Shown here: piece by piece, positions 1-37,298 of the stretch | Position numbering within the stretch: position 1 is the stretch's first letter | How the letters are laid out: each line of letters begins with the position of its first letter | Virus record (IMG/VR): IMGVR_UViG_2872158770_000003 | DNA length: 37,298 nucleotides | From: a virus | Lineage: Duplodnaviria; Heunggongvirae; Uroviricota; Caudoviricetes | Reading direction: 5' to 3' (one strand) | Notes under the pieces: model-generated | Databases searched by the model: none | Seen by the model: only the letters and a program-made list of their open reading frames with translations | What the model was told of the DNA's origin: nothing | Program-made: the position numbers and the translations under genes

Positions 1-219
1 TCAGTTTTCCTTATACGGATTAATTTTATTGTGCAGTGTGTTGAACGACGCCCATACAACGTCGGTATACAATTCAGTAACTGGCTCAATTATTTTCCCG
101 ATTGCCCAGACAAAAATTAGAGGGGATATCGGTATCATCAATACGATAAACAGAATGAGAAACAAAAATTCTGTCGCCCTACTTTTTTGCGGATATTCTT
201 TTCTGAATAATGTAGTCAT
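1..219 (-). CDS. hypothetical small membrane protein (72 aa)
   Basis: Complete minus-strand ORF; hydrophobic stretch FLFLILFIVLMIPISPLIFVWAIG suggests one TM helix; no family recognised. Confidence 0.35.
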   Translation of the reverse strand: MTTLFRKEYPQKSRATEFLFLILFIVLMIPISPLIFVWAIGKIIEPVTELYTDVVWASFNTLHNKINPYKEN

Positions 220-251
220 TTCTTACCGCCCTTTCGGGCGGCCTCCCGACA

Positions 252-464
252 TTAATCGTTGTGGTAACTCATGGCTTCATTTGCAGCATCAACCGGATCA
301 ACCTCCCACCAGCAATAATTTGGTGCGTTTCCTTCAGGTGTCCACGGTTCTAATTCATTTTTTGCCACATTCTCGTCGCCAGTAATTTTAAAAATCTGCT
401 CAGAGAATTTTTTCACCCACTCGTTATATTTTTCAGTGTTAATAATTTTCTGTGTATTTGACAT
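252..464 (-). CDS. hypothetical small protein (70 aa)
   Basis: Minus-strand ORF with GGAGG-type ribosome-binding site just upstream of ATG; sits directly upstream of the 72-aa membrane ORF as a possible two-gene unit. Confidence 0.4.
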   Translation of the reverse strand: MSNTQKIINTEKYNEWVKKFSEQIFKITGDENVAKNELEPWTPEGNAPNYCWWEVDPVDAANEAMSYHND

Positions 465-522
465 AGATATACCTCCAGTTAAGGATTAAATTTTATTTAC
501 AGTGCCGGGTAATGACTCCAAC

Positions 523-1026
523 TTATTGATAGTGTTTTATGTTCAGATAATGCCCGATGACTTTGTCATGCAGCTCCACCGATTTTGAGAACGACAGCGA
601 CTTCCGTCCCAGCCGTGCCAGGTGCTGCCTCAGATTCAGGTTATGCCGCTCAATTCGCTGCGTATATCGCTTGCTGATTACGTGCAGCTTTCCCTTCAGG
701 CGGGATTCATACAGCGGCCAGCCATCCGTCATCCATATCACCACGTCAAAGGGTGACAGCAGGCTCATAAGACGCCCCAGCGTCGCCATAGTGCGTTCAC
801 CGAATACGTGCGCAACAACCGTCTTCCGGAGACTGTCATACGCGTAAAACAGCCAGCGCTGGCGCGATTTAGCCCCGACATAGCCCCACTGTTCGTCCAT
901 TTCCGCGCAGACGATGACGTCACTGCCCGGCTGTATGCGCGAGGTTACCGACTGCGGCCTGAGTTTTTTAAGTGACGTAAAATCGTGTTGAGGCCAACGC
1001 CCATAATGCGTGCAGTTGCCCGGCAT
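523..1026 (-). CDS. insB: IS1 InsB transposase reading frame (167 aa)
   Basis: Translation ...[47 protein letters not shown]... matches IS1 InsB; overlaps insA for InsAB' frameshift fusion. Confidence 0.9.
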
Positions 1027-1220
1027 CCAACGCCATTCATGGCCATATCAATGATTTTCTGGTGCGTACCGGGTTGAGAAGCGGTGTAAGTGAACTGCAG
1101 TTGCCATGTTTTACGGCAGTGAGAGCAGAGATAGCGCTGATGTCCGGCAGTGCTTTTGCTGTTACGCACCACCCCGTCAGTAGCTGAACAGGAGGGACAG
1201 CTGATAGAAACAGAAGCCAC
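945..1220 (-). CDS. insA: IS1 InsA (91 aa)
   Basis: Translation [43 protein letters not shown]... matches IS1 InsA zinc-finger/HTH protein. Confidence 0.9.
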
Positions 1221-1347
1221 TGGAGCACCTCAAAAACACCATCATACACTAAATCAGTAAGTTGGCAGCATCACCACAGTGCTGAACTTAATTATTCAGA
1301 TTTTGGATTATGCTTTCTCTTCACGAAGTTCCGATTGTTAATTTGGC

Positions 1348-1737
1348 TCACAACAGCACCTTCTGAAAATTACCCTGATAGAAAGCCAGTACACGCTGCA
1401 TAGCTTCGCTCTTCCGGCACTCGCTACAGATTATGTTTTGACGCCTGTCGTAGCGGCGTATTTCTCCGTCTGGTAATGACCAGATAAGGTCAGGATCAAC
1501 CACAGATGGTTTCTTCAGATTTGCCCTTGAGAGTTTTTTGCGGGCGTTTTGCCAGTCCTTACGCGCCTGTTCAGACGGGAATAACCCGTAACCAGAGTTG
1601 TATACATCGCCACTGGCAACCAGCTCTCTGGCGAGAACACTCATCAGATATCTTGTCGCACCTGTCTTGGCTTCCAGTTGCCGCAACGTCTCGCGACCGC
1701 TCAGACGTACAAGTTCAACAACCTGCCCTTTAATTTT
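1348..1737 (-). pseudogene. 5'-truncated gene of unknown function, cut by IS600
   Basis: Minus-strand reading frame stays open upstream of the annotated TTG start right up to the IS600 boundary at 1738, so the N-terminus is missing. Confidence 0.4.
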
Positions 1738-1801
1738 TGAGGTAGCCTGAGTTTAACGGACACTCCTTCCTGAAATAGAATGGCATCAGAAGGAGCTAAT
1801 A

Positions 1802-2104
1802 ATGAGCAGAAAAACCCAACGTTACTCTAAAGAGTTCAAAGCCGAAGCTGTCAGAACGGTTCCTGAAAATCAACTTTCGATCAGTGAAGGCGCTTCCCGA
1901 TTATCTCTTCCTGAAGGCACTTTAGGACAATGGGTTACCGCCGCCAGAAAAGGGCTCGGTACTCCTGGTTCCCGCACGGTGGCTGAACTGGAATCTGAAA
2001 TTCTGCAACTGCGTAAGGCGTTAAATGAAGCTCGCCTTGAGCGAGATATATTAAAAAAAGCAACAGCGTATTTTGCACAGGAGTCGCTGAAAAATACGCG
2101 TTAA
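1802..2104 (+). CDS. IS600 OrfA (HTH transposase N-terminal protein, 100 aa)
   Basis: Translation MSRKTQRYSKEFKAEAVRTV...LQLRKALNEARLERDILKKATAYF is typical IS3-family OrfA with leucine zipper. Confidence 0.9.
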   Translation: MSRKTQRYSKEFKAEAVRTVPENQLSISEGASRLSLPEGTLGQWVTAARKGLGTPGSRTVAELESEILQLRKALNEARLERDILKKATAYFAQESLKNTR

Positions 2105-2139
2105 TCGAACAATGGCGACAACAATTTCCCATTGAAGCG

Positions 2140-2958
2140 ATGTGTCAGGTATTTGGTGTATCCAGGAGCGGTTATTACAACTGGGTACAGCATGAACCCT
2201 CAGACAGAAAACAAAGTGATGAGCGGCTAAAACTGGAGATTAAGGTGGCACATATCCGCACTCGCGAAACATATGGAACCCGGCGGCTCCAGACGGAGCT
2301 GGCAGAGAATGGCATCATCGTTGGTCGTGACCGACTGGCACGTCTTCGTAAGGAGCTAAGGCTACACTGTAAGCAGAAACGCAAGTTCAGAGCGACTACG
2401 AACTCGAACCACAATCTGCCAGTTGCGCCAAATCTGCTGAACCAGACGTTCGCTCCTACAGCACCAAATCAGGTCTGGGTGGCGGACCTGACGTATGTTG
2501 CCACACAGGAGGGATGGTTGTACCTCGCTGGCATCAAAGATGTTTATACGTGCGAAATTGTCGGCTACGCCATGGGAGAGCGCATGACAAAAGAGCTGAC
2601 AGGTAAAGCCCTGTTTATGGCGCTCAGGAGCCAGCGCCCACCTGCCGGGCTAATCCACCACTCTGATCGAGGTTCACAGTACTGCGCATACGATTACCGG
2701 GTCATACAGGAGCAGTCTGGTCTGAAAACATCAATGTCGCGTAAAGGTAACTGTTACGACAACGCTCCGATGGAAAGCTTCTGGGGAACGCTGAAAAATG
2801 AGAGCCTGAGCCACTATCGTTTTAATAACCGGGATGAAGCCATCTCAGTAATACGGGAATACATTGAGATTTTCTACAATCGTCAGCGTCGTCACTCTCG
2901 TCTGGGGAATATCTCCCCGGCAGCCTTCAGGGAAAAATATCATCAGATGGCTGCTTAA
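2140..2958 (+). CDS. IS600 OrfB (DDE transposase catalytic domain, 272 aa)
   Basis: Translation contains IS3-family integrase-core motifs (WVADLTYV..., HSDRGSQY..., NAPMESFWGTLK); normally expressed as OrfAB fusion. Confidence 0.9.
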   Translation: MCQVFGVSRSGYYNWVQHEPSDRKQSDERLKLEIKVAHIRTRETYGTRRLQTELAENGIIVGRDRLARLRKELRLHCKQKRKFRATTNSNHNLPVAPNLLNQTFAPTAPNQVWVADLTYVATQEGWLYLAGIKDVYTCEIVGYAMGERMTKELTGKALFMALRSQRPPAGLIHHSDRGSQYCAYDYRVIQEQSGLKTSMSRKGNCYDNAPMESFWGTLKNESLSHYRFNNRDEAISVIREYIEIFYNRQRRHSRLGNISPAAFREKYHQMAA

Positions 2959-3001
2959 AAAAAGAACAAATGGTAGTGTCCGCTATTGCCAGTACACCTC
3001 A

Positions 3002-3200
3002 TCCATCACCGAAAAAAATTGGCTTTTACACCATTGGCGATAAAAGCATTTACCTGTATGACCTACGCCGCATGGATGAAATCATGGAGGCTCTTGATAA
3101 TCGTTCGTCGATGGATTGGTGTGTTGCTGTTCATGATATGAATGCAGGGTTTGATGAAAAGATTTTGTTCCCCTCATCAGTTGAAAGCACTGCGGGTTAA
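3002..3200 (+). pseudogene. 3' fragment of a prophage gene truncated by IS600
   Basis: Reading frame enters from inside IS600 and ends ...DEKILFPSSVESTAG; no start codon outside the IS. Confidence 0.35.
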
Positions 3201-3210
3201 GGAGTAACAC

Positions 3211-3378
3211 ATGACCACTATTACCAAAGAACGTATTGAATTGTTCATTAAAAACCCGCTTGAAAACGGGCTTACCCGTGGTGAACAAATGGAACTGGCA
3301 CGGATTGCGCTGGCATCGCTGGAAGCAGAGCCGGTTGTGTTCTGGTTTGAAAAATATCAAGAAGGGGCTACGGCATGA
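3211..3378 (+). CDS. hypothetical protein (55 aa)
   Basis: ATG at 3211 preceded by AAGGAG (3199-3204); stop overlaps next start (ATGA); shares ALASLEAEP / ALVSLAAEP motif with the following ORF. Confidence 0.45.
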
Positions 3379-3719
3379 CGACTTTTACCAGAGAGCAGTT
3401 AATAGCTCACGCAGAGGAGACTATTGAAGCACAGAGACTGTGCATACCGGGCACAATCGACCATGACATCATCCGCACATATAAGATGGATATTGCTGTT
3501 CTGGAAATCGCACTGGTATCGCTGGCAGCAGAGCCAGCCGGTAAATTGCATGAATACAAACCAGTGGGATATCAGCGTCTGGTCGATGAGTTAACCATGC
3601 TGGTAAAGCAGTTAACCTGGCAACTGAGAAAAGCGAAGCCAGACTGCAAATTACCGGATAAGGCGATGAGTTATCTGGAGCGGAACGGACTGATAAGCGT
3701 GGAGGATATTTTACGATGA
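3375..3719 (+). CDS. hypothetical protein (114 aa)
   Basis: ORF translationally coupled to neighbours on both sides; lies in the prophage region upstream of hok. Confidence 0.45.
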
Positions 3720-3799
3720 CCTGGCCTGAAGCATTAACAACGGTAGGAATTGCGATGGCGGTGGCGCTGGTGGTGTATTCGATTTGCCGCTGGGGATAA
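3716..3799 (+). CDS. possible small hydrophobic peptide (27 aa)
   Basis: ATG overlaps stop of preceding ORF (ATGA); translation [27 protein letters not shown] is membrane-like; too short for the ORF track. Confidence 0.25.
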
Positions 3800-4010
3800 A
3801 AACGGTTTGCGGGAAAAGGAGAGTTAAGTAGAATTGCAGCGGGTGCTTGAGGCTATCTGTCTCAGGCATGAACACCAAAAGGCAGATAGAGAAAAGCCCC
3901 AGTTAACATTACGCGTCCGGCAAGACGCTTAACATTAATCTGAGGCTCAATCTATGAACGGCAAATCTAGGTTAGCCTCTTACGTGCCGAAAGGCAAGGA
4001 GAAGCAGGCT

Positions 4011-4166
4011 ATGAAGCAGCAAAAGGCGATGTTAATCGCCCTGATCGTCATCTGTTTAACCGTCATAGTGACGGCACTGGTAACGAGGAAAGACCTCTGC
4101 GAGGTACGAATTCGAACCGGCCAGACGGAGGTCGCTGTCTTCACAGCTTACGAACCTGAGGAGTAA
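4011..4166 (+). CDS. hokD: Hok/Gef-family type I toxin (51 aa), HokD/RelF-like
   Basis: Translation MKQQKAMLIALIVICLTVIVTALVTRKDLCEVRIRTGQTEVAVFTAYEPEE has the Hok signature (TM helix then C-x-[VI]-R and EVAAF-like motif); followed by a strong terminator. Confidence 0.75.
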   Translation: MKQQKAMLIALIVICLTVIVTALVTRKDLCEVRIRTGQTEVAVFTAYEPEE

Positions 4167-4236
4167 GAGACCAGGCGGGGGAGAAATCCCTCGCCACCTC
4201 TGATGGGTCAGGCATCCTCAATGCACCCACACTTAA

Positions 4237-4260
4237 CCCGCTTCGGCGGGTTTTTGTTTT
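4237..4260 (+). terminator. rho-independent terminator downstream of hok
   Basis: Hairpin CCCGC-TTCG-GCGGG followed by TTTTTGTTTTTATTTT. Confidence 0.7.
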
Positions 4261-4383
4261 TATTTTCAACGCGTTTGAAGTTTTAGATGGTGCCGGAATA
4301 GAATCAAAAATACTTAAGTAGCGCGCAGGGAGAAGAGGGATGGACCCCGAACAGGGGAGTGCTATTTATCTGGAAGGATTCTG

Positions 4384-4647
4384 TTGATGAAAATCGAAGA
4401 ATTACGTGAAATTTTTAGTGAAGATGGCCTCTATACTGTGCGCGTTGAGAATGGCGCTATTGTCAGCCACTGCCGTATTAAATGTTTACAGTCTCAACAA
4501 AGGAAGAGTGGAGCTGCGTTAATTCATTTTGTGGATGGGCTTGTGACGGATGGTTTTATTTCGCGTGCAAATGAATTTGTCACATCGTTGCCGTCTCTGA
4601 AAGAAGCTGGGATTAAGGCTGGTTTTTCTGCTTTTGAAGATGAGTGA
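4384..4647 (+). CDS. hypothetical protein (about 86 aa; ATG at 4387)
   Basis: ORF in the position of the small gene that follows hokD in K-12 Qin-type prophages (recalled gene order); identity not verifiable. Confidence 0.4.
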   Translation: MMKIEELREIFSEDGLYTVRVENGAIVSHCRIKCLQSQQRKSGAALIHFVDGLVTDGFISRANEFVTSLPSLKEAGIKAGFSAFEDE

Positions 4648-4713
4648 ATTCATCTACAATTCAGCGCAGGGCTGAACCCCTGTTGAGTAACACTGTGCCA
4701 CCGGAGAAAGCCG

Positions 4714-4992
4714 ATGGCGCAAAATTCCAGACTACACAATTCTGATAATTCAGCCGTCTTTGCCAGCAGGCACGGGCGGCGCTCTCACGCATTTAAATCT
4801 GATTGGTACCAGCATCCCCCATGCACTGAAGAACAGGCCGAATGGCTCATTCAGTGTTACCGCAGGCGCGGATGCGAGGTTAAAAAAGCCCTTAGCCTCG
4901 ACTACCGTCACTGGATAATCTCCGTCAGGCTCCCTTACTCCGAACGGCCAACGCGTCCGTCCCGCACATTCCAGCAACGGATCTGGAGGTAA
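4714..4992 (+). CDS. hypothetical protein (92 aa), possibly a split-off N-terminal part of the next gene
   Basis: ORF ends 1 nt before the DUF968-like ORF begins in another frame. Confidence 0.3.
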   Translation: MAQNSRLHNSDNSAVFASRHGRRSHAFKSDWYQHPPCTEEQAEWLIQCYRRRGCEVKKALSLDYRHWIISVRLPYSERPTRPSRTFQQRIWR

Positions 4993-4993
4993 T

Positions 4994-6052
4994 GTGCGGG
5001 TATTACTTCGACCTGTTCTGGTACCGGAACTCGGTCTGGTTATCGTTAAGCCAGGCCGTGAATCAATGTCAGCATTCCATAACGGCAGAATACTGGTGGA
5101 GCCGGAACCAAAAAGCATGCGTAATCTGCCGTCCGGGGTCGTTCCTGCCGCTCGCCAGCCGCTGGTGGAAGACAAAACATTGCTGCCGTTTTTCAGTAAC
5201 GCACGGGTGATTCGTGCTGCTGGTGGTGCTGGTGCATTGTCTGACTGGCTGTTGCGCCATATTAAATCCTGCCAGTGGCCACACGGCGATTATCATCACA
5301 GCGAAACCGTCATTCACCGTTATGGTACCGGCGCAATGGTGTTGTGCTGGCACTGCGACAACCAGCTGCGTGACCAGACATCCGAATCACTCGAGCAACT
5401 TGCTCATCAAAACCTGTCAGCATGGATGATTGACGTCATCGGTCACGCAATAAGCGGTACGCAGGAGCGTGAATTATCTCTGGCTGAATTATCCTGGTGG
5501 GCGGTCCGCAATCAGGTGGCGGACGCGCTACCGGAAGCGGTATTACGTCGTTCGCTGGGGTTGCGTGCGGAAAAAATTCGCTCTGTGTACAGTGAAAGCG
5601 ACATCATACCGGGAGAGCAGACAGCCACCAGCATACTGAAGCAGCGCACAAAAAATATTGCGTTACTGCCTCACGTCCACCAGCAACAGAACCCACCACA
5701 GGAAAAGACGGTGGTCAGCATTGCCGTTGATCCGGAGTCACCGGCTCAGTATCTCCAGCGCCAGAAATCACAACGGGAAGAGATGCCTGTATACACGCGC
5801 TGGGTAAAAACGCAGAAATGCATGACGTGTGGCAATCAGGCAGATGATCCGCATCACATCATTGGTCATGGACTGGGAGGGATGGGAACAAAGGCTGATG
5901 ATTTGTTTGTTATTCCGTTATGCCGTAAATGCCGTAACGAACTACATGCCGGAGTAAAAGATTTTGAAGAGAAACACGGCAGTCAGCTGTTGTTGCTGAT
6001 TCGTTTTTTAATGCACGCGAGAAATTCGGGTGTTCTGAAGTGGAAAGCATAA
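4994..6052 (+). CDS. YdfU-like (DUF968) prophage protein with C-terminal HNH-like zinc motif (352 aa)
   Basis: Length and position (upstream of Q) match YdfU-type proteins; C-terminus CMTCGNQADDPHHIIGHG...CRKCRNELH resembles an HNH/zinc finger. Confidence 0.6.
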   Translation: MRVLLRPVLVPELGLVIVKPGRESMSAFHNGRILVEPEPKSMRNLPSGVVPAARQPLVEDKTLLPFFSNARVIRAAGGAGALSDWLLRHIKSCQWPHGDYHHSETVIHRYGTGAMVLCWHCDNQLRDQTSESLEQLAHQNLSAWMIDVIGHAISGTQERELSLAELSWWAVRNQVADALPEAVLRRSLGLRAEKIRSVYSESDIIPGEQTATSILKQRTKNIALLPHVHQQQNPPQEKTVVSIAVDPESPAQYLQRQKSQREEMPVYTRWVKTQKCMTCGNQADDPHHIIGHGLGGMGTKADDLFVIPLCRKCRNELHAGVKDFEEKHGSQLLLLIRFLMHARNSGVLKWKA

Positions 6053-6433
6053 ATGACCGAGCGCATAGAATTTGTTTTACCTTACCCGCCGACGGTGAAC
6101 ACTTACTGGCGTCGTCGTGGCAGCACATATTTTGTATCAAAAGCCGGGGAGCGTTATCGCCGGGCAGTGGCGCTTATTGTTCGCCAGCAGCGGCTGAAAT
6201 TAAGCCTGTCCGGAAGGTTGGCAATAAAAATTATTGCAGAACCACCGGATAAGCGCCGCCGTGACCTGGACAATATTCTGAAAGCGCCGCTGGATGCGCT
6301 GACGCATGCGGGGTTGCTAATGGACGATGAGCAGTTTGATGAAATCAATATCGTTCGTGCTCAGCCAGTATCTGGTGGACGTCTGGGGGTGAAGATTTAT
6401 CCCATAATGCTTGAAGGGCAGGTCAAAAAATGA
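6053..6433 (+). CDS. rusA: RusA-family Holliday junction resolvase (126 aa)
   Basis: N-terminal LPYPPTVNTYWRRRG and central PDKRRRDLDNILKAPLDALTHAGLLMDDEQ match the RusA catalytic motif pattern. Confidence 0.8.
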   Translation: MTERIEFVLPYPPTVNTYWRRRGSTYFVSKAGERYRRAVALIVRQQRLKLSLSGRLAIKIIAEPPDKRRRDLDNILKAPLDALTHAGLLMDDEQFDEINIVRAQPVSGGRLGVKIYPIMLEGQVKK

Positions 6434-7251
6434 AACTGGAAGATTTACCGAAATACTACTCCCCAAAATCCCCCGGCCTGACTGATGCATCGGCCTCAAC
6501 GTCGAAAGATGCGCTGAGTATCACTGATGTGATGGCCGCGCAGGGCATGACACAGAATCGGGCTGAGATGGGGGTTTCTGCGTTCCTTGGGAAAATGGGC
6601 ATTAGTATGAATGACAGAGAGCGGGCAACAGAATTGCTGACAGAATATGCACTCAGTCGGTGTGATCGCGTGGCGGCGTTAAGAAAACTCCCGGCAGAAA
6701 TAAAACCGGCAGTGATGCGTATTATGGCTTCGTATGCGTTTGAAGATTATGCCCGTAGCGCGGCGAGCAAAAAACAGTGCCCCTGCTGTCACGGAAAAAA
6801 ATTTATTGAAAGCGAGGTTTTTACAAACAAGATCCAGTATCCGGATGGTAAGCCGCCGGTATGGGCAAAGTGTACGAAAGGTGTGTATCCGTCTTACTGG
6901 GAAGAATGGAAAAAAGTCAGGGAGGTGGTAAAAGTTGCCTGTCCGGAGTGTGGCGGAAAGGGTGAGGTTTCCACCGCCTGTAAGGATTGCCGTGGGCGTG
7001 GTGTCGCCATTCATCGTGAAGAGTCGGTAAAACGTGGTATGCCTGTTATCAGAGACTGCCAGCGTTGTGGTGGTCGTGGCTATGAAAGACTACCATCAAC
7101 GGAGGCATTTAATGCTATATGCGAGGTGACAAACCAGATAACACGCGCGTCATGGGAAAAAACAGTTAAGAAATTTTATGATGCGCTGGTGACCCGGTTT
7201 GATATTGAAGAAGCATGGGCTGAGCGGCAGTTAAAAAAGGTAACTAGGTAA
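6430..7251 (+). CDS. late-gene antitermination protein Q (273 aa)
   Basis: Overlaps rusA stop (ATGA); several CxxC zinc-finger pairs; sits directly upstream of a PR'-like promoter and short-transcript terminator. Confidence 0.7.
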   Translation: MKLEDLPKYYSPKSPGLTDASASTSKDALSITDVMAAQGMTQNRAEMGVSAFLGKMGISMNDRERATELLTEYALSRCDRVAALRKLPAEIKPAVMRIMASYAFEDYARSAASKKQCPCCHGKKFIESEVFTNKIQYPDGKPPVWAKCTKGVYPSYWEEWKKVREVVKVACPECGGKGEVSTACKDCRGRGVAIHREESVKRGMPVIRDCQRCGGRGYERLPSTEAFNAICEVTNQITRASWEKTVKKFYDALVTRFDIEEAWAERQLKKVTR

Positions 7252-7256
7252 CAAGG

Positions 7257-7284
7257 TTGATTTTTCCGGAATCTGTGGTAAATT
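7257..7284 (+). promoter_or_regulatory. candidate late promoter PR' (-35 TTGATT, 16-nt spacer, -10 TAAATT)
   Basis: Hexamers read directly after the Q stop; TAAATT is the lambda PR' -10 hexamer (recalled). Confidence 0.4.
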
Positions 7285-7333
7285 CGTCATAACGATGGGC
7301 GTTTTATGCCTGACGTTAGAAGAGTTTCTACAA

Positions 7334-7356
7334 CCCGCCGCCGAGCGGGTTTTTTA
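7334..7356 (+). terminator. tR'-like rho-independent terminator (end of short 6S-like late leader)
   Basis: Hairpin CCCGC-CGCCGA-GCGGG followed by TTTTTT, about 50 nt downstream of the candidate PR'. Confidence 0.5.
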
Positions 7357-7475
7357 TGACTGAAATCGCGTCAGTACAGTAAACGCGCTGGTGGCGGTGA
7401 ATACCTGTCTTTCAGCTTGCTGGCTTTTTCGACAAGAGTTATTGGTGTGTCACGTTAACCGGAAAAGGAAAAGAC

Positions 7476-7673
7476 ATGCTAAAACAGCAGGATATGACAG
7501 AAACCGCCAGAGTGGTGTTTAATGAATTAAGCGTTACCGAACCGGCGACAGTCGGGGAGATAGCGCAGAATACTTACCTTTCACGCGAACGCTGCCAGTT
7601 AATACTGACCCAGCTGGTTATGGCGGGTCTGGCAGACTATCAGTTCGGTTGTTACAGACGCCTTCCGCAGTGA
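7476..7673 (+). CDS. small winged-helix DNA-binding protein (65 aa), PapI/FaeA-like
   Basis: RBS AAGGAA upstream; helix-turn-helix-like segment TVGEIAQNTYLSRERCQLILTQLVMAGLA; sits directly upstream of a DNA methyltransferase. Confidence 0.4.
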   Translation: MLKQQDMTETARVVFNELSVTEPATVGEIAQNTYLSRERCQLILTQLVMAGLADYQFGCYRRLPQ

Positions 7674-7823
7674 AGGCTTTTTTATTTGTGGTAAATGGGC
7701 GGCTGGTGGGTGTTAGGGGCACCCACCAGCCATCTGCTCATGCGTTGGGTTCACAAGCAAACCTCAGGCCCACTGCTTTGCGCAAAAGCAGAATGAGCCT
7801 ATCAGAGACAGGCTTAATGATCC

Positions 7824-8882
7824 ATGCTTAATACTGTAAAAATATCCAGTTGTGAGTTAATCAACGCCGACTGCCTGGAATTTATCCGGTCGTTACCCGA
7901 AAATTCTGTTGACCTGATAGTCACGGACCCGCCGTACTTTAAAGTGAAGCCTGAGGGCTGGGATAACCAGTGGAAGGGCGACGATGATTACCTGAAGTGG
8001 CTGGACCAGTGTCTGGCGCAGTTCTGGCGGGTGCTGAAACCTGCCGGAAGTCTTTACCTGTTCTGTGGTCATCGCCTGGCATCTGATATCGAAATCATGA
8101 TGCGTGAACGCTTCAGTGTGCTGAACCATATTATCTGGGCGAAGCCGTCCGGACGCTGGAACGGATGCAACAAGGAAAGCCTGCGGGCGTATTTCCCCGC
8201 CACAGAGCGCATTCTGTTCGCGGAACATTATCAGGGGCCGTATCGTCCGAAAGATGCCGGGTATGCGGCGAAGGGCAGTGCACTGAAACAGCATGTGATG
8301 GCCCCGCTGATTTCTTACTTTCGTGATGCGCGAGCTGCCCTGGGGATAACGGCAAAACAGATTGCAGATGCCACAGGAAAGAAAAACATGGTGTCGCACT
8401 GGTTCAGTGCCGGTCAGTGGCAGTTGCCGAATGAAAGCGATTATCTGAAATTACAGGCGCTGTTTGCCCGGGTGGCAGAAGAGAAGCATCGGCGTGGTGA
8501 ACTGGAAAAGCTCCACCACCAGCTGGTGGATACGTATACCTCACTGAACCGGCAGTATGCGGAGCTGCTGAGTGAATATAAACATCTGCGGCGGTATTTT
8601 GGCGTGACGGTGCAGGTGCCGTATACCGATGTGTGGACGCATAAACCGGTGCAGTTCTATCCCGGGAAACATCCGTGCGAAAAACCGGCAGAAATGCTGC
8701 AGCAGATAATCAGCGCTAGCAGTCGTCCGGGTGACCTGATTGCAGATTTTTTCATGGGGTTGGGTTCGACAGTGAAAGCGGCACTGGCGCTCGGGCGTCG
8801 TGCAATTGGCGTTGAGCTGGAGACTGAACGTTTTGAGCAGACGGTTCGGGAAGTACAGGATTTAGTCAGCCAGAACGGATGA
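7824..8882 (+). CDS. DNA methyltransferase (N6-adenine/N4-cytosine, beta-class order) (352 aa)
   Basis: Catalytic DPPY motif near N-terminus (LIVTDPPYF) and SAM-binding FxGxGS motif near C-terminus (DFFMGLGST), i.e. motif IV before motif I. Confidence 0.8.
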   Translation: MLNTVKISSCELINADCLEFIRSLPENSVDLIVTDPPYFKVKPEGWDNQWKGDDDYLKWLDQCLAQFWRVLKPAGSLYLFCGHRLASDIEIMMRERFSVLNHIIWAKPSGRWNGCNKESLRAYFPATERILFAEHYQGPYRPKDAGYAAKGSALKQHVMAPLISYFRDARAALGITAKQIADATGKKNMVSHWFSAGQWQLPNESDYLKLQALFARVAEEKHRRGELEKLHHQLVDTYTSLNRQYAELLSEYKHLRRYFGVTVQVPYTDVWTHKPVQFYPGKHPCEKPAEMLQQIISASSRPGDLIADFFMGLGSTVKAALALGRRAIGVELETERFEQTVREVQDLVSQNG

Positions 8883-8922
8883 TATTGAAGAATTAATTAC
8901 GCGTCGTTATTATGCGGCTCCC

Positions 8923-8998
8923 GGCCCTTTAGCTCAGTGGTGAGAGCGAGCGACTCATAATCGCCAGGTCGCTGGTTCAAATCCAGCAAGGGCCACCA
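8923..8998 (+). tRNA. ileZ: tRNA-Ile2 (anticodon CAT, lysidine-type)
   Basis: Cloverleaf folded by hand: acceptor GGCCCTT/AAGGGCC, anticodon loop CTCATAA, T-loop TTCAAAT, encoded CCA; close to E. coli tRNA-Ile2 (recalled). Confidence 0.85.
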
Positions 8999-9005
8999 TC
9001 ACATA

Positions 9006-9082
9006 CCGCCATTAGCTCATCAGGAAAGAGCGCCAGCCTTCGAAGCTGGCTGCGCGGGGTTCAAGTCCCCGATGGCGGTCCA
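9006..9082 (+). tRNA. tRNA-Arg (anticodon TCG)
   Basis: Acceptor CCGCCAT/ATGGCGG, anticodon stem CCAGC/GCTGG with loop CTTCGAA, T-arm CGGGG-TTCAAGT-CCCCG, encoded CCA. Confidence 0.85.
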
Positions 9083-9095
9083 TTATCTGCATCAT

Positions 9096-9172
9096 GCGTT
9101 GTTAGCTCAGCCGGACAGAGCAATTGCCTTCTAAGCAATCGGTCACTGGTTCGAATCCAGTACAACGCGCCA
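9096..9172 (+). tRNA. tRNA-Arg (anticodon TCT, reads AGA/AGG)
   Basis: Acceptor GCGTTGT/ACAACGC, anticodon stem ATTGC/GCAAT with loop CTTCTAA, T-arm CACTGG-TTCGAAT-CCAGT, encoded CCA. Confidence 0.85.
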
Positions 9173-9186
9173 CACTTATTTTCCCT

Positions 9187-9212
9187 GGCTCGCTTTTGCG
9201 GGCCTTTTTTTT
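9187..9212 (+). terminator. rho-independent terminator after the tRNA cluster
   Basis: Stem GGCTCGC/GCGGGCC (one G-U pair), loop TTTT, followed by eight T. Confidence 0.6.
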
Positions 9213-9217
9213 AAATG

Positions 9218-9435
9218 TCTCACAATTCAGACGGTTGACAGTTGTCTGTTTTGCGGGGAGTTTGTTAAAAGAAACTGGCATGGTGAATCCCCCTGTGCGG
9301 AGGGGCAATCAGCGAGTAGGTATATGGGATAATCGCGGATTCAGGTGCTGGTACTGAATTCACCGGGAGGCACCCGGCATCATGCAATGGCACATAGCGC
9401 CACTCTCCAGCCCTCTCCGGAGGGGCTTTTCTGTG
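9218..9435 (+). repeat. module A of a diverged tandem duplication (TTGACA hexamer, conserved hairpins, terminal terminator)
   Basis: Shares collinear blocks with module B: CTCACAATTCAG, TTGACAGTTG, TTTGTTAAAA, GCATGGTGAATCCCCCTG, GCGGAGGGGC, CACCGGGAGGCACCCGGCA, CCCCTCTCCGGAGGGG + T-run. Confidence 0.6.
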
Positions 9436-9685
9436 CCGGATACATCACAGTTTCTGGAACCTTAGGTACTACAGTATCAGTCAGGGTGCTATATTTTCAG
9501 ATGTGATGAAAGCCTGTCAGCAGGCAGGGCGTATCGGAAATGACCCAGTAGAGAAAACGTTGACTCAGATACCGGTGCTGAGTTACCGGGAAACCGGCAT
9601 CACATGACCGCTATCCTTCCAGGCCCATCCGCTCCGGTGGGCCTTTTTACTGCAGAAAACAGGTTCCCCGTTAAATGCTATGTTG

Positions 9686-9919
9686 CTCACAATTCAGTAA
9701 GTTGACAGTTGCCTGTCAGACTGGGCATTTGTTAAAAAAATTTCGCATGGTGAATCCCCCTGAGCGGAGGGGCGACTGGTGACGGTATAATCTCTGATTA
9801 TCAAAACGAGAATGACGCGGGTTTAGTGGCACCGGGCTGAACTCACCGGGAGGCACCCGGCACCATGTGCATGATGATACAGATACGCGGCTTTAGCCCC
9901 TCTCCGGAGGGGTTTTCTT
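9686..9919 (+). repeat. module B of the diverged tandem duplication; contains a perfect TATAAT at 9786-9791
   Basis: Same ordered blocks as module A about 467 bp downstream; preceded by terminator hairpin GGCCCA-TCCGCTCCGG-TGGGCC + TTTTT (9622-9649). Confidence 0.6.
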
Positions 9920-10147
9920 GTGGGCAAAAAAAGCCCGCGCTGGGAGACGCGGGCGGCAAGGAATAAACAATAAAACGTGAAGTAATATTTCAGCTGGCGA
10001 ATAATACCCCATAGTAATCACTCTGCGCAACTGCGCGGTCTTTTTCGAATTGCGGGCTGTCGTCTCTCTTCTGCCATTGTCCTGTAACTTCCGGACTTCA
10101 GCCCGCTCCTTATTTTACTCACAATATTATCCCGGCCGGGAGGATTC

Positions 10148-12001
10148 ATGGCATTTAAACACTATGACGTGGTCAGGGCGGCATCGCCGTCAGACCTTGC
10201 GAAACGACTGACACAAAAACTGAAGGAGGGCTGGCAGCCGTTTGGTAGTCCGGTGGCCATAACCCCTTATACCCTGATGCAGGCGATTGCAGCAGAAGGT
10301 GATGTGGTCGTCAGTGGTGCAACTGAGCCGGAGTGGTACTACGTCATCGTACTGGCCGGGCAATCCAATGCCATGGCTTACGGTGAAGGTCTTCCGCTTC
10401 CGGATTCATACGATGCGCCCCATCCGCGCATTAAGCAACTGGCCCGTCGTAACACAGTGACTCCCGGTGGTGAAGTATGCGTATTTAACGACATCATTCC
10501 TGCTGACCATTGTCTGCATGATGTTCAGGATATGAGTACGATTAACCATCCCCGGGCTGACCTGAGCAAAGGGCAGTACGGCTGTGTCGGACAGGGCTTA
10601 CATATTGCCAAAAAACTGCTTCCGTATATCCCTAATAATGCGGGGATCCTGCTGGTACCATGCTGTTGTGGTGGTTCGGCATTCACCCAGGGCACGGAGG
10701 GGACATTCAGCGAGTCCACGGGGGCCAGTCAGGATTCGGCTCGCTGGGGAGTGGGTAAGCCGTTATATCAGGATCTGCTTTTCCGCACGAAGGCAGCATT
10801 GCAGAAAAACCCGAAAAACGTTTTGCTGGCGATATGCTGGATGCAGGGGGAATTCGATATGACGAATGCCAGTTACGCCCAGCAGCCAGCAGCATTTCTT
10901 GCAATGGTACAGCAGTTCCGTGCTGACCTTGCCGGGCTGGCGGCGCAGTGTCACGGTGGAAGTCCGGCATCAGTCCCCTGGATTTGTGGCGACACGACAT
11001 ACGCGTGGAAACAAGAACACGGTACGCAATATGAAGTGGTATATGGTGCATATAAAGGTAAAGAATCCCAGCAGATTTATTTTGTTCCCTTTATGACCGA
11101 TGGTAGCGGAGTTAATACACCGACAAACAACCCGTCAGAAGATCCTGATATTGCCGGGTCTGGTTATTACGGTTCGGCATCCCGAACGAACAAAAACTGG
11201 GTATCATCAAATCGCCCGACGCATTTCAGCTCATGGGCGCGTCGTGGCATTATTCCCGATCGTATGGCAACTGCTATTCTGAACGTAGCCGGTCGCACCT
11301 TAGCCTTCATTAGTGGTAAGGCACCGGAAATCAAACCCTCGCCCGGCGGCGACACGCCATCGGGGCCGTCTGAAGATGCATCCATACGCACAATCTCCCT
11401 GTTGCCGACAGCCGGAGACGCTGCTGCGCAGGGCTGGAGCATTAAGAATGGCGGAGTTCAGTTGTCAGATGGTGTATTTAAGATCACCAAGCAGAGCAAT
11501 AAAGCCTGGTCCCTGACGCGCCCGGTGGATGACGCAGTCTCCCTGCTGACACGGGGTGGCAGACTGAGCTGTAAGTTTCGACTGTCAGGCGCACTGACCA
11601 ACAACCAGTTCGGTCTGGGAATTTATCTGTATACCGATGTAGCGTTACCTGACGTCGTGGCGATGACCGGGACTGGTAACCCGTTCCTGATGTCGTTCTT
11701 CACCCAGACCACAGACGGCAAACTGAATCTGATGCATCACAAGAAAGCAGGAAACACAAAGTTGGGCGAGTTCGGGAATTACAGTAACGACTGGCTGACG
11801 CTGGAGCTGGTGTTCACCGCCGGCAGTGCCACGGTTACTCCGAAACTGAATGGAGTGGCTGGCCCGGCATTCCAGGTCATAAAAGACAGTCTGACACTGG
11901 GGCTGAATGCGCTGACGCTGACGGATATTACCAAAAATGCAGCGTATGGCGTTGAGATAGAAAGTCTGGTGCTGGAGATAAATGCACCGGCATCATCATA
12001 A
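10148..12001 (+). CDS. nanS-p: prophage NanS-p-type sialate O-acetylesterase (617 aa)
   Basis: RBS GGGAGGA upstream; SGNH-hydrolase-like block VIVLAGQSNAMAYGEG; size and position (after phage tRNAs, before the holin) match Stx-phage nanS-p (recalled). Confidence 0.7.
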   Translation: MAFKHYDVVRAASPSDLAKRLTQKLKEGWQPFGSPVAITPYTLMQAIAAEGDVVVSGATEPEWYYVIVLAGQSNAMAYGEGLPLPDSYDAPHPRIKQLARRNTVTPGGEVCVFNDIIPADHCLHDVQDMSTINHPRADLSKGQYGCVGQGLHIAKKLLPYIPNNAGILLVPCCCGGSAFTQGTEGTFSESTGASQDSARWGVGKPLYQDLLFRTKAALQKNPKNVLLAICWMQGEFDMTNASYAQQPAAFLAMVQQFRADLAGLAAQCHGGSPASVPWICGDTTYAWKQEHGTQYEVVYGAYKGKESQQIYFVPFMTDGSGVNTPTNNPSEDPDIAGSGYYGSASRTNKNWVSSNRPTHFSSWARRGIIPDRMATAILNVAGRTLAFISGKAPEIKPSPGGDTPSGPSEDASIRTISLLPTAGDAAAQGWSIKNGGVQLSDGVFKITKQSNKAWSLTRPVDDAVSLLTRGGRLSCKFRLSGALTNNQFGLGIYLYTDVALPDVVAMTGTGNPFLMSFFTQTTDGKLNLMHHKKAGNTKLGEFGNYSNDWLTLELVFTAGSATVTPKLNGVAGPAFQVIKDSLTLGLNALTLTDITKNAAYGVEIESLVLEINAPASS

Positions 12002-12085
12002 AAAGTGAGCCAGCCAAATGGAAGGTATCGTTAAACTCACCGGTAGTGTCAGTGGGTCGTCTGAGATGCCTGCATGAGTTATCAG

Positions 12086-12117
12086 AGCCATCAGTACTTA
12101 ACTGGTGGCTTTTTTTA
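12086..12117 (+). terminator. rho-independent terminator downstream of nanS-p
   Basis: 9-bp stem AGCCATCAG/CTGGTGGCT (one G-U), loop TACTTAA, then TTTTTTT. Confidence 0.6.
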
Positions 12118-12151
12118 TTGTTGTCAGCTTCCGGATAACGGGAGACGGGGT

Positions 12152-12367
12152 ATGTACCAGATGGAAAAAATCACAACAGGTGTGTCATACACCACGTCAG
12201 CGGTGGGAACGGGCTACTGGTTCCTGCAGTTGCTGGACAGGGTTTCCCCGTCTCAGTGGGCGGCAATAGGCGTGCTGGGGAGTCTGCTGTTTGGGCTGCT
12301 GACATATCTGACTAACCTGTATTTCAAAATCAGAGAGGACCGTCGTAAGGCTGCACGGGGAGAGTAA
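12152..12367 (+). CDS. S: class II holin (phage-21 S-type pinholin), dual-start motif MYQMEK
   Basis: Translation ...[51 protein letters not shown] matches phage 21 pinholin (recalled); two in-frame ATGs at 12152 and 12161. Confidence 0.75.
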
Positions 12368-12371
12368 TTCA

Positions 12372-12686
12372 ATGACTCAAAACTATGAACTGATTGTGAA
12401 AGGGATCCGCAATTTTGAGAATAAAGTTACGGTAACTTTAGCGTTACGGGACAAAAAACGCTTTGACGGTGAAATTTTTGACCTGGACATCTCGCTGGAC
12501 CGTGTTGAAGGTGCCGCGCTGGAGTTTTATGAGGCAGCAGCCAGAAGGAGCATCAGACAGGTCTTCTTGGATGTTGCTGCCGGGTTATGTGAAGGGGACG
12601 AGCTGTTGCCAGAAACGCGCCCCTGTTCAGAGGCGCGGTATACCATAAAAATTAACAGTTCTGATAACTCGATTACGGGTTGTTAG
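12372..12686 (+). CDS. hypothetical protein (104 aa) between holin and endolysin
   Basis: ORF with GGGGAGAG RBS region 5 nt after holin stop; no family recognised. Confidence 0.4.
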   Translation: MTQNYELIVKGIRNFENKVTVTLALRDKKRFDGEIFDLDISLDRVEGAALEFYEAAARRSIRQVFLDVAAGLCEGDELLPETRPCSEARYTIKINSSDNSITGC

Positions 12687-12741
12687 CTTTTTGCAGTTGG
12701 CTTTCCAGTATCTTTCATTGGTAGCATCCTGATAAATATCC

Positions 12742-12794
12742 ATGAGCGCAAAAATCAAATACGGCCTGTCAGCTGCTGTTCTGGCGCTGATTGC
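12742..12794 (+). pseudogene. R: SAR-endolysin (R) 5' fragment, truncated after about 17 codons
   Basis: N-terminus MSAKIKYGLSAAVLALIA matches the signal-anchor-release start of Stx-phage/phage-21 endolysins (recalled); frame then runs into unrelated repeat DNA. Confidence 0.55.
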
Positions 12795-12912
12795 AAAATG
12801 GCATCTGAATCGATCGCAGTTTGGCATTCGAATCGATCATGATTTGGCATCCATCTCCGATCACAGTTTGGCATCACAATCGATCACGATTTGGCATACT
12901 TCCGATCATTGA
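12795..12912. repeat. five tandem direct repeats of about 23 bp (consensus TTTGGCATCnnAATCGATCAnGA)
   Basis: Units AAATGGCATCTGAATCGATCGCAG / TTTGGCATTCGAATCGATCATGA / TTTGGCATCCATCTCCGATCACAG / TTTGGCATCACAATCGATCACGA / TTTGGCATACTTCCGATCATTGA. Confidence 0.7.
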
Positions 12913-13119
12913 TTGGAATTCGCCAGTCACTCCGGGAATTAACTCTTTTCACCACAGTCTCCATTGCCGTGTTTAAACCAGTGGAGACGTCAATGTCCAA
13001 AAAGAGAAAATCCAGGAGCACTATGGAAACTTGTTTTAAGATCCTTCAGCTCAAGTTCGATAAGAAGCTGACTAACTGAGGTGTACTGGCAATAGCGGAC
13101 ACTACCATTTGTTCTTTTT

Positions 13120-13938
13120 TTAAGCAGCCATCTGATGATATTTTTCCCTGAAGGCTGCCGGGGAGATATTCCCCAGACGAGAGTGACGACGCTGACGATT
13201 GTAGAAAATCTCAATGTATTCCCGTATTACTGAGATGGCTTCATCCCGGTTATTAAAACGATAGTGGCTCAGGCTCTCATTTTTCAGCGTTCCCCAGAAG
13301 CTTTCCATCGGAGCGTTGTCGTAACAGTTACCTTTACGCGACATTGATGTTTTCAGACCAGACTGCTCCTGTATGACCCGGTAATCGTATGCGCAGTACT
13401 GTGAACCTCGATCAGAGTGGTGGATTAGCCCGGCAGGTGGGCGCTGGCTCCTGAGCGCCATAAACAGGGCTTTACCTGTCAGCTCTTTTGTCATGCGCTC
13501 TCCCATGGCGTAGCCGACAATTTCGCACGTATAAACATCTTTGATGCCAGCGAGGTACAACCATCCCTCCTGTGTGGCAACATACGTCAGGTCCGCCACC
13601 CAGACCTGATTTGGTGCTGTAGGAGCGAACGTCTGGTTCAGCAGATTTGGCGCAACTGGCAGATTGTGGTTCGAGTTCGTAGTCGCTCTGAACTTGCGTT
13701 TCTGCTTACAGCGTAGCCTTAGCTCCTTACGAAGACGTGCCAGTCGGTCACGACCAACGATGATGCCATTCTCTGCCAGCTCCGTCTGGAGCCGCCGGGT
13801 TCCATATGTTTCGCGAGTGCGGATATGTGCCACCTTAATCTCCAGTTTTAGCCGCTCATCACTTTGTTTTCTGTCTGAGGGTTCATGCTGTACCCAGTTG
13901 TAATAACCGCTCCTGGATACACCAAATACCTGACACAT
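13120..13938 (-). CDS. IS600 OrfB (272 aa)
   Basis: Same protein as 2140-2958 apart from one substitution (R/H). Confidence 0.9.
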   Translation of the reverse strand: MCQVFGVSRSGYYNWVQHEPSDRKQSDERLKLEIKVAHIRTRETYGTRRLQTELAENGIIVGRDRLARLRKELRLRCKQKRKFRATTNSNHNLPVAPNLLNQTFAPTAPNQVWVADLTYVATQEGWLYLAGIKDVYTCEIVGYAMGERMTKELTGKALFMALRSQRPPAGLIHHSDRGSQYCAYDYRVIQEQSGLKTSMSRKGNCYDNAPMESFWGTLKNESLSHYRFNNRDEAISVIREYIEIFYNRQRRHSRLGNISPAAFREKYHQMAA

Positions 13939-13973
13939 CGCTTCAATGGGAAATTGTTGTCGCCATTGTTCGA

Positions 13974-14276
13974 TTAACGCGTATTTTTCAGCGACTCCTG
14001 TGCAAAATACGCTGTTGCTTTTTTTAATATATCTCGCTCAAGGCGAGCTTCATTTAACGCCTTACGCAGTTGCAGAATTTCAGATTCCAGTTCAGCCACC
14101 GTGCGGGAACCAGGAGTACCGAGCCCTTTTCTGGCGGCGGTAACCCATTGTCCTAAAGTGCCTTCAGGAAGAGATAATCGGGAAGCGCCTTCACTGATCG
14201 AAAGTTGATTTTCAGGAACCGTTCTGACAGCTTCGGCTTTGAACTCTTTAGAGTAACGTTGGGTTTTTCTGCTCAT
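13974..14276 (-). CDS. IS600 OrfA (100 aa)
   Basis: Identical to 1802-2104 product. Confidence 0.9.
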   Translation of the reverse strand: MSRKTQRYSKEFKAEAVRTVPENQLSISEGASRLSLPEGTLGQWVTAARKGLGTPGSRTVAELESEILQLRKALNEARLERDILKKATAYFAQESLKNTR

Positions 14277-14332
14277 TATTAGCTCCTTCTGATGCCATTC
14301 TATTTCAGGAAGGAGTGTCCGTTAAACTCAGG

Positions 14333-14890
14333 CTACCTCAGCCGGAAGAACAGACTGGCTTCCTCTCTGTTCATCGGCAGATAGCCTATTTCATCCAGGA
14401 TCAACACCCGGGCATAACTCAGTTGCTGTAGCTGACGCTCCAGCCGGTTTTCCTGTTTCGCTTTCATCAGTGTCGCGATCAGTCTGTCCAGTGGCATAAA
14501 CAGTACCCGATGTCCCGCATCCACCGCTTTCACGCCAAGAGCTATGGCCAGATGAGTTTTTCCGACACCAGGAGGGCCCAGCAGGATCACGTTTTCGCTG
14601 CGCTCCACGAACGCCAGACCAGCCAGTTCCCGGACAACCTTACGGTCGATGCCCGGCTGGAAGGTAAAGTCGAACTGCTCCAGCGTTTTGACCCACGGCA
14701 GACGAGCCTGCTTCAGCCTGGACTCCATACCGCGCTGATGCCTGCCGTTCCATTCCTGCTGTAGCGCCATGCACAGGAACTCCCGGTAGTTCAGCTCTTT
14801 TTTAGCTGCCTGTTCCAGCAGGCTTTCAACGTGATAACTCAGATGCTCCATTTTCAGGCGACTCAGCAGGACTTCCAGTTCATGCATCAC
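14333..14890 (-). pseudogene. istB: IS21-family helper ATPase IstB, C-terminally truncated by IS600 (185 aa remain)
   Basis: Walker A LLGPPGVGKTHLA and Walker B VLILDEIGY present; frame runs into the IS600 terminus where a stop is supplied by IS600 sequence. Confidence 0.75.
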
Positions 14891-16160
14891 AACAGCTCCT
14901 CATAGGCACTCAGTGGTCGATGTTCCACCTGACTGACCTGCTGCCAGAGCGGGGCGTGATGCTCCGGCACTGTCTGCCAGCCAGACGATGCTGAACAGAG
15001 GCGATGTGAGGCCACCAGTTTCTCATTACTGTAGATCCGCAACTCGTCATCCAGCGATATTCGTATCGATACCGGCTGACCACACAGCGCTTCGGGAACG
15101 CTGTAACGATTACCACCAACCTCGATATAGCTGTCCCAGGACACATGGCGGATATCGAAGTAACTGGTATCGAAGTCTGTATCCGGTAACGGCTGCAGAT
15201 GTTCCTGCTCCAGCGCGAAGCGCTGTTCCGGCGTTTCTTTGAACTGGCGAAGCTCCCGTTTGTCAGCCACATCGGCTATCCATTGCTCCAGTTGTTGATT
15301 GACATGAGTGAAGCTGTCGAACCTGCGGTACCGGACGAAGAAGTTCTCCTTGAGGTATTTCACCATCCGCTCAACCTTACCTTTTGTTCTGGCCCTGCGT
15401 GGACGGCATGCCCGTGGCAGGAAGTTATAGTGGTCAGCCAGCAACAGGAATCCGGAGTTGAACACGACTTTCCCGTTGTTATTCTTCAGCACCGCAGCCT
15501 TCTGGTTATCAACCAGCACCGTTTTCACACAACCACCGAAGTAGCGGAAGGCGCGAACCAGTGATTCGTAGGTATGCTCAGCATCCTGTTTTGGTGCGGC
15601 GAAGACATGGAAGCTGCGGGAGAACCCCAGCGTATTAACCGCAAAGTTAACTTTGCACCGTTGCCCGGCAACCTCCACCTCAACTTCGCCCCAGTCATGC
15701 TGGAGCTGGTATCCAGGCTGAGTTTCGAAGCGAACTGTTCTTTTTGACGGACGCATTTTACGTTTGGGCTGGATGTAGTAACGCAGCATGGAACGTCCGC
15801 CCGTATAACCCATTGCCTTAATCTCCGCGAAGATAACCTCGCTATTCCAGACATTCTCTGCCAGGCGCATGTCGATGTAATCCATAAACGGTTTCAGCTT
15901 AACCATTTTGTGGCGGGTCTTTCTGGCTGGCGGTTCAGGGTATTTGAGGTAGCGTCTGACCGTCCGTTCAGAGCAACCAATCTGAGTCGCAATATCGACG
16001 ATGTACGCGCCCTGCTGGCGCATTTGCTTTATCATGTAAAAGTCCTCTCTGCTCAGCATGTTGATGTCCTTTCTGGTGTGAGAACCTTAAGGAAACAACA
16101 TGTTGGGTGGAGCGGACAATCCAAATGGCGAATTACCGTCTTATATCACTGGCGCTGACA
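14341..16160 (-). mobile_element. IS21-family element, partial: one terminus at 16160, other end removed by IS600
   Basis: istA then istB on minus strand; high-coordinate terminus reads ...CTGACA, placed where homology to FII begins at 16161; istB cut at the IS600 boundary. Confidence 0.6.
14887..16059 (-). CDS. istA: IS21-family transposase IstA (390 aa)
   Basis: N-terminal HTH and DDE integrase-core-like region; 4-nt overlap with istB as in IS21-family operons. Confidence 0.8.
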   Translation of the reverse strand: MLSREDFYMIKQMRQQGAYIVDIATQIGCSERTVRRYLKYPEPPARKTRHKMVKLKPFMDYIDMRLAENVWNSEVIFAEIKAMGYTGGRSMLRYYIQPKRKMRPSKRTVRFETQPGYQLQHDWGEVEVEVAGQRCKVNFAVNTLGFSRSFHVFAAPKQDAEHTYESLVRAFRYFGGCVKTVLVDNQKAAVLKNNNGKVVFNSGFLLLADHYNFLPRACRPRRARTKGKVERMVKYLKENFFVRYRRFDSFTHVNQQLEQWIADVADKRELRQFKETPEQRFALEQEHLQPLPDTDFDTSYFDIRHVSWDSYIEVGGNRYSVPEALCGQPVSIRISLDDELRIYSNEKLVASHRLCSASSGWQTVPEHHAPLWQQVSQVEHRPLSAYEELL

Positions 16161-16235
16161 TCTCCGGATGACGGGGGCAGCTGTTATCTCTGGCTCAACC
16201 GTGGGCAACCACCCGCAGTTAACCGGCGACGATAA
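16161..16235 (+). pseudogene. FII: 3' remnant of head-tail joining gene FII
   Basis: Frame translates ...SPDDGGSCYLWLNRGQPPAVNRRR*, matching the lambda gpFII C-terminus (recalled); upstream part replaced by the IS21-family element. Confidence 0.55.
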
Positions 16236-16249
16236 ACGCAGGGTGAATT

Positions 16250-16825
16250 ATGGCGATAAAAGGGCTTGATCAGGCGATTGACAATCTGAACCGGGTTCGT
16301 AAAAACGCCATTCCGGCTGCTTCTGCAATGACCATTAACCGCGTGGCCACAACGGCGATTAATCAGTCTTCGTCACAGGTTGCCCGGGAAACCAGGGTGA
16401 GACGGAAACTGGTAAAGGAACGGTCCAGACTGAAACGGGCGACGGTCAGAAATCCGAATGCCAGAATTATCGTTAACCGCGGTGATCTCCCTGTGATTAA
16501 GCTGGGGATCAGAATGCTGGGGCGTCGTCCGAACAGCATACTCAAAGCCGGTCAGCATCGTTATCAGCGGGCATTTATCCAGCGATTAAATAATGGGCGC
16601 TGGCATGTTATGCAACGTCTTCCCCAGGCCAGATATGAGGAGGGCAATGACGACAAGGGAAGGAAAAAGCGTAATCGCCTTCCCATTCAGGTGGTGAAAA
16701 TCCCGATGGCGGCCCCACTGAAACAGGCATTTGATGAGAATGTTGACCGTATCCGGCGTGAACGCCTGCCTAAAGAACTGGCATACGCGCTGAAACAACA
16801 ACTGAGGATTGCGATAAAACGATGA
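16250..16825 (+). CDS. Z: tail completion protein Z (191 aa)
   Basis: Lambda gpZ-like sequence and length; stop overlaps U start. Confidence 0.85.
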   Translation: MAIKGLDQAIDNLNRVRKNAIPAASAMTINRVATTAINQSSSQVARETRVRRKLVKERSRLKRATVRNPNARIIVNRGDLPVIKLGIRMLGRRPNSILKAGQHRYQRAFIQRLNNGRWHVMQRLPQARYEEGNDDKGRKKRNRLPIQVVKIPMAAPLKQAFDENVDRIRRERLPKELAYALKQQLRIAIKR

Positions 16826-17217
16826 AACACACTGACATTCGTGCCGCAGTGCTGGATGCACTCGAGCAGCATGAACACGGGGCGACGCTGTTTGATGGTC
16901 GCCCCGTTGTTTTTGACGAAGAGGATTTTCCTGCGATCGCGGTTTATCTGACGGATGCAGAGTATACCGGTGAAGAGCTGGATGCAGATACCTGGCGGGC
17001 CACACTGCATATTGAGGTGTTTTTACCGGCACAGGTACCTGATTCGGAGCTCGATCAGTGGATGGAAAGCCGGATTTATCCGGCGATGACTGCGATCCCT
17101 GCACTGGCAGGACTGATTACCACGATGGTTACGCAGGGCTATGAGTATCGTCGTGATGACGATATGGCGTTATGGAGCTCTGCGGATCTGACTTATTCCA
17201 TTACATACGAGATGTGA
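16822..17217 (+). CDS. U: tail terminator protein U (131 aa)
   Basis: [54 protein letters not shown]... matches lambda gpU. Confidence 0.9.
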
Positions 17218-17224
17218 GGACGAT

Positions 17225-17977
17225 ATGGCAACACCAAATCCCCTGGAGCCGGTAAAAGGTGCCGGTACCACTCTGTGGGTTTACAACGGCAAGGCTGATG
17301 CTTATGCAAACCCGTTGTCAGACGATGACTGGCAGCGACTGGCTAAGGTGAAGGATCTGACGCCGGGCGAGATGACGGCTGAATCCTATGATGATAACTA
17401 CCTGGATGATGAAGACGCGGACTGGAGCGCGACCGGGCAGGGGCAGAAATCTGCAGGTGATACCAGTTTTACGCTGGCCTGGAAACCGGGAGAGGAAGGC
17501 CAGAAAGGGCTTATAGGCTGGTTTGAAAGCGGCGATGTCCGGGCCTATAAAATCCGTTTTCCGAATGGCACGGTGGATGTGTTTCGTGGCTGGGTCAGCA
17601 GTATCGGTAAGGCCGTGACGGCGAAAGAAGTGATCACCCGCACGGTGAAAGTCACTAACGTGGGTAAACCTTCTGTAGCGGAAGAACGCAGCAAAATTAC
17701 GCCGGTCAGTGCGATTAAGGTGACGCCGACATCCGGTACGGTGGCAAAAGGGAAAACAACCACCCTGACGGTTTCTTTTGAGCCGGAAAGTGCAACCGAC
17801 AAGACGTTCAGAGCGGTTTCCGCCGATCCGTCGAAAGCCACCATTAGTGTGAAAGATATGACAATTACGGTAAACGGCGTGGCGACAGGTAAGGTGCAGA
17901 TCCCTGTGGTGAGCGGAAATGGTCAGTTCGCCGCAGTGGCTGAAGTCACCGTTACTGAAGCGGGCGCTGCAGGGTAA
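17225..17977 (+). CDS. V: major tail tube protein V (250 aa)
   Basis: [14 protein letters not shown]...[41 protein letters not shown] matches lambda gpV, including C-terminal Ig-like domain. Confidence 0.9.
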
Positions 17978-17990
17978 ACGGAGGTAATAC

Positions 17991-18422
17991 ATGTTTCTGA
18001 AAACAGAACAATTTGAATATAACGGTGTGTCTGTCACGCTTTCCGAATTGTCTGCGCTGCAGCGTATCGAGCATCTTGCCCTCCTGAAACGGCGTGCAGA
18101 ACAGGCAGAATCCAGCGGCAACCTGCAGGTAAGCGTGGAAGATCTCGTCAGAACCGGCGCGTTTCTGGTGGCGATGTCCCTGTGGCATAACCATCCACAG
18201 AAAACGCAGTCACCGTCAATGAATGAGGCCGTGATGAAGATAGAGCAGGAAGTGCTCACCACCTGGCCTGCCGATGCCATTGCCCGGGCGGAAGACGTGG
18301 TGTTGTGCCTGTCCGGGATGATCGAAGCTGTTCGTCCGGATACTGATATTACTGAAGTGGCGAAAAATAACACGCTGACTGATGATGATTTTTCTGCGGG
18401 AAAGTCTTCGACGGCGAGCTGA
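17991..18422 (+). CDS. G: tail assembly chaperone G (143 aa)
   Basis: MFLKTEQFEYNGVSVTLSELSALQRIEHLALLKRRAEQAES... matches lambda gpG. Confidence 0.9.
   Translation: MFLKTEQFEYNGVSVTLSELSALQRIEHLALLKRRAEQAESSGNLQVSVEDLVRTGAFLVAMSLWHNHPQKTQSPSMNEAVMKIEQEVLTTWPADAIARAEDVVLCLSGMIEAVRPDTDITEVAKNNTLTDDDFSAGKSSTAS
18398..18404 (+). other. programmed -1 ribosomal frameshift heptamer GGGAAAG (makes G-T fusion)
   Basis: Slippery sequence near the 3' end of G; the T frame is -1 relative to G. Confidence 0.8.
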
Positions 18423-18448
18423 ACTTTGCCCTCAGACTGGCGCGTGAG

Positions 18449-18862
18449 ATGGGGAGACCCGACTGGCGCGCCATGCTTGCCGGGATGACATCCACCGAAT
18501 ATGCCGACTGGCGCCGTTTTTACCGCACGCATTATTTTCAGGATACCCAGCTGGATATGCATTTTTCCGGGCTGACGTACGCTGTACTCAGCCTGTTTTT
18601 TTGCGATCCGGATATGCATCCCTCTGATTTCAGTCTGCTTGTCCCCCGGCATGAGGAAGAGCAGGTGGAGAGGCCGGATGAGGACAAAATGCTGATGCAG
18701 AAAGCGGCAGGACTTGCCGGAGGCGTCCGGTTCGGTGGGGACGGAGGGCGCGATATTTTATCGTCTGCGGATGTGGCGGATGTCATGGTGGATGATGCCG
18801 CATTAATGATGGCTTCAGCGGGGATTCCGGGAGGTGTGAGATATGTCCCAGCCGGTTGGTGA
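18449..18862 (+). CDS. T: tail assembly protein T (translated as G-T fusion via -1 frameshift)
   Basis: ORF in -1 frame relative to G, between G and the tape-measure gene. Confidence 0.8.
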   Translation: MGRPDWRAMLAGMTSTEYADWRRFYRTHYFQDTQLDMHFSGLTYAVLSLFFCDPDMHPSDFSLLVPRHEEEQVERPDEDKMLMQKAAGLAGGVRFGGDGGRDILSSADVADVMVDDAALMMASAGIPGGVRYVPAGW

Positions 18863-21416
18863 TCTTGTTATTGACCTGAGTCTGGATGCTGTCCGTTTCG
18901 ATGAGCAGATGAGCCGGGTAAGGCGTCATTTTTCAGGTCTGGATACCGACGCCAGAAAAACCGCCAGTGCTGTTGAACAGGGCCTGAGCCGCCAGGCGCT
19001 GGCTGCACAAAAAGCCGGGATTTCCGTCGGGCAGTATAAAGCGGCCATGCGAACCCTGCCCGCACAGTTTACGGATATCGCCACGCAGCTTGCCGGTGGT
19101 CAGAATCCCTGGCTGATCCTGCTGCAACAGGGCGGTCAGGTGAAGGACTCCTTCGGCGGGATGATCCCCATGTTCAGGGGGCTTGCCGATGCGATCACCC
19201 TGCCGATGGTCGGGGTCACCTCGCTGGCGGTGGCGACAGGTGCACTGGTGTACGCCTGGTACCAGGGAGATTCCACGCTTTCAGCGTTTAATAAAACCCT
19301 GGTTCTTTCCGGTAATCAGTCCGGACTGACTGCCGATCGTATGCTGACTCTCTCAAGAGCCGGGCAGGCAGCAGGGCTGACGTTTAACCAGGCGAGAGAG
19401 TCACTGGCAGCCCTGGTGAATGCCGGTGTGCGTGGTGGTGAACAGTTTGATGCCATCAACCAGAGTGTCGCGCGTTTTGCGTCTGCATCCGGTGTGGAGG
19501 TGGATAAAGTCGCTGAAGCCTTCGGGAAGCTGACCACTGACCCGACGTCGGGACTGATGGCGATGGCGCGCCAGTTCCGTAACGTGACGGCAGAGCAGAT
19601 TGCGTATGTTGCACAGCTGCAGCGTTCCGGAGACGAGGCCGGGGCATTGCAGGCGGCGAACGATATCGCCACGAAAGGCTTTGATGAGCAGACCCGTCGC
19701 CTGAAAGAAAACATGGGAACACTGGAGACCTGGGCGGATAAAACAGGGAAGGCATTCAAATCGATGTGGGATGCCATTCTGGATATCGGTCGTCCGGAAT
19801 CCTCAGCGGATATGCTCGCCAGTGCGCAGAAGGCATTTGATGAGGCGGATAAAAAATGGCAGTGGTACCAGAGTCGGAGCCAGCGCCGCGGTAAAACCTC
19901 CTCTTTCCGGGCCAACCTTCAGGGCGCATGGGATGACCGGGAAAATGCCCGTCTGGGTCTGGCAGCGGCAACGCTGCAGTCGGATATGGAAAAAGCCGGT
20001 GAACTGGCGGCAAGGGACAGGGCTGAGCGTGAGTCGTCACAGCTGAAGTATACCGGAGAGGCGCAGAAGGCGTATGAGCGCCTGCTGACGCCACTGGAGA
20101 AATATACCGCCCGGCAGGAAGAGCTGAATAAGGCCCTGAAAGACGGGAAAATCCTGCAGGCGGATTACAACACGCTGATGGCGTCGGCAAAAAAGGATTA
20201 TGAGTCGACGCAGAAAAAGCCGTCCGGTGTGAAGGTGTCTGCCGGTGAGCGCCAGGAAGACCAGGCGCATGCAGCCCTGCTGGCGCTTGAAACTGAGCTC
20301 AGGACGCTGGAGAAGCACAGCGGTGCGAATGAAAAAATCAGCCAGCAGCGCCGTGATTTATGGAAAGCGGAAAATCAGTATGTGGTCCTGAAAGAGGCCG
20401 CCACGAAACGGCAGTTATCTGAGCAGGAAAAATCCCTGCTGGCCCATGAGAAAGAAACGCTGGAGTACAAACGCCAGCTGGCTGAGCTGGGCGACAAGAT
20501 TGAACACCAGAAACGGCTGAATGAGCTGGCACAGCAGGCGGCGCGGTTTGAACAGCAGCAGAGCGCGAAGCAGGCGGCAATCAGCGCAAAAGCCCGCGGA
20601 CTCACCGACCGTCAGGCGCAGCGGGAGTCGGAAGAGCAGCGCCTTCGTGAGGTGTACGGTGATAATCCGGCTGCGCTGGCGAAGGCCACATCTGCACTGA
20701 AGAACACCTGGTCTGCGGAGGAGCAGCTTCGTGGAAGCTGGATGGCCGGGATGAAGTCCGGCTGGGGCGAGTGGGCGGAAAGTGCGACGGACAGTTTTTC
20801 GCAGGTTAAAAACGCGGCCACGCAGACCTTTGACGGTATTGCACAGAATATGGCAGCGATGCTGATCGGCAGCGAACAGAACTGGCGTGGTTTCACCCGT
20901 TCTGTGCTGTCCATGCTGACAGAGATTTTTCTGAAGCAGGCGATGGTGGGGATAGTCGGGAGTATCGGCAGCGCCATTGGCGGTGCTTTCGGTGGTGGTG
21001 CGTCTGCCTCCACGGGGACGGCCATTCAGGCTGCGGCGGCGAACTTCCATTTCGCGACCGGGGGATTTACGGGGACGGGGGGTAAATATGAACCTGCGGG
21101 GATTGTTCATCGCGGGGAGTTTGTCTTCACGAAGGAGGCGACCAGCCGGATTGGTGTCGGCAATCTGTACCGCCTGATGCGGGGCTATGCGGAAGGTGGT
21201 TATGTCGGCGGTGCCGGAAGTCCGGCGCAGATGCGGCGGGCGGAAGGCATTAATTTTAATCAGAACAATCACGTGGTGATTCAGAACGACGGCCCCAACG
21301 GGCGGGCAGGGCCGCAGCTGATGAAAGCGGTGTATGAGATGGCCCGCAAGGGGGCACAGGATGAACTCCGGCTGCAGTTGCGTGATGGCGGTATGTTATC
21401 AGGGAGCGGTGGATGA
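18843..21416 (+). CDS. H: tail tape measure protein H (857 aa)
   Basis: Lambda gpH-like length, coiled-coil-rich centre and Gly-rich C-terminus; gene order G/T-H-M. Confidence 0.9.
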   Translation: MSQPVGDLVIDLSLDAVRFDEQMSRVRRHFSGLDTDARKTASAVEQGLSRQALAAQKAGISVGQYKAAMRTLPAQFTDIATQLAGGQNPWLILLQQGGQVKDSFGGMIPMFRGLADAITLPMVGVTSLAVATGALVYAWYQGDSTLSAFNKTLVLSGNQSGLTADRMLTLSRAGQAAGLTFNQARESLAALVNAGVRGGEQFDAINQSVARFASASGVEVDKVAEAFGKLTTDPTSGLMAMARQFRNVTAEQIAYVAQLQRSGDEAGALQAANDIATKGFDEQTRRLKENMGTLETWADKTGKAFKSMWDAILDIGRPESSADMLASAQKAFDEADKKWQWYQSRSQRRGKTSSFRANLQGAWDDRENARLGLAAATLQSDMEKAGELAARDRAERESSQLKYTGEAQKAYERLLTPLEKYTARQEELNKALKDGKILQADYNTLMASAKKDYESTQKKPSGVKVSAGERQEDQAHAALLALETELRTLEKHSGANEKISQQRRDLWKAENQYVVLKEAATKRQLSEQEKSLLAHEKETLEYKRQLAELGDKIEHQKRLNELAQQAARFEQQQSAKQAAISAKARGLTDRQAQRESEEQRLREVYGDNPAALAKATSALKNTWSAEEQLRGSWMAGMKSGWGEWAESATDSFSQVKNAATQTFDGIAQNMAAMLIGSEQNWRGFTRSVLSMLTEIFLKQAMVGIVGSIGSAIGGAFGGGASASTGTAIQAAAANFHFATGGFTGTGGKYEPAGIVHRGEFVFTKEATSRIGVGNLYRLMRGYAEGGYVGGAGSPAQMRRAEGINFNQNNHVVIQNDGPNGRAGPQLMKAVYEMARKGAQDELRLQLRDGGMLSGSGG

Positions 21417-21742
21417 AAACCTTTCGCTGGAAAGTGAAGCCGGATATGGAGGTGAACTCGCAGCCATCGGTGCGTGAAGTGCGTTTTGGTGACGGGTACT
21501 CACAGCGTATGGCGGCAGGGCTGAATGCTGACCTGAAAACATACAGGGTGACGCTTTCCGTGACCCGGGAGGAGGCCCGGCATCTGGAAGCGTTCCTGGC
21601 AGAGCACGGTGGCTGGAAGGCATTTTTGTGGAAGCCACCCTATGCATACCGGCAGATAAAGGTGACCTGTGCCGGGTGGTCTGCGCGGGTCGGGATGTTG
21701 CGCGTTGAGTTCAGCGCGGAGTTTAAGCAGGTGGTGAACTGA
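21413..21742 (+). CDS. M: minor tail protein M (109 aa)
   Basis: Length and sequence match lambda gpM; overlaps H stop. Confidence 0.85.
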   Translation: MKTFRWKVKPDMEVNSQPSVREVRFGDGYSQRMAAGLNADLKTYRVTLSVTREEARHLEAFLAEHGGWKAFLWKPPYAYRQIKVTCAGWSARVGMLRVEFSAEFKQVVN

Positions 21743-22440
21743 TGCAGGATATTCGCGAAGAAAGTCTGAACGAGTCGGTTAAGTCAGAGCAGTCACCGCG
21801 GGTGGTACTCTGGGAAATCGACCTGACGGTACAGGGTGGTGAGCGGTATTTTTTCTGTAATGAGCTGAATGAAAAAGGGGAGCCGGTCACCTGGCAGGGG
21901 CGTAAGTATGAGGCATACCCGATTGACGGCAGCGGCTTTGAGATGAACGGCCGGGGCAGCAGTGCCAGACCGTCGCTGACGGTGTCCAATCTGTTCGGTC
22001 TGGTCACCGGGATGGCGGAAGACCTGCAGAGTCTGGTGGGGGCCACGGTGGTCCGCCGCCGGGTGTATGCCCGTTTTCTGGATGCGGTGAATTTCGTTGC
22101 GGGCAATCCGGAGGCGGACCCGGAGCAGGAGCTGAGTGACCGCTGGGTGGTGGAGCAGATGTCGCAGCTGACAGCCATGACGGCCTCGTTTGTGCTGGCT
22201 ACACCGACCGAGACGGACGGGGCGCTGTTTCCCGGTCGCATCATGCTGGCGAACACCTGTATGTGGGATTACCGGGGAGATGAATGCGGGTATAACGGTC
22301 CTGCGGTGGCGGATGAGTTCGACAACCCCACCACGGATATCCGTAAGGACAGATGCAGCAAGTGCATGCGCGGGTGTGAACTGCGCAGGAATGTCGGCAA
22401 TTTTGGCGGTTTCCTTTCCATTAATAAACTTTCGCAGTAA
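21742..22440 (+). CDS. L: tail tip protein L (232 aa)
   Basis: Length identical to lambda gpL; C-terminal cysteine cluster CSKCMRGCELRRN. Confidence 0.85.
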   Translation: MQDIREESLNESVKSEQSPRVVLWEIDLTVQGGERYFFCNELNEKGEPVTWQGRKYEAYPIDGSGFEMNGRGSSARPSLTVSNLFGLVTGMAEDLQSLVGATVVRRRVYARFLDAVNFVAGNPEADPEQELSDRWVVEQMSQLTAMTASFVLATPTETDGALFPGRIMLANTCMWDYRGDECGYNGPAVADEFDNPTTDIRKDRCSKCMRGCELRRNVGNFGGFLSINKLSQ

Positions 22441-22450
22441 ATCCCGGTTT

Positions 22451-23194
22451 ATGACACAGACTGAATCAGCGATTCTGGCACATGCCCGGCGGTGTGCGCC
22501 TGCGGAGTCGTGCGGCTTCGTGATAAGCACGCCGGAGGGGGAGCGGTATATCCCTTGTGTGAATATTTCCGCAGAGCCGGAGGCGTATTTTCGTATCGCA
22601 CCGGAAGACTGGCTGCGGGCAGAGATGCAGGGGGAGATTGTGGCACTGGTCCACAGTCATCCCGGTGGGCTGCCCTGGCTGAGCGAGGCTGACCGGCGGT
22701 TGCAGATAAAAAGCGCACTGCCCTGGTGGTTGGTCTGCCGGGGTGACATTCACAAATTCCGCTGTGTGCCACATCTGACAGGACGGCGCTTTGAGCACGG
22801 GGTGACGGACTGTTACACGCTGTTCCGGGATGCTTATCATCTGGCGGGGACTGAAATGCCGGATTTTCATCGCGAGGATGACTGGTGGCGCAACGGTCAG
22901 AACCTTTACCTGGACAATATGGCGGTCACCGGCTTTTACCGGGTGCCCCTGTCCTCTGCACAGGCGGGCGATATTCTGCTGTGCTGCTTTGGTGCTTCGG
23001 TACCGAACCATGCCGCCATTTACTGCGGCAACGGTGAGCTGCTTCACCATCTGCCTGAACAACTGAGTAAACGGGAGAGGTATTCCGAAAAATGGCAACG
23101 ACGAACGCATTCAGTCTGGCGTCACCGCCACTGGCACGCATCTGCCTTCACGGGGATTTACAACGATTTGGCCGCCGCCTTAGCCTGTATGTGA
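22451..23194 (+). CDS. K: tail tip assembly protein K (JAB/MPN plus NlpC/P60-like); start uncertain
   Basis: MTQTESAILAHARRCAPAESCGF...VHSHPGG (JAMM-like) then ...GVTDCYTLFRDAYHLAG (NlpC/P60-like Cys); 103-bp overlap with I as in lambda. Confidence 0.75.
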   Translation: MTQTESAILAHARRCAPAESCGFVISTPEGERYIPCVNISAEPEAYFRIAPEDWLRAEMQGEIVALVHSHPGGLPWLSEADRRLQIKSALPWWLVCRGDIHKFRCVPHLTGRRFEHGVTDCYTLFRDAYHLAGTEMPDFHREDDWWRNGQNLYLDNMAVTGFYRVPLSSAQAGDILLCCFGASVPNHAAIYCGNGELLHHLPEQLSKRERYSEKWQRRTHSVWRHRHWHASAFTGIYNDLAAALACM

Positions 23195-23772
23195 ACACGG
23201 CAGCGGAAGCCATTCGCGCCCTGTCGATGCAGATGCCGGGCTTTCGCCGTCAGATGAACGAAGGCTGGTACCAGATACGTATTGCCGGTTATGACACGGC
23301 ACCGGAGGCGGTGTACGCCCGTCTTCACGAACAGCTGGGTGAGGGAACGGTCATCCACATTGTGCCGCGACTGGCCGGGGCCGGAAAGGGTGGACTGCAG
23401 ATTGTGCTGGGGGCGGCAGCCATCGTGGGCTCTTTCTTCACTGCCGGGGCATCAATGGCGTTATGGGGTTCAGCCCTGGCAGCCGGTGGTTTTTCTGCCA
23501 CCACGATGCTGTTTTCACTTGGAGCCAGCATGATTCTGGGCGGTGTGGCCCAGATGCTGGCCCCGAAGGCAAAAACACCGGATTACCGCGCAACGGATAA
23601 CGGCAGACAGAACACGTACTTTTCCTCACTGGATAACATGATTGCCCAGGGGAACCCGATGCCGGTGCCTTACGGGGAAATGCTGGTTGGCTCCCGCCGT
23701 ATATCCCAGGACATCAGCACCCGTGATGAAGGCGGGGGCGGAAAGGTCGTGGTTATCGGGCGGCAGGGGTAA
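23092..23772 (+). CDS. I: tail tip assembly protein I (226 aa)
   Basis: MATTNAFSLASPPLARICLHGDLQRFGRR... and C-terminal QNTYFSSLDNMIAQGNPMPVPYGEMLVGSRRISQ match lambda gpI. Confidence 0.85.
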   Translation: MATTNAFSLASPPLARICLHGDLQRFGRRLSLYVNTAAEAIRALSMQMPGFRRQMNEGWYQIRIAGYDTAPEAVYARLHEQLGEGTVIHIVPRLAGAGKGGLQIVLGAAAIVGSFFTAGASMALWGSALAAGGFSATTMLFSLGASMILGGVAQMLAPKAKTPDYRATDNGRQNTYFSSLDNMIAQGNPMPVPYGEMLVGSRRISQDISTRDEGGGGKVVVIGRQG

Positions 23773-23985
23773 AAAGAATAAAAAAATCCCGCAGTGATCG
23801 CGGACAGGAACTGCGGGAGAGTTACGAAGATTAAGTGTAAGGAATTATTCTTATATCACGACAAAAAAATTAACGCAGAGAAATTATACGCGCCACAGTC
23901 AGTTTGTGAAAATGTGAAGATATTCAGAATTTTTATGCCATTACCGGTTTTAACCAACAGGATTATCGGTGGGCATGAAAGAAAA

Positions 23986-24018
23986 CCCCGGTATCTGCTG
24001 ATACCGGGGTTTCTCTTT
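23986..24018. terminator. strong hairpin with flanking T-runs in the I-J intergenic insert
   Basis: 9-bp stem CCCCGGTAT/ATACCGGGG, loop CTGCTG, followed by TTTCTCTTT; the opposite strand also has a T-rich tail. Confidence 0.55.
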
Positions 24019-24115
24019 AGCATGGCAGAAATGTGTTTCATGCTTTTCGGGCGAAGGATATCCGACTTCTGTACGGAATGGCAAGTGGCGGTTAATTTAT
24101 TCAGGGGAAGGCTGT

Positions 24116-27100
24116 ATGGGAAAAGGTGGCGGTAAGGCACACACGCCTCGTGAGGCGAAGGATAATCTCAAATCCACGCAGATGATGAGCGTGATTGATG
24201 CGATTGGTGAGGGACTGATAGAAGGTCCGGTGAAGGGACTGCAGAGTATCCTGGTGAACAAAACCCCGCTGACGGACACGGACGGTAATCCCGTGATACA
24301 CGGTGTGACGGCGGTCTGACGCGCCGGGGAGCAGGAGCAGACACCACCGGAAGGCTTTGAGTCCTCCGGTGCTGAAACCGGACTGGGCGTGGAAGTGACG
24401 AAGGCAAAACCGGTGACGCGCACCATTACGTCCGCGAACATTGACCGCCTGCGGGTTACCTTCGGGGTGCAGTCACTGGTGCAGACCACGTCAAAGGGTG
24501 ACCGAAACCCGACATCCGTCCGCCTGCTGATTCAGTTACAGCGTAACGGTAACTGGGTGACAGAAAAGGATGTCACCATTAACGGCAAGACCACCTCGCA
24601 GTTTCTGGCGTCGGTGATTCTGGATAATCTGCCTCCCCGTCCTTTTAACATCCGGATGGTCCGGGAGACAGCGGACAGCACCACGGACCAGCTGCAGAAT
24701 AAGACGCTGTGGTCGTCATACACCGAAATCATCGATGTGAAACAGTGCTACCCGAACACGGCCATTGTGGGGCTGCAGGTGGATGCGGAGCAGTTCGGCG
24801 GCCAGCAGATGACGGTGAACTACCATATCCGCGGTCGCATCATCCAGGTGCCGTCAAACTATGACCCGGAAAAACGCACGTACAGTGGTATCTGGGACGG
24901 TAGCCTGAAACCGGCATACAGCAACAATCCGGCCTGGTGTCTGTGGGACATGCTGACTCACCCGCGCTACGGCATGGGAAAACGTCTGGGGGCGGCGGAT
25001 GTGGACAAGTGGGCGCTGTATGCCATCGGGCAGTACTGCGACCAGACGGTCCCGGATAGTTTCGGGGAGACCGAGCCGCGGATGACCTTCAATGCGTACC
25101 TGGCACAACAGCGTAAGGCATGGGACGTGCTCAGTGATTTCTGCTCGGCGATGCGCTGTATGCCGGTATGGAACGGCCAGACGCTGACGTTTGTTCAGGA
25201 CCGCCCGTCGGATGTGGTGTGGCCGTACACCAACAGCGATGTGGTGGTGGATGATAACGGCGTGGGTTTCCGCTACAGCTTCAGTGCCCTGAAGGACCGG
25301 CACACGGCGGTGGAGGTGAATTATACCGACCCGCAGAACGGCTGGCAGACCTCCACGGAACTGGTGGAAGACCCGGAAGCCATACTGCGCTACGGACGCA
25401 ACCTGCTGAAGATGGACGCGTTCGGCTGTACCAGCCGCGGTCAGGCCCACCGTGCCGGACTGTGGGTGATAAAGACCGAACTGCTGGAAACGCAGACGGT
25501 GGATTTCACGCTCGGGTCTCAGGGGCTGCGGCACACACCCGGTGACATCATTGAAATCTGTGATAACGACTATGCCGGGACCCTGACCGGCGGACGTGTC
25601 CTGTCCATTGATGCTGCCACCCGCACTCTGACGCTGGACCGTGAAGTGACACTTCCGGAGACCGGTGCCGCCACGGTGAACCTGATTAACGGCAGCGGTA
25701 AGCCGGTGAGTGTGGACATCACCGAACACCCCGCGCCGGACCGGATACAGGTCAGTACCCTGCCTGATGGTGTGGGGACTCTCCCTGCCGTCACTGCGCC
25801 GTCTCCTGTTCCGCTGTGTCTCCGTCCGGGAAAACACGGACGGCACCTTTGCCATCACGGCGGTGCAGCACGTACTGGAAAAAGAAGCCATCGTGGATAA
25901 CGGTGCCCGCTTTGAGCCGCAGTCAGGTTCCCTGAACAGCGTCATCCCACCGGCAGTGCAGCACCTGACGGCCAGTATCTGGCGCAGGCGAAATGGGACA
26001 CGCCGCGGGTGGTGAAGGGTGTGCGCTTCAGTCTGCGCCTGACCAGTGGTAAGGGAACGGATGCCAGACTGGTGACCACCGCCATCACCGCAGACACGGA
26101 GCACCGTTTCAGCGGCCTGCCGCTCGGGGAATACACCCTGACGGTGCGGGCGATAAACAGCTATGGCCAGCAGGGTGAACCTGCCACCACCACCTTCCGG
26201 ATTGCCGCACCGGCAGCACCGTCGCGGATTGAGCTGACGCCGGGCTATTTTCAGATAACCGCAACGCCGCATCTTGCCGTTTATGACCCGACGGTACAGT
26301 TTGAGTTCTGGTTCTCGGAAAAGCGGATTGCGGATATCAGGCAGGTTGAAACCAGCGCCCGCTATCTTGGCACGGCGCTGTACTGGATAGCCGCCAGTAT
26401 CAATATCAAACCGGGCCATGATTATTATTTTTACGTTCGCAGTGTGAACACCGTTGGCAAATCGGCATTCGTGGAGGCTGTCGGTCGGGCGAGCGATGAT
26501 GCGGAAGGTTACTTGGATTTTTTCAAAGGAGAGATAGGGAAAACACATCTGGCTCAGGAGCTGTGGACGCAGATTGATAACGGTCAGCTTGCGCCTGACC
26601 TGGCTGAAATCAGGACGTCCATTACGGATGTCAGCAATGAAATCACGCAGACTGTCAATAAGAAACTGAAAGACCAGAGTGCGGCAATCCAGCAGATACA
26701 GAAGGTTCAGGTTGATACAAATAATAATCTGAACAGCATGTGGGCTGTGAAGCTGCAACAGATGAAGGACGGACGCCTTTATATTGCGGGTATCGGTGCC
26801 GGTATTGAGAATACGCCAGCAGGAATGCAGAGTCAGGTGCTGCTGGCGGCAGACAGGATTGCGATGATTAATCCTGCGAATGGCAACACAAAGCCGATGT
26901 TTGTTGGTCAGGGCGATCAGATATTCATGAACGACGTGTTCCTGAAACGCCTGACGGCTCCCACCATTACCAGCGGCGGTAATCCTCCGGCATTTTCCCT
27001 GACACCGGACGGAAAACTGACCGCTAAAAATGCAGATATCAGTGGCAGTGTGAATGCGAACGCCGGGACGCTCAACAATGTCACAATTAATGAGAACTGT

Positions 27101-27550
27101 CAGATTAAGGGGAAACTGTCAGCCAACCAGATTGAAGGCGATATAGTCAAAACAGTGGGTAAGGCTTTTCCGCGGGACTCCCGGGCACCGGAGCGGTGGC
27201 CATCAGGGACCATTACCGTCAGGATTTATGACGATCAGCCTTTTGACAGGCAAATTGTTATTCCGGCGGTGGCATTCAGCGGCGCTAAACATGAGCGGGA
27301 GAATAACGATATTTATTCGTCATGCCGCCTGATAGTACGGAAAAACGGTGCTGAAATTTATAACCGTACCGCGCTGGATAATACGCTGATTTACAGTGGT
27401 GTTATTGATATGCCAGCTGGTCGCGGCCACATGACGCTGGAGTTTTCGGTGTCAGCATGGCTGGTGAATAACTGGTATCCCACAGCAAGTATCAGCGATT
27501 TGCTGGTTGTGGTGATGAAGAAAGCCACCGCAGGCATCAGTATCAGCTGA
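24116..27550 (+). pseudogene. J: central tail fiber / host specificity protein J, inactivated by one in-frame stop and two frameshifts
   Basis: Lambda J-like sequence over the full length, but in-frame TGA at 24317-24319 and frame changes near 25775 and 25975 break it into three ORFs (67, 503 and 513 aa). Confidence 0.85.
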
Positions 27551-27569
27551 ATTTTATAACCCATATACG

Positions 27570-27594
27570 GGCGCCAGAAATGGCGCCTTTTTTA
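27570..27594 (+). terminator. rho-independent terminator downstream of J
   Basis: Stem GGCGCC, loop AGAAAT, stem GGCGCC, then TTTTTT. Confidence 0.7.
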
Positions 27595-27617
27595 TTGCAG
27601 AAAAGCGAGAGGTAATT

Positions 27618-28217
27618 ATGCGTAAAGTTTGTGCAGCCATTTTGTCCGCAGCCATCTGTCTGTCCGTATCCGGTGCGCCTGCATGGGCGTCTGAACATCA
27701 GTCCACACTGAGCGCGGGGTATCTTCATGCCCGTACGAACGCTCCCGGCAGCGATAATCTGAACGGGATTAACGTGAAATACCGTTATGAGTTTACGGAC
27801 GCGCTGGGGCTGATTACGTCCTTCAGTTATGCCAATGCTGAGGATGAGCAAAAAACGCACTACAGCGATACCCGCTGGCATGAAGATTCCGTGCGTAACC
27901 GCTGGTTCAGCGTGATGGCGGGGCCGTCTGTACGCGTGAATGAATGGTTCAGCGCGTATGCGATGGTGGGTGTGGCTTACAGCCGTGTGTCGACTTTCTC
28001 CGGGGATTATCTCCGCGTAACTGACAACAAGGGGAAAACGCACGATGTGCTGACCGGAAGTGATGACGGTCGCCACAGCAACACGTCTCTGGCGTGGGGG
28101 GCTGGCGTGCAGTTTAACCCGACCGAATCCGTGACCATTGACCTTGCTTATGAAGGTTCCGGTAGTGGTGACTGGCGAACGGATGCATTTATTGTTGGTA
28201 TCGGATACCGTATCTGA
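27618..28217 (+). CDS. lom: Ail/Lom-family outer membrane beta-barrel protein (199 aa)
   Basis: Signal peptide MRKVCAAILSAAICLSVSGAPAWA; alternating aromatic beta-strand pattern ending ...FIVGIGYRI; position after J as in lambda. Confidence 0.8.
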   Translation: MRKVCAAILSAAICLSVSGAPAWASEHQSTLSAGYLHARTNAPGSDNLNGINVKYRYEFTDALGLITSFSYANAEDEQKTHYSDTRWHEDSVRNRWFSVMAGPSVRVNEWFSAYAMVGVAYSRVSTFSGDYLRVTDNKGKTHDVLTGSDDGRHSNTSLAWGAGVQFNPTESVTIDLAYEGSGSGDWRTDAFIVGIGYRI

Positions 28218-28321
28218 CAACAGACGCCGATTTATCTTCTGTAAATATTGTTATGATACGCAGGTTCATCCACCTTATGGGGTGAACTGCGTTTGAGGAA
28301 ACGTAAAGTTACACTGTCCTG

Positions 28322-28354
28322 AAGCCCGTGGCGTCACTGCTGCGGGCTTTTTTT
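28322..28354 (+). terminator. possible terminator between lom and stf
   Basis: Stem AGCCCG/CGGGCT with a 14-nt loop, followed by TTTTTTT. Confidence 0.45.
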
Positions 28355-28368
28355 ATTGGTGGAAAAGT

Positions 28369-30996
28369 ATGACAGTAAAAATTTCTGGCGTGCTTAAAGA
28401 TGGCACAGGAAAACCAGTACAGAACTGCACCATTGTGCTGAAGGCCAGACGAACCAGCAGCACGATGGTGGTGAACACGGTGGCCTCTGAAAATCCGGAT
28501 GAAGCCGGACGTTACAGCATGGATGTTGAGCATGGTCAGTACAGCGTCACCCTGCTGGTTGAAGGTTTTCCGCCTTCACATGCCGGGACCATTACCGTCT
28601 ATGAAGGTTCCAGACCAGGTACGCTGAATGATTTTCTCGGTGCCATGACGGAGGATGATGTCCGACCGGAGGCACTGCGCCGCTTTGAGCAGATGGTGGA
28701 AGAGGTGTCACGTAACGCCTCCGCGGTTGCACAGAATACGGCAGCCGCGAAAAAATCAGCCAGCGAGGCGGCAACTCATGCAACCGATGCTGCAGCCTCA
28801 GCACGTGCCGCCAGCACGTCAGCCGGACAGGCCGCGTCGTCGGCTCAGTCAGCGTCTTCCAGCGCAGGAACGGCATCGACAAAGGCCCGTGAAGCAGCAA
28901 AAAGTGCTGCTGCAGAGTCATCAAAAAGCGCGGCAGCTACCAGCGCCAGTGCCGCGAAAACGTCAGAAACGAATGCCGCAGCATCACAAAAATCGGCAGC
29001 CACTTCTGCATCCACAGCGACCACGAAGGCGTCAGAAGCTGCCACCTCGGCACGGGGTGCGGCGGCCTCAAAAGAGGCAGCGAAATCTTCAGAAACGAAT
29101 GCATCATCAAGTGCCAGTAGTGCAGCTTCCTCGGCAACGGCGGCAGGAAATTCCGCGAAGGCGGCAAAAACGTCCGAGACGAACGCTAAGTCTTCTGAAA
29201 CAGCAGCGGGACAGAGCGCCTCAGCTGCGGCAGGTTCAAAAACAGCGGCTGCATTATCTGCCAGTGCCGCGTCAACAAGTGCCGGGCAGGCCTCAGCCAG
29301 TGCCACCGCCGCCGGAAAATCGGCAGAAAGCGCCGCATCATCCGCTTCAACAGCCACAACGAAGGCTGGCAAAGCCACTGAGCAAGCCACTGCAGCAGCG
29401 AGGTCTGCTTCTGCAGCAAAAACCTCTGAAACAAATGCAAAGACTTCAGCAGACAATGCTGCTTCCTCTAAGGCAGCAGCCGCATCGTCAGCCAGTTCAG
29501 CGGCGTCATCGGCATCATCTGCGTCTGCTTCAAAAGATGAGGCGACCAGACAAGCGTCAGCAGCGAAAGGTAGTGCCACGACAGCAACAACGAAAGCATC
29601 AGAGGCGGCAGGCAGTGCGACGGCTGCATCTCAGAGCAAAGTTGCTGCTGAATCCGCGGCAACGCGCGCCGAGACAGCAGCAAAACGGGCAGAGGATATT
29701 GCATCCGCCGTGGCGCTGGAGGATGCGAGCACGACGAAAAAGGGGATAGTACAGCTCAGCAGTGCGACCAACAGCACTTCCGAGTCACTGGCGGCAACGC
29801 CAAAAGCGGTTAAGGCGGTAATGGGTGAAACGAACAAGAAAGCGCCCTTAAATAGTCCTGCACTGACCGGAACGCCAACAACACCAACTGCGCGACAGGG
29901 AACGAATAATACCCAAATCGCAAGCACGGCTTTCGTTATGGCTGCGATTGCCGCCCTTGTAGATTCGTCACCTGATGCACTGAACACGCTGAACGAGCTG
30001 GCTGCGGCGCTGGGCAACGACCCGAATTTTGCGACCACCATGACTAACGCGCTTGCGGGTAAGCAACCGAAAGATGCCACCCTGACGGCGCTGGCCGGAC
30101 TTACTACTGCGGCAGGCAAGTTTCCGTATTTTACGGGGAATGATGTCGCCAGCCTGGCAACCCTGACAAAAGTCGGGCGGGATATTCTTGCGAAATCGAC
30201 CGTTGCTGCCGTTATCGAATACCTCGGTTTACGAGAACTCGGCACAAGCGGGGAGAAAATACCGTTACTCAGTACAGCGAATACCTGGACTAATCGACAA
30301 ACATTCAGCGGTGGCCTTTCTGGTGAACTATCCGGCAATGCTTCTACAGCTGCAAAATTAAAAACTGCCAGGAAAATAAGCAATGTGGCTTTTGATGGTT
30401 CCTCCGATATCACATTAAAAGCAAGTCATGTTGGTGCGTTTGCCTTAGGGAAAACAGGAAGCACCGTTGCGAATGATAAAGCAGTTGGATGGAACTGGAG
30501 TAGCGGAGCCTATAACGCAACTATTAGTGGTGCATCAACGTTAATTATTCATTTTTATATGGGAGAAGGAAGTTGTCCTGCAGCTCAGTTTCGGATTAAT
30601 TATAAAAATGGCGGTATTTTTTATCGTTCAGCCCGTGATGGTTATGGTTTTGAAGCCGACTGGTCCGAATTTTACACCACCAGAAAACCTTCAGCAGGAG
30701 ATGTTGGTGCACTGCCGTTATCTGGTGGTCAACTGAATGGTGCACTGGGTATCGGAACATCCAGTGCTCTTGGCGGTAATTCGATTGTATTGGGTGATAA
30801 TGACACGGGCTTTAAACAAAAAGGCGATGGTAATCTGGATGTTTATGCTAATAACGTCCATGTTATGCGCTTTGTCTCCGGAAGCATTCAAAGTAATAAA
30901 ACCATAAATATTACGGGACGTGTTAATCCCTCGGATTACGGTAACTTTGATTCCCGCTATGTGAGAGATGTCAGACTTGGCACACGAGTTGTTTAG
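28369..30996 (+). CDS. stf: side tail fiber protein Stf (875 aa to an in-frame amber; frame continues to 31146)
   Basis: Lambda Stf-like N-terminus MTVKISGVLKDGTGKPVQNCTIVLKARRTSSTMVVNTVASE; long Ala/Ser/Thr-rich repeat region; crosses invertase crossover site at 30212-30237. Confidence 0.8.
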   Translation: MTVKISGVLKDGTGKPVQNCTIVLKARRTSSTMVVNTVASENPDEAGRYSMDVEHGQYSVTLLVEGFPPSHAGTITVYEGSRPGTLNDFLGAMTEDDVRPEALRRFEQMVEEVSRNASAVAQNTAAAKKSASEAATHATDAAASARAASTSAGQAASSAQSASSSAGTASTKAREAAKSAAAESSKSAAATSASAAKTSETNAAASQKSAATSASTATTKASEAATSARGAAASKEAAKSSETNASSSASSAASSATAAGNSAKAAKTSETNAKSSETAAGQSASAAAGSKTAAALSASAASTSAGQASASATAAGKSAESAASSASTATTKAGKATEQATAAARSASAAKTSETNAKTSADNAASSKAAAASSASSAASSASSASASKDEATRQASAAKGSATTATTKASEAAGSATAASQSKVAAESAATRAETAAKRAEDIASAVALEDASTTKKGIVQLSSATNSTSESLAATPKAVKAVMGETNKKAPLNSPALTGTPTTPTARQGTNNTQIASTAFVMAAIAALVDSSPDALNTLNELAAALGNDPNFATTMTNALAGKQPKDATLTALAGLTTAAGKFPYFTGNDVASLATLTKVGRDILAKSTVAAVIEYLGLRELGTSGEKIPLLSTANTWTNRQTFSGGLSGELSGNASTAAKLKTARKISNVAFDGSSDITLKASHVGAFALGKTGSTVANDKAVGWNWSSGAYNATISGASTLIIHFYMGEGSCPAAQFRINYKNGGIFYRSARDGYGFEADWSEFYTTRKPSAGDVGALPLSGGQLNGALGIGTSSALGGNSIVLGDNDTGFKQKGDGNLDVYANNVHVMRFVSGSIQSNKTINITGRVNPSDYGNFDSRYVRDVRLGTRVV
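30212..30237. other. Pin/Gin/Hin-type invertase crossover site (left), inside stf
   Basis: TTATCGAATACCTCGGTTTACGAGAA is an inverted match (22/26) to the site at 33127-33153. Confidence 0.65.
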
Positions 30997-31148
30997 ACCA
31001 TGAAGAAAGGCGTGATGTATGAAAAATCAGGCCATGTAATCACGGGGCTTGGTATTATCGGTGAAGTCGATGGTGATGATCCGGCAGTATTCAGACCAAT
31101 ACAAAAGTTAATTAACGGAACATGGTATAACGTATCGCAGGTATAATC

Positions 31149-31682
31149 ATGCAGCATTTAAAAAACATTGTCGCAGGTAATCCAAAAACCGTTGAACAAT
31201 ACCAGCTAACAAAGAATTTTGATGTTATCTGGTTATGGTCCGAAGATGGAAAAAATTGGCATGAGGAATTAAAAAACTTTCAGGAGGATACAATAAAACT
31301 GGCTTACACAGTTGAGGGAATAATTATTGCTATAGACAAGGATGTATCAGCAATTAATCCAGAAGGTTTAAGTGTCGTTGAGTTGCCTGATATTACAGCA
31401 AATCGCCGGGCTGATATTTCGGGCAACTGGATGTTCAAAGATGGTGCGGTGATAAAGCGAACTTATACCGAGGAAGAGCAAAGGCAACAAGCGGAAAATG
31501 AAAAGCAGAGCCTGCTGCAGCTCGTCAGGGATAAAACCCAGCTGTGGGACTCTCAGCTACAGCTGGGCATCATTTCCGATGAGAATAAACAAAAATTAAC
31601 CGAGTGGATGCTCTATGCGCAGAAGGTTGAATCCACAGACACCTCCAGCCTGCCAGTAACGTTTCCCGAACAACCAGAATGA
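31149..31682 (+). CDS. tfa: tail fiber assembly protein Tfa (177 aa)
   Basis: N-terminus [22 protein letters not shown]... typical of Tfa chaperones; paralogous to the minus-strand copy at 31711-32238. Confidence 0.75.
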
Positions 31683-31685
31683 GAG

Positions 31686-31714
31686 AAGGCCCGCTATCGG
31701 GCCTTAATTTTTAT
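31686..31714 (+). terminator. terminator hairpin between the convergent tfa genes
   Basis: 8-bp stem AAGGCCCG/CGGGCCTT, loop CTAT, then AATTTTTATT. Confidence 0.6.
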
Positions 31715-32238
31715 TCAGGCTTTTGTGGCCATTCAGGATTTGCCGTATCCACACGGCTGACCAGAACACTGTAGCGTTCCCATGCTTCCAGTCGTGTGCG
31801 TTCCTCGTCTGTTGCCATATTCAGCCTGACAGCGCGTTCCAGCGGCTGGATGACTGATTCAGCTTCGGAAAGCAATGCGGCCTTTTGTGATTCGGCCTGT
31901 TGTTGCAGTTCCTGTTCTGTATATTCCCTCTTTACTACTTTACCATCCAGAAACATCCATTTTCCGTTATTGTCTGCGTGACGATTTGCCGTAATATCAG
32001 GAACTTCAACTATGCTTAGCCCTTCAGGATTAATAGTTGAAACGTCTTTACTGACAGCAACGATGATGTTGTTCTCATCGTAAGCAATTTTTATGGTGTC
32101 TGGCTGAAAATTCTTTTGTTCCTCATACCAGTTTTTGCCATCTTCGCAAAAGAGCCATACCACGCCCGCTTTTTTAGTTAGCTGGTATTGTTCCGGTGTT
32201 TTCGGATTCCCGGCCTTAATATTTTTCAGGTGCATCAT
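31711..32238 (-). CDS. tfa: alternative tail fiber assembly protein Tfa' (about 175 aa from MHLKN)
   Basis: [21 protein letters not shown]...[25 protein letters not shown]; ORF track's longer 31711-32274 form overlaps the stf' end. Confidence 0.7.
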
Positions 32239-32239
32239 C

Positions 32240-33126
32240 TTAAACACTCCCCACGTTGTACCATATTCCCCCAATCAATTTCTGAATTGGCCTTCTGGCA
32301 ACAGTGTCGACAATATCATCCGCATTGCTGTTAATTGCGGCTGTTAAAACATAACCTGACGCATCGCCAAAGCCGTAGTCGCGCCATACGTTTTTATATT
32401 CAATGCTGCCAAGACGAATATCCCGAACGACATGATTATGCAGCCATGTGCTTAACCAGTTGTTTTCCCACACTGAACCATAAATATCGCCACTAGACGC
32501 AACTTGCGCACCACTTCCCAGCGCAAATCCCCCATCTGTTTTAAAAATGAAATCACCACCACCATCTGAACCGTTATTAATATGAACACCATCACCACCG
32601 TTATCTTTCCACAAAAACATACGAATTCTTCCGTCTTCGTTGGCGAATGTAATGTGGTGGCGGTAATTACTTTTTAATCTAAAATTGCTGCCATTAGATT
32701 CAATATCTTTATAAAGATGTAATCCTAACTCATCAATATGTCCGATGCGCGAACCATTTGAATAGAAGCTAATAATACCATCTCCATCTTGCCTAAATCC
32801 GGTGTCGTTATCTCCCAGAACAATGGAGTTTTCACCCAGTGCGTTATCAGTAGCTCCAATAGCTAGACCTCCTTTAATTTTGGCCCCGTGGCTGACAGAT
32901 ATAGCACCTGTTCTCAGATTTATAGCGAATGGCCTTAATGGGCCGATATTACCGTTTTCGCCTTGTCCTTCAGCCGTCGGAATGAAATGAAGAAAATCTT
33001 CTGAACGACGGAAAATTAGACCGAAGGTATCATTGAAAATTCGCAGCGCATTCACCGTGCCAATTTTCAGTTCTCCGGTCATTTTATCGCCGGAACGCTG
33101 AACGGCGTTACCAGCCTTGTTTACCG
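32240..33126 (-). CDS. alternative side-tail-fiber C-terminal cassette (Stf'), no own start; would fuse to stf constant part after inversion
   Basis: Minus-strand frame open from the crossover site; ends ...[17 protein letters not shown], homologous to the plus-strand stf end; recombining the half-sites gives an in-frame junction. Confidence 0.6.
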
Positions 33127-33153
33127 TTTCCTGTAAACCGAGGTTTTAGATAA
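33127..33153. other. Pin/Gin/Hin-type invertase crossover site (right), next to the invertase gene
   Basis: TTTCCTGTAAACCGAGGTTTTAGATAA; reverse complement matches 30212-30237. Confidence 0.65.
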
Positions 33154-33207
33154 TGGCGGTTTCTGGCCTGCATGGCATGATTTGTGCTTTTGGACGGGAG
33201 ATTCAGC

Positions 33208-33450
33208 GTGCTGATTGGCTATGTAAGGGTATCAACAAATGACCAGAATACAGACCTGCAACGAAACGCTCTTGTTTGTGCAGGATATGAACAAATATTT
33301 GAAGATAAATTAAGCGGAACAAGGACAGGCCGACCTGGATTAAAACGTGCTTTAAAGCGCCTTCAAAAAGGTGACGCACTGGTTGTCTGAAAACTGGACT
33401 GACTGGGTCACTGTATGCGGCATCTTGTCGTGCTGGTGGTGGAAGCCTAG
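33208..33450 (+). pseudogene. pin: serine DNA invertase (Pin/Gin/Hin family), decayed: in-frame stops and loss of C-terminal half
   Basis: GTG start; LIGYVRVSTNDQNTDLQRNALVCAGYEQIFEDKLSGTRTGRPGLKRALKRLQKGDALVV has the catalytic Ser region; then TGA at 33388-33390 and further stops, and the rest of the gene is absent. Confidence 0.75.
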
Positions 33451-33534
33451 AAAAAGTATCGGGTGTTGCTGAACCGTGTTGATACATCAACTGCACCTGA
33501 TATTGAGTGGCCTACGAACCCTGTCAGGGAGTAA
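33451..33534 (+). pseudogene. 3' remnant of a tfa gene fused to the pin remnant
   Basis: Translates [26 protein letters not shown], the conserved Tfa C-terminal motif; near-identical DNA recurs at 34509-34583. Confidence 0.5.
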
Positions 33535-33588
33535 TCATTGGGATTATGCCGCAGCACGTCTTAAGCAAGAACGTGCTGCGGTTGGATG

Positions 33589-34257
33589 CTATTTTTTCCC
33601 TGAAGCGGAAAACATTACTACAGTACCTTGAACCCTGGTTTTAACATTCTCGAAATGCTCTGAGAGTATATGTGTTAAGCCTTCTTCGGAATCTTTTGTG
33701 TTTGAAAAGATGCCTTTCTGATTGTAAATGCGCATCAGTTTTTGACCGAAGCTATTGTGCACAACTCCATCGCCAAGAATTGTGGCTCCGTATAGAGTTC
33801 CATCGTCAGTTAAGGCCTGCGCCGCATTGCGTATTACACAGCTTTTTGTAGATATATTTCCAGGCAGGCAGTGAAGAAGGTAAAACATGGAAATGGAATC
33901 AAATTGACCATGTAACGCCGCGGGATAAGGTTCAAAAACATCATGGCTAATTTTATGTTTAATTTTTGATTCCCCAGCCCTTGTAGATGCCGCGTTCAGG
34001 CTAGCTTCGTTCAAATCCATTAAAGATATCAGACTACTCTCAGGTACGTGAGTAAGGTAAAACCCAGTTCCAACACCAATATCCAGATGGTTGTTACCTA
34101 AATGTTCCAGAAAGTGTGGAAGAAGGTGTTCCTTTGTAGGACATCCCCATGCAAGCCGATTTGATACTCCCAAAACCCACCAGTCATAAAGCTTTAGGGT
34201 AAGTGGTGTGTAAATTTTAGCCCCATCATCTGTGTTTGTTTTCATTGATTTCACCAT
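33589..34257 (-). CDS. class I SAM-dependent methyltransferase (222 aa), probably small-molecule/protein type
   Basis: Rossmann motif I HLDIGVGTGFYL and downstream acidic residue; single minus-strand gene between two direct repeats. Confidence 0.7.
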   Translation of the reverse strand: MVKSMKTNTDDGAKIYTPLTLKLYDWWVLGVSNRLAWGCPTKEHLLPHFLEHLGNNHLDIGVGTGFYLTHVPESSLISLMDLNEASLNAASTRAGESKIKHKISHDVFEPYPAALHGQFDSISMFYLLHCLPGNISTKSCVIRNAAQALTDDGTLYGATILGDGVVHNSFGQKLMRIYNQKGIFSNTKDSEEGLTHILSEHFENVKTRVQGTVVMFSASGKK

Positions 34258-34349
34258 GTTATAGTTTTATTTGTGAATTAAATCAATTATGGCGATGAAT
34301 TACAAGGGGTTAAATGCTGCCGCAGCATAGCGATATTGAAATAGCCTAG

Positions 34350-34583
34350 TATGCTTCGATACAGCAGGAGCCGAATGGCTGGAAGACCGTCACCACACAG
34401 TTCTACATCCAGGAATTTAGTGAGTATATTGCGCCACTGCAGGATGCTGTAGATCTGGAAATCGCAACGGAGGAAGAAAGATCGTTGCTGGAGGCATGGA
34501 ATAAATATCGGGTATTGTTGAATCGTGTTGATACATCAACTGCACCTGATATTGAGTGGCCTGCAAATCCTGTCAGGGAGTAA
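34350..34583 (+). pseudogene. 3' fragment of a tfa gene
   Basis: In-frame from a TAG at 34347; ends ...[37 protein letters not shown]; no start codon. Confidence 0.5.
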
Positions 34584-34657
34584 TCATTGGGATTATGCCG
34601 CAGGTGATGCTGCCAACTTACTGATTTAGTGTATGATGGTGTTTTTGAGGTGCTCCA

Positions 34658-34933
34658 GTGGCTTCTGTTTCTATCAGCTGTCCCTCCTGTTCAGCTACTG
34701 ACGGGGTGGTGCGTAACGGCAAAAGCACTGCCGGACATCAGCGCTATCTCTGCTCTCACTGCCGTAAAACATGGCAACTGCAGTTCACTTACACCGCTTC
34801 TCAACCCGGTACGCACCAGAAAATCATTGATATGGCCATGAATGGCGTTGGATGCCGGGCAACTGCACGCATTATGGGCGTTGGCCTCAACACGATTTTA
34901 CGTCACTTAAAAAACTCAGGCCGCAGTCGGTAA
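34658..34933 (+). CDS. insA: IS1 InsA
   Basis: Same protein as 945-1220 with one substitution (G/S at residue 21). Confidence 0.9.
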
Positions 34934-35355
34934 CCTCGCGCATACAGCCGGGCAGTGACGTCATCGTCTGCGCGGAAATGGACGAACAGTGGGGCTATGT
35001 CGGGGCTAAATCGCGCCAGCGCTGGCTGTTTTACGCGTATGACAGTCTCCGGAAGACGGTTGTTGCGCACGTATTCGGTGAACGCACTATGGCGACGCTG
35101 GGGCGTCTTATGAGCCTGCTGTCACCCTTTGACGTGGTGATATGGATGACGGATGGCTGGCCGCTGTATGAATCCCGCCTGAAGGGAAAGCTGCACGTAA
35201 TCAGCAAGCGATATACGCAGCGAATTGAGCGGCATAACCTGAATCTGAGGCAGCACCTGGCACGGCTGGGACGGAAGTCGCTGTCGTTCTCAAAATCGGT
35301 GGAGCTGCATGACAAAGTCATCGGGCATTATCTGAACATAAAACACTATCAATAA
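34852..35355 (+). CDS. insB: IS1 InsB reading frame
   Basis: Identical to 523-1026 product. Confidence 0.9.
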
Positions 35356-35399
35356 GTTGGAGTCATTACCTATGCCGCAGACACGTCGTATGCAGGAAC

Positions 35400-35645
35400 G
35401 TGCTGCGGTTAGTTTGTGAGCTTTCGATAGTGGTTGTTATTTTTGCCCTTATTTGTTCCGGAGGCCATGGTTCAATGGTCCGTCTGCCCCCTGTGGTGAT
35501 GTCAGCAAAATCAGCCACTGCGCGAACCACAATAGCCCGGGAAGATGCTGAAGATCACCAGGTAAAGCTGTCAGCGCAGAAACTGGAAGAACTGCTCGCA
35601 TCAATGGTTAAGGATGAGGTTGATCGCAATGATGGGATTTATTGA
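35400..35645 (+). CDS. hypothetical small protein (81 aa; alternative start)
   Basis: ORF directly after the repeat interrupted by IS1; N-terminal hydrophobic segment; no family recognised. Confidence 0.35.
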   Translation: MLRLVCELSIVVVIFALICSGGHGSMVRLPPVVMSAKSATARTTIAREDAEDHQVKLSAQKLEELLASMVKDEVDRNDGIY

Positions 35646-35771
35646 CGTCAGCGAGAGCAGAAGGAAGAACTGAATAACCTGAATGATTTACGCTCAATCA
35701 GAGCGATGGCGATTAGCGGCAATCACGCTCGATAAAATTAACCTCGGTGATCATCCGGGGTTTTGCATTCA

Positions 35772-36344
35772 TTAAAACCGCATCAACCTTTCCACCAATT
35801 GTTCTTTACGGGCAACGATCCACCCATGTTGCTCCAGATAAAATTTAAACCGTTCCAGAGTGCATACCATCGCATCGGCGGGGACTTTTTCTGTGAACTC
35901 GACCTGACCGTGTTTATCGAAGTGGATCAGTAATGCGCATCCATTATTTGGGGCGGGGGAGTTTTGTGCTGCAGGAGGACGTTTGTGGAGTTCTTCTTCC
36001 ATTGCGTTAAATTTTTCAATGTAAGCTTCTTTTAGTCTGGCTGCTTTTTTGCCAGTAAATCCCATTACGAGGAACATGAAGCCGTCTTTTGTGATCAGGT
36101 AGCATCGTGATTCACGTTCTGCGCCGTTGCCAATTTCGACAGTCTGAACATCGGCCGAAAAGTTGGCTGATGTAAATTCGGGAGAGCAGTCGAGTGTGTC
36201 AATCTTAGCTAAAACGTGTTTATGTTGTTTATCGAAGTAGTCGGCAACAGCTTGAGAGGTGGTAACCAGGCGACCATCTTTGAAAAAGACTTTTGGTGAC
36301 TCGTTAGAAAAAGTTATAGCTGTATTCATATGTGATGACTCCAA
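35772..36344 (-). CDS. Rha-family phage regulatory protein (190 aa)
   Basis: N-terminal LVTTSQAVADYFDKQHKHVLAKIDTL resembles the Rha/ORF6 N-terminal domain signature. Confidence 0.55.
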   Translation of the reverse strand: MESSHMNTAITFSNESPKVFFKDGRLVTTSQAVADYFDKQHKHVLAKIDTLDCSPEFTSANFSADVQTVEIGNGAERESRCYLITKDGFMFLVMGFTGKKAARLKEAYIEKFNAMEEELHKRPPAAQNSPAPNNGCALLIHFDKHGQVEFTEKVPADAMVCTLERFKFYLEQHGWIVARKEQLVERLMRF

Positions 36345-36904
36345 TTAATTGGATGATCACCACCTCTGACGCCAATCAGGGAGGTGGTGAGACGTACAGG
36401 GTTGGCGTAACCGGTCATCACAAAACCCGGCGCGGATTTCTCCGCCCCTGCACGCCCCACCATAATGCGAATGTGGCAATGCTTAACGCAAAAAAAACCG
36501 CAAACGCGGCTATGCGTTGTGATGTTATCCGAGACGCCAATCCCGACAACCGATTTTGCGGTTGTGTGAGGAATATAGCCCCGGAGAACAAAAACTGTCA
36601 ACGGGCAAAAAAATTTCCGTTATCAGGAATGTATAAAATTAAAGCGATCGAGCAAAAAATCCTTTCTGCAAAACTAAAAAAGATTTCAATAAAATCAGGC
36701 AGTTAAAAACACGGAAAAACGGTATAAAAAAGCGCCTCAAAATCCTGTTTTTTCTTTCAGATACAATGTCTTATTGCATTTTTTAAAACATGTCAGTGTG
36801 GTACATGGATATCGATACCATCGCCAATTATAAACTGGGCGGTGCACAGCAACATGATAGCGTACGCCTCGATCCGTGGGTGTTTATGTTCTCAGCAGGA
36901 TATC

Positions 36905-37298
36905 GGGTAATGACTCCAACTTATTGATAGTGTTTTATGTTCAGATAATGCCCGATGACTTTGTCATGCAGCTCCACCGATTTTGAGAACGACAGCGACT
37001 TCCGTCCCAGCCGTGCCAGGTGCTGCCTCAGATTCAGGTTATGCCGCTCAATTCGCTGCGTATATCGCTTGCTGATTACGTGCAGCTTTCCCTTCAGGCG
37101 GGATTCATACAGCGGCCAGCCATCCGTCATCCATATCACCACGTCAAAGGGTGACAGCAGGCTCATAAGACGCCCCAGCGTCGCCATAGTGCGTTCACCG
37201 AATACGTGCGCAACAACCGTCTTCCGGAGACTGTCATACGCGTAAAACAGCCAGCGCTGGCGCGATTTAGCCCCGACATAGCCCCACTGTTCGTCCAT
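36905..37298 (-). mobile_element. IS1, third copy, partial (runs off window end)
   Basis: Terminal repeat GGTAATGACTCCAACTTATTGATAGTG at 36905; sequence identical to the insB end of the other copies. Confidence 0.9.
36921..37298 (-). CDS. insB: IS1 InsB, partial at window edge
   Basis: Translation identical to the C-terminal 125 aa of InsB. Confidence 0.85.

Follow-up and report, generated by a model that had tools for sequence, protein, structure and literature searches.

Gene content of the late region

The window analyzed here is a 37,298-nucleotide stretch of DNA catalogued in IMG/VR as a Caudoviricetes virus (IMGVR_UViG_2872158770_000003), and Shigella sonnei chromosomes, among them that of strain 53G (HE616528.1), match it at an identity of at least 99.9%. 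The part under study starts on the plus strand with a gene for a Q-type late antiterminator of 273 amino acids (aa) (6430 to 7251; PF03589 Antiterm, E value of 1.6e-53). The protein contains two PF03589 stretches and DnaJ-like CXXCXGXG zinc finger motifs, and PGAP annotates an "antitermination protein" at the equivalent site of a related prophage in E. coli O121. The early region upstream is much broken up by insertion sequence (IS) elements. From manual reading, we infer a candidate PR' late promoter (TTGATT-16 nt-TGgTAAATT; plus strand, 7257 to 7284), which has 8 of 12 consensus positions and is absent from the promoter-scan list; it fits a lambdoid PR' because it is placed right after Q and ahead of tR'.

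A tR'-like intrinsic terminator follows (plus strand, 7332 to 7358; a hairpin at 7332 to 7351 and then a T-run, found by terminator scan), and blastn homology to the Stx2a phage begins there, at 7332. Next on the plus strand are a conserved 65-aa open reading frame (ORF) with no function assigned (7476 to 7673), which is 96.8% identical to a hypothetical protein of phage Stx2_95, had no match in a Pfam search, and has a scanned terminator at its 3' end (7660 to 7677), and an N6/N4 DNA methyltransferase of 352 aa (7824 to 8882; PF01555, E value of 7.9e-42) that is 94.6% identical to the Stx2a-phage methylase.

Directly 5' of the tRNA cluster, the promoter scan returned a promoter-like site on the plus strand (TTGAAG-17 nt-TATTAT; 8885 to 8913) that scores 9 of 12, a consensus match only. 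Three plus-strand tRNAs, listed by the first-pass annotation as Ile2(CAT), Arg(TCG), and Arg(TCT), were recovered with ARAGORN and Rfam: the CAT tRNA at 8923 to 8998, tRNA-Arg(TCG) at 9006 to 9082 (Rfam tRNA, 58 bits), and tRNA-Arg(TCT) at 9096 to 9172 (70.1 bits). ARAGORN calls the CAT tRNA Met, whereas PGAP calls the identical gene in the E. coli O121 prophage tRNA-Ile; the gene is also identical to its counterpart in the Stx2a phage Stx2_95, and it is the ileZ-like tRNA of Stx phages. The tRNA unit ends in an intrinsic terminator on the plus strand (9187 to 9212; GGCTCGC-TTTT-GCGGGCC and then T8) with a fold energy of -13.8 kcal/mol (z = -3.9), which is kept in the Stx2a phage just 5' of stx2A.

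Beyond the intergenic DNA described below lies a plus-strand gene for a NanS-p-type sialate O-acetylesterase of 617 aa (10148 to 12001; Pfam DUF1737, SASA, and DUF6645). By sequence, residues 59 to 379 match the solved structure of NanS (PDB 3PT5; E value of 4.9e-121) and residues 421 to 613 that of NanS-p (PDB 6YP6; E value of 8e-30), which bears out the earlier assignment of this ORF to the NanS-p family. The protein is closer to NanS-p of a toxin-free prophage (85.6% identity) than to Stx2-phage NanS-p (53.8% identity). It is followed on the plus strand by a class II (P21 S-type) holin of 71 aa (12152 to 12367; PF04971 "P21 holin S," E value of 9e-33), in agreement with the pinholin first proposed, and 93% identical to the Stx2a-phage holin. 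Its start is probably 12152, with an MYQM dual start; a start at 12074 was set aside for this one. Across the region, the order of elements given in the first-pass annotation held, each lying at or a few bases from the position reported. The terminator scan found 15 intrinsic terminators, against 2.6 expected.

The last intact late gene, for a DUF1327/YdfR-family protein (plus strand, 12372 to 12686; PF07041, E value of 5.1e-39), is followed by a minus-strand IS block (13077 to 16160) made up of IS600 (13077 to 14340) and a truncated IS21 (14340 to 16160), 99.8 to 100% identical to the annotated elements. As in the identical S. sonnei loci, these stand in place of the endolysin, Rz, terminase, portal, and capsid genes, and tail genes start again at 16250. 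What had been termed a phage has lost its endolysin, terminase, and head genes to IS600 and IS21 and is therefore a defective prophage, an IS-eroded remnant in the S. sonnei chromosome.

The vacant stx site

The methylase-tRNA segment of the window (7332 to 9213) aligned by blastn to positions 501 to 2386 of the Stx2_95 locus (L001; LC567838.1, 933W/Sp5 plan) at 94.3% identity, from tR' to 41 nt beyond the last tRNA, and this synteny upholds the description of the region as a late architecture of the Stx-phage type. More broadly, 395 phage records, mostly of Stx-converting phages, match the region at 85 to 94% identity, a match that is not due to chance. In Stx2_95, stx2A and stx2B come straight after the aligned segment, and homology restarts 42 nt 3' of stx2B and continues across the NanS-p gene and holin. 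The breakpoints (2386 equals window 9213; 3719 equals window 9216) define an unoccupied stx insertion point at 9213 to 9216, where the Stx2a phage holds 1332 bp comprising the stx2 promoter, stx2A, and stx2B. Searched with Stx2A and Stx2B by tblastn, the whole window yielded no remnant (best E values of 0.4 to 1.2, scattered), and the clean junction together with this result agrees with the proposal of an stx-free relative. The prophage backbone belongs to the same family as Stx2-converting phages, with the stx2AB site in toxin-free form.

The first-pass annotation had treated all of 9173 to 10147 as the toxin slot and found no ORF of at least 60 aa there. No such ORF lies wholly inside, and the two that cross the left edge (9102 to 9308, minus strand, 68 aa; 9124 to 9357, plus strand, 77 aa) both begin within the tRNA-Arg gene. 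The interval is not empty, however: the vacant site is confined to about 9213/9216, and the other ∼930 bp are assigned to predicted small RNA genes.

Small RNA genes between the tRNAs and the esterase

From sequence, we read the tRNA-to-esterase DNA as three tandem genes of the STnc100/EcOnc27/PasD family and one convergent small RNA gene. Two of the tandem copies score far above the gathering score of 47 for Rfam RF02076. Copy 1 (plus strand, 9249 to 9438; 123.6 bits) has a likely 5' end at 9278, placed from the mapped 5' end of PasD2 (GCATGGTGAATCC), which aligns there, and a terminator at 9409 to 9427; positions 9293 to 9429 are 98.6% identical to prophage PP6 of enteropathogenic E. coli (EPEC) E2348/69. 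Copy 2, of the EcOnc27/sRNA103 type (plus strand, 9716 to 9925; 161 bits), has a likely 5' end at 9745 and a terminator at 9895 to 9914. Its homologue in Stx2_95 sits directly 3' of stx2B, a position reported for STnc100 (PMC12370729, PMC12711010) and for EcOnc27/sRNA103-type RNA in Stx2 phages (PMC12370729, PMC12711010, PMC4104026).

Between them lies a diverged third paralogue (plus strand, 9477 to 9650) that scores 30.1 bits against RF02076 (E value of 0.0011), below the gathering score. It has a TGcTATATT extended -10-like site (9487 to 9495), a terminator (9621 to 9644), a fold z of -2.5, and the same architecture as copy 2, and its hairpins are kept in two natural alleles. The minus strand carries a further candidate small RNA gene (9926 to 10107), whose RNA would be antisense to the 5' leader of NanS-p; over 182 nt it shares ∼94% identity with E2348C_1409.E2348C_1408.IGR, a small RNA candidate from Hfq RIL-seq in EPEC. 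The seed of the minus-strand RNA, CCUUGCC, is intact just ahead of a scanned terminator (9954 to 9933), and its 3' 65 nt have a fold z of -4.1; a search of this RNA with RF02702/RF02703 (AsxR/AgvB) gave no match even at an E value of ≤1. The promoters of these genes would be weak extended -10-like motifs, which were read by eye and not called by the scan.

That the interval is instead a nonfunctional spacer, in which the STnc100-like copies are decaying relics of interprophage recombination and not expressed regulators in S. sonnei, appears unlikely. The prophage is heavily eroded, and copy 1 itself may be decaying, because its terminator stem has lost 1 nt compared with the E. coli O121 allele; the stem is weakened, and that allele scores 136.9 bits. 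Furthermore, no sigma-70 promoter passes the scan 5' of any copy, and the minimum-free-energy z values do not stand out for copy 1 (-0.8) or copy 2 (-1.4). Yet the score of copy 2 equals that of its E. coli O121 counterpart and is close to that of the Stx2a-phage copy, all four predicted units have their own intrinsic terminators with hairpin and T-run intact, and the minus-strand seed is preserved. In the family alignment, compensatory changes in 9 of 29 pairs preserve the shared fold, and the homologues EcOnc27/sRNA103, PasD1/2, and the EPEC 1409-1408 intergenic RNA have been detected experimentally and are Hfq bound. Far less probable still is coding by small proteins: although the interval contains mechanical ORFs of 42 to 53 aa (e.g., 53 aa at 9345 to 9506, or others of 43 to 46 aa) and in related genomes PGAP annotates a pseudo "hypothetical protein" at this place, the PGAP features are marked partial or frameshifted, the ORFs overlie covariance-model matches far above threshold, and the homologous loci are experimentally mapped noncoding RNAs.

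Related prophages and origin of the toxin-free allele

Stx2_95 and the S. sonnei prophage have in common the order antiterminator, tR', small ORF, methylase, tRNA-CAT/Arg/Arg, terminator, STnc100-type RNA, NanS-p, and class II holin. Besides the stx2 cassette, they differ in Q (126 aa in Stx2_95 versus 273 aa), in the number of STnc100-like genes (one versus three in tandem), in NanS-p, and in the IS600/IS21 block that replaces the endolysin and head genes in S. sonnei. Small RNA pairs of this kind are already known: Tree et al. (2014; PMC4104026) described convergent Hfq-binding pairs in E. coli O157 Sakai, where they occupy the PR' "moron" site of prophages with and without stx: EcOnc27 and AsxR lie 3' of stx2B in Sp5, and the lambdoid prophages Sp3, Sp4, Sp9, Sp10, Sp11, Sp15, and Sp17 carry similar pairs. 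Like the S. sonnei genes, the Sakai pairs lie between moron coding sequences or tRNAs and a conserved esterase ORF, with a plus-strand STnc100/EcOnc27-type RNA opposite a minus-strand RNA. Unlike them, the S. sonnei locus has its plus-strand gene in three diverged copies, and its minus-strand partner is the EcOnc08/21/42-like RNA of EPEC prophage PP6 and not AsxR/AgvB.

In EPEC E2348/69, PP2 carries PasD2, esterase, and PasA, and PP6 carries Q, tRNAs, ISEc13, a small RNA, esterase, and holin; the likeness lies in the succession of a PasD/STnc100-family RNA, a SASA esterase gene directly 3' of it, and then a class II holin. PP6 shares the minus-strand RNA, at ∼94% identity, and the piece of copy 1 noted above, whereas PasD2 has only the 5' hairpin in common by BLAST and falls below the Rfam STnc100 gathering score. 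PP2 lacks methylase and tRNA genes 5' of PasD2 and PP6 lacks a methylase, whereas S. sonnei has both; no PasA/PasC homologue was found between the S. sonnei esterase and holin.

The same slot allele occurs in toxin-free prophages of E. coli O121 strain 201805972, UTI89, S88, IHE3034, ATCC 11775, and others, and 319 complete genomes match positions 8800 to 10300 from end to end at 97.7 to 98.7% identity. The E. coli O121 prophage has an identical gene order, a 99.4% identical esterase, and the same two Rfam STnc100 matches, with two changes fewer in copy 1, but it retains the endolysin, Rz, terminase, portal, and capsid genes that the S. sonnei copy has lost.

The toxin could have been present once: the prophage may have been Stx converting and have lost stx2AB or stx1AB after entering Shigella, through precise deletion or recombination with a toxin-free prophage. 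Flanks this near to those of Stx2a phages (94.3% over 1.9 kb, with an identical tRNA-CAT and near-identical methylase and holin) are compatible with such a loss, lambdoid prophages recombine freely, and the Pas sRNA preprint considers that stx, once acquired, may have been lost repeatedly. However, the junction bears neither a remnant of stx nor a scar, IS element, or direct repeat, and the low-GC stx2 cassette (44.1% versus 53.5 to 54.8% in the flanks) looks like the inserted, derived state. Of 5426 complete E. coli genomes, 1024, of diverse pathotypes, share the toxin-free junction (592 have a tRNA-stx2A junction), including a 171-nt stretch that is 100% identical, and the junction is therefore an established allele and not a private deletion. 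In addition, the esterase is much closer to those of toxin-free prophages (85 to 99%) than to that of the Stx2 phage, and 671 E. coli genomes and five non-Stx phage records, but none of the Stx phage records, contain the middle small RNA paralogue. We consider loss in Shigella improbable, and inheritance of a toxin-free allele is the more likely history.

Implications

We conclude, with a probability of roughly 0.88, that a defective lambdoid prophage of the S. sonnei chromosome begins its late operon here, in the "moron" cargo zone, with a toxin-free allele of the stx2AB site. The original observation is correct and ordinary; this layout is common and already described. By analogy with lambdoid phage biology, Q, if expressed, would load onto RNA polymerase at PR' and allow readthrough of tR' and the downstream chain of terminators, and upon induction the methylase, tRNAs, small RNAs, esterase, and holin would be coexpressed. 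In the repressed state, expression would be limited to self-contained units: the small RNA genes, which carry TGn-extended -10-like sites, and the tRNA operon, which has both a promoter-like site and a terminator of its own. [quoted passage not shown] Because the element is unable to lyse the cell or package DNA, what remains of it is domesticated cargo.

Late-region gene order

The first-pass annotation read this region as a toxin-free version of the late cargo of Shiga toxin phages, and the ORF list, ARAGORN, and Rfam place every element that it named where it had been put. A Q antiterminator gene (6430-7251, 273 aa; PF03589 Antiterm, E 1.6e-53) sits immediately before a putative promoter and a terminator. 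The terminator scan found the tR'-like terminator at 7332-7351, and we infer PR' from our own reading of the bases as TTGATT at 7257, a 16-nt spacer, and TGgTAAATT to 7284. Together, this PR' and tR' (7257-7358) would yield a short leader RNA of ~65 nt, presumably analogous in position to StxS, a small RNA from early termination of the Stx-phage late transcript. A conserved 65-aa ORF without a Pfam match (7476-7673) and a DNA methyltransferase gene (7824-8882; PF01555, E 7.9e-42) follow, and then three tRNA genes called by ARAGORN and Rfam, with anticodons CAT (8923-8998), TCG (Arg, 9006-9082), and TCT (Arg, 9096-9172). ARAGORN assigns the first, proposed earlier as tRNA-Ile2, to Met(CAT), and PGAP calls the identical sequence in Escherichia coli O121 tRNA-Ile; the sequence has C4-G69 and C5-G68, which we take to be TilS determinants.

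Downstream of the slot at 9173-10147 lies a gene for a 617-aa esterase (10148-12001), which Pfam domains and matches to PDB sequences assign to NanS-p, as had been proposed. It combines DUF1737 (E 1.3e-15), a SASA/NanS catalytic domain (SASA, E 2.4e-12) with the GQSN nucleophile motif, and DUF6645 (E 4.7e-19); its sequence aligns with two solved structures, NanS (3PT5) over residues 59-379 (E 4.9e-121), where AGQSNAMAYGEGLPLPD is conserved, and the C-terminal NanS-p domain (6YP6) over residues 421-613 (E 8e-30). PasA and PasC, as found in E2348/69 PP2, were sought in the 150-bp gap between the esterase and the holin, and BLAST returned no match there. The holin gene (12152-12367; PF04971 "P21 holin S," E 9e-33) encodes a P21-type class II holin, a type with two transmembrane segments, with a Pfam match spanning residues 5 to 67 and a dual start at Met1 and Met4 of an MYQM N terminus; its start is most likely 12152 (71 aa, MYQM) rather than 12074. 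As a functional label, the earlier "pinholin" is putative, because no endolysin gene, and so no partner SAR endolysin, is left in the window.

An unoccupied stx insertion point

Megablast of 6400-12400 matched 395 phage records, mostly Stx-converting, at 85 to 94% identity. The annotated order in the Stx2a phage Stx2_95 (LC567838.1) is Q, a small ORF, methylase, tRNA-Met(CAT), tRNA-Arg, tRNA-Arg, stx2A, stx2B, NanS-p (yjhS), two small ORFs, and holin. Blastn aligned window 7332-9213 to positions 501-2386 of this phage at 94.3% identity over 1.9 kb, with the flanking order identical, so that the proposed synteny with Stx-phage late regions (Q, tR', methylase, tRNAs, the stx position, NanS-p, and holin) is borne out. 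This block ends 40 nt beyond the last tRNA, past a conserved terminator. The phage sequence from 3719 onward, which begins 42 nt after the stx2B stop, aligns to the window from 9216 onward and again from 9687 onward. With breakpoints at 9213/9216 in the window and 2386/3719 in Stx2_95, the 1,332-bp segment of promoter, stx2A, and stx2B is therefore precisely absent from the window.

The window carries neither stxA nor stxB, the genes by which a Stx-converting phage is defined. Searched with Stx2A and Stx2B by tblastn at E values up to 100, the whole window returned scattered noise (best E, 1.2 and 0.41) and nothing significant in the slot; no toxin remnant was found, and the earlier claim that toxin genes are lacking stands. 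Neither a scar nor an IS element nor a direct repeat is seen at the toxin-free junction. Direct repeats around the stx cassette were also considered as mediators of excision, and none is visible at its junctions. The GC content of the cassette is 44.1% versus 53.5 to 54.8% in its flanks, which marks it as an inserted moron.

Small RNA genes in the toxin-free slot

No ORF of at least 60 aa lies wholly within the slot, as the first-pass annotation had stated; at its left edge, two longer ORFs called mechanically begin within a tRNA-Arg gene. Small proteins as slot products were rejected on the ORF list and the Rfam matches. Two plus-strand units are full-length members of the STnc100 family (RF02076; gathering score, 47 bits), copy 1 at 9249-9438 (123.6 bits) and copy 2 at 9716-9925 (161 bits). 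Between them, at 9477-9650, lies a paralogue scoring 30.1 bits (E 0.0011), below the gathering score. Direct repeats (9219-9306 and 9686-9773) mark the starts of copies 1 and 2. The mapped 5' end of PasD2, a small RNA of enteropathogenic E. coli (EPEC) E2348/69 (GCATGGTGAATCC...), aligns to 9278 and 9745, so that ~29 nt of promoter are probably included in the Rfam model.

All three units share a fold of closing stem, 5' hairpin, two internal hairpins, variable single-stranded linker, and terminator. The closing stem of the middle copy is UGUGAUG/CAUCACA versus GCAUGGUG/CACCAUGU, the same pairing made with other bases. RNAalifold, run on seven sequences (the three window copies, two phage homologues, PhiR5_2, and PasD2), gave a shared structure of 29 pairs, of which 9 show compensatory changes. 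The relation to PasD2, which itself falls below the RF02076 gathering score, is visible at the level of structure only; direct identity was tried, and BLAST aligned just the first 26 to 42 nt, the 5' hairpin. The linker before the terminator, which in EPEC holds the PasD seed, is the most variable part, and this variability would fit differing target sets. From homologues in EHEC and EPEC only, the window's STnc100-type units are predicted to be discrete, Hfq-bound RNAs.

The promoter scan found no sigma-70 promoters upstream of the small RNA genes. Conserved TTGACA hexamers at 9235 and 9702 were rejected as -35 boxes because they lie 25 nt from the best -10-like hexamer. As read from the bases, the putative promoters are TGn-extended -10-like sites at ~9263-9271, 9487-9495, and 9730-9738. 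Terminator-like hairpins are abundant in 7200-10200 (15 versus 2.6 expected), and one terminator each closes the tRNA unit, the three plus-strand RNAs, and a convergent minus-strand RNA.

That minus-strand candidate (10107-9926) is ~94% identical over 182 nt to E2348C_1409.E2348C_1408.IGR of EPEC, a small RNA candidate from Hfq RIL-seq; the top partner of this EPEC RNA is the cfa 5'UTR, and EcOnc08/21/42 are its homologues in EHEC. In the window copy, the seed, CCUUGCC (the complement of the GGCAAGG/GGCAGGG target motif), and the terminator hairpin are intact. The toxin-free prophage PPyecE_EH1910 has AgvB at the convergent position, whereas the window does not: neither AsxR nor AgvB (RF02703 and RF02702) matched in 6400-12700 at an E value of ≤1. 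A weak OmrA-B-like match (25 bits) was taken as chance.

Several smaller features of the array were recorded. Relative to its E. coli O121 allele, copy 1 has a C-to-T change at 9381 that turns a G-C pair of the closing stem into G-U and a 1-nt deletion at ~9410 that shortens the 5' arm of the terminator, and it scores 123.6 bits in Rfam versus 136.9 for that allele; these changes may be early decay. PGAP/RefSeq places partial or frameshifted minus-strand pseudo "hypothetical proteins" over STnc100/PasD-type genes in the toxin-free O121 prophage (L004, 12469-12594) and in loci L003 (4698-4939) and L014 (2153-2251), corresponding to approximately window 9270-9400. These look like ORF miscalls on RNA genes. 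The motif CTCACAAT(TCAG) stands upstream of both strong units (9219-9230 and 9686-9697) and again in the NanS-p leader at ~10118; CUCACA is the reported EPEC PasD target motif, and the link between the two is possibly coincidence.

Distribution and origin of the toxin-free allele

Among 5,426 complete E. coli genomes (query coverage of at least 80%), the 1.5 kb of 8800-10300 occurs in 319 at 97.7 to 98.7% identity, including O121, UTI89, S88, IHE3034, and the type strain ATCC 11775. The toxin-free junction (query 9130-9300) is present in 1,024 (~19%), and the tRNA-stx2A junction is present in 592. The middle paralogue (query 9440-9685) was found in 671 of these genomes, 347 of them at ≥99% identity, and in five phage records, none Stx-converting; in 9 of the 10 listed records, no annotated feature overlaps it. 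Most differences between its two natural alleles fall in the 5' hairpin and the terminator, and pairing is kept in both.

Whether the toxin cassette had been lost or never acquired was left open in the first-pass annotation. We favor the view that the Shigella sonnei allele never held stx in its lineage or came toxin free by recombination, because the junction is clean and widespread (with 100% identity across 171 nt to one E. coli genome), the GC content of the stx cassette is foreign, the esterase groups with toxin-free prophages (85 to 99% identity, versus 53.8% to Stx2-phage NanS-p), and no Stx phage record contains the middle RNA paralogue. The rival account, in which this very prophage once carried stx and shed it precisely at the breakpoints, appears improbable beside these observations.

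Slot cargo varies among relatives. Locus L002 (3167-4765) holds a "plasmid stabilization protein," a transcriptional regulator, a TerB-like gene, STnc100, and AgvB, and loci L015 and L016 (~1000-2300) hold DUF3927, the middle RNA element, and iraM. The stx site is a multiallelic moron hotspot at which toxin-free prophages differ in cargo. Convergent Hfq-bound small RNAs have been described at the moron site 3' of PR', in Sp5, where EcOnc27 and AsxR lie 3' of stx2B, as well as in seven other Sakai lambdoid prophages (Tree et al. 2014, PMC4104026). STnc100 lies ~75 nt downstream of stx2B and overlaps EcOnc27/sRNA103 (PMC12370729, PMC12711010). The Q-methylase-tRNA-NanS-p-holin arrangement without toxin is thus ordinary and previously described. 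Added here are the exact stx insertion point, the four-gene small RNA island in the "empty" slot, and the recognition that the element is an S. sonnei prophage eroded by IS elements; only the tandem array of three paralogues, with its unannotated middle member, is mildly new.

A defective prophage of S. sonnei

Chromosomes matching window 148-22001 at 99.89 to 99.99%, one of them S. sonnei 53G (HE616528.1), encode the esterase residue for residue. In all of them, downstream of the DUF1327 gene lie IS600 (13077-14340), a truncated IS21 (14340-16160), and then tail genes, which restart at 16250. The window contains no endolysin, Rz, terminase, portal, or capsid genes, and its early region is broken by IS1 and a second IS600. 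Together, the IS elements removed these genes, so neither cell lysis nor DNA packaging is possible, and the element is a defective prophage of S. sonnei. The IS load comprises two IS600 copies in opposite orientation, the truncated IS21, and several IS1 copies (1738-3001, 13077-14340, 14340-16160, and 34603-35370).

Other observations concern the remainder of the element. A hok/sok type I toxin-antitoxin module occupies 3841-4166 at the early-late junction (Rfam sok, 3841-4016, 112 bits), its HOK_GEF ORF placed at ~3954-4166 by transfer from identical S. sonnei loci. Near the right end, C4 antisense RNA (75.9 bits in Rfam) adjoins isrK (72.2 bits) at 36380-36565 on the minus strand, with IS1 on both sides. 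A tandem repeat at 12799-12922, with a period of 23 nt (or 47 nt, ~4 copies, 72 to 77% matches), lies between the DUF1327 gene and IS600.

Proposed workings and implications

From lambdoid biology, Q acting at PR' would let RNA polymerase pass tR' and the many terminators that follow it. While the prophage is repressed, transcription would be confined to self-contained units: the tRNA operon, from a promoter-like site at 8885-8913 to the 9187 terminator, and the small RNA genes, from their TGn-extended -10-like sites. The small RNAs would act on host mRNAs via Hfq, and the esterase, by its predicted activity on 5-N-acetyl-9-O-acetyl neuraminic acid, would strip acetate off 9-O-acetylated sialic acids. 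Because the lysis and head genes are gone, the locus would work only as cargo retained by the host.

We tentatively read the toxin-free allele, with a probability of roughly 0.4, as alternative cargo rather than mere absence: three diverged STnc100/EcOnc27/PasD-family genes and a convergent cfa-targeting small RNA. The array is intact in an S. sonnei prophage stripped of its lysis and head genes, and its survival in so eroded an element would be consistent with selection acting on the cargo of RNAs, tRNAs, and esterase. The tandem array and its unannotated middle paralogue are the one point possibly meriting follow-up. For annotation, the ORF-free gap should be recorded as small RNA genes and not as empty DNA or pseudo "hypothetical proteins," and a Shiga toxin phage should not be assumed from a Q-methylase-tRNA-NanS-p-holin layout in Shigella or E. 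coli. In the textbook moron picture, alternative insertions occupy a fixed slot of the late operon. The clean junction and the low-GC stx cassette illustrate this picture, with toxin genes as one of several alternative insertions there.

Follow-up and report, generated by a model that had tools for sequence, protein, structure and literature searches.

Two adjoining genes in the late region of a temperate phage raise the question of what a small DNA-binding-type protein is doing beside a DNA methyltransferase (MTase) that has no restriction endonuclease as a neighbour. The window analysed here is the whole 37,298-nt stretch of a virus of the Caudoviricetes (IMG/VR record IMGVR_UViG_2872158770_000003). 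A preliminary description of the window had noted a 65-aa ORF directly upstream of an MTase gene, which the coordinates of the two genes (7476-7673 and 7824-8882) confirm. It suggested that the pair could be an epigenetic or anti-restriction module, with the small protein resembling PapI/FaeA-type regulators. The evidence below is best read as pointing to a late anti-restriction cassette of the Mom-like kind, controlled at several levels, and not to an epigenetic switch of the PapI type.

The methyltransferase and its late-operon setting

The MTase gene (7824-8882, plus strand) encodes a protein of 352 aa, which matches PF01555 (N6_N4_Mtase) over residues 29-340, scoring 144.1 bits (cut-off 26.7; E=7.9e-42). 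The motifs seen earlier are where they were said to be, DPPY near the N-terminus at residues 35-38 (nt 7926-7937) and FxGxGS near the C-terminus as FFMGLGST at residues 309-316 (nt 8748-8771). Motif IV (DPPY) is followed by the TRD and then by motif I (FxGxG), the order of the beta class, and relatives in the PDB align as two blocks, one N-terminal and one C-terminal. By profile match and motif order the protein is an orphan adenine MTase of the beta class, as first proposed.

The comparison with characterised relatives establishes which enzyme this is. The MTase is identical to M.EcoGII at 324 of 349 residues of the sequence printed in the supplement of PMC11551740, or at least 93%, a lower bound given the OCR errors in the printed sequence, and it shares 94.6% identity with the homologue of phage 1720a-02 that PMC5778455 names. 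M.EcoGII and M.EcoGI are described in PMC5778455, PMC7544214 and PMC11551740 as non-specific adenine MTases from prophages of E. coli O104:H4 C227-11. The window enzyme shares with M.EcoGII its beta-class motif order and its setting in a prophage late region, and differs from it in length (352 against 349 aa) and in an S313L substitution in motif I. According to PMC5778455, M.EcoGII methylates adenine whatever the sequence context and is active on its own when cloned, and both M.EcoGII and M.EcoGI, close relatives of the window enzyme, are silent in the lysogen; on the natural biology of M.EcoGII that paper reports only this silence and harm when expressed. As a gene annotation the MTase is therefore ordinary, by sequence an M.EcoGII orthologue and an already known enzyme, and an anti-restriction role would fit its closest characterised relative. 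The possibility of disabling substitutions applies in part: S313L, found in just 2 of 173 homologues, may have weakened the window copy.

Upstream of the pair lies the Q gene (6430-7251, a PF03589 profile match), and 6 nt past its stop codon begins a PR'-like late promoter (7257-7296, plus strand) as read from the sequence. It would consist of a -35 element, TTGATT (7257-7262), and an extended -10 element, TGgTAAATT (7276-7284), followed at about +1 to +6 by AACGAT (7291-7296), which we take to resemble the sigma-70 pause-inducing element of lambda PR'. A consensus scanner did not flag this promoter, giving it a score of only 8/12. A terminator scan of the plus strand found a tR'-like intrinsic terminator at 7332-7358 (AACCCGCCGCCGAGCGGGTT, then a T-run) and a second intrinsic terminator at 7660-7685 (GCCTTCCGCAGTGAAGGC, then TTTTTTATTT), which overlaps the stop codon of the 65-aa ORF. 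A hairpin or terminator stands at this second position in all relatives, also in those without the small ORF. On the other side of the MTase gene, directly 3' of it and within the same late transcription unit, are three tRNAs, Met/Ile2-type (CAT), Arg (TCG) and Arg (TCT), at 8923-9172 on the plus strand, given here for context only.

Since the pair lies 3' of the PR'-like promoter, AACGAT and tR' after Q, its Q-dependent late expression is the natural reading, and these predicted signals agree with the earlier suggestion of expression from PR' under Q control. The absence of an adjacent restriction gene also stood, as inspection of the ORFs of the region from Q through to the tRNAs found no endonuclease. 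PADLOC returned generic MTase models only and no defence-system partner.

The winged-helix protein and its tie to the methyltransferase

The protein encoded by the 65-aa ORF (7476-7673, plus strand; sequence MLKQQDMTET...RRLPQ) matches PHROG 331 with E=1.4e-37, and the ORF shows a dN/dS of 0.03-0.2 against its orthologues. AlphaFold2 modelled the protein with a pLDDT of 91.6 as a winged helix of H1-b1-H2-H3-b2-b3 topology, with helices at residues 4-16, 26-33 and 37-49 and strands at 24-25, 53-56 and 59-62, so that the helix-turn-helix-like segment noted earlier is predicted to be part of a winged helix. Because of the profile match, the dN/dS values and the confident model, the ORF is on sequence grounds a real gene under purifying selection and not a chance ORF.

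A Pfam check placed the MTase in PF01555 and left the 65-aa protein without a family above cut-off. Foldseek gave TM-scores of 0.7-0.84 to the winged-helix domains of IclR, MarR and SelB. Its matches in PDB and BFVD were generic winged helices only, all with E >1e-3 (IclR, MarR, O-methyltransferase N-terminal/dimerisation domains, SelB and Z-alpha-like), and a direct PDB sequence search with the single protein gave nothing useful; none of these matches points to a specific function. NCBI names the protein either 'TrmB family' or 'DprA-like wH'. The TrmB profile PF01978 gave it 18 bits, below the cut-off of 25.6 (E=0.0026), with weak matches in 5 of 13 family members, and by these scores the TrmB name reflects generic winged-helix resemblance. 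The DprA C-terminal profile PF17782 gave it 14.4 bits against a cut-off of 22.9 and matched 5 of 13 relatives (best E 3.7e-6), and some database members are already annotated with PF17782. The protein has no match to HTH_3 or to Com (PF10122) and no Cys4 pattern. Across the family the recognition helix keeps a nearly unchanged CQL(I/L)LTQ motif as the remainder diverges, and this suggests a conserved target.

The PapI/FaeA resemblance did not hold up. PF04703 had no match at E<=1 to the window protein or to 12 diverse relatives, 0 of 13 members in all, and assignment to the PapI/FaeA family was rejected on this count; all that is left of the likeness is a sub-significant PDB profile match to PefI, a PapI homologue (E=0.015), amid generic winged-helix matches. 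It is very improbable that a PapI/FaeA-type regulator acts here with site-specific adenine methylation as a phase-variation-like epigenetic switch, and that idea is largely refuted. PapI, FaeA and PefI are indeed small winged-helix proteins (about 70 aa) connected with adenine methylation, as the 65-aa protein is, and a GATC stands just before the MTase ATG in many relatives, but the GATC is missing in Hafnia and N15-like members, and the best fold matches are the generic ones listed above. PapI, FaeA and PefI act with Dam and Lrp, whereas the partner MTase here is by kinship a non-specific enzyme and would act late in lysis. Orthology to an enzyme that methylates adenine in any context makes a site-specific, PapI/Dam-style switch implausible, as it would leave no site-specific pattern to read. 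The silence of M.EcoGII and M.EcoGI in the lysogen and the position of the MTase gene behind two terminators further suggest that the enzyme could not plausibly maintain an epigenetic state. Of the two roles first offered, then, the anti-restriction one fits the kinship with M.EcoGII and the epigenetic one falls with the expected lack of specificity.

The pairing of the winged-helix gene with the MTase is far beyond chance. The order small ORF, about 150 nt, MTase recurs in phages of Escherichia, Shigella, Hafnia, Morganella, Providencia, Citrobacter and Klebsiella, and in 55 of 80 species-representative genome loci the MTase comes after the small ORF. Of 5426 complete E. coli genomes, 2007 (about 37%) contain at least 80% of window positions 7250-8900. 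A 92%-identical homologue of the winged-helix protein was together with the MTase in 10 of 10 contexts, counting one where an IS replaces the MTase, and the pair persisted in all 10 while the genes upstream varied. All 57 small-ORF-positive phage records have the small ORF just after Q, with the MTase adjoining wherever this was inspected, the records examined all lying within MTase contexts. The association takes three arrangements: lambdoid; Xenorhabdus/Photorhabdus, with a reduced form of the RNA element described below; and N15-like, where the homologue lies upstream of the late promoter. It is retained down to about 25% identity. N15 gp51 is a distant homologue that adjoins the same MTase family, and the annotated order in N15 and phiKO2 is late promoter, terminator, element, MTase and lysis genes.

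A close neighbour may still not be a partner. The 65-aa protein could be independent cargo, for example a transcription factor for host or other phage genes with no tie to the MTase, which merely fills an insertion-prone slot between tR' and the MTase leader. In 20 of 80 species loci this slot 5' of the element is empty or carries unrelated genes, the alternatives being a Zn-ribbon protein, membrane-like proteins of about 220 aa, or tR' directly; together with the N15-like position of the homologue, this suggests that the winged-helix protein may simply be adjacent and not a functional partner. Eeyore, LLS, N15 and 20 genome loci have the element but no small ORF, and in Eeyore, LLS and others the element and MTase are complete without it. 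The ORF is bracketed by its own terminators, as is typical of morons, and the activity of cloned M.EcoGII alone (PMC5778455) implies that the winged-helix protein is unnecessary for catalysis. What speaks for a functional tie is that the association persists over the three arrangements and across such divergence, that the pair is kept in 10 of 10 contexts despite varying upstream genes, that CQL(I/L)LTQ is near-invariant, and that the MTase adjoins in every inspected record of the 57. We regard independent cargo as rather unlikely. The winged-helix protein is the most frequent yet optional companion of the MTase, and other lineages use another: in two phages, Aeromonas phiARM81ld and Vibrio ST2-1pr, the element is separated from the MTase by a genuine Com-family ORF that passes the PF10122 cut-off.

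A structured RNA between the two genes

The 150 bp between the two genes had been treated as a mere spacer. They hold instead a conserved structured RNA element (7693-7823, entered without a strand). Conservation is higher in the spacer than in the small ORF, and no other part of the locus is as well conserved or as closely linked to the MTase. A covariance model matched the element in the window at 7681-7826 with 139 bits (E=2e-29). The fold is a covarying three-way junction, formed by P1 (7696-7700/7768-7772), P2 (7701-7712/7720-7731) and P3 (7733-7741/7753-7761), plus a hairpin, P4 (7773-7779/7785-7791). MAFFT with RNAalifold on the raw alignment recovered this structure only partly; a hand-built structure and covariance model were used. 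In the alignment fitted to that model, both sides change in 26 of 33 pairs, which 0 of 500 shuffles reach, and paired cells amount to 80.7% against 26-52% in slid controls, also with the alignment fitted to the model. On the sense strand P1' (7695-7701/7735-7741) can form instead, together with an anti-start-site helix (7749-7759/7811-7822) extending to the ATG. The MFE fold of the window element on this strand has -63.4 kcal/mol (z=-5.3) and sequesters the ATG.

The covariance model matches 69 of 96 sources, in one constant orientation relative to the MTase (sense, plus strand of the locus), and the matches end at the MTase start or at the Com-like ORF. The MTase follows the element in 91 of 91 confirmed viral-contig instances, including loci without the small ORF; of 120 matches from a degenerate pattern scan of viral contigs, 30 were chance, with neither nhmmer support nor an MTase. 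The linkage of the RNA to the MTase is exclusive. Rfam 15 has no plus-strand match to the window at E<=1; the one match to the window, P26, lies on the minus strand and scores 24 bits where the gathering score is 36, and a search of 9 diverse loci found no Rfam match at the element at E<=0.5. The element sequence was not found printed in the literature searched, and a term search of PMC5778455, PMC7544214 and PMC11551740 returned no mention of an upstream winged-helix gene or RNA element.

Three simple roles for the element were considered and rejected. Complementarity between the start region and the anti-start-site segment co-varies in Morganella, Providencia and three other lineages, but Hafnia, N15-like and VHML lineages lack the pairing, and the element is therefore not a universal start-site occluder. 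In the window a 33-codon ORF (7695-7796) runs from a conserved ATG of the element to the TGA of an invariant box, and a conserved leader peptide was rejected because relatives stop after 7-13 codons and because changes in P2 are compensatory. A sense-strand intrinsic terminator or attenuator within the element was rejected because no U-run follows P4.

The invariant box, TGAGCCTATCA (7794-7804, entered without a strand), is conserved across 37 diverse sequences (T 97%, A 100%, T 100%, TG 89%). Its plus-strand sequence is able to extend P4 by pairing with GGCCCA. On the minus strand it reads TGaTAGGCT, which is extended -10-like and stands about 7 nt before P4, and here an opposite reading of the element arises: it may be the gene of a minus-strand antisense sRNA against the MTase 5' leader. 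The promoter would be the extended -10 in the complement of 7794-7804, transcription would start at the P4 hairpin, and the RNA would cross the three-way junction and end near a short U-run after P1 (complement of about 7693). Such an RNA, constitutive in the lysogen, would neutralise leaky late transcripts like a type I antitoxin until massive Q-dependent transcription outran it, and the winged-helix protein could repress its promoter. Lambda OOP/paQ, P22 sar and P1/P7 c4 would be parallels, as short structured constitutive RNAs that oppose a harmful transcript, although they have no sequence or Rfam relationship to the element, the target here would be an MTase leader, and the transcript is hypothetical.

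The pairing energies divide between the strands. The helices of the three-way junction, P3 in particular, pair better on the minus strand. Of 49 unique sequences, 48 have a stabler P3 there, the mean gain being 4.6 kcal/mol, and its paired cells are 97.5% against 75% on the plus strand (95% against 90% for P4); RNAalifold gives the full three-way junction with P4 on the minus strand only (-24 to -26 kcal/mol, compared with -13 to -15 for the plus strand). An antisense promoter would also account for the invariant box (TGnTAGGCT on the minus strand), which is otherwise unexplained, and a conserved A-run 5' of P1 would become the U-run after it. That U-run is just 2-5 nt, however, which is poor for an intrinsic terminator, and there is no evident -35 element. 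P1' and the anti-start-site helix fit the plus strand better, where they carry G.U pairs (94% against 80% and 89% against 82% of cells paired), and the distance from the element to the start codon is fixed, as a cis-acting leader predicts. The predicted sRNA would leave the ribosome-binding region uncovered, and it is the sense strand that is certainly transcribed, in the MTase mRNA. We hold the antisense sRNA to be a possible but minority reading.

A proposed lock and its parallels

The structured RNA probably keeps the toxic MTase switched off, and the preferred lock is a leader acting in cis. In the lysogen, transcription from the PR'-like promoter would end at tR' (7332-7358), and any leak past it at the second terminator (7660-7685). 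Once the phage is induced, Q-modified polymerase would pass both terminators and transcribe the winged-helix gene with the leader, MTase, tRNAs and lysis genes behind it. The enzyme would then methylate the adenines of progeny DNA in nearly all contexts, and the progeny would be broadly protected against restriction in the next host, as with Mu Mom. Because such an enzyme harms the host, its translation would additionally be locked by the RNA element. In the closed state, the most stable fold, GGUUCACAAGC (7749-7759) would pair with 7811-7822 just 5' of the ATG, and the three-way junction would be the alternative, open state; no canonical Shine-Dalgarno sequence was seen upstream of this ATG. 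The winged-helix protein may be a trans-acting nucleic-acid-binding factor that tunes the lock, a functional analogue of Mu Com. The sense leader agrees with an element that ends at the next start codon at a fixed distance and with the plus-strand preference of its alternative helices; the better pairing of P3 and P4 on the minus strand runs counter to it.

By its anatomy and conservation the region is a conserved temperate-phage late cassette, made of a winged-helix gene, an RNA of about 130 nt and an M.EcoGII orthologue, and we lean modestly towards the view that it is locked until lysis. More tentatively, and with slightly more doubt than belief, we propose that a new class of RNA serves M.EcoGII-type MTases, as a two-state leader or as an antisense RNA, and forms with the winged-helix protein or Com a conserved post-transcriptional lock on a toxic non-specific methylase of DNA/RNA. 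As part of this tentative proposal, the lock would span lambdoid, N15-like and VHML-like phages of Enterobacterales, Vibrio and Aeromonas.

The com-mom operon of phage Mu offers a close parallel. Com is a zinc-finger translational activator, and Mom is a toxic, late-expressed DNA-modification enzyme. By analogy, the window cassette would provide a late, host-toxic, broad anti-restriction modification of adenine behind a small upstream gene, with a structured mRNA around the start site of the modification gene. The likeness to Com is one of functional analogy only, since the 65-aa protein is a winged helix without the Cys4 zinc finger. Unlike Mom, the window enzyme is a SAM-dependent MTase; control by Dam, OxyR or C protein is not indicated at the window locus; and the RNA element, at about 130 nt with a three-way junction, is much larger than the hairpin that Com targets.

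Another case is that of Mu-like prophages in which com is paired with non-specific MTases, Hin1523, Nma1821 and Hia5 (PMC3299994). There too a non-specific adenine MTase sits at the place of mom with a small regulator before it, and the enzymes are silent under laboratory conditions, the same logic as in the window cassette. The differences are that Hin1523, Hia5 and Nme1821 have about 280 aa and were aligned with Dam and M1.DpnII in PMC3299994, not with the beta class, and that their regulator is Com and their hosts transposable Mu-like phages, whereas the window-type cassette is found in lambdoid or N15-like phages. The C proteins of restriction-modification systems may be compared as well, being small DNA-binding proteins whose genes stand directly upstream of a methylation or restriction gene and which time its expression. 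They are Xre-type HTH proteins with C-boxes in complete restriction-modification systems, unlike the window locus, which has no endonuclease, no HTH_3 match and a predicted winged-helix fold.

M.EcoGII is in use as an adenine-methylating reagent for long-read chromatin footprinting and as a starting point for RNA m6A tools, according to PMC10705563 and PMC11551740. The present analysis indicates that its family travels with a dedicated, strongly conserved structured RNA, a candidate RNA family absent from Rfam 15; a small winged-helix protein often goes with it, replaced in other lineages by a Com-type translational activator. This gives a testable model of how temperate phages may hold a genome-wide methylase off until lysis, and lambdoid and linear-plasmid phages, Stx-converting phages among them, would come under the Mu com-mom paradigm.

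A known methyltransferase in a late regulatory region

What is new at this locus is the architecture around a known enzyme: a structured RNA that occurs only with the methyltransferase, is bracketed by terminators and has no family in Rfam 15, searched in the window and in nine diverse loci, together with an optional winged-helix companion. The region is the late regulatory part of a lambdoid prophage, similar to that of Stx phages and without stx. A NinG-like ORF (4994-6052) and a RusA-like ORF (6053-6433) precede the 273-aa Q antiterminator (6430-7251; PF03589, E=1.6e-53), which is followed by the small 65-aa ORF (7476-7673), the 352-aa methyltransferase (7824-8882), three tRNAs (8923-9172), copies of an STnc100-type sRNA (9249-9925) and a NanS-p-like esterase (10148-12001). 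Q also has DnaJ-type CXXCXGXG zinc-finger repeats (PF00684, E=6e-7, slightly under the cut-off).

The tRNAs carry the anticodons CAT, TCG and TCT, and related Stx phages annotate the same arrangement as tRNA-Ile and two tRNA-Arg (argN named); ARAGORN calls the CAT tRNA Met, and it may be of the Ile2 type (lysidine). Two strong copies and one weak copy of the Rfam sRNA STnc100 (9249-9438, 9477-9650 and 9716-9925; 161, 124 and 30 bits) follow one another from the tRNA cluster to the esterase gene. In related Stx phages, the segment that matches this 3.8-kb stretch has stx2AB among its features.

Directly 3' of the Q stop codon are a -35 TTGATT (7257-7262) and a -10 TAAATT (7279-7284), and the 16-nt spacer holds the TGg of an extended -10 (TGgTAAATT), a sequence that reads as a PR'-like extended -10 promoter. 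At about +1 to +6 lies AACGAT (7291-7296), an initial transcribed sequence which we take to match the lambda PR' element that causes sigma-dependent pausing. A terminator scan placed the intrinsic terminator tR' at 7332-7358 and a second one at 7660-7685, overlapping the small ORF's stop codon. Since the promoter is followed by tR', lysogens would be expected to make a short transcript, 6S/StxS-like and roughly 65 nt long. Q-dependent late expression of both genes, as the preliminary description proposed, is the natural reading of this anatomy.

The preliminary description's observation is confirmed. The methyltransferase has DPPY (residues 35-38) and FMGLGS (309-314) as stated there, matches PF01555 (E=7.9e-42) and PHROG DNA-methyltransferase families, and has beta-class adenine methyltransferases as its solved relatives, aligned in two blocks as expected. 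PMC5778455 describes M.EcoGII, from an E. coli O104:H4 prophage, as methylating adenine in any context, silent in the lysogen and harmful if expressed, and points out a very similar enzyme in phage 1720a-02. With the 1720a-02 enzyme the window enzyme has 94.6% identity, and with the M.EcoGII sequence printed in the PMC11551740 supplement it shares no fewer than 324 of 349 residues, a minimum since that text contains reading errors. Judged by sequence, it is an orthologue of this characterised non-specific enzyme, which argues against any site-specific epigenetic role. The suggested PapI-type epigenetic module is thus not supported; the other suggestion, an anti-restriction function, is supported by homology, and no endonuclease ORF occurs from Q to the tRNAs. 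Motif I reads FFMGLGST, with Leu at residue 313 (nt 8760-8762), where 171 of the 173 collected homologues have Ser; Leu occurs only in the window and one identical viral contig, and this copy may be hypomorphic.

A structured RNA element before the methyltransferase

The order Q, small ORF, about 140-155 nt and methyltransferase recurs at small-protein identities down to about 50%: in SfV (orf47/48), mEp460, cdtI, Hafnia yong2, Morganella IME1369_02, Providencia PSTRCR_117lys, Citrobacter phiNP, Klebsiella phages, and Stx2a, Stx2c and Stx2d phages. For one close homologue of the small protein, the pair stays together in 10/10 distinct contexts, among which the upstream genes vary. A census of 80 loci, one genome per species and picked on the methyltransferase alone, gave 32 with the small ORF and a full element, 23 with the small ORF and a reduced element (Xenorhabdus, Photorhabdus), 20 with the element and no small ORF, and five with neither (two of them cut by contig ends). 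The winged-helix protein is a widespread but optional companion of the methyltransferase. In loci without it, its place is taken by unrelated cargo or by tR' itself, and a hairpin or terminator always directly precedes the element.

In a Kosakonia locus and a related contig (L027 and L028, both 2058-2297), a 79-aa Cys-rich zinc-ribbon-like protein (CxxC...CxxC), with no Pfam family, replaces the winged-helix protein before the element. In one E. coli genome (L307, about 2845-4750), an insertion sequence whose transposase has rve domains replaces or interrupts the methyltransferase directly 3' of the small ORF.

In aligned regions upstream of the methyltransferase, window 7693-7823 is better conserved than the small ORF. 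The element is also present in Eeyore and LLS, which have no small ORF, and in diverged form with compensatory changes in N15, phiKO2, PY54, VHML, Vibrio ST2-1pr and Aeromonas phiARM81ld. A covariance model was built from 42 sequences and a structure drawn by hand, in which helices P1, P2 and P3 meet in a three-way junction closed by P1, and a hairpin, P4, follows. It matches 69/96 sources, once per source, always in one orientation relative to the methyltransferase, and each match ends where the methyltransferase or a Com-like ORF starts. In the window, the match is 7681-7826 (139 bits, E=2e-29). The GenBank start of N15 gp52 (2735 in locus L012) is probably 78 codons too far downstream, because two markers, a tblastn match to the window methyltransferase and the RNA element's end, point to 2501.

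Changes on both sides were found in 26 of 33 pairs, 80.7% of cells are paired versus 26-52% with slid partners, and none of 500 shuffles came up to the observed values, figures that are inflated because the alignment was fitted to the model. Even with a fitted alignment, the wholesale replacement of P2 between lineages (such as GGCTGGTGGGTG/CACCCACCAGCC, GACTGTAAAG/CTTTACAGTC, GCGGGACGAG/CTCATCCCGC and GCTACAGTATG/CATACTGTAGC) is hard to explain without a conserved structure. The element's sequence was not found in print in the literature searched. Scanned with a degenerate pattern, IMG/VR gave 120 loci, 90 with the true element (91 instances) and 30 chance matches; a methyltransferase homologue (54-100% identity) follows in 91/91 instances, so the element belongs to the methyltransferase gene rather than to the small ORF.

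The reduced Xenorhabdus/Photorhabdus element, about 100 nt upstream of the methyltransferase (L065-L092), is essentially GUGAAAUGG, the P2 hairpin and CAUUCGCC; P3, P4 and the GCCCA strand of P1 are gone, and the small winged-helix ORF is kept. A 33-codon ORF (MGGWWVLGAPTSH...; 7695-7796) runs from the element's conserved ATG to the TGA of an invariant box, likewise in SfV. It was rejected as a conserved peptide, as it stops after 7-13 codons in relatives; it may still be a short upstream ORF.

Sense leader or antisense RNA

The element could act as the sense-strand leader of the methyltransferase, whose start has no Shine-Dalgarno at normal spacing. The thermodynamic optimum of the window's sense RNA (-63.4 kcal/mol, z=-5.3) is a fold other than the three-way junction. 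In it, AUGGGCG (7695-7701) pairs with UGCUCAU (7735-7741), lengthening P2 to a hairpin of about 20 bp, and GGGUUCACAAGC pairs with GCUUAAUGAUCC, reaching through the AUG. Family-wide these two helices are 94% and 85% paired, with changes that fit plus-strand wobble. Covariation supports the complementarity of the two distant segments in Morganella, Providencia and three other lineages, where cognate pairs are better than 98-100% of non-cognate pairs. However, it is absent from Hafnia, N15-like and VHML members, so start-site sequestration cannot be the universal function.

Several features point to the other strand, where the element may be a minus-strand antisense RNA of about 100 nt opposite the leader. 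P3 is more stable on the minus strand in 48 of 49 unique sequences and on the plus strand in none, and its cells are 97.5% paired on minus versus 75% on plus (P4: 95% versus 90%); P1 and P2 are neutral. The RNAalifold consensus energy is about -25 kcal/mol on minus versus about -14 on plus. On minus, the invariant box TGAGCCTATCA (7794-7804) reads TGaTAGGCT, some 7 nt ahead of P4. Across 37 diverse sequences, conservation is 97-100% for the T, A and T of a -10 hexamer and 89% for the TG upstream of it. A conserved A-run 5' of P1 becomes a U-run after P1, but this run is a short one, a -35 element is not apparent, the distance from the element to the next start codon is fixed, and such an RNA would leave the ribosome-binding site uncovered. 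The sense leader has a slight edge, because a sense transcript must exist and the element's placement with respect to the gene speaks for it. The two readings could also hold together.

The winged-helix companion and probable Com-type control

The small ORF is a real gene, as its dN/dS against orthologues is 0.03-0.2, and its product matches PHROG 331 (E=1.4e-37). The preliminary description had called it a PapI/FaeA-like winged helix. The fold stood up: an AlphaFold2 model from a 24-sequence alignment has pLDDT 91.6 and topology H1-b-H2-H3-b-b, and fold searches returned generic winged helices, none with E<1e-3, including IclR regulators (TM-score 0.82), MarR/OhrR, an O-methyltransferase N-terminal dimerisation domain, Z-alpha-like domains and the SECIS-RNA-binding winged helices of SelB. 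The specific likeness did not, since PF04703 gave no match at E<=1 in a diverse 13-sequence set of the family; PefI appeared at E=0.015 in a profile search of PDB sequences, amid other generic matches. Pfam and NCBIfam winged-helix matches were all under threshold (TrmB, 18 bits versus a cut-off of 25.6; MarR_2; DprA_WH), and NCBI labels the protein 'TrmB family' or 'DprA-like winged helix'.

The family reaches N15 gp51, phiKO2 gp51 (RefSeq: wHTH protein) and PY54 ORF59, which at about 25% identity still have the MTExA motif at the N-terminus and the third helix. The gene for the homologue in N15-like phages precedes the annotated late promoter and terminator, and so is not on the same transcript as the methyltransferase. 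The helix CQL(I/L)LTQ hardly varies in the family, which suggests that its target is conserved. From what the reduced element keeps, the P2 hairpin region would be the best candidate, as RNA or DNA.

Mu Com is a translational activator of mom, a toxic late modification gene. In Aeromonas phiARM81ld (L013, 2329-2541) and Vibrio ST2-1pr (L179, 1328-1440), a Com-like ORF stands between the element and the methyltransferase and overlaps the latter's start; both score above the Pfam gathering score for Mu Com, a zinc-ribbon family (PF10122; 27.9 and 26.2 bits versus 22.9). Haemophilus and Neisseria have Mu-like prophages in which com accompanies non-specific adenine methyltransferases (PMC3299994). 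Together these pairings place the methyltransferase family under probable Com-type control in some lineages, which supports post-transcriptional locking as the theme of the locus and suggests that the winged-helix protein may play a trans-acting part analogous to that of Com.

Follow-up and report, generated by a model that had tools for sequence, protein, structure and literature searches.

The stretch between positions 9,187 and 10,147 of the window (the complete sequence of 37,298 nucleotides of IMG/VR virus record IMGVR_UViG_2872158770_000003) probably carries three tandem, independently transcribed and terminator-bounded sRNA morons of the STnc100/PasD kind that act in trans, together with one convergent short sRNA gene, all within the leader of a lambdoid late operon between the tRNAs and the nanS-p and lysis genes. 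The family identity, anatomy, covariation-supported fold, genomic position and recurrence of these elements were observed in the analysis itself. A preliminary description of the stretch had drawn attention to two hairpin-rich modules; with the assignment given here the apparent oddity disappears, as these modules are copies of a prophage sRNA that has been catalogued and detected by experiment, and that occupies its customary position.

The two modules, referred to as units A (~9219-9433) and B (~9686-9922), contain all of the common ordered blocks that had been reported for them, at the reported places, and align over their whole length with 70.7% identity (215 aligned positions, pairwise). 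The covariance search that had been proposed connected both to the Rfam family STnc100 (RF02076; model positions 1-206 in each case): unit A at 9249-9438 with 123.6 bits (E = 7e-27) and unit B at 9716-9925 with 161 bits (E = 2e-36). Membership of the family is defined by a covariance-model score of at least the gathering score, which is 47 bits for RF02076; units A and B are members by this measure and their scores are far beyond chance. Our own family covariance model gave 97.1 bits for unit A and 94.4 bits for unit B. Furthermore, the published Northern probe for EcOnc05 matches within unit A at 35 of 35 positions (9307-9341) and that for EcOnc06 at 34 of 35 (9320-9354). Judged by these sequence matches, the modules are copies of the described prophage sRNA STnc100 (also known as EcOnc05, EcOnc27 or sRNA103), a relative of PasD, and of a kind already known.

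The count of two modules had to be extended. Units A and B are real, but the apparent spacer between them (9445-9650) is filled by a diverged third copy that is 46-48% identical to both. Likewise, the terminators that were thought to precede each module are present (9187-9204 and 9621-9644, each with a T-run), but the latter is the third copy's own. The RNA of this middle unit (9501-9650, plus strand), as delimited by a sub-threshold Rfam match, its minimum-free-energy fold and compensatory changes, comprises P1 (ATGTGATG/CATCACAT), hairpin 1 (CCUGUC-AGCA-GGCAGG), hairpin Y (GACUCAG/CUGAGUU) and CCGG-GAAA-CCGG. It is preceded on the same strand by a putative extended -10 promoter element, TGcTATATT (9487-9495), which is located 6-7 nt upstream of P1 and has an identical sequence in the L170 variant. 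Against STnc100 the middle unit scored 30.1 bits (E = 5e-4 in a 3-kb search), which is below the gathering score; nhmmer gave 149 bits and our own model 38 bits, with profile and model both including the middle unit itself. Every helix is kept through compensatory changes, with respect to A and B as well as to the L170 variant, and the fold was recovered by minimum-free-energy folding (z = -2.6). The middle unit is a structural homologue of STnc100, yet no member by Rfam's own criterion, and as a result it is missed by annotation pipelines: this diverged paralogue occurs in two sequence classes in 673 of 5426 complete E. coli genomes and was never annotated. The suggestion that the modules could be duplicated regulatory relics found no support, since compensatory changes preserve the fold even in this most diverged copy.

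Each plus-strand unit has a putative promoter consisting of a weak -35 and a TG-extended -10 that ends 6-7 nt before the closing helix; a compact core of ~105-125 nt, in which P1 and hairpin 1 are combined with a CCGGG-AGGCA-CCCGG hairpin and with a pseudoknot that connects the hairpin Y loop to the junction following hairpin 1; and, after the core, a variable single-stranded linker of 17-30 nt and an intrinsic terminator with U-tail. The left edge of the cargo slot is set by the intrinsic terminator (9187-9213, plus strand; terminator scan) that follows the third tRNA, a tRNA-Arg of the argO type. The conserved upstream block of unit A (9219-9277) contains CTCACAATTCAG, TTGACA (9235-9240), a -35-like TTGTCT (9242-9247) and, after an 18-nt spacer, a TG-extended -10-like TGtTAAAAG (9263-9271); the RNA, of the EcOnc05 type, extends from a predicted 5' end at 9278 to 9433 (Rfam, own model, probe matches and minimum-free-energy fold) and includes P1 (9278-9285/9378-9385), hairpin 1, the pseudoknot strand ATCAGC, hairpin Y (9336-9361), the CCGGG-AGGCA-CCCGG hairpin and the variable linker. 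In unit B the upstream block (9686-9744) holds CTCACAATTCAG, TTGACA (9702-9707), TTGCCT (9709-9714) and TGtTAAAAA (9730-9738), and the RNA, of the type found downstream of stx2 in Stx2a phages, runs from a predicted 5' end at 9745 to 9922 (Rfam, own model and fold), with P1 at 9745-9752/9861-9868 and the pseudoknot strands CUGGUG/CACCGG. Both units lie on the plus strand. The upstream block of unit B is near-identical to DNA downstream of stxB in Stx2a phages and 933W, and in general the block is shared by E. coli-type units at their 5' edge, with flanks that vary from unit to unit. The terminator scan recovered an intrinsic terminator with U-tail at the 3' end of all three units (unit A, stem 9409-9427 plus U-run; middle unit, 9621-9644 plus T-run; unit B, stem 9895-9914 plus T-run).

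We infer a promoter role for the elements upstream of A and B from the start of PasD2, which was estimated by RNA-seq to be the first base of P1 (GCATGG), and from the canonical -35/-10 pairs that are found directly upstream of P1 in diverged family members and end 6-8 nt before it. The TTGACA in both blocks was considered as -35, but since it lies 25 nt from the sole -10-like element it is probably not the one in use, and TTGTCT or TTGCCT, with an 18-nt spacing, would be a better fit. The final T is missing from the -10 hexamers of A (TAAAAG) and B (TAAAAA). The Northern sizes of EcOnc05 and EcOnc27 are 50-70 nt above that of an RNA starting at P1, which would fit a start near the CTCACAATTCAG block or processing of a longer transcript, so that the promoter assignment may be wrong for the E. 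coli-type units. The perfect TATAAT that had been pointed out in unit B (9786-9791) is present, but it is located in a variable insertion, is not conserved in other B-type units and is accompanied by neither a -35 nor a TG; it was rejected as an internal promoter and is probably a chance occurrence. Control by CRP through a TCACA block, ~61 nt upstream of the predicted start, was considered as well; the match is good in 933W, but both window units have a poor left half-site.

The absence of a peptide frame common to the copies, as claimed earlier, holds for a conserved peptide but not for the frame as such. A and B have a reading frame in common along the conserved 5' part, which is expected at their DNA identity, yet this frame meets a stop within 12 codons in 20 of the 79 distinct family cores and within 25 codons in 41 of them, so that a shared peptide (MVNPP...) was ruled out. 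A reading of the units as duplicates in decay, or as genes for short proteins, is hardly credible. The frame common to A and B could be cited for this, as could the ribosome-footprint/RNA ratios above 1.5 that have been reported for 4 of 11 copies in EDL933 and, in UTI89, a pseudo 'hypothetical protein' that PGAP annotates on the other strand; the stops in the family cores argue against it, as do the compensatory nature of the variation with respect to the RNA helices and the retention of the diverged copy in 673 genomes.

The idea that the modules are promoter-to-terminator units encoding structured small RNAs gained support, from the curated Rfam family and from the orthologues in EHEC, which are discrete Hfq-bound RNAs according to Northern and CRAC data (EcOnc05 ~222 nt, EcOnc06 ~177 nt and EcOnc27 ~235/247 nt). 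In EDL933, eleven copies of STnc100 have been listed, all with RNA-seq reads (eight with RPKM > 200, the lowest 97) and one confirmed by Northern, and Hfq is bound by STnc100/EcOnc27/sRNA103, the sRNA that Stx2a phages encode after stxB. PasD1/2 have been confirmed by Northern; their dependence on Hfq is mixed, as the stability was reported to be Hfq-dependent and the transcript level in the RNA-seq table does not drop in an hfq mutant. It is on this literature on orthologues that we base the expected accumulation of the window RNAs as discrete Hfq-bound species in lysogens. Overexpression of STnc100 affects fimZ and espA, and according to a study from 2025 the risk of HUS is linked to sequence variants of the STnc100 region that follows stx2, which makes the function of STnc100 of medical interest.

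Minimum-free-energy folding, which had been suggested as a check, yielded the family helices for A and B (with unremarkable z-scores of -0.5 and -1.3), and all three window units fold on their own into the arrangement of P1, hairpin 1, hairpin Y and 3' hairpin. Over 100 distinct cores, 92.8% of the helix cells were paired, as compared to 78.1% in shuffles and 44-46% when the partners were slid, and both sides had changed in 419 cells against 125 in shuffles, all counts being subject to the caveat that the alignment was fitted to the model. Covarying pairs were found in hairpin Y (8 of 8) and P1 (7 of 8), and both-side changes in 19 of the 26 pairs overall. That the CCGGG-AGGCA-CCCGG hairpin is invariant in the family set, for which an exact 19-mer served as seed, is a consequence of the search pattern. 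The pseudoknot joins the loop of hairpin Y to the junction that follows hairpin 1, for which 59 helix types were counted. Because the register of the MAFFT alignment shifts by one column between subfamilies, this pairing was scored by a per-sequence helix search with shuffle and cross-sequence controls: a helix of at least 6 bp was present in 84% of the cores, against 10% for shuffled loops and 18% for cross-sequence pairings, and a fixed-offset scan gave the expected diagonal ridge. The covariation supports the fold and a pseudoknot without counterpart in the consensus of STnc100 as displayed by Rfam; in the one paper of the searched library that contains both terms, a tie between a pseudoknot and STnc100 was not evident. 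As a separate observation, the GCG of the hairpin 1 loop might form a second tertiary pairing with the CGCGG before hairpin Y; there is one suggestive co-change (UCAG/UUGA, in the middle unit) and little variation elsewhere.

Judging from the phages in IMG/VR and GenBank, and in contrast to the linkers, terminators and promoters, which are freely replaced, the core is kept by temperate phages of E. coli, Shigella, Salmonella, Klebsiella, Citrobacter and Cronobacter; a 16-mer scan of genome contigs gave chance matches in unrelated phyla only. The distribution of STnc100/PasD is much broader than E. coli and Shigella, on which recent work has concentrated. Together with the pseudoknot, this bears on what these RNAs do. 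In the model that we prefer, each unit would yield in the lysogen an RNA of ~150-180 nt from its own sigma-70 promoter, the conserved core would serve as a stable scaffold, and the variable linker beside the terminator, which is the site of the predicted seed of PasD, would be the target-pairing region, in which case the three paralogues would have different target sets. That the units are transcribed autonomously is supported by the canonical pairs upstream of P1, by the PasD2 start, by the individual terminators of arrayed units in other phages and by the location of the SfV unit in the cI/early-left region. For a plain base-pairing sRNA, however, a core that is so conserved and pseudoknotted is unusual. 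The functional part could alternatively be the conserved core, which would serve as a decoy, sponge or aptamer-like RNA for a protein or small ligand in place of base-pairing, with arrays raising the dose and with Hfq binding and linker being secondary. This we consider unlikely. The conservation of the core across the phages of six enterobacterial genera with free replacement of the surroundings, the multi-helix junction with its covarying pseudoknot, the near-invariant unpaired stretches (among them GGUGAAUC and, in the loop of hairpin 1, GCG) and the existence in other phages of arrays in which 3-5 units each have a separate terminator would all agree with it; however, no riboswitch or ribozyme family was found by Rfam in 7200-10200 at E-values up to 10 (beyond STnc100 and tRNA there were only matches below gathering scores), PasD has lost the third hairpin and has a predicted seed in the terminator-adjacent linker as well as RIL-seq partners, and it is chiefly the linker that varies among the paralogues of one array, which would be expected if it is of importance. 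A broader formulation is a little easier to entertain, yet still rather improbable: STnc100/PasD would be a compact pseudoknotted RNA of which the core (the GGUGAAUC-type junction and invariant hairpin) binds a host or phage protein or a ligand, diverged arrays (three units here, up to five elsewhere) would tune dose and specificity, and the middle unit would represent a second, unannotated subfamily in ~12% of the complete E. coli genomes.

Among the closest known systems, STnc100 (EcOnc05/EcOnc06/EcOnc27, sRNA103 of EDL933) occupies the same position in Sakai Sp4 (tRNAs, sRNA, convergent sRNA, nanS-p) and is found downstream of stx2B in 933W and Sp5; the window differs from STnc100 as catalogued in having three tandem units, the middle one sub-threshold (30 bits), and in the pseudoknot that Rfam's displayed consensus does not contain. 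PasD1/PasD2 of EPEC E2348/69 (Pearl Mizrahi 2021; Zhu, Shabalina and Storz, preprint 2026) are located in the same slot (Q, morons, sRNA, esterase or holin) and share P1, hairpin 1, the pseudoknot (AAUGAUC/GAUCAUU) and hairpin Y with the window units, but are without the CCGGG-AGGCA-CCCGG hairpin and have a different promoter and terminator. PasD scored only 35.8 bits with our own model, even though PasD2 was among the sequences from which the model was built. A common ancestry of PasD and STnc100 has already been proposed (Zhu, Shabalina and Storz, preprint 2026); the PasA/PasD copies described there are distal and non-tandem, whereas those in the window are tandem.

The gene order around the units is that of a lambdoid late region: a lambda-type Q, PR'/tR', a methylase, three tRNAs, then unit A, the third copy, unit B and the convergent sRNA, followed by the nanS-p esterase and the holin. 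The protein encoded upstream of PR' belongs to PF03589 and is homologous to lambda Q (32% identity, E = 4e-41). By comparison by eye with lambda PR', the late promoter region (7257-7358, plus strand) contains TTGATT-16-TAAATT, a lambda-like qut/pause element (AACGATGGG) and tR' (7332-7351). The tRNAs (8923-9169, plus strand; Rfam) are tRNA-Ile, tRNA-Arg and tRNA-Arg of the ileZ-argN-argO type, and are so annotated in UTI89, 933W and Sakai Sp4. The esterase gene (10148-12001, plus strand) encodes a nanS-p-type sialate O-acetylesterase (DUF1737, SASA and DUF6645 by Pfam) and is the positional match of L0105 (933W) and ECs_1088 (Sp4); the next gene, from 12074 on the same strand, encodes a P21-type holin. 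The units are also short, terminated and Hfq-relevant late-leader RNA genes that would be read through after Q modification, like lambda 6S RNA and StxS, and were therefore compared to a PR'-tR' unit; this was rejected, because PR', qut and tR' lie directly after the Q homologue and the modules begin 2 kb further on, past the methylase gene and the three tRNAs.

Homology to 933W and Stx2a phages passes through the terminator at 9187-9213 and breaks at ~9211; in Stx2 phages, stxAB occupies the place of unit A and the third copy, and the stretch from unit B to the start of nanS-p is 90% identical to that after stxB in a Stx2a phage. Unit A and its flanks match Sakai Sp4, where EcOnc05 (plus strand) and EcOnc08 (minus strand) were mapped by Hfq-CRAC. 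In 353 of 5426 E. coli genomes the whole 961 bp is found again, with 99.4% identity. The slot that is taken by stxAB in Stx phages is filled with sRNA genes in this ExPEC-type prophage, which shows that non-coding morons are exchanged there like toxin genes.

Between PR' and nanS-p, seven terminator-like sites were found on the plus strand, and a scan of 7100-12400 recovered 19 sites versus 5.2 ± 2.6 in shuffles. The back-to-back terminators would also bar lysogenic transcription from the esterase and lysis genes, and after induction a Q-modified polymerase from PR' (7257-7290) would read through all units. The wealth of terminators, and the fact that in lambdoid phages the units are always upstream of the lysis genes, could be taken to mean that the units are mainly cis-acting insulators that, together with the convergent terminator, stop lysogenic read-through from moron and tRNA promoters into the esterase and lysis genes, with the RNAs as by-products; this is very unlikely, as a terminator needs neither a covarying pseudoknotted domain of 110 nt nor a promoter of its own, the unit of SfV lies in the cI/early-left region and thus outside the late region, and in EHEC and EPEC the RNAs reach high levels and are bound by Hfq. 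Still less probable is a role as cis-regulatory leader, of the riboswitch or attenuator type, that controls read-through into nanS-p or holin. A structured domain closed by P1 is followed by a terminator 17-30 nt later, some Klebsiella-type members have no canonical terminator and a holin gene ~200 nt downstream, and hairpin 1 and the terminator of E. coli-type units have an identical 3' strand (GGAGGGG), which makes a strand swap conceivable. However, the units are followed by further units and not by genes, Q, acting at PR', already governs the late operon, and the terminator sequences are unrelated across the family, so that there is no conserved anti-terminator pairing; a riboswitch-like swap was rejected, as the strand identity is not conserved.

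The minus-strand terminator that had been described downstream of unit B is indeed present (stem 9954-9933) and belongs to the convergent sRNA gene. As suggested by terminator scan, fold and comparison to Sakai Sp4, this short gene of the EcOnc08 type (9926 to ~9996, minus strand) has a -10-like TATTAT (10004-9999), a single-stranded 5' part of ~40 nt and the terminator plus a U-run; its fold has a z-score of -2.8. It is near-identical to the stretch of Sakai Sp4 to which the Hfq-CRAC peak EcOnc08 maps, and resembles an EPEC RIL-seq sRNA candidate with seed CUUGCG. A covariance search of 9880-10160 gave no match to AsxR or AgvB (RF02703, RF02702) at E-values up to 10, and the same search retrieved AsxR in 933W with 88 bits. 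The facing terminators of unit B (9895-9914, plus) and of the convergent gene (9954-9933, minus) have the PR' cargo on one side and, on the other, the conserved ORF that precedes the lysis genes, in a stretch that is collinear with EcOnc05/EcOnc08 of Sakai Sp4. The arrangement corresponds to the dyads described at PR' moron sites (AsxR/EcOnc27, AgvB/EcOnc06 and EcOnc08/EcOnc05; Tree et al. 2014), in which a plus-strand STnc100 and a minus-strand short sRNA likewise share back-to-back terminators between the moron and the conserved esterase ORF, with the minus-strand RNA in the window being of the EcOnc08 type and neither AsxR nor AgvB.

The preliminary description held that 9187-10147 carries two collinear hairpin-rich modules, and the whole-length collinearity of unit A (9219-9433, + strand) and unit B (9686-9922, +) was borne out by a three-way alignment, far beyond chance; the two share 70.7% identity over 215 aligned positions. 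The Rfam search that it proposed, run over the window at gathering thresholds, returned full-length matches to RF02076 (STnc100, described in Rfam as "Gammaproteobacterial sRNA") at 9249-9438 (123.6 bits, E 7e-27) and 9716-9925 (161 bits, E 2e-36), both well above the family cut-off of 47 bits. Both terminators described ahead of the modules are present, at 9187-9204 and 9621-9644 and each with a T-run behind it, as are the minus-strand terminator (stem 9954-9933) and TATAAT at 9786-9791. The Northern probe of EcOnc05 is the exact reverse complement of 9307-9341 in unit A, and the EcOnc06 probe matches 9320-9354 of the same unit with one mismatch. Units A and B are STnc100/EcOnc05/EcOnc27 and PasD relatives within the published sRNA dyad of the moron site; the earlier interpretation is correct in outline, for a kind of element that was already known. 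The lack of a conserved peptide frame also held, as the shared frame contains stops in many family members, which argues against peptides; the reading of the units as relics or peptides comes last by weight of the four alternatives considered.

That there are only two copies did not hold, although the reading as structured small-RNA units did, in outline, with the STnc100 matches. The sequence separating the modules is itself a homologous STnc100-like unit with its helices kept, not a spacer. At a permissive threshold, 9477-9650 matches STnc100 end to end (30.1 bits, E 5e-4, under the cut-off), and nhmmer gives 149 bits with a profile of the units that itself included this sequence. The middle unit is only 46-48% identical to A and B and retains all helices via paired changes relative to them: the closing helix P1 goes from GCAUGGUG/CACCAUGC to AUGUGAUG/CAUCACAU, hairpin Y from GAUUCAG/CUGAAUU to GACUCAG/CUGAGUU, and the 3' hairpin from CCGGG-AGGCA-CCCGG to CCGG-GAAA-CCGG. 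It has a terminator of its own, and its minimum-free-energy fold shows the same architecture (z = -2.6). The IMG/VR contig L170 has the whole trio in a diverged form and retains the middle unit, with U-A in place of C-G in hairpin 1. Of 5426 complete E. coli genomes, 673 have the middle unit, which falls into two sequence classes (≥99% and ~85% identity) and is annotated in none of the 673; this unannotated third paralogue is a detail first recognised here.

The surrounding gene order was compared with that of known prophages. The 273-aa antiterminator (PF03589) is a lambda Q homologue (32% identity, E 4e-41), which carries an inserted zinc-ribbon segment. Directly after it lies a lambda-like late promoter PR' with pause/qut motif and tR' (7257-7358, +); aligned by eye, it reads TTGATT-16 nt-TAAATT-cgtcat-AACGATGGG, against TTGACT-17 nt-TAAATT-tgactc-AACGATGGG in lambda, with AACGATGGG at equal distance in both. 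The intrinsic terminator tR' (7332-7351, +) is followed by a small ORF, an N6/N4 DNA methylase, tRNA-Ile and two tRNA-Arg, the three units with a convergent sRNA, a nanS-p-type sialate esterase and a P21-type holin. Since PR' and tR' were found elsewhere in this layout, after Q, the modules are excluded as a PR'-tR' unit of the lambda 6S RNA or StxS type. Intrinsic-terminator-like sites number 19 in 7100-12400, versus 5.2 ± 2.6 in shuffles, seven of them plus-strand sites in the PR'-to-esterase interval; that the units are pure insulators is second by weight among the alternatives. Late expression requires read-through of all seven.

The whole 961 bp occurs in 353 genomes at 99.4% identity, including UTI89, S88, IHE3034, NU14 and the type strain ATCC 11775, and at this locus the UTI89 annotation has a pseudo-ORF and nothing else. 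The esterase is intact in the window (10148-12001, 617 aa), but UTI89, although 99.4% identical otherwise at this locus, has only a truncated pseudogene of it. Sakai Sp4 shows argO, a terminator, one unit near-identical to A, the convergent sRNA and the esterase. Homology of the window with 933W and other Stx2 phages spans the post-tRNA terminator and ends at ~9211, past which those phages have stxAB, one STnc100 unit 75 nt after stxB, the convergent sRNA and the esterase. From the shared order and the break at ~9211 it follows that unit A and the middle unit take the place of the toxin genes in this prophage.

Several members of this dyad have been described. In eight prophages of Sakai, Tree et al. 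(PMC4104026) reported "convergent sRNAs" at the moron site that follows PR', and tabulated, with Hfq-CRAC peaks, EcOnc05 (Sp4, +, ~222 nt), EcOnc06 (Sp17, ~177 nt), EcOnc27 (Sp5, +, ~235/247 nt) and EcOnc08 (Sp4, -). EcOnc27 is sRNA103 of EDL933, overexpression of which raises fimZ and espA transcripts; eleven STnc100 copies are listed for EDL933, each with RNA-seq reads and one Northern-confirmed. STEC outer-membrane vesicles contained an STnc100 copy, and machine learning in a 2025 study ranked variants of the STnc100 region that follows stx2 among the most powerful predictors of HUS. A 2026 preprint of the Storz laboratory proposes common ancestry of STnc100 and the EPEC sRNAs PasD1/2 (~172 nt, found by RIL-seq on Hfq and Northern-confirmed). 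A function of STnc100 is not given in the cited STnc100, EcOnc and PasD papers.

The convergent short sRNA gene (9926-9996, -) is of the EcOnc08 type: behind a -10-like TATTAT (10004-9999) come ~40 nt with no predicted pairing, then the terminator 9954-9933 with its U-run. The stretch is near-identical to the Sp4 region bearing the EcOnc08 CRAC peak and strongly similar to a candidate sRNA from EPEC RIL-seq, whose predicted seed is CUUGCG. AsxR and AgvB were rejected as identities, as neither gave an Rfam match to this RNA at E up to 10, while the same search recovered AsxR at 88 bits in 933W.

Family-wide, the exact 19-mer of the 3' hairpin retrieved at least 120 IMG/VR loci, so that the invariance of this hairpin is imposed by the search pattern, and a covariance model built from 68 cores recovered 139 units, 100 of them distinct, from 100 sources. 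In the 100 distinct cores 92.8% of the cells of the nested helices are paired, versus 78.1% in shuffles and 44-46% with the partners slid, and both sides changed in 419 cells versus 125 in shuffles, figures to be read with the caveat that the alignment was fitted to the model; covarying pairs make up 8/8 of hairpin Y and 7/8 of P1. In nearly every member, moreover, the 6-10 nt located 3' of hairpin 1 can base-pair with the hairpin Y loop. The resulting pseudoknot helix takes 59 different sequences, such as AUCAGC/GCUGGU in unit A, CUGGUG/CACCGG in unit B, CCAGUC/GACUGG in Klebsiella-type units and AAUGAUC/GAUCAUU in PasD. It reaches at least 6 bp in 84% of the cores; shuffling the loops lowers this to 10%, and pairing junctions with loops of members having a different helix lowers it to 18%. 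A fixed-offset scan gave the diagonal ridge of an antiparallel helix, with 58-64% paired along it and 24-47% at most other offset pairs. The pseudoknot is absent from the Rfam STnc100 consensus line as displayed and may still be published elsewhere; among the papers searched, the vesicle study is the one that has both 'STnc100' and 'pseudoknot', probably in passages on PK-repZ. The pseudoknot with its covariation support and the wide spread of the family are further details new here. A second tertiary pairing may join the hairpin 1 loop UGCG with CGCG ahead of hairpin Y (9290-9299 / 9330-9334); its elements co-change to UCAG and UUGA in the middle unit (9511-9525 / 9556-9562) and vary little elsewhere.

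The degree of core conservation favours a structured RNA binding a protein or ligand, the first by weight of the alternatives, for which no partner and no Rfam aptamer match was found; we regard it as unlikely that the core acts as such a partner-binding RNA.

Phages of Klebsiella, Salmonella (Fels-1, Gifsy-1, ST64B), Shigella (SfV, SfIV), Citrobacter and Cronobacter, all cultured or induced, carry related cores. In several IMG/VR contigs 3-5 diverged STnc100-like units form an array, often with a period of ~253 bp, and each unit has its own promoter-like element and terminator (L195 4316-5536; L158 1662-2418; L145 372-998; L136 2241-3415). The L195 array, of four units, fills the interval from a Q-like gene to the holin, and the Fels-1 unit lies between Q and holin; that of SfV (L249 3001-3201) lies outside the late region, in the cI/early-left region between the terminator after orf33 and orf32. 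Because genome positions vary and the units have their own promoter-like element and terminator, they behave as autonomous morons working in trans and not as a cis element of the lysis operon; a riboswitch-like leader is the third alternative by weight. In Klebsiella-type members (L243 2841-3097; L205 5379-5635) no canonical terminator follows the core, and the start of the holin gene is ~200 nt downstream, which raises the question how a promoter there is stopped from driving lysis.

Most diverged members have textbook promoters upstream of P1 (e.g. TTGACA-17-TAAATT), ending 6-8 nt before it, and the RNA-seq-estimated start of PasD2 is the first base of P1. Candidate elements in A and B are TTGTCT/TTGCCT, an 18-nt spacer and TGtTAAAAG/TGtTAAAAA, and in the middle unit TGcTATATT; from these, RNAs of ~155 nt (A), ~150 nt (middle; 9501-9650) and ~177 nt (B) are predicted. 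The Northern sizes reported for EcOnc05 (~222 nt) and EcOnc27 (~235/247 nt) are longer and unexplained by the predicted promoters; the longer forms could start near the conserved CTCACAATTCAG block or derive from processing of a longer transcript. TCACA of the conserved upstream block (9219-9230, 9686-9697) lies ~61 nt ahead of the predicted unit start; the 933W block (L003 4732-4753) reads AAGTGTAATCTGTGTCACAATT and is CRP-site-like, with the left half-site poor in both window units.

Family identity, fold, position and recurrence were demonstrated here, and the literature on orthologues describes discrete Hfq-bound RNAs in lysogens. We propose that in the lysogen each unit would be transcribed from its own promoter, the pseudoknotted conserved core serving as a stable scaffold and the variable linker adjoining the terminator as the putative pairing region, because the predicted PasD seed lies there. 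The linker is not the same in A, B and the middle unit, which would make the three paralogues non-redundant. Being so numerous, the terminators might also shield the esterase and lysis genes, and after induction Q-modified polymerase from PR' would read through them.

Other RNA loci of the window are a hok/sok-type toxin-antitoxin locus (3841-4016, +; Rfam sok, 112 bits), with hokD annotated at the corresponding place in UTI89, and C4 antisense RNA (75.9 bits) adjoining isrK (72.2 bits) at 36380-36565 (-), at the right end, a pair that resembles an immunity module of the P1/P7-like c4/antirepressor kind.

Follow-up and report, generated by a model that had tools for sequence, protein, structure and literature searches.

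A 23-bp repeat array that interrupts a prophage endolysin gene in Shigella sonnei matches the left end of the insertion sequence ISSso4

What is an array of short direct repeats doing inside the lysis gene of a phage? In the DNA analysed here (37,298 nucleotides from a tailed virus, called the window below), an endolysin gene starts normally and, after a few codons, runs into tandem units of about 23 bp. The first-pass annotation, made from the letters alone, left the origin of this array unexplained. We find that 12792-13076 matches one end, the left, of a catalogued insertion sequence at 100% identity, and we are nearly certain, from this identity and from the organisation of intact copies, that the array belongs to ISSso4, a member of the IS21 family, as its left terminal inverted repeat region. 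This is a fragment of a known insertion sequence, a case of ordinary prophage decay in Shigella sonnei, and as such already known.

The lysis cassette that precedes the array contains the following features.

12152-12364: P21-type class II holin gene (PF04971)
12372-12686: YdfR/DUF1327 gene
12742-12794, plus strand: what is left of the 5' end of an endolysin gene from a lambdoid prophage (lysozyme family, PF00959), 17 of 177 codons plus 2 nt

The ATG at 12742 opens MSAKIKYGLSAAVLALIA, and the reading frame matches intact 177-aa lysozyme genes through nucleotide 12794, in agreement with the earlier view that the start of the gene is intact and that it is cut after about 17 codons. The cassette as a whole (holin, YdfR, lysozyme) shares 99.8% identity with its counterpart in the prophages of E. 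coli 55989 and many others, and this homology ends at 12794. In a three-way alignment the endolysin matches through ...GCTGATTGC and ISSso4 from TGCAAAAT, which puts the junction at 12791/12792; since the TGC at 12792-12794 is common to the endolysin and to the tip of ISSso4, the breakpoint lies between 12791 and 12794, with an ambiguity of 3 nt. About 160 endolysin codons are missing, and with 17 codons only the window holds no lysozyme (SAR endolysin) domain; SAR behaviour of the remaining N-terminus would be expected.

One could argue that nothing is broken here, and that 12795-12912 is the normal coding sequence of an intact endolysin variant, because an open reading frame of 56 aa does span 12742 to 12912. 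We consider the chance that this reading is right to be vanishingly small: the intact homologue has 177 aa with PF00959 at residues 33-167, intact genes diverge completely from the window after 12794, and the 56-aa product matches no NCBIfam family. The frame is a fusion of an endolysin start with foreign DNA.

This foreign DNA begins with the array itself.

12797-12912, plus strand: five direct repeats of about 23 bp each, core TTTGGCAT-N5-7-CGATCA, matching the multiple terminal repeats of the ISSso4 left end, presumed IstA-binding sites by analogy
12797-12819, plus strand: repeat unit 1, AATGGCATCTGAATCGATCGCAG
12820-12842, plus strand: repeat unit 2, TTTGGCATTCGAATCGATCATGA
12843-12866, plus strand: repeat unit 3, TTTGGCATCCATCTCCGATCACAG
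12867-12889, plus strand: repeat unit 4, TTTGGCATCACAATCGATCACGA
12890-12912, plus strand: repeat unit 5, TTTGGCATACTTCCGATCATTGA
12913-12935, plus strand: decayed sixth repeat, TTGGAATTCGCCAGTCAC, recognised by its cleaner equivalents in relatives

Units of 22-24 bp follow one another head to tail from about 12797. Tandem Repeats Finder detects an array of period 23 at 12799-12897 (4.3 copies, score 98) and a double unit of period 47 at 12811-12922 (score 136). A separate repeat search finds five copies with spacings of 23, 24, 23 and 22 bp, in agreement with the original count of five tandem repeats of about 23 bp from about 12795. The consensus proposed at that time, allowed up to 3 mismatches, has three sites in the 37-kb window, all within the array and none outside it, and no match in 100 dinucleotide-preserving shuffles. 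Given its period, the spacing of its copies and the absence of matches in the shuffles, the array is real and not a product of chance. A looser core, GGCAT-N(4-8)-CGATC, recovers all five array copies in a scan of the window, together with one unrelated site at 11246. In Rfam, searched at E <= 1, nothing came up apart from a chance match to a snoRNA, whose 18 bits compare with a gathering score of 55, and a sigma-70 consensus scan of 12650-13120 detected no promoter-like site.

The identity of the array becomes apparent when it is considered together with the DNA that follows it.

12792-13076, plus strand: orphan left-end fragment of ISSso4 (IS21 family), the first 285 of 2638 bp, 100% identical to ISSso4 copies
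12936-13022, plus strand: ISSso4 leader, from the repeats to istA, defined by identity to intact ISSso4; an alternative upstream ATG lies at 12993
13023-13076, plus strand: first 18 annotated codons of ISSso4 istA, METCFKILQLKFDKKLTN, cut by IS600 (window 13023 corresponds to the istA start at position 3732 of the plasmid pSS_046 locus, L001)

Copies in E. coli, S. sonnei and E. albertii that carry the PGAP label "IS21-like element ISSso4 family transposase" match all 285 bp at 100% identity, and it is from this annotation of identical copies that we take the name. By the ISfinder convention, nucleotide identity of at least 95% makes two copies the same IS, and here the identity is complete over the 285 bp. 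The BLASTN search suggested earlier for 12790-13076, run as megablast on complete E. coli genomes and PLSDB plasmids, returned hundreds of full-length matches to ISSso4 left ends, the best of them 100% identical from 12791 or 12792 through 13076 and lying under istA features of the ISSso4 family in E. coli, on virulence plasmids of S. sonnei and on plasmids of E. albertii. The fragment thus contains the terminal inverted repeat with its left tip (TGCAAAATGG, beginning TG at 12792), five good repeats and a decayed one, the leader and 18 istA codons. The first-pass annotation was right that 164 bp separate the array from IS600 (12913-13076, IS600 starting at 13077); these 164 bp can no longer be called unassigned, being the decayed sixth repeat, the ISSso4 leader and the start of istA.

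When the whole of ISSso4 was compared with the window by BLAST, only its nucleotides 1-285 were found, at 12792-13076, and neither another piece nor the right end was detected. The window therefore holds a fragment of ISSso4 and not a functional member: there are 18 codons of istA and no istB, and, as both a transposase gene and a partner end are lacking in the window, this orphan end is immobile by itself.

An intact ISSso4 of 2638 bp is present on plasmid pSS_046 of S. sonnei Ss046 (L001, 3501-6138), where the two genes typical of the family, istA for a DDE transposase and istB for an AAA+ helper, are consecutive.

L001 3732-5267: istA, IS21 family transposase (NF033546, 285.8 bits, cutoff 160)
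L001 5284-6039: istB, IstB helper ATPase (NF038214, 250.2 bits, cutoff 200)

This copy starts with TGCAAAATGGCATC... (TG) and ends with ...GAATACGCA (CA), and is flanked by a direct target duplication of 7 bp, ctcaggc, where 4-8 bp are usual for the IS21 family. Read inward from the tip, its right end carries three inverted copies of the motif, TGCGTATTCCGCTCTATTCGATCACGG, ATTGGCATCGAAGTTCGATCAGCG and ATTCGCATCCATTCGATCAACCG, and a scan of the whole element finds the core motif confined to both ends. The element therefore has multiple direct repeats spaced by about 23 bp and inverted between its ends, the left set being the one seen in the window and the right set the one seen in the intact copy. 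With its 23-bp period, its TG and CA tips, its inverted ends and its istA-istB operon, ISSso4 fits the description of the IS21 family. We noticed that on pSS_046 the intact ISSso4 sits inside an IS600 (L001 3440-3500 and 6139-6340, with ctcaggc near the IS600 end), the reciprocal of the arrangement in the window, where IS600 sits inside ISSso4.

Two other origins had been suggested for such an array, the end of a Tn7-like transposon and replicon iterons, beside the end of an IS21-family element. It is true that tandem sites of 22-23 bp are known in the ends of Tn7 and Mu and in iteron origins, so that a different transposon, or a replicon or phage origin bound by a Rep-type initiator, was a sensible thing to consider; no result obtained here speaks for it, and we consider it extremely unlikely. 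Every full-length match listed, like both intact copies that we examined, has the array directly upstream of istA (or of istA then istB), and no rep gene is adjacent. There are 2,502 such places in E. coli genomes and 422 in plasmids, and the annotation beneath the listed full-length matches is istA of the IS21 family with its neighbours, never tnsABC or rep. In intact copies the repeats stand beside istA and istB and not beside tnsA/B/C, as TnsB-binding repeats would, and the intact element is a 2.6-kb istA-istB insertion sequence that carries the same motif, inverted, at its opposite end. What survives of the earlier proposal is the transposase-binding end of an IS21-family element: by analogy with IS21 and IS5376, the 23-bp units would be bound by the IstA of ISSso4. 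No data contradict the assignment to ISSso4.

Relatives of ISSso4 that are 76-98% identical, on Salmonella p770-MDR, Pectobacterium plasmid Drgb3 and E. coli p1RM8082, keep the GGCAT and CGATCA cores. Where the sixth repeat lies, the relatives from Salmonella and Pectobacterium read TTGGCATCCTGCCAGTCAC and TTTGGCATCCTGCCGATCAC, cleaner versions of it; in these plasmids (L011 3001-3286 and L013 3001-3286) the sixth 23-bp repeat is better preserved than 12913-12935 of ISSso4. This better-kept repeat points to an ancestral left end of the ISSso4 type with six sites, as opposed to three on the right.

On its other side the fragment is cut by IS600, and IS600 is itself followed by a second, incomplete element before phage DNA resumes.

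13077-14340, minus strand: complete IS600 (IS3 family), 1264 bp, with terminal inverted repeats and an IS3 transposase (NF033516)
14341-16160, minus strand: IS21 proper without its right end, 100% identical over 1820-1822 bp to copies named "IS21-like element IS21 family" (NF033546)
14341-14890, minus strand: truncated IS21 istB, cut at residue 185
14887-16059, minus strand: IS21 istA
16161-16235, plus strand: last 75 nt of a phage head-tail joining gene, where phage DNA resumes (alignment to the E. coli 55989 prophage, L002, from 25781 onward)
16250-16825: gpZ (PF06763, Minor_tail_Z)

This arrangement invites the idea that IS600 split the neighbouring IS21 (14341-16160) in two, and that the repeats belong to its missing right end. 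The istB of this IS21 is indeed truncated exactly at IS600, and the right ends of IS21-family elements carry repeats too. We nevertheless consider it extremely unlikely. No minus-strand frame of 12913-13076 continues IstB; this region instead holds ISSso4 left-end sequence and then, on the plus strand, the first codons of istA. The intact left terminus of the IS21, TGTCAGCGCC..., which ends at 16160, reads TGTCAGCGCCAGTGATATAAG... and is unrelated to TGCAAAATGGCATCTGAATCG, and the IstA proteins of IS21 and ISSso4 are only 25% identical. Finally, the IS600 at 13077-14340, which is 100% identical to copies on S. sonnei pINV plasmids, has no 3-bp target duplication (its flanks are aac and gcc). 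It had been stated that neither IS600 nor the IS21 ending at 16160 explains the array, and this is borne out, the array belonging to a second and distantly related IS21-family element, ISSso4.

Compared with the prophage of E. coli 55989, the locus lacks 11,285 bp (L002 14496-25780, about 11.3 kb), which encode the remainder of the endolysin, a lysis protein, the terminase subunits, the portal, the protease, the decoration and major capsid proteins, and FI. Having lost the genes for endolysin, Rz, terminase, portal and capsid, the prophage can neither lyse its host nor package its DNA, and is dead. Separately, the gene for gpJ (tip attachment, 24389-27550) falls into two or more ORFs (24389-25900 and 26009-27550) that jointly hold the J domains; it is probably a pseudogene, which would be more evidence for a defective prophage. 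A tRNA cluster at 8923-9172 (Met-CAT, Arg-TCG, Arg-TCT), downstream of the prophage DNA methylase gene, occupies the same position as a cluster of three tRNAs in the E. coli 55989 prophage (annotated there as tRNA-Ile, Arg and Arg). The window also contains three copies of IS1 (508-1275, 34603-35370 and 36904-37298, the last cut by the end of the window), the first two mutually inverted.

A second IS600 lies at 1738-3001, about 10 kb away, inverted and 99.9% identical to the one at 13077-14340, and it too is without a 3-bp target duplication (flanks ttt and tcc). The lack of target duplications at both copies suggests that both are products of recombination between IS600 elements or of adjacent deletions. 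We considered a simple inversion between the two copies of the window and rejected it: the flanks of 1738-3001 contain no ISSso4 or IS21 sequence, and the missing halves of these elements are thus left unaccounted for.

We propose the following history, in which the order of events, including that of IS600 insertion and deletion, is our reading of the present junctions. In the S. sonnei lineage, ISSso4 would first have entered the endolysin gene of a lambdoid prophage, at codon 17/18. IS600 would then have inserted 285 bp into ISSso4, after istA codon 18. Finally, a deletion adjacent to IS600, or recombination between IS600 copies, would have taken away what remained of ISSso4 and of the endolysin gene, together with about 11 kb of genes for lysis, terminase and head, leaving IS600 joined to a truncated IS21 just upstream of gpZ. 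This last step is supported by the absence of a target duplication at IS600 and by the DNA beyond IS600, which varies between strains.

How widespread is this arrangement? The junction recurs in many sequenced S. sonnei chromosomes. An exact protein match places the 56-aa fusion ORF (12742-12909) in 196 blocks of the assembly collection, and at least 75 of these include contigs longer than 1 Mb. The locus in CP026802.1, the genome of S. sonnei ATCC 29930 (PMC9430107), matches the window over 12,171 bp at 100% identity. All eight S. sonnei loci examined share both the endolysin/ISSso4 and the ISSso4/IS600 junctions. Beyond IS600 they differ: two continue into IS21, as the window does, and in the six others (L003-L005, L007, L008 and L010) IS600 is joined to window position 32528, inverted and reading from 32528 to 30208, with IS21 and the tail genes Z to J absent. 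These six loci have the tail-fibre segment 30208-33133 in the opposite orientation, with a resolvase/invertase ORF nearby, and they are without the IS1 of 34603-35370; L008 has an extra IS600 in this region.

Among 5,426 complete E. coli genomes, not one carries the endolysin/ISSso4 junction; the best coverage of a query spanning it is 93% and ends at 12794. The 38-nt junction sequence has no exact match in a contig collection with one genome per species. In GTDB, Shigella is merged into E. coli. The junction appears specific to one lineage, and was found only among the S. sonnei assemblies checked.

We do not think that these results matter much beyond annotation: a puzzling repeat array is assigned to a catalogued insertion sequence, and its breakpoints are mapped exactly. 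The junction could serve as a marker of the S. sonnei lineage, and the DNA that varies beyond IS600 is an example of the structural variation, driven by insertion sequences, that is already on record for Shigella. One may speculate a little further, by analogy with the better studied members of the family, although we would put little weight on it. The orphan left end, with its five or six predicted IstA sites, might be bound in trans by IstA from intact copies (such as the one on pSS_046) and act as a decoy, or as a partner in a left-left synapsis, promoting rearrangements at the prophage; separately, the long left array (six sites, against three on the right) might offer a natural test case for the role of extra repeats in the IS21 family. 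We regard these ideas as long shots.

The closest known system is of course ISSso4 itself, found in S. sonnei but also in E. coli, E. albertii and Salmonella plasmids, with which the window shares 285 bp at 100% identity, from the TG tip to the start of istA. The difference is that the window retains 285 of 2638 bp, without a functional istA, istB or the right end, and is an immobile relic.

The terminal inverted repeats of IS21-family elements consist of several direct repeats (L1/L2 and R1/R2) spaced by 23 bp, and integration requires two complete repeats per end for IstA (PMC10122671). In the cryo-EM structure described in the same work, an IstA tetramer brings two ends into synapsis and the repeats are wrapped in the manner of a negative supercoil, and two left ends can be used by IstA in vitro (PMC10122671). 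IS21 and IS5376 resemble ISSso4 in having multiple direct terminal repeats spaced by about 23 bp, TG...CA tips and an istA-istB operon, whereas the sequence of the ISSso4 repeats is unrelated to theirs. Its IstA is also longer than that of IS21 (511 against 390 aa, at the 25% identity mentioned above), and its repeats number five or six on the left and three on the right, instead of the two per end drawn for prototypical IS21 members (PMC10122671).

At the level of the genome, the list of insertion sequences of S. sonnei 53G includes ISSso4, IS21 and IS600 (bioRxiv 10.1101/680777). The locus resembles the IS-driven decay of Shigella genomes discussed by Hawkey et al. (bioRxiv 10.1101/680777; PMC7373316), with IS600, IS21, ISSso4 and IS1 piled up at one locus, genes inactivated and structural variation around IS600. 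The endolysin locus is not singled out in the part of that work drawn on here, and we see it as one more case of the known process.

What the first reader, a model, noticed from the sequence alone, without database searches (positions are those of the whole stretch)
12742..16235. Lysis, packaging and head modules replaced by an IS600 / IS21-family complex
Between the truncated endolysin and tail gene Z there is no Rz, terminase, portal or capsid gene. Only the final 25 codons of FII survive (…SPDDGGSCYLWLNRGQPPAVNRRR*) directly after the IS21-family terminus at 16160. The IS21-family element has an intact istA but an istB truncated by IS600, and IS600 lacks target duplications, so IS insertion followed by deletion probably removed about 10 kb and left the prophage unable to form particles.
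Basis: partly seen in the sequence, partly recalled or inferred. Interest (0 to 1): 0.45.

Follow-up and report, generated by a model that had tools for sequence, protein, structure and literature searches.

The report
IS-mediated head-gene deletion in prophage
This is a decayed lambda-like prophage at the ompW site of Shigella sonnei in which three insertion sequences (an ISSso4 stub, a whole IS600, a truncated IS21) replace about 10.5 kb of lysis, packaging and head genes, which is ordinary IS-driven genome decay in Shigella.

Summary
The window is Shigella sonnei chromosome, 100% identical to CP026802.1 over 20.5 kb.

Between the lysis and tail modules lie, in order:
- the first 50 nt of the endolysin gene (12742-12791);
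- a complete IS600 (13077-14340, minus strand, flanks AAC/GCC, no target duplication);
- IS21 nt 1-1820 of 2131 (14341-16160, minus strand; istA intact, istB cut at codon 184);
- the last 24 codons plus stop of FII (16161-16235);
- then Z.

Intact relatives in E. coli 042 and cM8a carry 10.53-10.54 kb here: the rest of R, Rz, terS, terL, W, portal, protease, D, E, FI and most of FII. None of these occurs anywhere else in the window.

Both ends of the remnant sit at the ompW attachment site, which favours in-situ deletion over a join of two prophages.

Most other S. sonnei genomes read keep the same R'-ISSso4'-IS600 junction. They have lost a further ~16.5 kb (IS21' and the tail genes) from the same IS600 end.

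It is a routine, well-understood kind of event and of low interest.

The parts
12152..12367 (+). Class II holin gene (context; intact).
   Evidence: 100% identical over 71 aa to the E. coli 042 holin. Pfam Phage_holin_2_1 is recorded for the gene in the S. sonnei loci.
12372..12686 (+). YdfR/DUF1327 family gene (context).
   Evidence: tblastn to the 042 YdfR gene. PF07041 is recorded.
12742..12791 (+). 5' remnant of the endolysin (R-type lysozyme) gene, 16 codons plus 2 nt. The next 3 nt (TGC) are the ISSso4 terminus but happen to match the lysozyme as well.
   Evidence: 100% identical to 042 L001 up to position 4020. Lysozyme residues 1-18 only. Gene callers annotate a 56-aa chimeric ORF at 12742-12912.
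12792..13076 (+). Left-end stub of ISSso4 (IS21 family): terminus TGCAAAATGG..., repeated TTTGGCAT motifs, leader, and istA codons 1-28 from the ATG at 12993. It is 285 bp of a 2638-bp element.
   Evidence: 100% match to PGAP-labelled ISSso4 (H64/L016) and 97.6% to L006. The element ends and 5-7-bp target duplications were defined on four full copies.
13077..14340 (-). Complete IS600 (IS3 family), 1264 bp. orfA is at 13974-14276 and orfB at 13120-13938. There is no target-site duplication (AAC | GCC).
   Evidence: 99.9% identical to the copy at 1738-3001 and 99.7% to annotated IS600 on a pINV plasmid. NF033516, HTH_Tnp_1 and rve hits.
14341..16160 (-). IS21, nt 1-1820 of 2131 counted from its left end at 16160. 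istA (14887-16059) is intact at 390 aa. istB starts at 14887 and is truncated after 184 of 265 codons, with its stop at 14333-14335 inside IS600. The right 311 bp and right terminus are missing.
   Evidence: 100% identical to L003 and L005 copies annotated 'IS21-like element IS21 family'. NF033546 scored 284 bits and NF038214 202.6 bits over profile positions 1-176 of 232.
16161..16235 (+). 3' remnant of head-tail joining gene FII: last 24 codons plus stop.
   Evidence: Aligns to 042 L001 14560-14634 and cM8a L002 17478 onward. The 042 FII is 117 aa.
16250..16825 (+). Tail gene Z, the first intact gene of the surviving tail module (Z, U, V, G, T, H, M, L, K, I, then J and stf with stops).
   Evidence: 98.4% over 191 aa to 042 Z. 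Minor_tail_Z Pfam hit.
1738..3001 (+). Second IS600 copy, inverted relative to the first, also without a target duplication (TTT | TCC). It marks a separate rearrangement at the left arm of the same prophage remnant.

Best explanation
A lambda-like prophage integrated at ompW in the Shigella sonnei ancestor was hit by two IS21-family elements: ISSso4 in codon 17 of the endolysin gene and IS21 in codon 93 of FII. Their right ends faced each other.

An IS600-associated deletion then removed everything between a point 285 bp into ISSso4 and a point 1820 bp into IS21, about 13.2 kb in all. That includes about 10.5 kb of phage DNA encoding the rest of R, Rz, terminase, portal, protease, decoration, capsid, FI and most of FII. 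One intact IS600 was left at the novel joint.

The deletion arose in one of two ways, which leave the same footprint:
- homologous recombination between two direct IS600 copies, one in ISSso4 istA and one in IS21 istB; or
- a one-ended, IS600-adjacent deletion.

The remnant cannot lyse cells through its own endolysin, package DNA or build heads.

Shown: the anatomy, the exact breakpoints, the missing gene set, the chromosomal context and the recurrence across S. sonnei genomes. Inferred: the order of insertions and the recombination mechanism.
For: - Breakpoints coincide to the base with IS termini defined on independent full copies that carry target duplications.
- Intact collinear prophages in E. 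coli 042 and cM8a have 10,531-10,542 bp between the two breakpoints, carrying the full lambda-order lysis, packaging and head set.
- None of those proteins is encoded elsewhere in the window.
- IS600 lacks its 3-bp duplication here. A simple IS600 insertion in other S. sonnei genomes has TCC|TCC.
- Seven of the ten S. sonnei loci shown for the R'-ISSso4' fusion ORF (six with the plain arrangement, L024 with one extra IS600) keep the identical R'-ISSso4'-IS600 junction but have a different right flank. That flank is the reverse complement of window 32528 onward, which means a further ~16.5 kb loss from the same IS600 end. The index lists the fusion ORF in 196 blocks of the collection.
- Direct IS600 copies that could serve as recombination partners do occur in this region (L019 at window 9614-9616, L024 at about 32121-32128).
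- The left chromosomal flank is ompW-yciC-yciB-yciA. The right end of the remnant is the partial ompW' attR seen in cM8a. Both arms therefore sit at one attachment site.
- The window-type junction is present in several independent assemblies: 53G HE616528.1, CP026802.1, UGZB01000001.1 and JANXIY010000004.1.
- Hawkey et al. 2020 (PMC7373316) list IS21, ISSso4 and IS600 among the 12 IS of S. sonnei 53G, and describe IS-mediated deletion as a major route of Shigella genome decay.
Against: - Each IS21-family element keeps only one end, so their own target duplications cannot be checked. An original simple insertion of each is inferred, not shown.
- No intermediate was found: neither R::ISSso4 with the rest of R, nor FII::IS21 with the upstream head genes. 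5,426 complete E. coli genomes lack both junctions.
- The rest of the S. sonnei chromosome could not be scanned for reciprocal junctions.
- S. sonnei carries other lambda-like prophage regions (PMC5447701).
Confidence: 0.82

Rival explanations
1. Relocation rather than loss. The lysis-head segment was moved elsewhere in the chromosome by IS600-mediated inversion or translocation and still exists there. Alternatively, the two arms come from two different prophages joined through IS600 recombination.
For: Shigella chromosomes are heavily rearranged through IS copies (PMC7373316). The left arm of this same remnant does contain an inverted ~1-kb segment next to the other IS600. S. sonnei has other lambda-like prophage regions.
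Against: - No head or packaging gene is in the 37-kb window or in the 10 kb beyond its left end.
- An ISSso4'-IS600-IS21' joint cannot be produced by inverting the intervening segment. Inversion would leave two IS600 copies and join ISSso4' to the IS21 right end.
- The flank test for exchange between the two IS600 copies in the window is negative (TTT/TCC versus AAC/GCC).
- Both arms sit at the single ompW attachment site.
Confidence: 0.08
2. The deletion predates S. sonnei. The element arrived, or was inherited from an E. coli ancestor, already lacking heads.
For: The R'-ISSso4'-IS600 junction appears fixed in every S. sonnei genome read, so the event is at least as old as the sampled diversity.
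Against: None of 5,426 complete E. coli genomes carries the R/ISSso4 junction. The >=80% hits there are ISSso4 copies in unrelated contexts. None carries the IS21/FII junction either. A phage without terminase and capsid genes cannot be packaged and transferred on its own.
Confidence: 0.07
3. Assembly artefact: repeated IS copies were collapsed and the intervening DNA dropped.
For: One draft contig (L012, AKNE01000010.1) joins the IS21 left end to a Mg-chelatase (comM/yifB-like) gene instead of FII. That looks like a repeat-collapse chimera or a further rearrangement.
Against: Identical junctions occur in several independent chromosome-length (>4.9 Mb) records, with 99.97-100% identity across 10-20 kb.
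Confidence: 0.01

Closest known systems
Cryptic or defective lambdoid prophages of E. coli K-12 (DLP12, Rac, Qin) and of EHEC O157. This comparison rests on established knowledge and was not re-tested here.
   Same: A lambda-order prophage that keeps some modules (Q, tRNAs, esterase, holin, tail genes) but has lost packaging and head genes and carries IS elements. In the STEC276 Qin-like prophage an IS21 copy sits exactly at the lysozyme start codon.
   Different: Here the loss is marked by a three-IS scar with base-precise IS termini. The decay is still in progress within the species, which shows two junction states.
IS-mediated deletion and genome degradation in Shigella (Hawkey et al. 2020, PMC7373316).
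   Same: IS600 expansion, pseudogenes interrupted by IS, and deletions between or next to IS copies. IS21, ISSso4 and IS600 are all listed for S. sonnei 53G.
   Different: That paper treats the phenomenon genome-wide. This particular locus and its stepwise junctions were not found described in the papers searched.
Defective Stx prophage of Shigella dysenteriae type 1 (PMC7819885).
   Same: A defective prophage in a Shigella chromosome (abstract); that it is lambdoid and bounded by IS elements is from my own knowledge and was not read here.
   Different: The S. sonnei remnant carries no stx. tRNAs are followed directly by the SASA-family esterase gene.
Intact ompW-site prophages of E. coli 042, cM8a and UGDK01000002.1 (L001, L002, L029, L039).
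   Same: 97-100% nucleotide identity on both sides of the scar, with the same gene order and the same attachment site.
   Different: They retain R, Rz, terS, terL, W, portal, C, D, E, FI, FII and (L039) the integrase end of the early region. They have no IS at these positions.

Membership tests
IS600 (IS3 family) | An element of about 1264 bp with terminal inverted repeats, near-identical to reference-labelled IS600. | tested here: met
   13077-14340 is 1264 bp. It is 99.7% identical to PGAP-annotated IS600 on pINV (L005) and 99.9% to the copy at 1738-3001.
IS600 (IS3 family) | orfA (HTH) and orfB (DDE/rve) arranged for a programmed -1 frameshift. | tested here: met
   The 100-aa ORF hits HTH_Tnp_1 and the 272-aa ORF hits rve/rve_3/rve_2. 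NF033516 scored 334 bits. The fused 385-aa product is called in L009.
IS600 (IS3 family) | A 3-bp target-site duplication. This is the signature of simple insertion, not of membership. | tested here: not met
   Flanks are AAC and GCC. A control copy in other S. sonnei genomes has TCC|TCC. The absence indicates a later rearrangement.
IS21 (IS21 family) | istA transposase of 390 aa followed by an overlapping istB helper ATPase of 265 aa. | tested here: met
   istA is 390 aa, NF033546 at 284 bits. istB is present but truncated to 184 aa; NF038214 scored 202.6 bits (cut-off 200) over profile positions 1-176 of 232. The DNA is 100% identical to annotated copies.
IS21 (IS21 family) | Both termini (TGT...ACA) and a 4-bp target duplication; length about 2131 bp. 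| tested here: not met
   Only the left terminus (16160) and 1820 of 2131 bp are present. The right 311 bp is missing, so this copy is a non-autonomous fragment. Full copies L003, L004 and L005 show 4-bp duplications.
ISSso4 (IS21 family) | Sequence identity to ISSso4, including its left terminus and the start of istA. | tested here: met
   12791-13076 is 100% identical to the PGAP-labelled ISSso4 copy L016. The terminus TGCAAAATGG is shared by four full copies with 5-7-bp duplications.
ISSso4 (IS21 family) | A complete element of 2638 bp with istA of 511 aa and istB of 251 aa. | tested here: not met
   Only 285 bp are present, including 28 codons of istA. The fragment is cut by IS600 at 13076/13077.
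Functional lambda-like (lambdoid) prophage | Terminase, portal, protease/scaffold, major capsid and head-completion genes. | tested here: not met
   No tblastn hit in the window for terS, terL, W, portal, C, D, E or FI. FII is reduced to 24 codons.
Functional lambda-like (lambdoid) prophage | A complete lysis cassette: holin, endolysin and spanin. | tested here: not met
   The holin is intact. The endolysin is reduced to 16-18 codons. No Rz-type lysis protein is present.
Functional lambda-like (lambdoid) prophage | An intact tail module and the integrase/early region. | tested here: not met
   Z to I are intact. J has in-frame stops at codons 68, 595 and 600, and stf at codon 876. No int-to-replication region lies between the complete ompW and the remnant in S. 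sonnei loci, whereas the intact relative L039 has integrase next to ompW.

The most novel reading that the evidence does not exclude
The scar may not be just neutral decay. The stepwise IS600-adjacent losses (head genes in all S. sonnei read; IS21' plus the tail genes in most) could be lineage-defining. They might reflect selection to keep only the Q, tRNA, SASA-family (nanS-p-like) esterase and holin segment while shedding particle genes. That would make this a domesticated prophage fragment with a built-in, IS600-driven deletion hot spot usable as a phylogenetic marker.
Probability: 0.1. Interest if true: 0.3.

Novelty: already known. Interest (0 to 1): 0.1.

Why it matters
It matters little beyond annotation. 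The region documents, base by base, how a Shigella sonnei prophage lost its lysis, packaging and head genes through IS activity. It also shows that the loss continued in most of the other genomes read.

Practical uses are modest:
- correct annotation of the 56-aa chimeric 'hypothetical protein' and of the truncated IstB as junction artefacts;
- a possible PCR or in-silico marker separating the 53G/CP026802-type genomes from the further-deleted genomes;
- a caution that prophage-prediction tools may score such remnants as phage.

Tried and rejected
- I first assumed 12795-13076 was the missing right end of the same IS21 element. Full IS21 copies do not match it. It is the left end of ISSso4.
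- I tested whether the two inverted IS600 copies in the window had exchanged flanks through inversion of 3002-13076. The flank triplets are not reverse complements of each other, and gene orientation is collinear with intact relatives, so this was rejected.
- The top hits on EIEC pINV plasmids, which appeared to carry the same IS600-IS21 composite, turned out to be separate IS copies joined by the hit-merging rule. The IS600 inside IS21 on S. sonnei pINV (H80) lies at a different position.
- Hits covering >=80% of the R/ISSso4 junction query (H50-H53) were ISSso4 copies in unrelated contexts whose flanks resemble the lysozyme target by chance or by target preference. They are not the same junction.
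- A look-up of the ash-like protein to read DNA beyond the right end of the window returned only short contigs and was uninformative.
- The draft contig L012, with a different IS21 flank, is bounded by IS1 and a Mg-chelatase gene. I treated it as a probable repeat-collapse and not as an ancestral state.
- I did not run the large protein-homology, structure or RNA tools. Nothing in the region is of unknown identity.
Full report
**Source of the window.** A look-up of the truncated IstB protein encoded at the IS600/IS21 junction returned chromosomes HE616528.1, CP026802.1, UGZB01000001.1 and others. The window is 100% identical to CP026802.1 over 4333-24887 and 99.98% identical to HE616528.1. CP026802.1 is cited as Shigella sonnei (PMC11331407). 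HE616528.1 is S. sonnei 53G, lineage II (PMC5447701).

**Anatomy of 12742-16235.**

- Reading the sequence and aligning it to annotated copies gives this order:
  - 12742-12791: the first 50 nt of an R-type lysozyme gene.
  - 12792-13076: the left terminus, leader and first 28 istA codons of ISSso4, on the plus strand.
  - 13077-14340: a complete 1264-bp IS600, on the minus strand.
  - 14341-16160: IS21 nt 1-1820, on the minus strand.
  - 16161-16235: the last 24 codons and stop of FII.
  - 16250 onward: Z.
- The IS21 terminus is fixed by three full copies of 2130-2131 bp with 4-bp duplications TATA, ATGA and CGTT.
- The ISSso4 terminus TGCAAAATGG is fixed by four full copies of 2638-2639 bp with 5-7-bp duplications.
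- istA of IS21 is intact at 390 aa.
- istB stops after 184 of 265 codons, with its stop codon inside the IS600 end.
- IS600 has intact orfA and orfB but non-matching flanks, AAC and GCC.
- An extra IS600 found in other S. sonnei genomes at window 9614-9616 has a clean TCC duplication, so the missing duplication at 13077-14340 is informative.
There are two different IS21-family elements, each keeping only its outward-facing left end.

**What is missing.**

- E. coli 042 (L001) and cM8a (L002) carry collinear prophages with 97-100% identity on both sides of the scar.
- Between the positions matching window 12791/12794 and 16161 they hold 10,539-10,542 bp (042) and 10,531 bp (cM8a).
- In 042 that interval carries the rest of the lysozyme, an Rz-type lysis gene, DUF1398, YlcI, terS, terL, W, portal, S49 protease, decoration protein, major capsid protein, FI and FII codons 1-93; cM8a has the same packaging and head genes but small hypothetical ORFs in place of DUF1398.
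- tblastn of these proteins against the whole window finds none of them elsewhere.
- Counting the lost parts of ISSso4 (2353 bp) and IS21 (311 bp), the event removed about 13.2 kb.

**Deletion in place or relocation?**

It fails within the window.
- In S. sonnei loci, ompW, yciC, yciB and yciA lie to the left of the window start.
- The right end of the remnant (35371-36905) matches cM8a up to the partial ompW' at attR, next to yciE-yciF-trpA.
- An intact relative, L039, has ompW-int at the left.
- Both arms therefore sit at one attachment site. This argues against a join of two prophages.
- Geometry points the same way. Inverting the segment between two inverted IS600 copies would leave two IS600 copies and would place ISSso4' next to the IS21 right end. 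The observed ISSso4'-IS600-IS21' joint needs loss of the interval.
- The whole S. sonnei chromosome could not be scanned, so a reintegrated excised circle is not formally excluded. S. sonnei does have other lambda-like prophage regions (PMC5447701).

**Mechanism.**

- The 56-aa chimeric ORF spanning R' and the ISSso4 terminus is listed in 196 blocks of the collection, 75 of them with contigs over 1 Mb. The truncated IstB is on only about 10 contigs.
- In L019, L020, L021, L023, L025 and L027 the R'-ISSso4'-IS600 junction is identical. To the right of IS600 comes the reverse complement of window 32528-30208, then 33133 onward. L024 has the same arrangement with one extra IS600 at about 32121-32128.
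- Window 30233-33132 is an invertible tail-fibre segment bounded by 25-bp inverted sites. Allowing for its flip, this equals a further ~16.5 kb deletion. It removes IS21', Z through J, lom, most of stf and about 0.6 kb of the segment.
- The same IS600 end (...CCTCA at 14340) thus has two different right neighbours within one species, while its left neighbour never changes.
- That is the footprint either of IS600-adjacent deletion or of recombination with a transient second direct IS600 copy.
- Such direct copies do occur here: at 9614-9616 in L019 and at about 32121-32128 in L024.
- By analogy, the first deletion (R to FII) is attributed to the same process.
- The two sub-mechanisms leave identical products and cannot be separated with present data.

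**Other defects.**

- J has in-frame stops at codons 68, 595 and 600, and stf at codon 876.
- No int-to-replication early region lies between the complete ompW and the remnant in S. sonnei loci, although the intact relative L039 has integrase next to ompW.
- A ~1-kb DUF977'-DUF4014 segment at 1-1737 is inverted relative to the intact prophage L039. It abuts the second IS600, which also has no duplication, and is split by IS1.
- The prophage is therefore a multiply damaged remnant.

**Distribution.** No complete E. coli genome (5,426 searched) has the IS21/FII junction or the R/ISSso4 junction. The apparent >=80% hits are ISSso4 copies in unrelated contexts. As far as these collections show, the scar is specific to S. 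sonnei.

**Comparison with what is known.** Hawkey et al. 2020 list IS21, ISSso4 and IS600 among the 12 IS of S. sonnei 53G. They describe IS-mediated interruption and deletion as a main route of Shigella genome degradation (PMC7373316). Defective lambdoid prophages are familiar from E. coli K-12, and a defective Stx prophage is reported for S. dysenteriae type 1 (PMC7819885 abstract). This locus is one more example of that kind.

**Verdict.** The kind of event is already known and its interest is low.

Noticed in passing
window 14341-33132, compared with L019, L020, L021, L023, L024, L025 and L027: Seven of the ten S. sonnei loci shown have lost a further ~16.5 kb from the same IS600 end: IS21', Z to J, lom, most of stf and part of the invertible segment. 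The window type (53G, CP026802.1, UGZB01, JANXIY) is the less-deleted state and appears to be the rarer one.
   Followed up: partly
window 9614-9616 (L019 609-1872): The further-deleted genomes, and draft contig L012, carry an extra IS600 between the tRNAs and the esterase gene with a clean TCC duplication. It is in direct orientation with IS600 at 13077-14340, so the esterase-holin-R' block is now flanked by direct repeats.
   Followed up: partly
window 1-3001: A second IS600 (1738-3001) has no target duplication (TTT/TCC). The ~1-kb DUF977'-DUF4014 segment to its left, split by IS1 at 508-1275, is inverted relative to intact prophage L039 (9260-10219). No integrase or early region lies next to the complete ompW in S. 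sonnei loci, whereas L039 has integrase there. This is a separate IS-associated inversion plus deletion.
   Followed up: partly
window 24116-27550 and 28369-31146: Tail-tip gene J has in-frame stop codons at codons 68, 595 and 600. Tail-fibre gene stf has a premature stop at codon 876. The other tail genes (Z, U, V and M to I) match intact relatives over their full length (G, T and H are uninterrupted ORFs of the expected size).
   Followed up: yes
window 30208-33390: An invertible tail-fibre segment (30233-33132) has ~25-bp inverted crossover sites at 30208-32 and 33133-57, two opposed tail-fibre-assembly genes, and a truncated 60-aa resolvase/Pin-like invertase gene at about 33208-33390. The segment is in the opposite orientation in other S. 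sonnei genomes.
   Followed up: partly
window 12760-12795, compared with L014 about 2990-3026 and L015 about 3480-3517: Independent ISSso4-type insertions in unrelated contexts share flank features with the lysozyme target: GAT immediately 5' of the terminus, and in L015 also a CTGTCNGCTGC-like motif. This may reflect a target-site preference or may be chance.
   Followed up: no
L004 4499-6629 (E. coli STEC276, Qin-like prophage): An independent full IS21 copy sits exactly at the start codon of the lysozyme gene rrrQ, with an ATGA duplication. This is another IS21-family hit in a lambdoid lysis cassette.
   Followed up: no
window 8923-8998: ARAGORN calls the first phage tRNA as Met (anticodon CAT). 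RefSeq annotates the equivalent gene in relatives as tRNA-Ile, probably the lysidine-modified CAT type. No stx genes follow the tRNAs, and the SASA-family esterase gene comes next.
   Followed up: no
L012 1-700 (AKNE01000010.1): This draft S. sonnei contig joins the IS21 left end to a Mg-chelatase (comM/yifB-like) gene fragment and IS1 instead of FII. It is probably a collapsed-repeat chimera or a recombination between IS21 copies.
   Followed up: partly
window 508-1275, 34603-35370, 36904-37298: There are three IS1 copies. The last one interrupts the region just after the partial ompW' at the right prophage boundary.
   Followed up: no

Follow-up and report, generated by a model that had tools for sequence, protein, structure and literature searches.

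A probable small RNA gene of the PasB / EcOnc22-24 family beside a terminator-like hairpin between prophage tail genes I and J

The spacer between tail genes I and J

The window analysed here is a whole stretch of 37,298 nucleotides from a Caudoviricetes virus (IMG/VR record IMGVR_UViG_2872158770_000003), and coordinates refer to it unless another genome is named. The tail assembly gene I lies on the plus strand at 23191-23772, where it is the 3' neighbour of the small RNA terminator described below; its longest ORF begins at 23092, and the start adopted here follows the RefSeq annotation of strain CFT073, whose I gene (positions 4419-5000 of the region 1359141-1369483) maps to 23191-23772. 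The TAA stop codon of I occupies 23770-23772, and the ATG of J is found at 24116, preceded by a ribosome-binding site that can be read in the sequence (GGGGAAGG; 24104-24118 including the ATG). This leaves a gap of 343 bp (23773-24115) with a GC content of 41.7%, versus 59.9% in I and 56.5% in J, and these coordinates and figures bear out the original prediction of an AT-rich insert separating the two genes. The I-proximal half (23773-23936) has 35.4% GC, and the J-proximal half (23937-24115) 47.5%. The accompanying statement that I and J are almost contiguous in lambda has to be corrected: there, I ends at 15444 and J starts at 15505, and the gap of 60 bp already contains a hairpin.

The J frame starting at this ATG (24116-27550) aligns end to end with J of CFT073 at 76.5% identity, and it is interrupted by in-frame stops at 24317, 25898 and 25913. 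The J gene of the window is a pseudogene, and because of these stops the prophage is probably defective for the tail tip. The CFT073 copy of J is intact. In that genome (1359141-1369483), the RefSeq locus tags skip from C_RS06865 (I) to C_RS06875 (J), a feature in the spacer having seemingly been dropped.

A predicted small RNA gene in the I-proximal half

The best promoter-like site in the region is a motif match on the minus strand, with a -35 box TTCACA (23910-23905) and a -10 box TATAAT (23888-23883) separated by 16 nt. It agrees with the sigma-70 consensus at 11 of 12 positions and is a candidate promoter (23883-23910) for a gene ending at a predicted intrinsic terminator ~95 nt downstream (~65 nt to the terminator stem). 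Three promoter-like sites are present in the region as a whole, versus 0.6 +/- 0.9 expected by chance (0.6 per 900 bp). Upstream of the -35 box lies an A/T-rich stretch (GCATAAAAATTCTGAATATC, 23911-23936, minus strand) that is kept in all promoter-bearing spacer types and is possibly an UP element. Its outer end, 23936, is also the end of the pasB module common to Stx1a and Stx2c phages, whose matches stop at spacer position 164-167.

The terminator (23780-23817, minus strand) is formed by the arms CCCGCAG (23817-23811) and CTGCGGG (23794-23788) followed by AUUUUUUU, and has an alternative 6-bp inner hairpin at 23804-23788. On the minus strand this repeat runs into AUUUUUUUAUUCUUUUU, and the U-run stops a few bases from the stop codon of I. 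The 7-bp repeat had been noticed before, at 23798-23827, which is 10 nt off its true arms; the promoter and the minus-strand terminator role of the repeat had been missed, and the second hairpin, described below, had been taken as the chief feature of the spacer. Stem and U-run are kept in 13 of 14 aligned alleles, the exception being a single stem substitution (CCCTCAG), and the loop varies. As the stem is nearly invariant, it offers no covariation support.

The predicted primary transcript would thus be ~97 nt long, from G23876 to the U-run at ~23780. It has AAG-AAU-AAU repeats and, close to its 5' end, a U-run; the middle (UUCCUUACACUUAAUCUUCGUAACUCU) is mostly unpaired and leads into the terminator hairpin. 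The 5' region folds unlike from one allele to another. Two alleles seemed to show compensatory changes in a closing helix that would pair the 5' GCGUUA with a UAACGC ahead of the terminator; since all four combinations occur, this helix is not supported.

The spacer has close counterparts in a published family of prophage sRNAs. PasB was described in enteropathogenic E. coli (EPEC) E2348/69 by Pearl Mizrahi et al. (2021, PMC8550237), where it is an 83-nt RNA of prophage PP6 encoded on the minus strand (NC_011601 1466343->1466261) between E2348C_1436 and E2348C_1437 (PMC8550237 Table S6). We found that these flanking genes are I (ending at 1466255) and J (starting at 1466496), with a spacer of 240 bp. 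A second form, PasB-2 (Zhu, Shabalina and Storz, 2026, 10.64898/2026.05.13.724894), given as C27A in that preprint, corresponds to the form carried by the PPompW phages.

We built a covariance model from E2348/69 PasB, PasB-2, the Sakai Sp15 sequence and three intermediate alleles, leaving out the allele of the window. It finds 23876-23780 on the minus strand over its full length (model positions 1-97; 70.5 bits, E=5e-12), the next best match in the 37-kb window having E=0.025. The sequence correspondence is therefore full length, although the allele and the 83-nt PasB agree at only 64 of 89 aligned positions (72% identity), and their longest identical word is 25 nt. The northern probe used for PasB (AATCCCGCAGTGATCGCGGAGCT; PMC8550237 Table S6) matches 23785-23807 with three mismatches, located at the probe end. 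The location is also that of the family, namely the I-J spacer, antisense to the tail operon, with the terminator beside the I stop, and the same layout is seen in E2348/69 and in Sakai Sp11, Sp14 and Sp15. As judged from motifs, so are the promoter and the Rho-independent terminator with a long U-tail.

On these grounds (covariance model, alignments and probe match), we assign 23780-23876 (minus strand) to the pasB family as allele A. Across the 14 aligned alleles, the promoter, the 5' end, the A-R-N repeats, the AUCUU(C) block and the terminator correspond, and the promoter hexamers are the same or nearly so in E2348/69, PPompW and other promoter-bearing spacers, whereas those of Sakai allele C diverge. 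Allele A resembles E2348/69 PasB in its slot, strand, promoter hexamers and spacing and length class, as well as in the 5' GCGUUA, the U-run, the A-R-N repeats, the UCCUU and AUCUUC blocks, the 3' arm of the terminator and the U-tail. The segment that aligns with the 83-nt PasB annotation is 23862->23780. Judged by the -10 box, transcription should start ~14 nt upstream of the 5' end given in the PasB annotation, which points either to processing of the RNA or to a small error in placing the promoter.

A further set of relatives is provided by EcOnc22, EcOnc23 and EcOnc24, which are Hfq-CRAC peaks in the Sakai prophages Sp15, Sp14 and Sp11, respectively (Tree et al., 2014; PMC4104026 Table S2). 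Their coordinates place them in the I-J spacers of these prophages, antisense to the tail operon. The coordinates refer to an older version of the genome, and we calibrated the shift on Esr41 (EcOnc14) at ~128-169 nt; with this shift, the peaks would sit on the PasB-like RNA body and not on the neighbouring hairpin. The Sakai spacers carry allele C, with the AAUCUUC block and the same terminator as the window allele, but differ from it in the body and near the promoter, the two alleles agreeing at 76 of 103 aligned positions. The RNA of the window very probably corresponds to EcOnc22-24 of enterohaemorrhagic E. coli (EHEC) Sakai. Overall, 23773-23936 very likely constitutes a self-contained minus-strand sRNA gene, an allele of the PasB / EcOnc22-24 family, situated beside a terminator or insulator hairpin module at 23937-24115. 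The family, its location and its dependence on Hfq are already published; the new elements are an allele that is common but uncharacterised, and the view of the slot as a mosaic given below.

Concerning expression, northern blotting detects PasB at the expected size, and its stability depends on Hfq (PMC8550237). In RNA-seq, it reaches baseMean values of 482 and 1082 versus 2-15 for the flanking tail genes, and it drops by log2 6.8 and 2.4 in the hfq mutant (PMC8550237). Such abundance amid nearly silent tail genes is as expected for a gene expressed in the lysogen from its own promoter. Similarly, EcOnc22 was detected as a ~85-nt northern band and is destabilised in an hfq mutant (PMC4104026). 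PasB takes part in 37 RIL-seq interactions, always as the second RNA of the chimera (PMC8550237); among the partners listed in that source are bfpB, bfpI, ftsZ, galE, ler, perB, rplX and an intergenic RNA adjacent to pasA, the ftsZ chimeras mapping to the ftsA-ftsZ junction and the start region. No targets of EcOnc22, EcOnc23 or EcOnc24 were found in the literature. The PasB seed has been proposed to lie in the single-stranded stretch directly upstream of the terminator (10.64898/2026.05.13.724894).

From these homologues, we infer that the RNA of the window is an Hfq-dependent, trans-acting base-pairing sRNA, and its expression and targets are to be read in the same light. In the lysogen, where the tail operon is silent, its own promoter would drive a transcript of ~97 nt, perhaps shortened to ~83 nt by trimming. 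Hfq would make contact via the U-tail at the 3' end, the U-rich stretch near the 5' end and the AAG-AAU-AAU (A-R-N) repeats, and the single-stranded UUCCUUACACUUAAUCUUCGUAACUCU just 5' of the terminator would pair in trans with mRNAs of the host and of its islands.

The RNA is also fully complementary to the I-J part of the late tail mRNA, and it could act mainly in cis. The RNA, or the convergent transcription that makes it, would either lower the expression of J, lom and stf or itself be silenced by late transcription on induction, as a safeguard or timing device for the tail-tip genes. In every spacer type examined, the gene is antisense within the tail operon beside the I stop, and this position is kept while the body varies, as such a role would have it. 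However, PasB forms Hfq-dependent chimeras with many unlinked mRNAs, always as RNA2, which is the signature of a trans-acting sRNA, the stored RIL-seq table contains no chimeras with E2348C_1436 or E2348C_1437, and the tail operon is essentially silent in lysogens rich in PasB. Moreover, complementarity in cis is perfect whatever the sequence, so pairing with the tail mRNA does not account for the conserved AUCUU(C) and A-R-N blocks. We consider a mainly cis-acting RNA unlikely, and retain action in trans as the preferred reading.

If so, the target set of allele A is probably partly different from that of PasB, as suggested by the stretch before the terminator, where the proposed seed is only partly common to the two: they share AAUCUUC and UCCUU, but AAUCUUC is followed by CGUAACUCU in the window and by CAUUUGUCUGU in PasB. 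The terminator loop of the window allele is also 5 nt longer. RNAduplex comparisons of three alleles with the ftsZ, galE and ler segments from RIL-seq gave z values between -2 and +2. An ungapped complement search paired nt 50-65 of PasB with the ftsZ leader and with ler over 8-9 nt, and the window allele has neither match; matches this short carry little weight either way. DicF of the Qin prophage is an Hfq-dependent sRNA that represses ftsZ. It resembles PasB in being a prophage-encoded Hfq sRNA, and RIL-seq chimeras of PasB are likewise found at the ftsA-ftsZ junction and the ftsZ start; however, the two have no sequence relationship and differ in genomic context, and the link with ftsZ is putative and concerns allele B only.

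No Rfam family reaches the gathering threshold in 23500-24400 (the whole window was searched at gathering level), and at E<=10 only chance-level matches to terminators appear; the lack of a match in the spacer is explained by PasB not being an Rfam family. Other prophage sRNAs do not fit the spacer. AgvB (RF02702) and AsxR (RF02703) sit at the PR' moron site and are not matched, and Esr41 (RF02676) and STnc100 (RF02076) have no gathering-level match there. The svsR sRNA of the NC-SV prophage is located at the 3' end of cI, the 66-nt HnrS corresponds to EcOnc10-12 in Sp9, Sp10 and Sp12, and the lambda sRNAs PreS, LPR2 and 6S are located elsewhere. The papers searched on uropathogenic E. coli, among them the main text of a CFT073 Ribo-seq preprint, contained no transcript or small-protein evidence for the spacer locus.

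The second hairpin and the J-proximal module

Between the pasB promoter and J lies a 13-bp hairpin (23983-24012) with T-rich runs on both sides, terminator-like on both strands. Its G+C-rich core consists of the 10-bp arms CCCCGGTATC (23986-23995) and GATACCGGGG (24000-24009), which AAA/TTT extend to 13 bp, enclosing a TGCT loop; the downstream T-rich runs are TTTCTCTTT on the plus strand and TTTTCTTTC on the minus strand. A hairpin flanked by T-runs on both strands had been reported at 23986-24018, and it is indeed there. This element belongs to a longer J-proximal module (23937-24115) that we call long, and whose plus-strand fold also includes an imperfect long hairpin (AUGCC..UACCGGU / AUCGGUGGGCAU; 23932-23979).

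The 60-bp I-J spacer of lambda (15445-15504) carries, just before J, the hairpin AAACCGCC-TGCG-GGCGGTTT followed by TGTCATTT, an element of the same kind as the second hairpin of the window but unrelated to it in sequence. Other phages have a short module in this place, with GGCACC-loop-GGTGCC followed by TGTTGTTTTTGTG and a loop that differs among phages. Three unrelated sequences (lambda, short module and long module) thus present a sense-oriented, T-followed hairpin just before J, and the occurrence of non-homologous hairpins in the same place in lambda and the short module is why the second hairpin is best read as a terminator or insulator. We conclude that it is in all likelihood the ordinary intercistronic terminator-like element of the I-J junction, and that pasB was inserted between I and this element. 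By its form, the hairpin would stop polymerases without Q modification ahead of J, and late, Q-modified transcription would read through it; the long version would also block antisense transcription from entering the pasB promoter.

The long module might in addition encode a second sRNA, for example a ~75-nt minus-strand RNA running from a promoter at 24084-24055 to the hairpin at 23983-24012, which would make this a tandem or convergent locus; possibly, a second RNA could instead be a 3' fragment of the late transcript. Several features are compatible with such an RNA. Both strands fold far better than shuffled sequences, with z of -6.5 (minus strand, 23972-24050) and -7.1 (plus strand, 23930-24022) and none of 200 dinucleotide shuffles as good, and the hairpin is followed by U-rich tails on both strands. 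A speculative promoter-like site, TTGCCA-18-TATCCT (24055-24084, minus strand; 9/12 matches), lies at a suitable distance, the minus-strand RNA would bear AAAGAGAAA before its terminator, and a different moron site of these prophages is known to harbour convergent sRNA pairs (PMC4104026). Nevertheless, the site is a poor match, such as chance would produce at 0.6 per 900 bp, and the plus strand yielded no promoter. The module has no Rfam match, none of the literature searched reports a second RNA, and the similarly placed hairpins of lambda and the short module are explained without any RNA gene.

The long module is present in 1446 of 5426 E. coli genomes, and 1442 of the 1451 records with at least 95% identity to it have at least 99%; diverged copies were not found even by sensitive search. 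Among 110 copies on viral contigs there are eight variants; the two linked changes in one of them are not compensatory, and the sole change in a paired region breaks a pair. No compensatory changes were found in the 23932-23979 hairpin among these 110 copies. Because the copies are nearly identical, conservation cannot separate function from recent spread, nor can it test the structure. We regard a second RNA gene as doubtful and keep to the reading of the second hairpin as a terminator or insulator. As to the origin of the long module, a mobile or diverged repeat does not fit, for it is essentially one near-identical sequence, located at I-J in every examined copy (CFT073, PPompW), and the sodC moron described below has no homology to it.

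Of the functions that the original prediction had offered for the insert, a small RNA locus thus applies to the I-proximal half, and an insulator or terminator is the best reading of the second hairpin. The same prediction would have been undermined if this spacing and sequence were standard in phages with an intact J and gave no transcript. Junction comparison shows that many prophages whose J is intact, those of CFT073 and the PPompW phages among them, do carry this spacer as a standard feature, but homologous spacers do have demonstrated transcripts, by northern blot, RNA-seq and Hfq crosslinking (PMC8550237; PMC4104026).

Distribution and mosaic build of the spacer

The window allele is represented by 650 records at 95% identity or more, with 587 further records at 90-95% that include Stx1a and Stx2c phages and O157 strains. 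At the same threshold of at least 95%, allele B accounts for 925 records and allele C for 530, and alleles A, A', B and C each occur in roughly 10-17% of complete E. coli genomes. RefSeq annotates none of these alleles. The exact form of the window is present in 613 records and is that of extraintestinal pathogenic strains (CFT073, S88 and ATCC 25922). The only published survey of PasB covered bacterial genomes with a word size of 28 and >75% coverage (10.64898/2026.05.13.724894), and could not recover this allele, whose longest word in common with PasB is below that size. In a scan of one genome per species, the only occurrence outside E. coli was in E. albertii, besides apparent contaminant contigs and chance matches. 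Near-identical pasB spacers are present on short contigs labelled Parendozoicomonas haliclonae, Streptomyces flavalbus and a Clostridiales MAG, which most likely represent contamination by E. coli prophages.

The spacer appears as a mosaic. Body alleles A and B are found with both the short (75 bp) and the long (179 bp) J-proximal module in all four combinations: A with long in the window, B with long in the PPompW phages, B with short in E2348/69, and A with short in JLK-2012 and PhiR5_1. Alleles A, B and C lie between a common promoter and terminator, the promoter region of Sakai allele C being divergent.

A further component is found in O157 EC4115 and in E. albertii, where pasB and J are separated by a sodC gene that has a terminator of its own and shares the strand of pasB; an example of this superoxide dismutase moron is positions 1080-1930 of NC_011353 1206300-1209300, and three further loci were seen. 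In the sodC-bearing spacers, pasB is downstream of sodC, its TATAAT promoter is replaced, and homology starts at CTCTG(A/C)GTTAAT, that is, at the predicted start site, which supports the 5' boundary of the sRNA. In these loci, pasB may derive from the sodC transcript or have a different promoter. The presence of sodC also indicates that the I-J junction is a moron site.

Lambda-type morons are promoter-gene-terminator units located between late genes (Juhala et al., 2000, as cited in PMC4104026) and are expressed in the lysogen. Judged on its predicted parts, the sRNA gene of the window is similar, being an autonomous unit between late genes with its own promoter and terminator and a lower GC content than its neighbours, but it differs from them in that the cargo is a non-coding RNA and not a protein. 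The moron originally put forward thus holds in this structural sense, as a promoter-RNA-terminator unit.

A moron encoding a small protein is, on the contrary, very unlikely. The 94-aa minus-strand frame (23856-24140) thought to be the only ORF of the spacer is accompanied by a 113-aa plus-strand ORF with a GTG start (23794-24135) and by a 44-aa ORF, and the minus-strand sodC gene at I-J in other prophages provides a precedent for a protein in this slot. Yet neither the 94-aa nor the 113-aa ORF, the two tested, has a Pfam match, and both are absent from the short spacer type. The former begins inside J on the opposite strand, has no Shine-Dalgarno sequence, and crosses both the 13-bp hairpin and the pasB promoter, and the latter runs antisense through the entire sRNA gene and into J. 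The NCBI pipeline annotates nothing in the spacer, in >1,600 E. coli genomes that carry it. As an RNA gene, the locus would represent a widespread regulatory gene overlooked by genome annotation.

These combinations allow a bolder picture, which we advance tentatively and hold to be less probable than not: the I-J junction would be a cassette slot for sRNAs, in which a fixed promoter and a fixed terminator/Hfq module flank an exchangeable body, allele A being an uncharacterised regulator whose regulon differs from the one of EPEC PasB, and the long module maybe specifying a second RNA. In that case, recombination at the conserved ends would swap seeds, and hence host targets, independently of the J-proximal module and of sodC. 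If the seed of allele A does differ from that of EPEC PasB, which contacts the ler, perB, bfp and ftsZ mRNAs, prophages would bring different post-transcriptional inputs from one and the same slot. For phage biology, the I-J junction emerges as a moron site, for an sRNA and for sodC, beside a hairpin that is kept in position and not in sequence. These data extend a known family and leave its current understanding unchanged.

Elsewhere in the window, probes for PasA, PasC and PasD have no match. The second-best match of the covariance model mentioned above (E=0.025; 9926-10015, minus strand) consists mostly of a terminator (CCCGCG..CGCGGG plus U7) converging on a copy of STnc100 at 9716-9925, and the two may be a pair of convergent sRNAs of the type found downstream of PR' in EHEC prophages. 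This copy is one of two in tandem, the other being at 9249-9438; STnc100 is related to PasD (10.64898/2026.05.13.724894). Like the STnc100 copies, the remaining RNAs of the window are identified at the Rfam gathering level, and include a sok antitoxin RNA (3841-4016), three tRNAs (8923-9169) and, on the minus strand, a C4 antisense RNA beside isrK (36380-36565).

Follow-up and report, generated by a model that had tools for sequence, protein, structure and literature searches.

Can a phage tail-fibre switch still be turned when the invertase gene next to it is dead? This question is raised by a 2.9-kb segment within a decayed, defective lambdoid prophage that adjoins trpA/ompW in Shigella sonnei and is contained in a stretch of 37,298 nucleotides, hereafter the window, to whose first letter all positions refer. 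The segment (30212-33153) is a genuine but ordinary, already described kind of phage tail-fibre DNA switch. It is very likely an orphan, non-autonomous member of the Gin/Cin/Pin/Hin (Din) family that is flipped by an invertase encoded elsewhere, non-autonomous because the adjacent invertase gene is not functional. Judged by sequence, the locus is the orthologue of prophage Phi4 of the E. coli ST131 strain EC958, with which it shares the ompW/trpA site, the truncated invertase and the crossover sites; a literature search found no paper on the S. sonnei copy. The host was identified as S. sonnei from exact protein matches, and the assembly of its strain is GCA_900457155.1. An earlier note on this DNA had assigned the segment to the Mu G, P1 C and e14 P type and considered it probably frozen. 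The assignment holds, as the sites are of the gix type and the DNA is homologous to Mu G and P1 C, whereas the frozen state does not agree with the genomes compared below.

Organization of the invertible segment

The locus contains the following features:

28369-30223, plus strand: constant N-terminal part of stf, ending at the crossover core (open reading frame 28369-30996)
30212-30237, plus strand: left 26-bp crossover site inside stf, TTATCGAATACCTCGGTTTACGAGAA, core TC at 30224-30225
30226-31146, plus strand: variable cassette A, the Stf C-terminus read in the orientation of the window, interrupted by TAG at 30994-30996
31149-31682, plus strand: tfa, tail-fibre assembly chaperone of cassette A, 177 aa (PF02413 Caudo_TAP, E 4.8e-34)
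31686-31705, no strand: GC-rich hairpin between the convergent tfa genes, an 8-bp stem with 6 GC pairs, then a T-rich tail
31711-32238, minus strand: tfa', chaperone of cassette B, 175 aa (PF02413, E 7.9e-37)
32240 to about 33139-33141, minus strand: variable cassette B, a silent Stf C-terminus with an open frame (PF20744 gp37_trimer, E 2.7e-07)
33128-33153, plus strand: right 26-bp crossover site, TTCCTGTAAACCGAGGTTTTAGATAA, core GA at 33140-33141
33208-33439, plus strand: Gin/Cin-type serine invertase remnant, 232 nt, 60 sense codons from GTG at 33208
33226-33297, plus strand: predicted recombinational (Fis) enhancer within the remnant, placed by alignment with nt 19-90 of P1 cin, the enhancer according to record AF234172
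33437-33554, plus strand: Tfa C-terminal fragment fused to the truncated invertase, from its translation and the RefSeq annotation of orthologous loci

The earlier note had bracketed the segment with inverted 26-bp crossover sites, and alignment recovers the inverted repeat, with arms of 30 nt (30208-30237 and 33128-33157) that are 83% complementary. Its left site is a real repeat at the coordinates listed above; the right one, given as 33127-33153, was one base too long. The two 26-bp sites lie in opposite orientation, are complementary at 22 of 26 positions and identical over the central 12 bp, and their 12-bp half-sites fit the gix/cix consensus around matching central dinucleotides (TC and GA). 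A scan of the 37 kb with a gix-type pattern, allowing up to 3 mismatches, returned exactly these two sites, where 100 shuffles gave an expectation of 0. The left site matches Mu gixL at 22/26 positions and has the same sequence as its left counterparts in EC958 Phi1 and in the ST131 strain 4/0, and the right site differs from Mu gixR, as read from the Mu genome, by one mismatch (25/26).

Residues 1-134 of Stf form a phage_tail_N domain (PF08400, E 3.3e-69), and the constant part of the gene is 96.8% identical to stf of EC958 Phi4. The left site lies inside this fibre reading frame, and the approximately 2.9 kb behind it hold two convergent cassettes, each with a fibre C-terminus and its own Tfa/U-type chaperone, as had been proposed: PF02413 is found twice and PF20744 in cassette B. 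The start of tfa recurs in inverted form, at 71%, in the first 159 nt of tfa', and the hairpin between the two genes looks like a terminator. In the orientation of the window Stf is without its last 49 residues, since the TAG codon, at the position of which E. coli NCTC86 has CAG, cuts off 30997-31146. This nonsense codon was overlooked in the earlier note. Inversion of 30224-33141 in silico exchanges the C-terminus in frame and leads to an uninterrupted Stf of 918 aa that ends 1 nt before tfa'. The claim that joining the half-sites yields an in-frame stf fusion is thereby borne out, all the more as the predicted protein exists in S. sonnei: WP_347176641.1 differs from it solely by R146H, outside the junction, and the fusion is also present in S. 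sonnei CP032523.1.

Decay of the adjacent invertase gene

The 60 codons of the remnant match PF00239 (E 2.9e-15). Over nt 1-191 the remnant is 96.9% identical to Mu gin, and from there it is cin-like up to 33439, where the homology stops after about codon 77 of roughly 190 (the full gene has ~580 nt). Members of the Din family carry a functional invertase with PF00239 and HTH_7 domains just outside the segment; here the C-terminal two thirds are gone, and the HTH with them, and the frame is closed by TGA at 33388-33390, a second TGA at 33400-33402 and TAG at 33448-33450. The earlier description of a decayed invertase gene with internal stops was therefore correct for this 232-nt remnant. The same stops and the same truncation are found in the remnants of S. 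sonnei, EC958, 4/0 and NCTC86, and therefore the decay of the invertase is older than the flips described below.

The 5' end of the remnant has kept a further element. A Fis enhancer, which the earlier note had suggested looking for in 33208-33330, is predicted at 33226-33297, where two 15-mers fitting the Fis consensus (33230-33244 and 33278-33292) have their centres 48 bp apart, the spacing of Din-family enhancers at the invertase 5' end; this assignment is made at the sequence level only. A single nucleotide (33287 G>A) separates the stretch from Mu gin, and it falls where the Fis consensus is unconstrained. Downstream, the Tfa fragment at 33437-33554 marks a deletion/recombination junction. 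A methyltransferase gene lies between two copies of a direct repeat, of which this fragment is the left one (90% identity to 34486-34603).

Orientation of the segment in related genomes

In S. sonnei CP032523.1 the flanks are 99.95-100% identical to the window and 30208-33157 is inverted. Its crossover sites are the hybrids TTATCGAATACCTCGGTTTACAGGAA and TTCTCGTAAACCGAGGTTTTAGATAA, in which the half-sites have been exchanged exactly at the core. The same half-site exchange distinguishes the ST131 isolates 4/0 and 4/1-1, which have 100% identical flanks and opposite orientations. Among complete E. coli genomes with the remnant and methyltransferase locus, one state was counted 144 times and the other 239 times, using queries of 926 nt that reach into the methyltransferase gene; a first census with 626-nt junction queries gave 152 versus 302, counts to which loci with an intact invertase could have added. 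Queries with the whole segment, in one orientation or the other, always stayed below 80% coverage in E. coli, owing to the mosaic nature of the cassette alleles.

These differences between genomes mean that flips have happened, and they are evidence neither of frequent flips nor of flips going on in the strain of the window. Near-identical genomes of S. sonnei and of ST131 that carry the same dead invertase are found in opposite orientations with an exchange that is exact at the core, and EC958 Phi4 exists in both orientations (PMC4134206), which speaks against a frozen switch. The reservation added in the earlier note, that a related invertase might act in trans, turned out to be the better reading. 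Both orientations with exchange at the core are thus documented between genomes, and within one culture only for the orthologue (PMC4134206). Truly locked are those S. sonnei genomes, many in number, in which the left site has been lost via an IS-associated deletion.

A proposed source of invertase in trans

All parts needed in cis are intact, namely two inverted 26-bp sites with matching 2-bp cores and, within the initial 90 nt of what was once the invertase gene, a predicted enhancer for Fis. We infer that a small serine invertase from elsewhere binds both sites, for which P2-like Phi1-type, Mu-like, P1-like and e14-type prophages are candidate sources. Together with Fis at the enhancer it would form an invertasome, cut at the central dinucleotides, and religate the DNA after a rotation of 180 degrees. 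The inversion would then swap cassette A, crippled by its nonsense codon and contributing the last 258 sense codons of Stf, together with its Tfa chaperone, for cassette B and Tfa', leading to the intact 918-aa Stf.

Intact enzymes of this type are found in several related genomes. In EC958, the Phi1 prophage has an intact Gin-like invertase adjoining crossover sites that are identical or near-identical to those described here, and strain 4/0 has two intact invertase genes elsewhere in its genome, in a 50-kb stretch in which a motif scan found no crossover-like site. One intact Gin-like invertase is present in a draft assembly of inferred S. sonnei that carries the same locus. A 190-aa recombinase labelled S. 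sonnei was rejected as the enzyme of the window's strain; it is a Gin-like gene of a Mu-like prophage on contigs of ~50-168 kb from other samples.

It is quite possible, albeit not what we expect, that the switch is locked in the strain of the window, with intact cis elements and no compatible invertase at present, and that S. sonnei flips it only while an invertase-carrying phage (P2-, Mu- or P1-like) is resident. The 37-kb window holds no intact invertase, and when complete S. sonnei chromosomes were queried for the cassette proteins, cassette A and tfa came up at the trp locus only and not at a Phi1-like locus. A P2-like locus with an intact invertase in the draft L006 lies on a chimeric contig and is, as these queries gave the trp locus alone, not universal in S. 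sonnei. Moreover, the orientation looks stable within S. sonnei groups (L005/L007/L009/L020/L033/L034 versus L012/L032 and the deletion lineage). However, the window and CP032523.1 share a derived IS1 insertion at 34604 and yet differ by the inversion, so that the flip must be recent, and assemblies inferred or source-labelled to be S. sonnei do carry intact Gin-like invertases. An enzyme acting in trans may still be available to the strain.

Site-specific inversion is also preferred over a homologous, RecA-dependent exchange at the short inverted repeats or at the inverted 5' ends of tfa and tfa', which is highly improbable. Such a route might have used the 30-nt imperfect inverted repeat in which the sites sit or the 159-nt, 71% repeat inside the segment, but the breakpoints lie in the 12-bp identical centre of the 26-bp sites and not in tfa, and an identity of 12 bp is far below the requirement of RecA. 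In addition, the same exchange arose independently in S. sonnei and ST131, the sites fit the gix/cix consensus, and the enhancer is conserved. That the orientation differences are assembly artefacts of a segment fixed in nature is scarcely credible, for although three draft S. sonnei contigs (L006, L008 and L010) have a palindromic or chimeric structure around the region, the repeats have only 26-30 bp, the interior and its flanks are both unique, reciprocal hybrid sites are cleanly seen in closed chromosomes of independent projects, hundreds of genomes are in each state, and hairpin and adapter artefacts were excluded for EC958 by Forde et al. (PMC4134206).

Comparison with known switches

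An orphan switch served in trans has a close precedent in EC958 Phi4, a 3106-bp segment with a truncated invertase, for which both orientations were found in PacBio reads of one culture and the Phi1 invertase was proposed to act in trans (Forde et al. 2014, PMC4134206). Both loci lie in the same lambdoid prophage next to ompW/trpA and share their crossover half-sites, and the right flank has the same order of invertase remnant, Tfa fragment, SAM methyltransferase, Rha/ash, ompW' and trpA, with 99.5-99.7% identity across the Tfa-fragment/methyltransferase/Rha-ash part. The remnants are truncated alike, with the same two premature TGA stops, and differ at 3 of 300 nt. Cassette A is 98% identical in EC958, where it is placed inverted and adjoins the invertase remnant, the reference being recorded in the orientation opposite to the window. 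In contrast, cassette B is another allele, of which only the first ~340 nt match (at 93%), and the S. sonnei copy has the nonsense codon in cassette A and IS1 insertions in the right flank, in a prophage that is further decayed (J split, IS elements).

With the G segment and Gin of Mu the locus shares the layout S-constant, Sv-U, U'-Sv', site and invertase. Mu, however, is a viable myovirus with an intact gin, whereas the S. sonnei locus belongs to a lambdoid side tail fibre (PF08400 N-terminus) and has a dead invertase. Across 45-52% of the query, DNA identity to the Mu G and P1 C segments amounts to about 78-82%. Homologous cassettes and Tfa genes are found in the C segment of P1, which has Cin, and in the B segment of S. 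boydii, which has pinB (~78% DNA identity, 52% of the query), and the P1 record AF234172 notes that its own segment is 93% identical to S. boydii SHFPINB. P1 further resembles the locus in that the 5' end of cin contains an annotated enhancer and that the distal part of the remnant is cin-like; it differs in that cin is on the other side relative to S, the C segment has 4.2 kb and the invertase is intact. The P segment of e14 is likewise a tail-fibre switch of a cryptic prophage that is flipped by the invertase of another prophage, with both orientations common in sequenced genomes (PMC12529663), PinQ of Qin being the enzyme that inverts it in trans (Kirigo et al. 2025, PMC12529663). Unlike the S. 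sonnei locus, e14 has its own intact pinE and a segment of 1.8 kb with other repeats as reported (PMC12529663), and it has been shown to play a host-level anti-phage role (PMC12529663).

Implications for the prophage and its host

StfE2 of e14 has been reported as a receptor-masking anti-phage factor (PMC12529663). By analogy, the orphan switch could be maintained by the host and not merely be decaying, in that a flip by a foreign invertase, e.g. upon P2-, Mu- or P1-like infection, would turn on the 918-aa Stf as a receptor-masking anti-phage factor at the cell surface. We regard this as improbable; the idea rests on the fact that both sites and the 5' stub with its enhancer are conserved in S. 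sonnei and in thousands of E. coli genomes, within a prophage that is otherwise eroding.

The finding is of little consequence beyond correct annotation: the two Stf "fragments" and the "partial recombinase" belong to a single functional unit. Differences in orientation between assemblies may be legitimate at this locus, and drafts may break or duplicate there. The locus also illustrates clearly that such a switch is not frozen by the loss of its invertase gene, provided that the 26-bp sites and the enhancer are preserved and the enzyme comes from another prophage, a point that was already made in 2014 for the orthologous locus of EC958 (PMC4134206).

Anatomy of the Invertible Segment

The tail-fiber segment is bounded by inverted arms at 30208-30237 and 33128-33157, which were returned by a repeat finder as 30 nt with 83% complementarity and a spacing of 2890 nt. 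The cores of the left (L) and right (R) crossover sites are complementary at 22 of 26 positions, and their central dinucleotides, TC in L and GA in R, are one dinucleotide on opposite strands. Allowing three mismatches at most, a gix-type pattern matches twice in the 37-kb window, exactly at L and R, and has no match in 100 shuffles. The left coordinates of the earlier note stand; its right site (33127-33153) was one base too long.

Features of the invertible segment
30212-30237, L site core, 26 bp, TTATCGAATACCTCGGTTTACGAGAA
within the segment, + strand, C-terminal part of stf (cassette A); Stf has a PF08400 prophage tail-fiber N-terminus
31149-31682, + strand, tfa, PF02413
31686-31705, GC-rich hairpin between the convergent tfa genes
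31711-32238, - strand, tfa', PF02413
32240-33141, - strand, silent cassette B, open frame reaching into the R site, PF20744
33128-33153, R site core, 26 bp, TTCCTGTAAACCGAGGTTTTAGATAA

Pfam matches and the ORF map agree with the proposed two Stf C-terminal cassettes in opposite orientation, each with its own Tfa. Joining the half-sites gives the expected in-frame fusion, as in-silico inversion of 30224-33141 leads to an unbroken 918-aa Stf that ends 1 base ahead of tfa'. In the window's orientation stf terminates at TAG 30994-30996, giving a product of 875 aa. The frame runs on for 49 further codons to 31146, immediately ahead of tfa, and these codons now stand as a separate 48-aa ORF (31000-31146). 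Since the equivalent codon is CAG in E. coli NCTC86 and the frame continues past the TAG, the expressed stf allele bears a nonsense mutation. This codon was overlooked in the earlier note. The silent cassette would yield an intact 918-aa Stf, compared to 875 aa from the expressed allele.

The adjacent invertase gene had been described as decayed, with the 5' region kept, in-frame stops and the C-terminal half absent, and the remnant (33208-33439) reads exactly so. Sixty sense codons from GTG 33208 (PF00239, E 2.9e-15) are followed by TGA, another TGA and then TAG. By alignment the remnant is a mosaic, gin-like in nt 1-191 (96.9% identity to Mu gin) and cin-like in the remainder, with nt 192-232 aligning only with P1 cin (about 70% overall identity over nt 2-232). 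This weaker cin-like homology ends at 33439, where a Tfa C-terminal fragment starts. As only about 232 of roughly 580 nt are left, the remaining catalytic domain and the HTH are absent. Stops and truncation are identical in S. sonnei, EC958, 4/0 and NCTC86, so the loss of the invertase is older than the divergence of these lineages, and the flips followed it. Two Tfa C-terminal fragments form direct repeats (33437-33554 and 34486-34603, 90% identical) and enclose a minus-strand gene (33589-34257) for a class I SAM-dependent methyltransferase. This module (33437-34603) sits where the 3' part of the invertase was lost, and about 4520 of the 5426 complete E. coli genomes gave a full or partial match to junction queries across it.

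A Fis enhancer, suggested for 33208-33330, was found at 33226-33297 by alignment to Mu gin and P1 cin, the P1 record having the enhancer of Cin-mediated inversion annotated at nt 19-90 of cin. The stretch is one base off Mu gin (33287 G>A, at an unconstrained position of the Fis consensus). The consensus GNNYRNNWNNYRNNC fits two 15-mers at gene offsets 23-37 and 71-85, with centers 48 bp apart, in the window, Mu and P1, and we infer Fis binding at the remnant's enhancer. Since the enhancer is kept alongside both sites, all cis-acting elements are present.

Orientation of the Segment

The S. sonnei chromosome CP032523.1 has flanks 99.95-100% identical to the window, including the derived IS1 at 34604, which is missing from the deletion-bearing S. 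sonnei lineage described below. Its segment 30208-33157 lies in the opposite orientation between the reciprocal hybrid sites TTATCGAATACCTCGGTTTACAGGAA and TTCTCGTAAACCGAGGTTTTAGATAA, with a Stf of 918 aa and the same 60-aa remnant. The in-silico fusion is also matched by WP_347176641.1, a 918-aa protein of S. sonnei, with R146H as the one difference. Among the S. sonnei genome records, L005, L007, L009, L020, L033 and L034 are oriented as the window, and the chromosome L032 is flipped, with an IS inside stf. L011, L013-L017 and L019 show a flipped right junction and an IS-associated deletion of stf, the left site and tail genes, with an IS3-family element abutting cassette B at ~32528 (window coordinate), and thus their segment is permanently locked. 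In E. coli ST131, the flanks are 100% identical between isolates 4/0 and 4/1-1, and the 3.1-kb segment is inverted in one relative to the other, with half-sites exchanged as in S. sonnei. A census with 926-nt junction queries, which start in the cassette, cover the remnant and end in the methyltransferase, found one cassette beside the remnant in 144 complete E. coli genomes and the other in 239.

Judged from these genome comparisons, the age of the invertase decay and the published reads of the orthologue in EC958, the switch is not frozen at the level of species or locus type, against the earlier view that it probably was. In the window's own strain the segment may be locked at present, for want of an enzyme. 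Inversion by RecA-mediated recombination is unlikely, as the exchange lies within the 12-bp identical center of consensus gix-type sites and recurs independently. An assembly artifact is also unlikely, given clean reciprocal hybrid sites in closed chromosomes of independent projects and the artifact controls of Forde et al. (2014; PMC4134206).

The S. sonnei draft contigs L006, L008 and L010 are palindromic or chimeric around the segment and contain flipped-type junctions plus a second remnant and methyltransferase copy (98-99% identity), which could reflect mixed orientations in culture or collapsed inter-prophage repeats.

Candidate Sources of the Invertase

Forde et al. (2014) suggested that Phi4 of EC958 is inverted in trans by the invertase of Phi1 (PMC4134206), and inversion of the e14 P segment by PinQ of Qin is an experimental precedent for such action between prophages (PMC12529663). 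The P2-like prophage Phi1 of EC958 contains an invertible tail-fiber segment of its own, an intact 199-aa invertase and a left site identical to the L site. Near aroA, strain 4/0 carries two intact invertase genes, and 1107 of 5426 E. coli genomes contain, at ≥80% coverage, the invertase 3' half that is missing from the remnant. The draft assembly GCA_900160265.1, inferred to be S. sonnei because it has the window's locus, encodes an intact invertase of 195 aa, which lies in a Phi1-like context and adjoins a site identical to the R site. This contig is chimeric, and in complete S. sonnei chromosomes the cassette proteins were found at no place but the trp locus, so the strain of the window may itself have no such enzyme. 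L006 has a second, Phi1-like (P2-type) invertible locus (15741-19838) with an intact 195-aa invertase, whose cassette A and tfa are identical to the window's, nonsense codon included, and whose cassette B and tfa' are different; this suggests cassette exchange between prophages or assembly collapse.

Prophage Setting and Relation to Known Systems

The window is 100% identical to S. sonnei record UGZF01000005.1 (GCA_900457155.1), and the 875-aa Stf was found solely in records named S. sonnei. The locus lies in a lambdoid prophage beside trpA and a disrupted ompW; a J in two ORFs, together with IS1 and IS3-family insertions, marks this prophage as defective. The tail-tip gene J (24389-27550) is broken into ORFs of 503 and 513 aa, the first piece being 547 aa in other S. 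sonnei genomes; this split is further evidence for a prophage that would be unable to make functional tails. Two inverted IS1 copies (34604-35370 and 36906-37298) flank Rha/ash genes and are 100% complementary over 393 nt, as far as the window extends.

The supposed kinship with the Mu G and P1 C segments is borne out by DNA homology (~78-82% identity over 45-52% of the query). Read from the Mu genome, gixR differs from the R site by 1 base and gixL from the L site by 4. The closest system is EC958 Phi4, in which a 3106-bp invertible segment with the same sites, accompanied by a severely truncated invertase, occurred in both orientations in PacBio reads of one culture (PMC4134206). We confirmed EC958 1481500-1493500 as the orthologous locus, and its publication already covers the anatomy, the truncated invertase, inversion in culture and the idea of an enzyme acting in trans. 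Literature searches found no article about this locus in S. sonnei, where the only species-specific details are a different cassette B allele, the cassette A nonsense codon, the IS1 insertions and an orientation polymorphism within the species. Altogether, the finding is real, its first interpretation was mostly good, and the locus is ordinary. It has every defining feature of Din-family invertible tail-fiber segments except a functional adjacent invertase, and is therefore a non-autonomous member of this family.

Follow-up and report, generated by a model that had tools for sequence, protein, structure and literature searches.

The amber codon and its ancestral reading

In the window, the whole 37,298-nt stretch of DNA analysed here, the side-tail-fibre gene stf ends at an amber codon beyond which its reading frame stays open. 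The question is whether the fibre has lost its end to a nonsense mutation, or whether the stop is an artifact, a decoded codon or the boundary between two functional pieces. As currently read, the stf ORF (28369..30996, + strand) encodes 875 aa and carries a phage_tail_N domain (PF08400). Its constant part extends to about 30207, a variable cassette (Sv) begins at 30238, and the TAG at 30994..30996 (+) forms its end. An earlier note on this DNA had reported an amber codon here with the same frame continuing past it, and both the position and the codon proved correct. The note also counted 50 codons after the TAG, a figure that holds only if the terminal stop is included, as there are 49 sense codons and the 50th is TAA.

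This orphaned 3′ end of stf (30997..31146, +), which its frame and homology mark as a distal tip module, closes with TAA at 31144-31146. The ATG of the tail fibre assembly gene tfa follows at 31149, two bases past that stop. In the output of gene callers the orphaned end appears as a 48-aa ORF starting at ATG 31000. By our own arithmetic, a run of 49 codons stays open by chance with a probability of (61/64)^49, or approximately 0.1 (about one in ten), so openness is weak evidence alone and homology has to decide. Compared with the C-terminus of the alternative fibre cassette (32240..33082, minus strand), the tail shares 19 of 41 residues (E = 3e-08), which bears out the proposal that the two are homologous.

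A 701-nt probe around the amber site detected relatives in 1,094 genomes of E. coli and in 83 phage records. From these we fetched and aligned four: E. coli OZ040035 and NCTC86 and phages L-413C and vB_EcoM-569R9. Translations that include the stop were aligned using MAFFT. The codon aligned with TAG is CAG (Gln) in all four, in the E. coli prophages as in gpH of the P2-like phages, and the fibre gene runs unbroken until 2-3 nt before tfa in each. OZ040035, which is 98.6% identical, encodes an intact 935-aa Stf, and its gene order is that of the window (J, lom, stf, tfa, tfa′, a partial stf′, a recombinase/pin remnant and a methyltransferase); the NCTC86 prophage shares this order. In L-413C and 569R9 gpH is likewise continuous. 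The alignment with intact Stf homologues that the earlier note had called for thus gives CAG at the amber position, with reading continuing to the same end. This supports the reading of a premature amber that removes a homologous C-terminal module.

The comparison identifies the change as a single C-to-T transition, from CAG (Gln) to TAG. The 147 nt after the TAG are identical to those of NCTC86 (147/147) and differ from OZ040035 by one synonymous base, and all 49 post-stop residues are identical to those of Stf in both genomes. The mutation is young, since no differences from NCTC86 have accumulated in the 147 nt past the stop. In the variable cassette upstream of the stop we counted 13 differences from NCTC86; three of these are not real, being extra bases where the compared interval starts on its 5′ side.

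We also tabulated the residue at the amber position, and that residue only, in 120 representative C-termini from a large protein search. Most of the proteins found were short or partial, with none longer than 256 aa, so that the search is uninformative on full-length architectures. A sense residue occupies the position in 104 of the 120 homologues; Gln is found in 55, followed by N, G, K, Y and others. None of the 120 has a natural C-terminus at the amber position, and the sole C-terminus near it belongs to a fragment ended by the edge of a 648-nt contig. In the phage records matched, no further gene separates tfa from the fibre gene, the order being only “tail fiber protein” and then “tail fiber assembly protein.” Neither the 120 homologues nor the phage records hold an intact phage whose fibre ends here and is followed by a separate downstream ORF, the arrangement that the earlier note had set against truncation. 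A shorter 71-nt megablast probe gave no match in the phage collection, a result that is uninformative as the phage relatives are only ~90% identical and share no exact word of 28 nt with it.

Occurrence in Shigella sonnei

The window is 100% identical to the chromosome of S. sonnei ATCC 29930 (CP026802.1; PMC9430107) over 22369-36996 (14.6 kb compared) and is therefore itself S. sonnei. Look-ups of the 875-aa product and of the leftover ORF product in an assembly collection led to 18 independently assembled S. sonnei loci, and all 18 carry the TAG; two copies on some draft contigs bring the count to 21. Among the TAG-bearing sequences are complete chromosomes from different projects, namely CP026802.1, CP044151.1, CP179990.1, CP023645.1, CP022672.1 and HE616528.1, the last being that of strain 53G (PMC5447701, which also lists S. 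sonnei lineages). In the public assembly collection, 72 blocks encode exactly the 875-aa product and 2,201 record the 48-aa leftover ORF. A 71-nt probe containing the TAG had no full match in 5,426 complete E. coli genomes; the best matches were 70/71, and in both genomes that we checked directly (NCTC86 and OZ040035) the mismatch is a C at 30994. Among the genomes examined, the amber mutation is specific to S. sonnei.

The lost tip and the invertible segment

What the truncated fibre lacks can be judged from phage Mu. In the solved S-TfaMu complex, residues 424-502 of Mu S (5YVQ, 504 residues; E = 1.1e-15) are matched by the final 76 residues of the intact protein, and the same C-terminus aligns with that of a Mu S/S′ construct (8JU3). 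Neither alignment is interrupted at the amber position. In Mu, according to a passage of PMC9608196 that quotes the Mu structure paper, the Tfa chaperone binds the distal fibre and is required for its folding and trimerisation. Because the Mu S alignment spans the amber position, the 49 missing residues are part of the folded distal end that Tfa binds and not a dispensable extension, and the truncated product is probably non-functional. The cassette also resembles gpH of L-413C, whose last roughly 230 residues are near-identical to it and are followed by the cognate tfa. In contrast to the window, the gpH/gpG genes of L-413C and vB_EcoM-569R9 and the Mu S/TfaMu pair (5YVQ) are uninterrupted.

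The tip is also exchanged as a unit. Many E. coli genomes match the 701-nt probe only up to 30980, others match it only from about 30935, and the alternative cassette of OZ040035 and NCTC86 is 98% identical to window positions 30208-30980 and then diverges. These patterns show the stf tip behaving as an exchangeable module. The joint between modules is a conserved linker (..NPSDYGNFDSRYVRDVRLGT..), and the amber lies 14 nt past it. We considered whether the lost residues are a cleaved intramolecular chaperone of the endosialidase or T5 pb1 type and rejected this, as the solved Mu S chain includes the corresponding residues and a Pfam scan of an intact 934-aa homologue detected no Peptidase_S74-type C-terminal domain, returning only the N-terminal PF08400. 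The Pfam gp37_C match on record in precomputed results for the 203-aa and 391-aa ORFs was not recovered in the full-length homologue at E ≤ 0.01.

The amber-bearing cassette is one half of a 2.9-kb segment that inverts. It is bounded by a left crossover site (30208..30237, inverted repeat arm GCCGTTATCGAATACCTCGGTTTACGAGAA) and a right crossover site (33128..33157, TTCCTGTAAACCGAGGTTTTAGATAATGGC), arms of 30 nt each that are 83% complementary and that we take to resemble the gix/cix consensus TTCCTGTAAACCGAGGTTTTGGATAA. The constant part of stf lies outside. Within the segment, the amber cassette is followed by its chaperone gene tfa (31149..31682, +; PF02413 Caudo_TAP, 4.8e-34) and, at the segment centre between the convergent tfa genes, by a GC-rich, terminator-like hairpin with a T run (31686..31705). 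Beyond this are tfa′ (31711..32238, −), the chaperone gene of the alternative cassette, called as 175 aa in related loci, and Sv′ (32240..33127, −; PF20744 gp37_trimer), the alternative C-terminal fibre cassette, whose frame is open as far as the crossover site and which the window's orientation leaves silent.

In S. sonnei 53G and in two other S. sonnei loci (L016 and L019) the interval from 30208/30232 to 33133/33157 is inverted, with flanks identical to those of ATCC 29930 and the window. The breakpoints fall within the inverted repeats, the left one, between ATCC 29930 and 53G, at 30208-30232 and the right one, in 53G, at 33133/33157. In the flipped state of 53G the constant part of stf and Sv′ form an uninterrupted 918-aa protein, and the amber cassette is silent, appearing as a 203-aa ORF and a 48-aa ORF. 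Truncation is thus limited to the window's orientation, because the amber sits in one of two alternative cassettes.

Just outside the segment is the remnant of a pin-type serine invertase gene (33184..33390, +). It begins MLIGYVRVSTNDQNTDLQRNAL..., runs for 68 codons to a TGA and matches only positions 2-69 of the 145 in the Resolvase profile (PF00239); a second in-frame TGA (33400-33402) follows four codons on. We found no functional serine invertase adjoining the segment, only this 68-codon remnant. Judged by its architecture, this is an invertible tail-fibre segment of the Din family (Gin/Cin/Pin/Hin) that is no longer autonomous. As in the G segment of Mu (gin), the C segment of P1 (cin) and the P segment of e14 (pin), a constant 5′ part lies outside two opposed 3′ cassettes, each with its own tfa; short inverted crossover sites and an adjoining serine invertase gene are present, and both orientations occur in nature. 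Unlike in those systems, the invertase is truncated after 68 codons and one cassette carries a nonsense codon.

Prophage decay and competing explanations

The element that carries stf is a defective lambdoid prophage, a remnant. Pfam assignments identified a DUF968 protein (4994-6052), a Q antiterminator (6430-7251), a DNA methylase (7824-8882) and a sialate-esterase-like protein (10148-12001); three tRNAs (Met-CAT, Arg-TCG and Arg-TCT) lie at 8923-9172, and a holin and a DUF1327 protein, named from related loci, extend up to 12686. The lysis region then runs directly into an IS3-family element (13120-14276) and an IS21-family element (14333-16059), and tail genes starting with gpZ follow from 16250 onward (all by Pfam). 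No terminase, portal or capsid gene was found among the Pfam assignments of the window, and from this arrangement we infer that the head genes are gone. The J gene is interrupted by two stops, at 25898 and 25913, and compared with other S. sonnei lacks 17 nt at about 25769. Copies of IS1 lie at either end of the window and also behind the methyltransferase gene.

Several explanations other than gene loss were weighed. If the true base at 30994 were C, the TAG would be a sequencing or assembly error. The difference from the relatives is indeed a single base, and nothing further speaks for an error; the 21 TAG copies in 18 independent S. sonnei loci, complete chromosomes included, and the many blocks with the 48-aa ORF speak against it. 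As the TAG recurs across assemblies, we excluded a base-call error as practically impossible, and the base at 30994, which the earlier note had flagged for confirmation, is secure. Decoding of the amber through programmed readthrough or a suppressor tRNA, with a full-length fibre still being produced, is very unlikely. In its favour, the downstream frame is perfectly intact and, judged from CAG to TAG, which is the textbook amber change, a suppressor that inserts Gln would exactly restore the ancestral protein. However, the frame is intact because the mutation is young, and the stop is conserved in no relative, so nothing has evolved around it. None of the window's three tRNAs has a CUA anticodon, and we therefore rejected a phage-borne suppressor tRNA. 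A readthrough-promoting structure was rejected as well, since no stable structure was found in the RNA past the stop, whose folding does not exceed that of shuffled sequence (z = −1.1; 29 of 200 shuffles did as well or better). An extremely unlikely alternative is a functional fibre in two pieces, with translation stopping at the TAG and restarting at ATG 31000 and the 48-aa peptide joining non-covalently. The ATG does stand immediately past the stop, 4 nt downstream (TAGACCATG), and gene callers do report the ORF, but this ATG belongs to the intact gene as a conserved internal Met codon (..VVQTMKKG..), no clear Shine-Dalgarno sequence was seen before it on reading the sequence, and no homologue has a two-gene organisation. 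The phage and E. coli records have one fibre gene and then tfa, and in none of them is the tip encoded separately under start signals of its own.

The remaining alternatives accept the truncation and give it a use. Selection might have favoured it, for example by silencing a harmful or immunogenic tip, and fixation of the TAG in all S. sonnei loci seen is compatible with this. However, in S. sonnei, a single young clone, fixation is possible with no selection at all, and the independent lesions in the neighbouring J and pin genes, together with the lost head genes, form a pattern of neutral decay. We regard selection as exceedingly improbable. Both orientations of the segment exist although the resident pin is dead, and a trans-acting invertase might still flip it, making the amber an ON/OFF fibre switch for some non-virion use by the cell; alternatively, low-level readthrough of the TAG might still supply some full-length fibre. 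Either is highly doubtful. If the former were true, an A/B host-range switch would have become an ON/OFF switch for the full-length fibre protein.

We consider it very probable that the TAG is a plain loss-of-function amber, the outcome of ordinary pseudogenisation in a decaying lambdoid prophage of S. sonnei. As in other nonsense pseudogenes, the stop is one base from the orthologous sense codon, homologous sequence follows in the same frame, and the lesion recurs across assemblies. The C-to-T transition would have arisen in the S. sonnei lineage, in the stf of a prophage already decaying. In the window's orientation translation would end after residue 875 and the distal tip of roughly 50 residues would not be made, so no functional fibre is expected in this orientation. 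The tip would be the last exchangeable module of the fibre, travelling with its Tfa chaperone, and a flip of the segment would join the constant part of stf to the intact other cassette and leave the amber cassette silent. As the decayed element has lost its head genes, the fibre gene would be free of selection for virion function, and fixation of a nonsense mutation by clonal descent is then the expected outcome; the mutation was probably fixed in this way, by neutral drift.

Lesions of this kind are already known: the amber kills the gene in an ordinary way and is no special coding device. Campbell reportedly described sus (classical amber) nonsense mutants in phage structural genes, and Hendrix and Duda are said to have described in 1992 the stf frameshift of laboratory lambda PaPa. 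In lambda PaPa, as here, a lambdoid side-tail-fibre gene is cut short by a point lesion that leaves the downstream coding sequence recognisable. The PaPa lesion, however, is a frameshift in an otherwise viable phage, whereas the window holds a cryptic prophage remnant of a natural pathogen, with the lesion in an invertible cassette. The stf lesion adds one more pseudogene to the well-known genome decay of S. sonnei, in a prophage already without head genes. Annotators should merge the 875-aa ORF with the 48-aa “hypothetical protein” into a single entry flagged as an stf pseudogene, and should mark the 2.9-kb segment as invertible, since it confuses draft assemblies. Among the genomes examined, the CAG-to-TAG change also provides a clean marker specific to S. 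sonnei.

Orientation of the tail-fibre segment and the pin remnant

The invertible 2.9-kb segment (30208-33157) differs in orientation among S. sonnei strains. ATCC 29930 carries it opposite to 53G; among the S. sonnei loci compared, L014, L016 and L019 have one orientation and L005, L007, L009, L017 and L018 the other. The resident serine invertase gene, pin, is truncated in all S. sonnei strains compared in this way. Because both orientations nevertheless occur, the sequences suggest that the segment may be inverted by an invertase acting in trans. In the window, the pin remnant (33184-33402 region) ends with the TGA codon at 33388-33390; another TGA follows in frame at 33400-33402. Relative to Gin/Pin (..LVVWKLDRLGRS..), these would be TGG>TGA and CGA>TGA transitions. 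The remainder of pin has been replaced by part of a tail fibre assembly (tfa) gene and by a gene for a SAM-methyltransferase on the minus strand (33589-34257).

Four draft S. sonnei contigs (L004, L006, L008 and L010) contain several cassette copies in tandem, in alternating orientation, and thus carry the amber codon of the side-tail-fibre gene (stf) twice per contig. Such an arrangement could reflect true duplication, but this is less likely than an assembly artefact arising from inversion heterogeneity, which we consider the most likely explanation. Both orientations also occur in the single long-read contig UGZB01000001.1, ~15 kb after its start and ~10 kb before its end. This looks like an untrimmed circular overlap in which a mixed culture was captured.

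Deletion and mosaic joint in the stf cassette

Within the stf cassette, a 3-nt deletion at 30675 has cost the conserved ..EFYTTTRKPSAGD.. motif one Thr codon; every relative examined, and also Mu S′, has TTT there. A sharp mosaic joint lies at 30935-30980, at the conserved linker NPSDYGNFDSRYVRDVRLGT. E. coli genomes match the window over the shaft part as far as 30980, or over the tip and tfa from ~30935 onward, and rarely over both.

Head genes, IS elements and other late genes

The tail-tip gene J (24389-27550) is split into ORFs of 503 and 513 aa, with stops at 25898 and 25913. An additional 17-nt deletion at ~25769 distinguishes the window and ATCC 29930 from other S. sonnei strains, in which the split yields 547 and 513 aa.

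The head-morphogenesis region is wholly absent. At 12686-16250, an IS3-family element (13120-14276) comes after the lysis genes, then an IS21-family element (istA/istB, 14333-16059) and gpZ. In several other S. sonnei chromosomes (L012, L013, L015, L020 and L021, compared with window 32528 and 1737-3001 / 13077-14340), a copy of the IS3-family element interrupts the alternative fibre cassette Sv′ at the equivalent of 32528, and the interrupted Sv′ adjoins the lysis region. This arrangement indicates that, in these strains, tail genes were rearranged or deleted through IS activity.

The late region (6430-12001) has the same layout as in Stx-converting phages: Q, a DNA methylase, tRNA-Met/Arg/Arg (8923-9172) and a 617-aa sialate-esterase-like protein. 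No toxin genes are present, as the longest ORF in the 976 nt from the tRNAs to the sialate-esterase-like gene does not exceed 77 aa.
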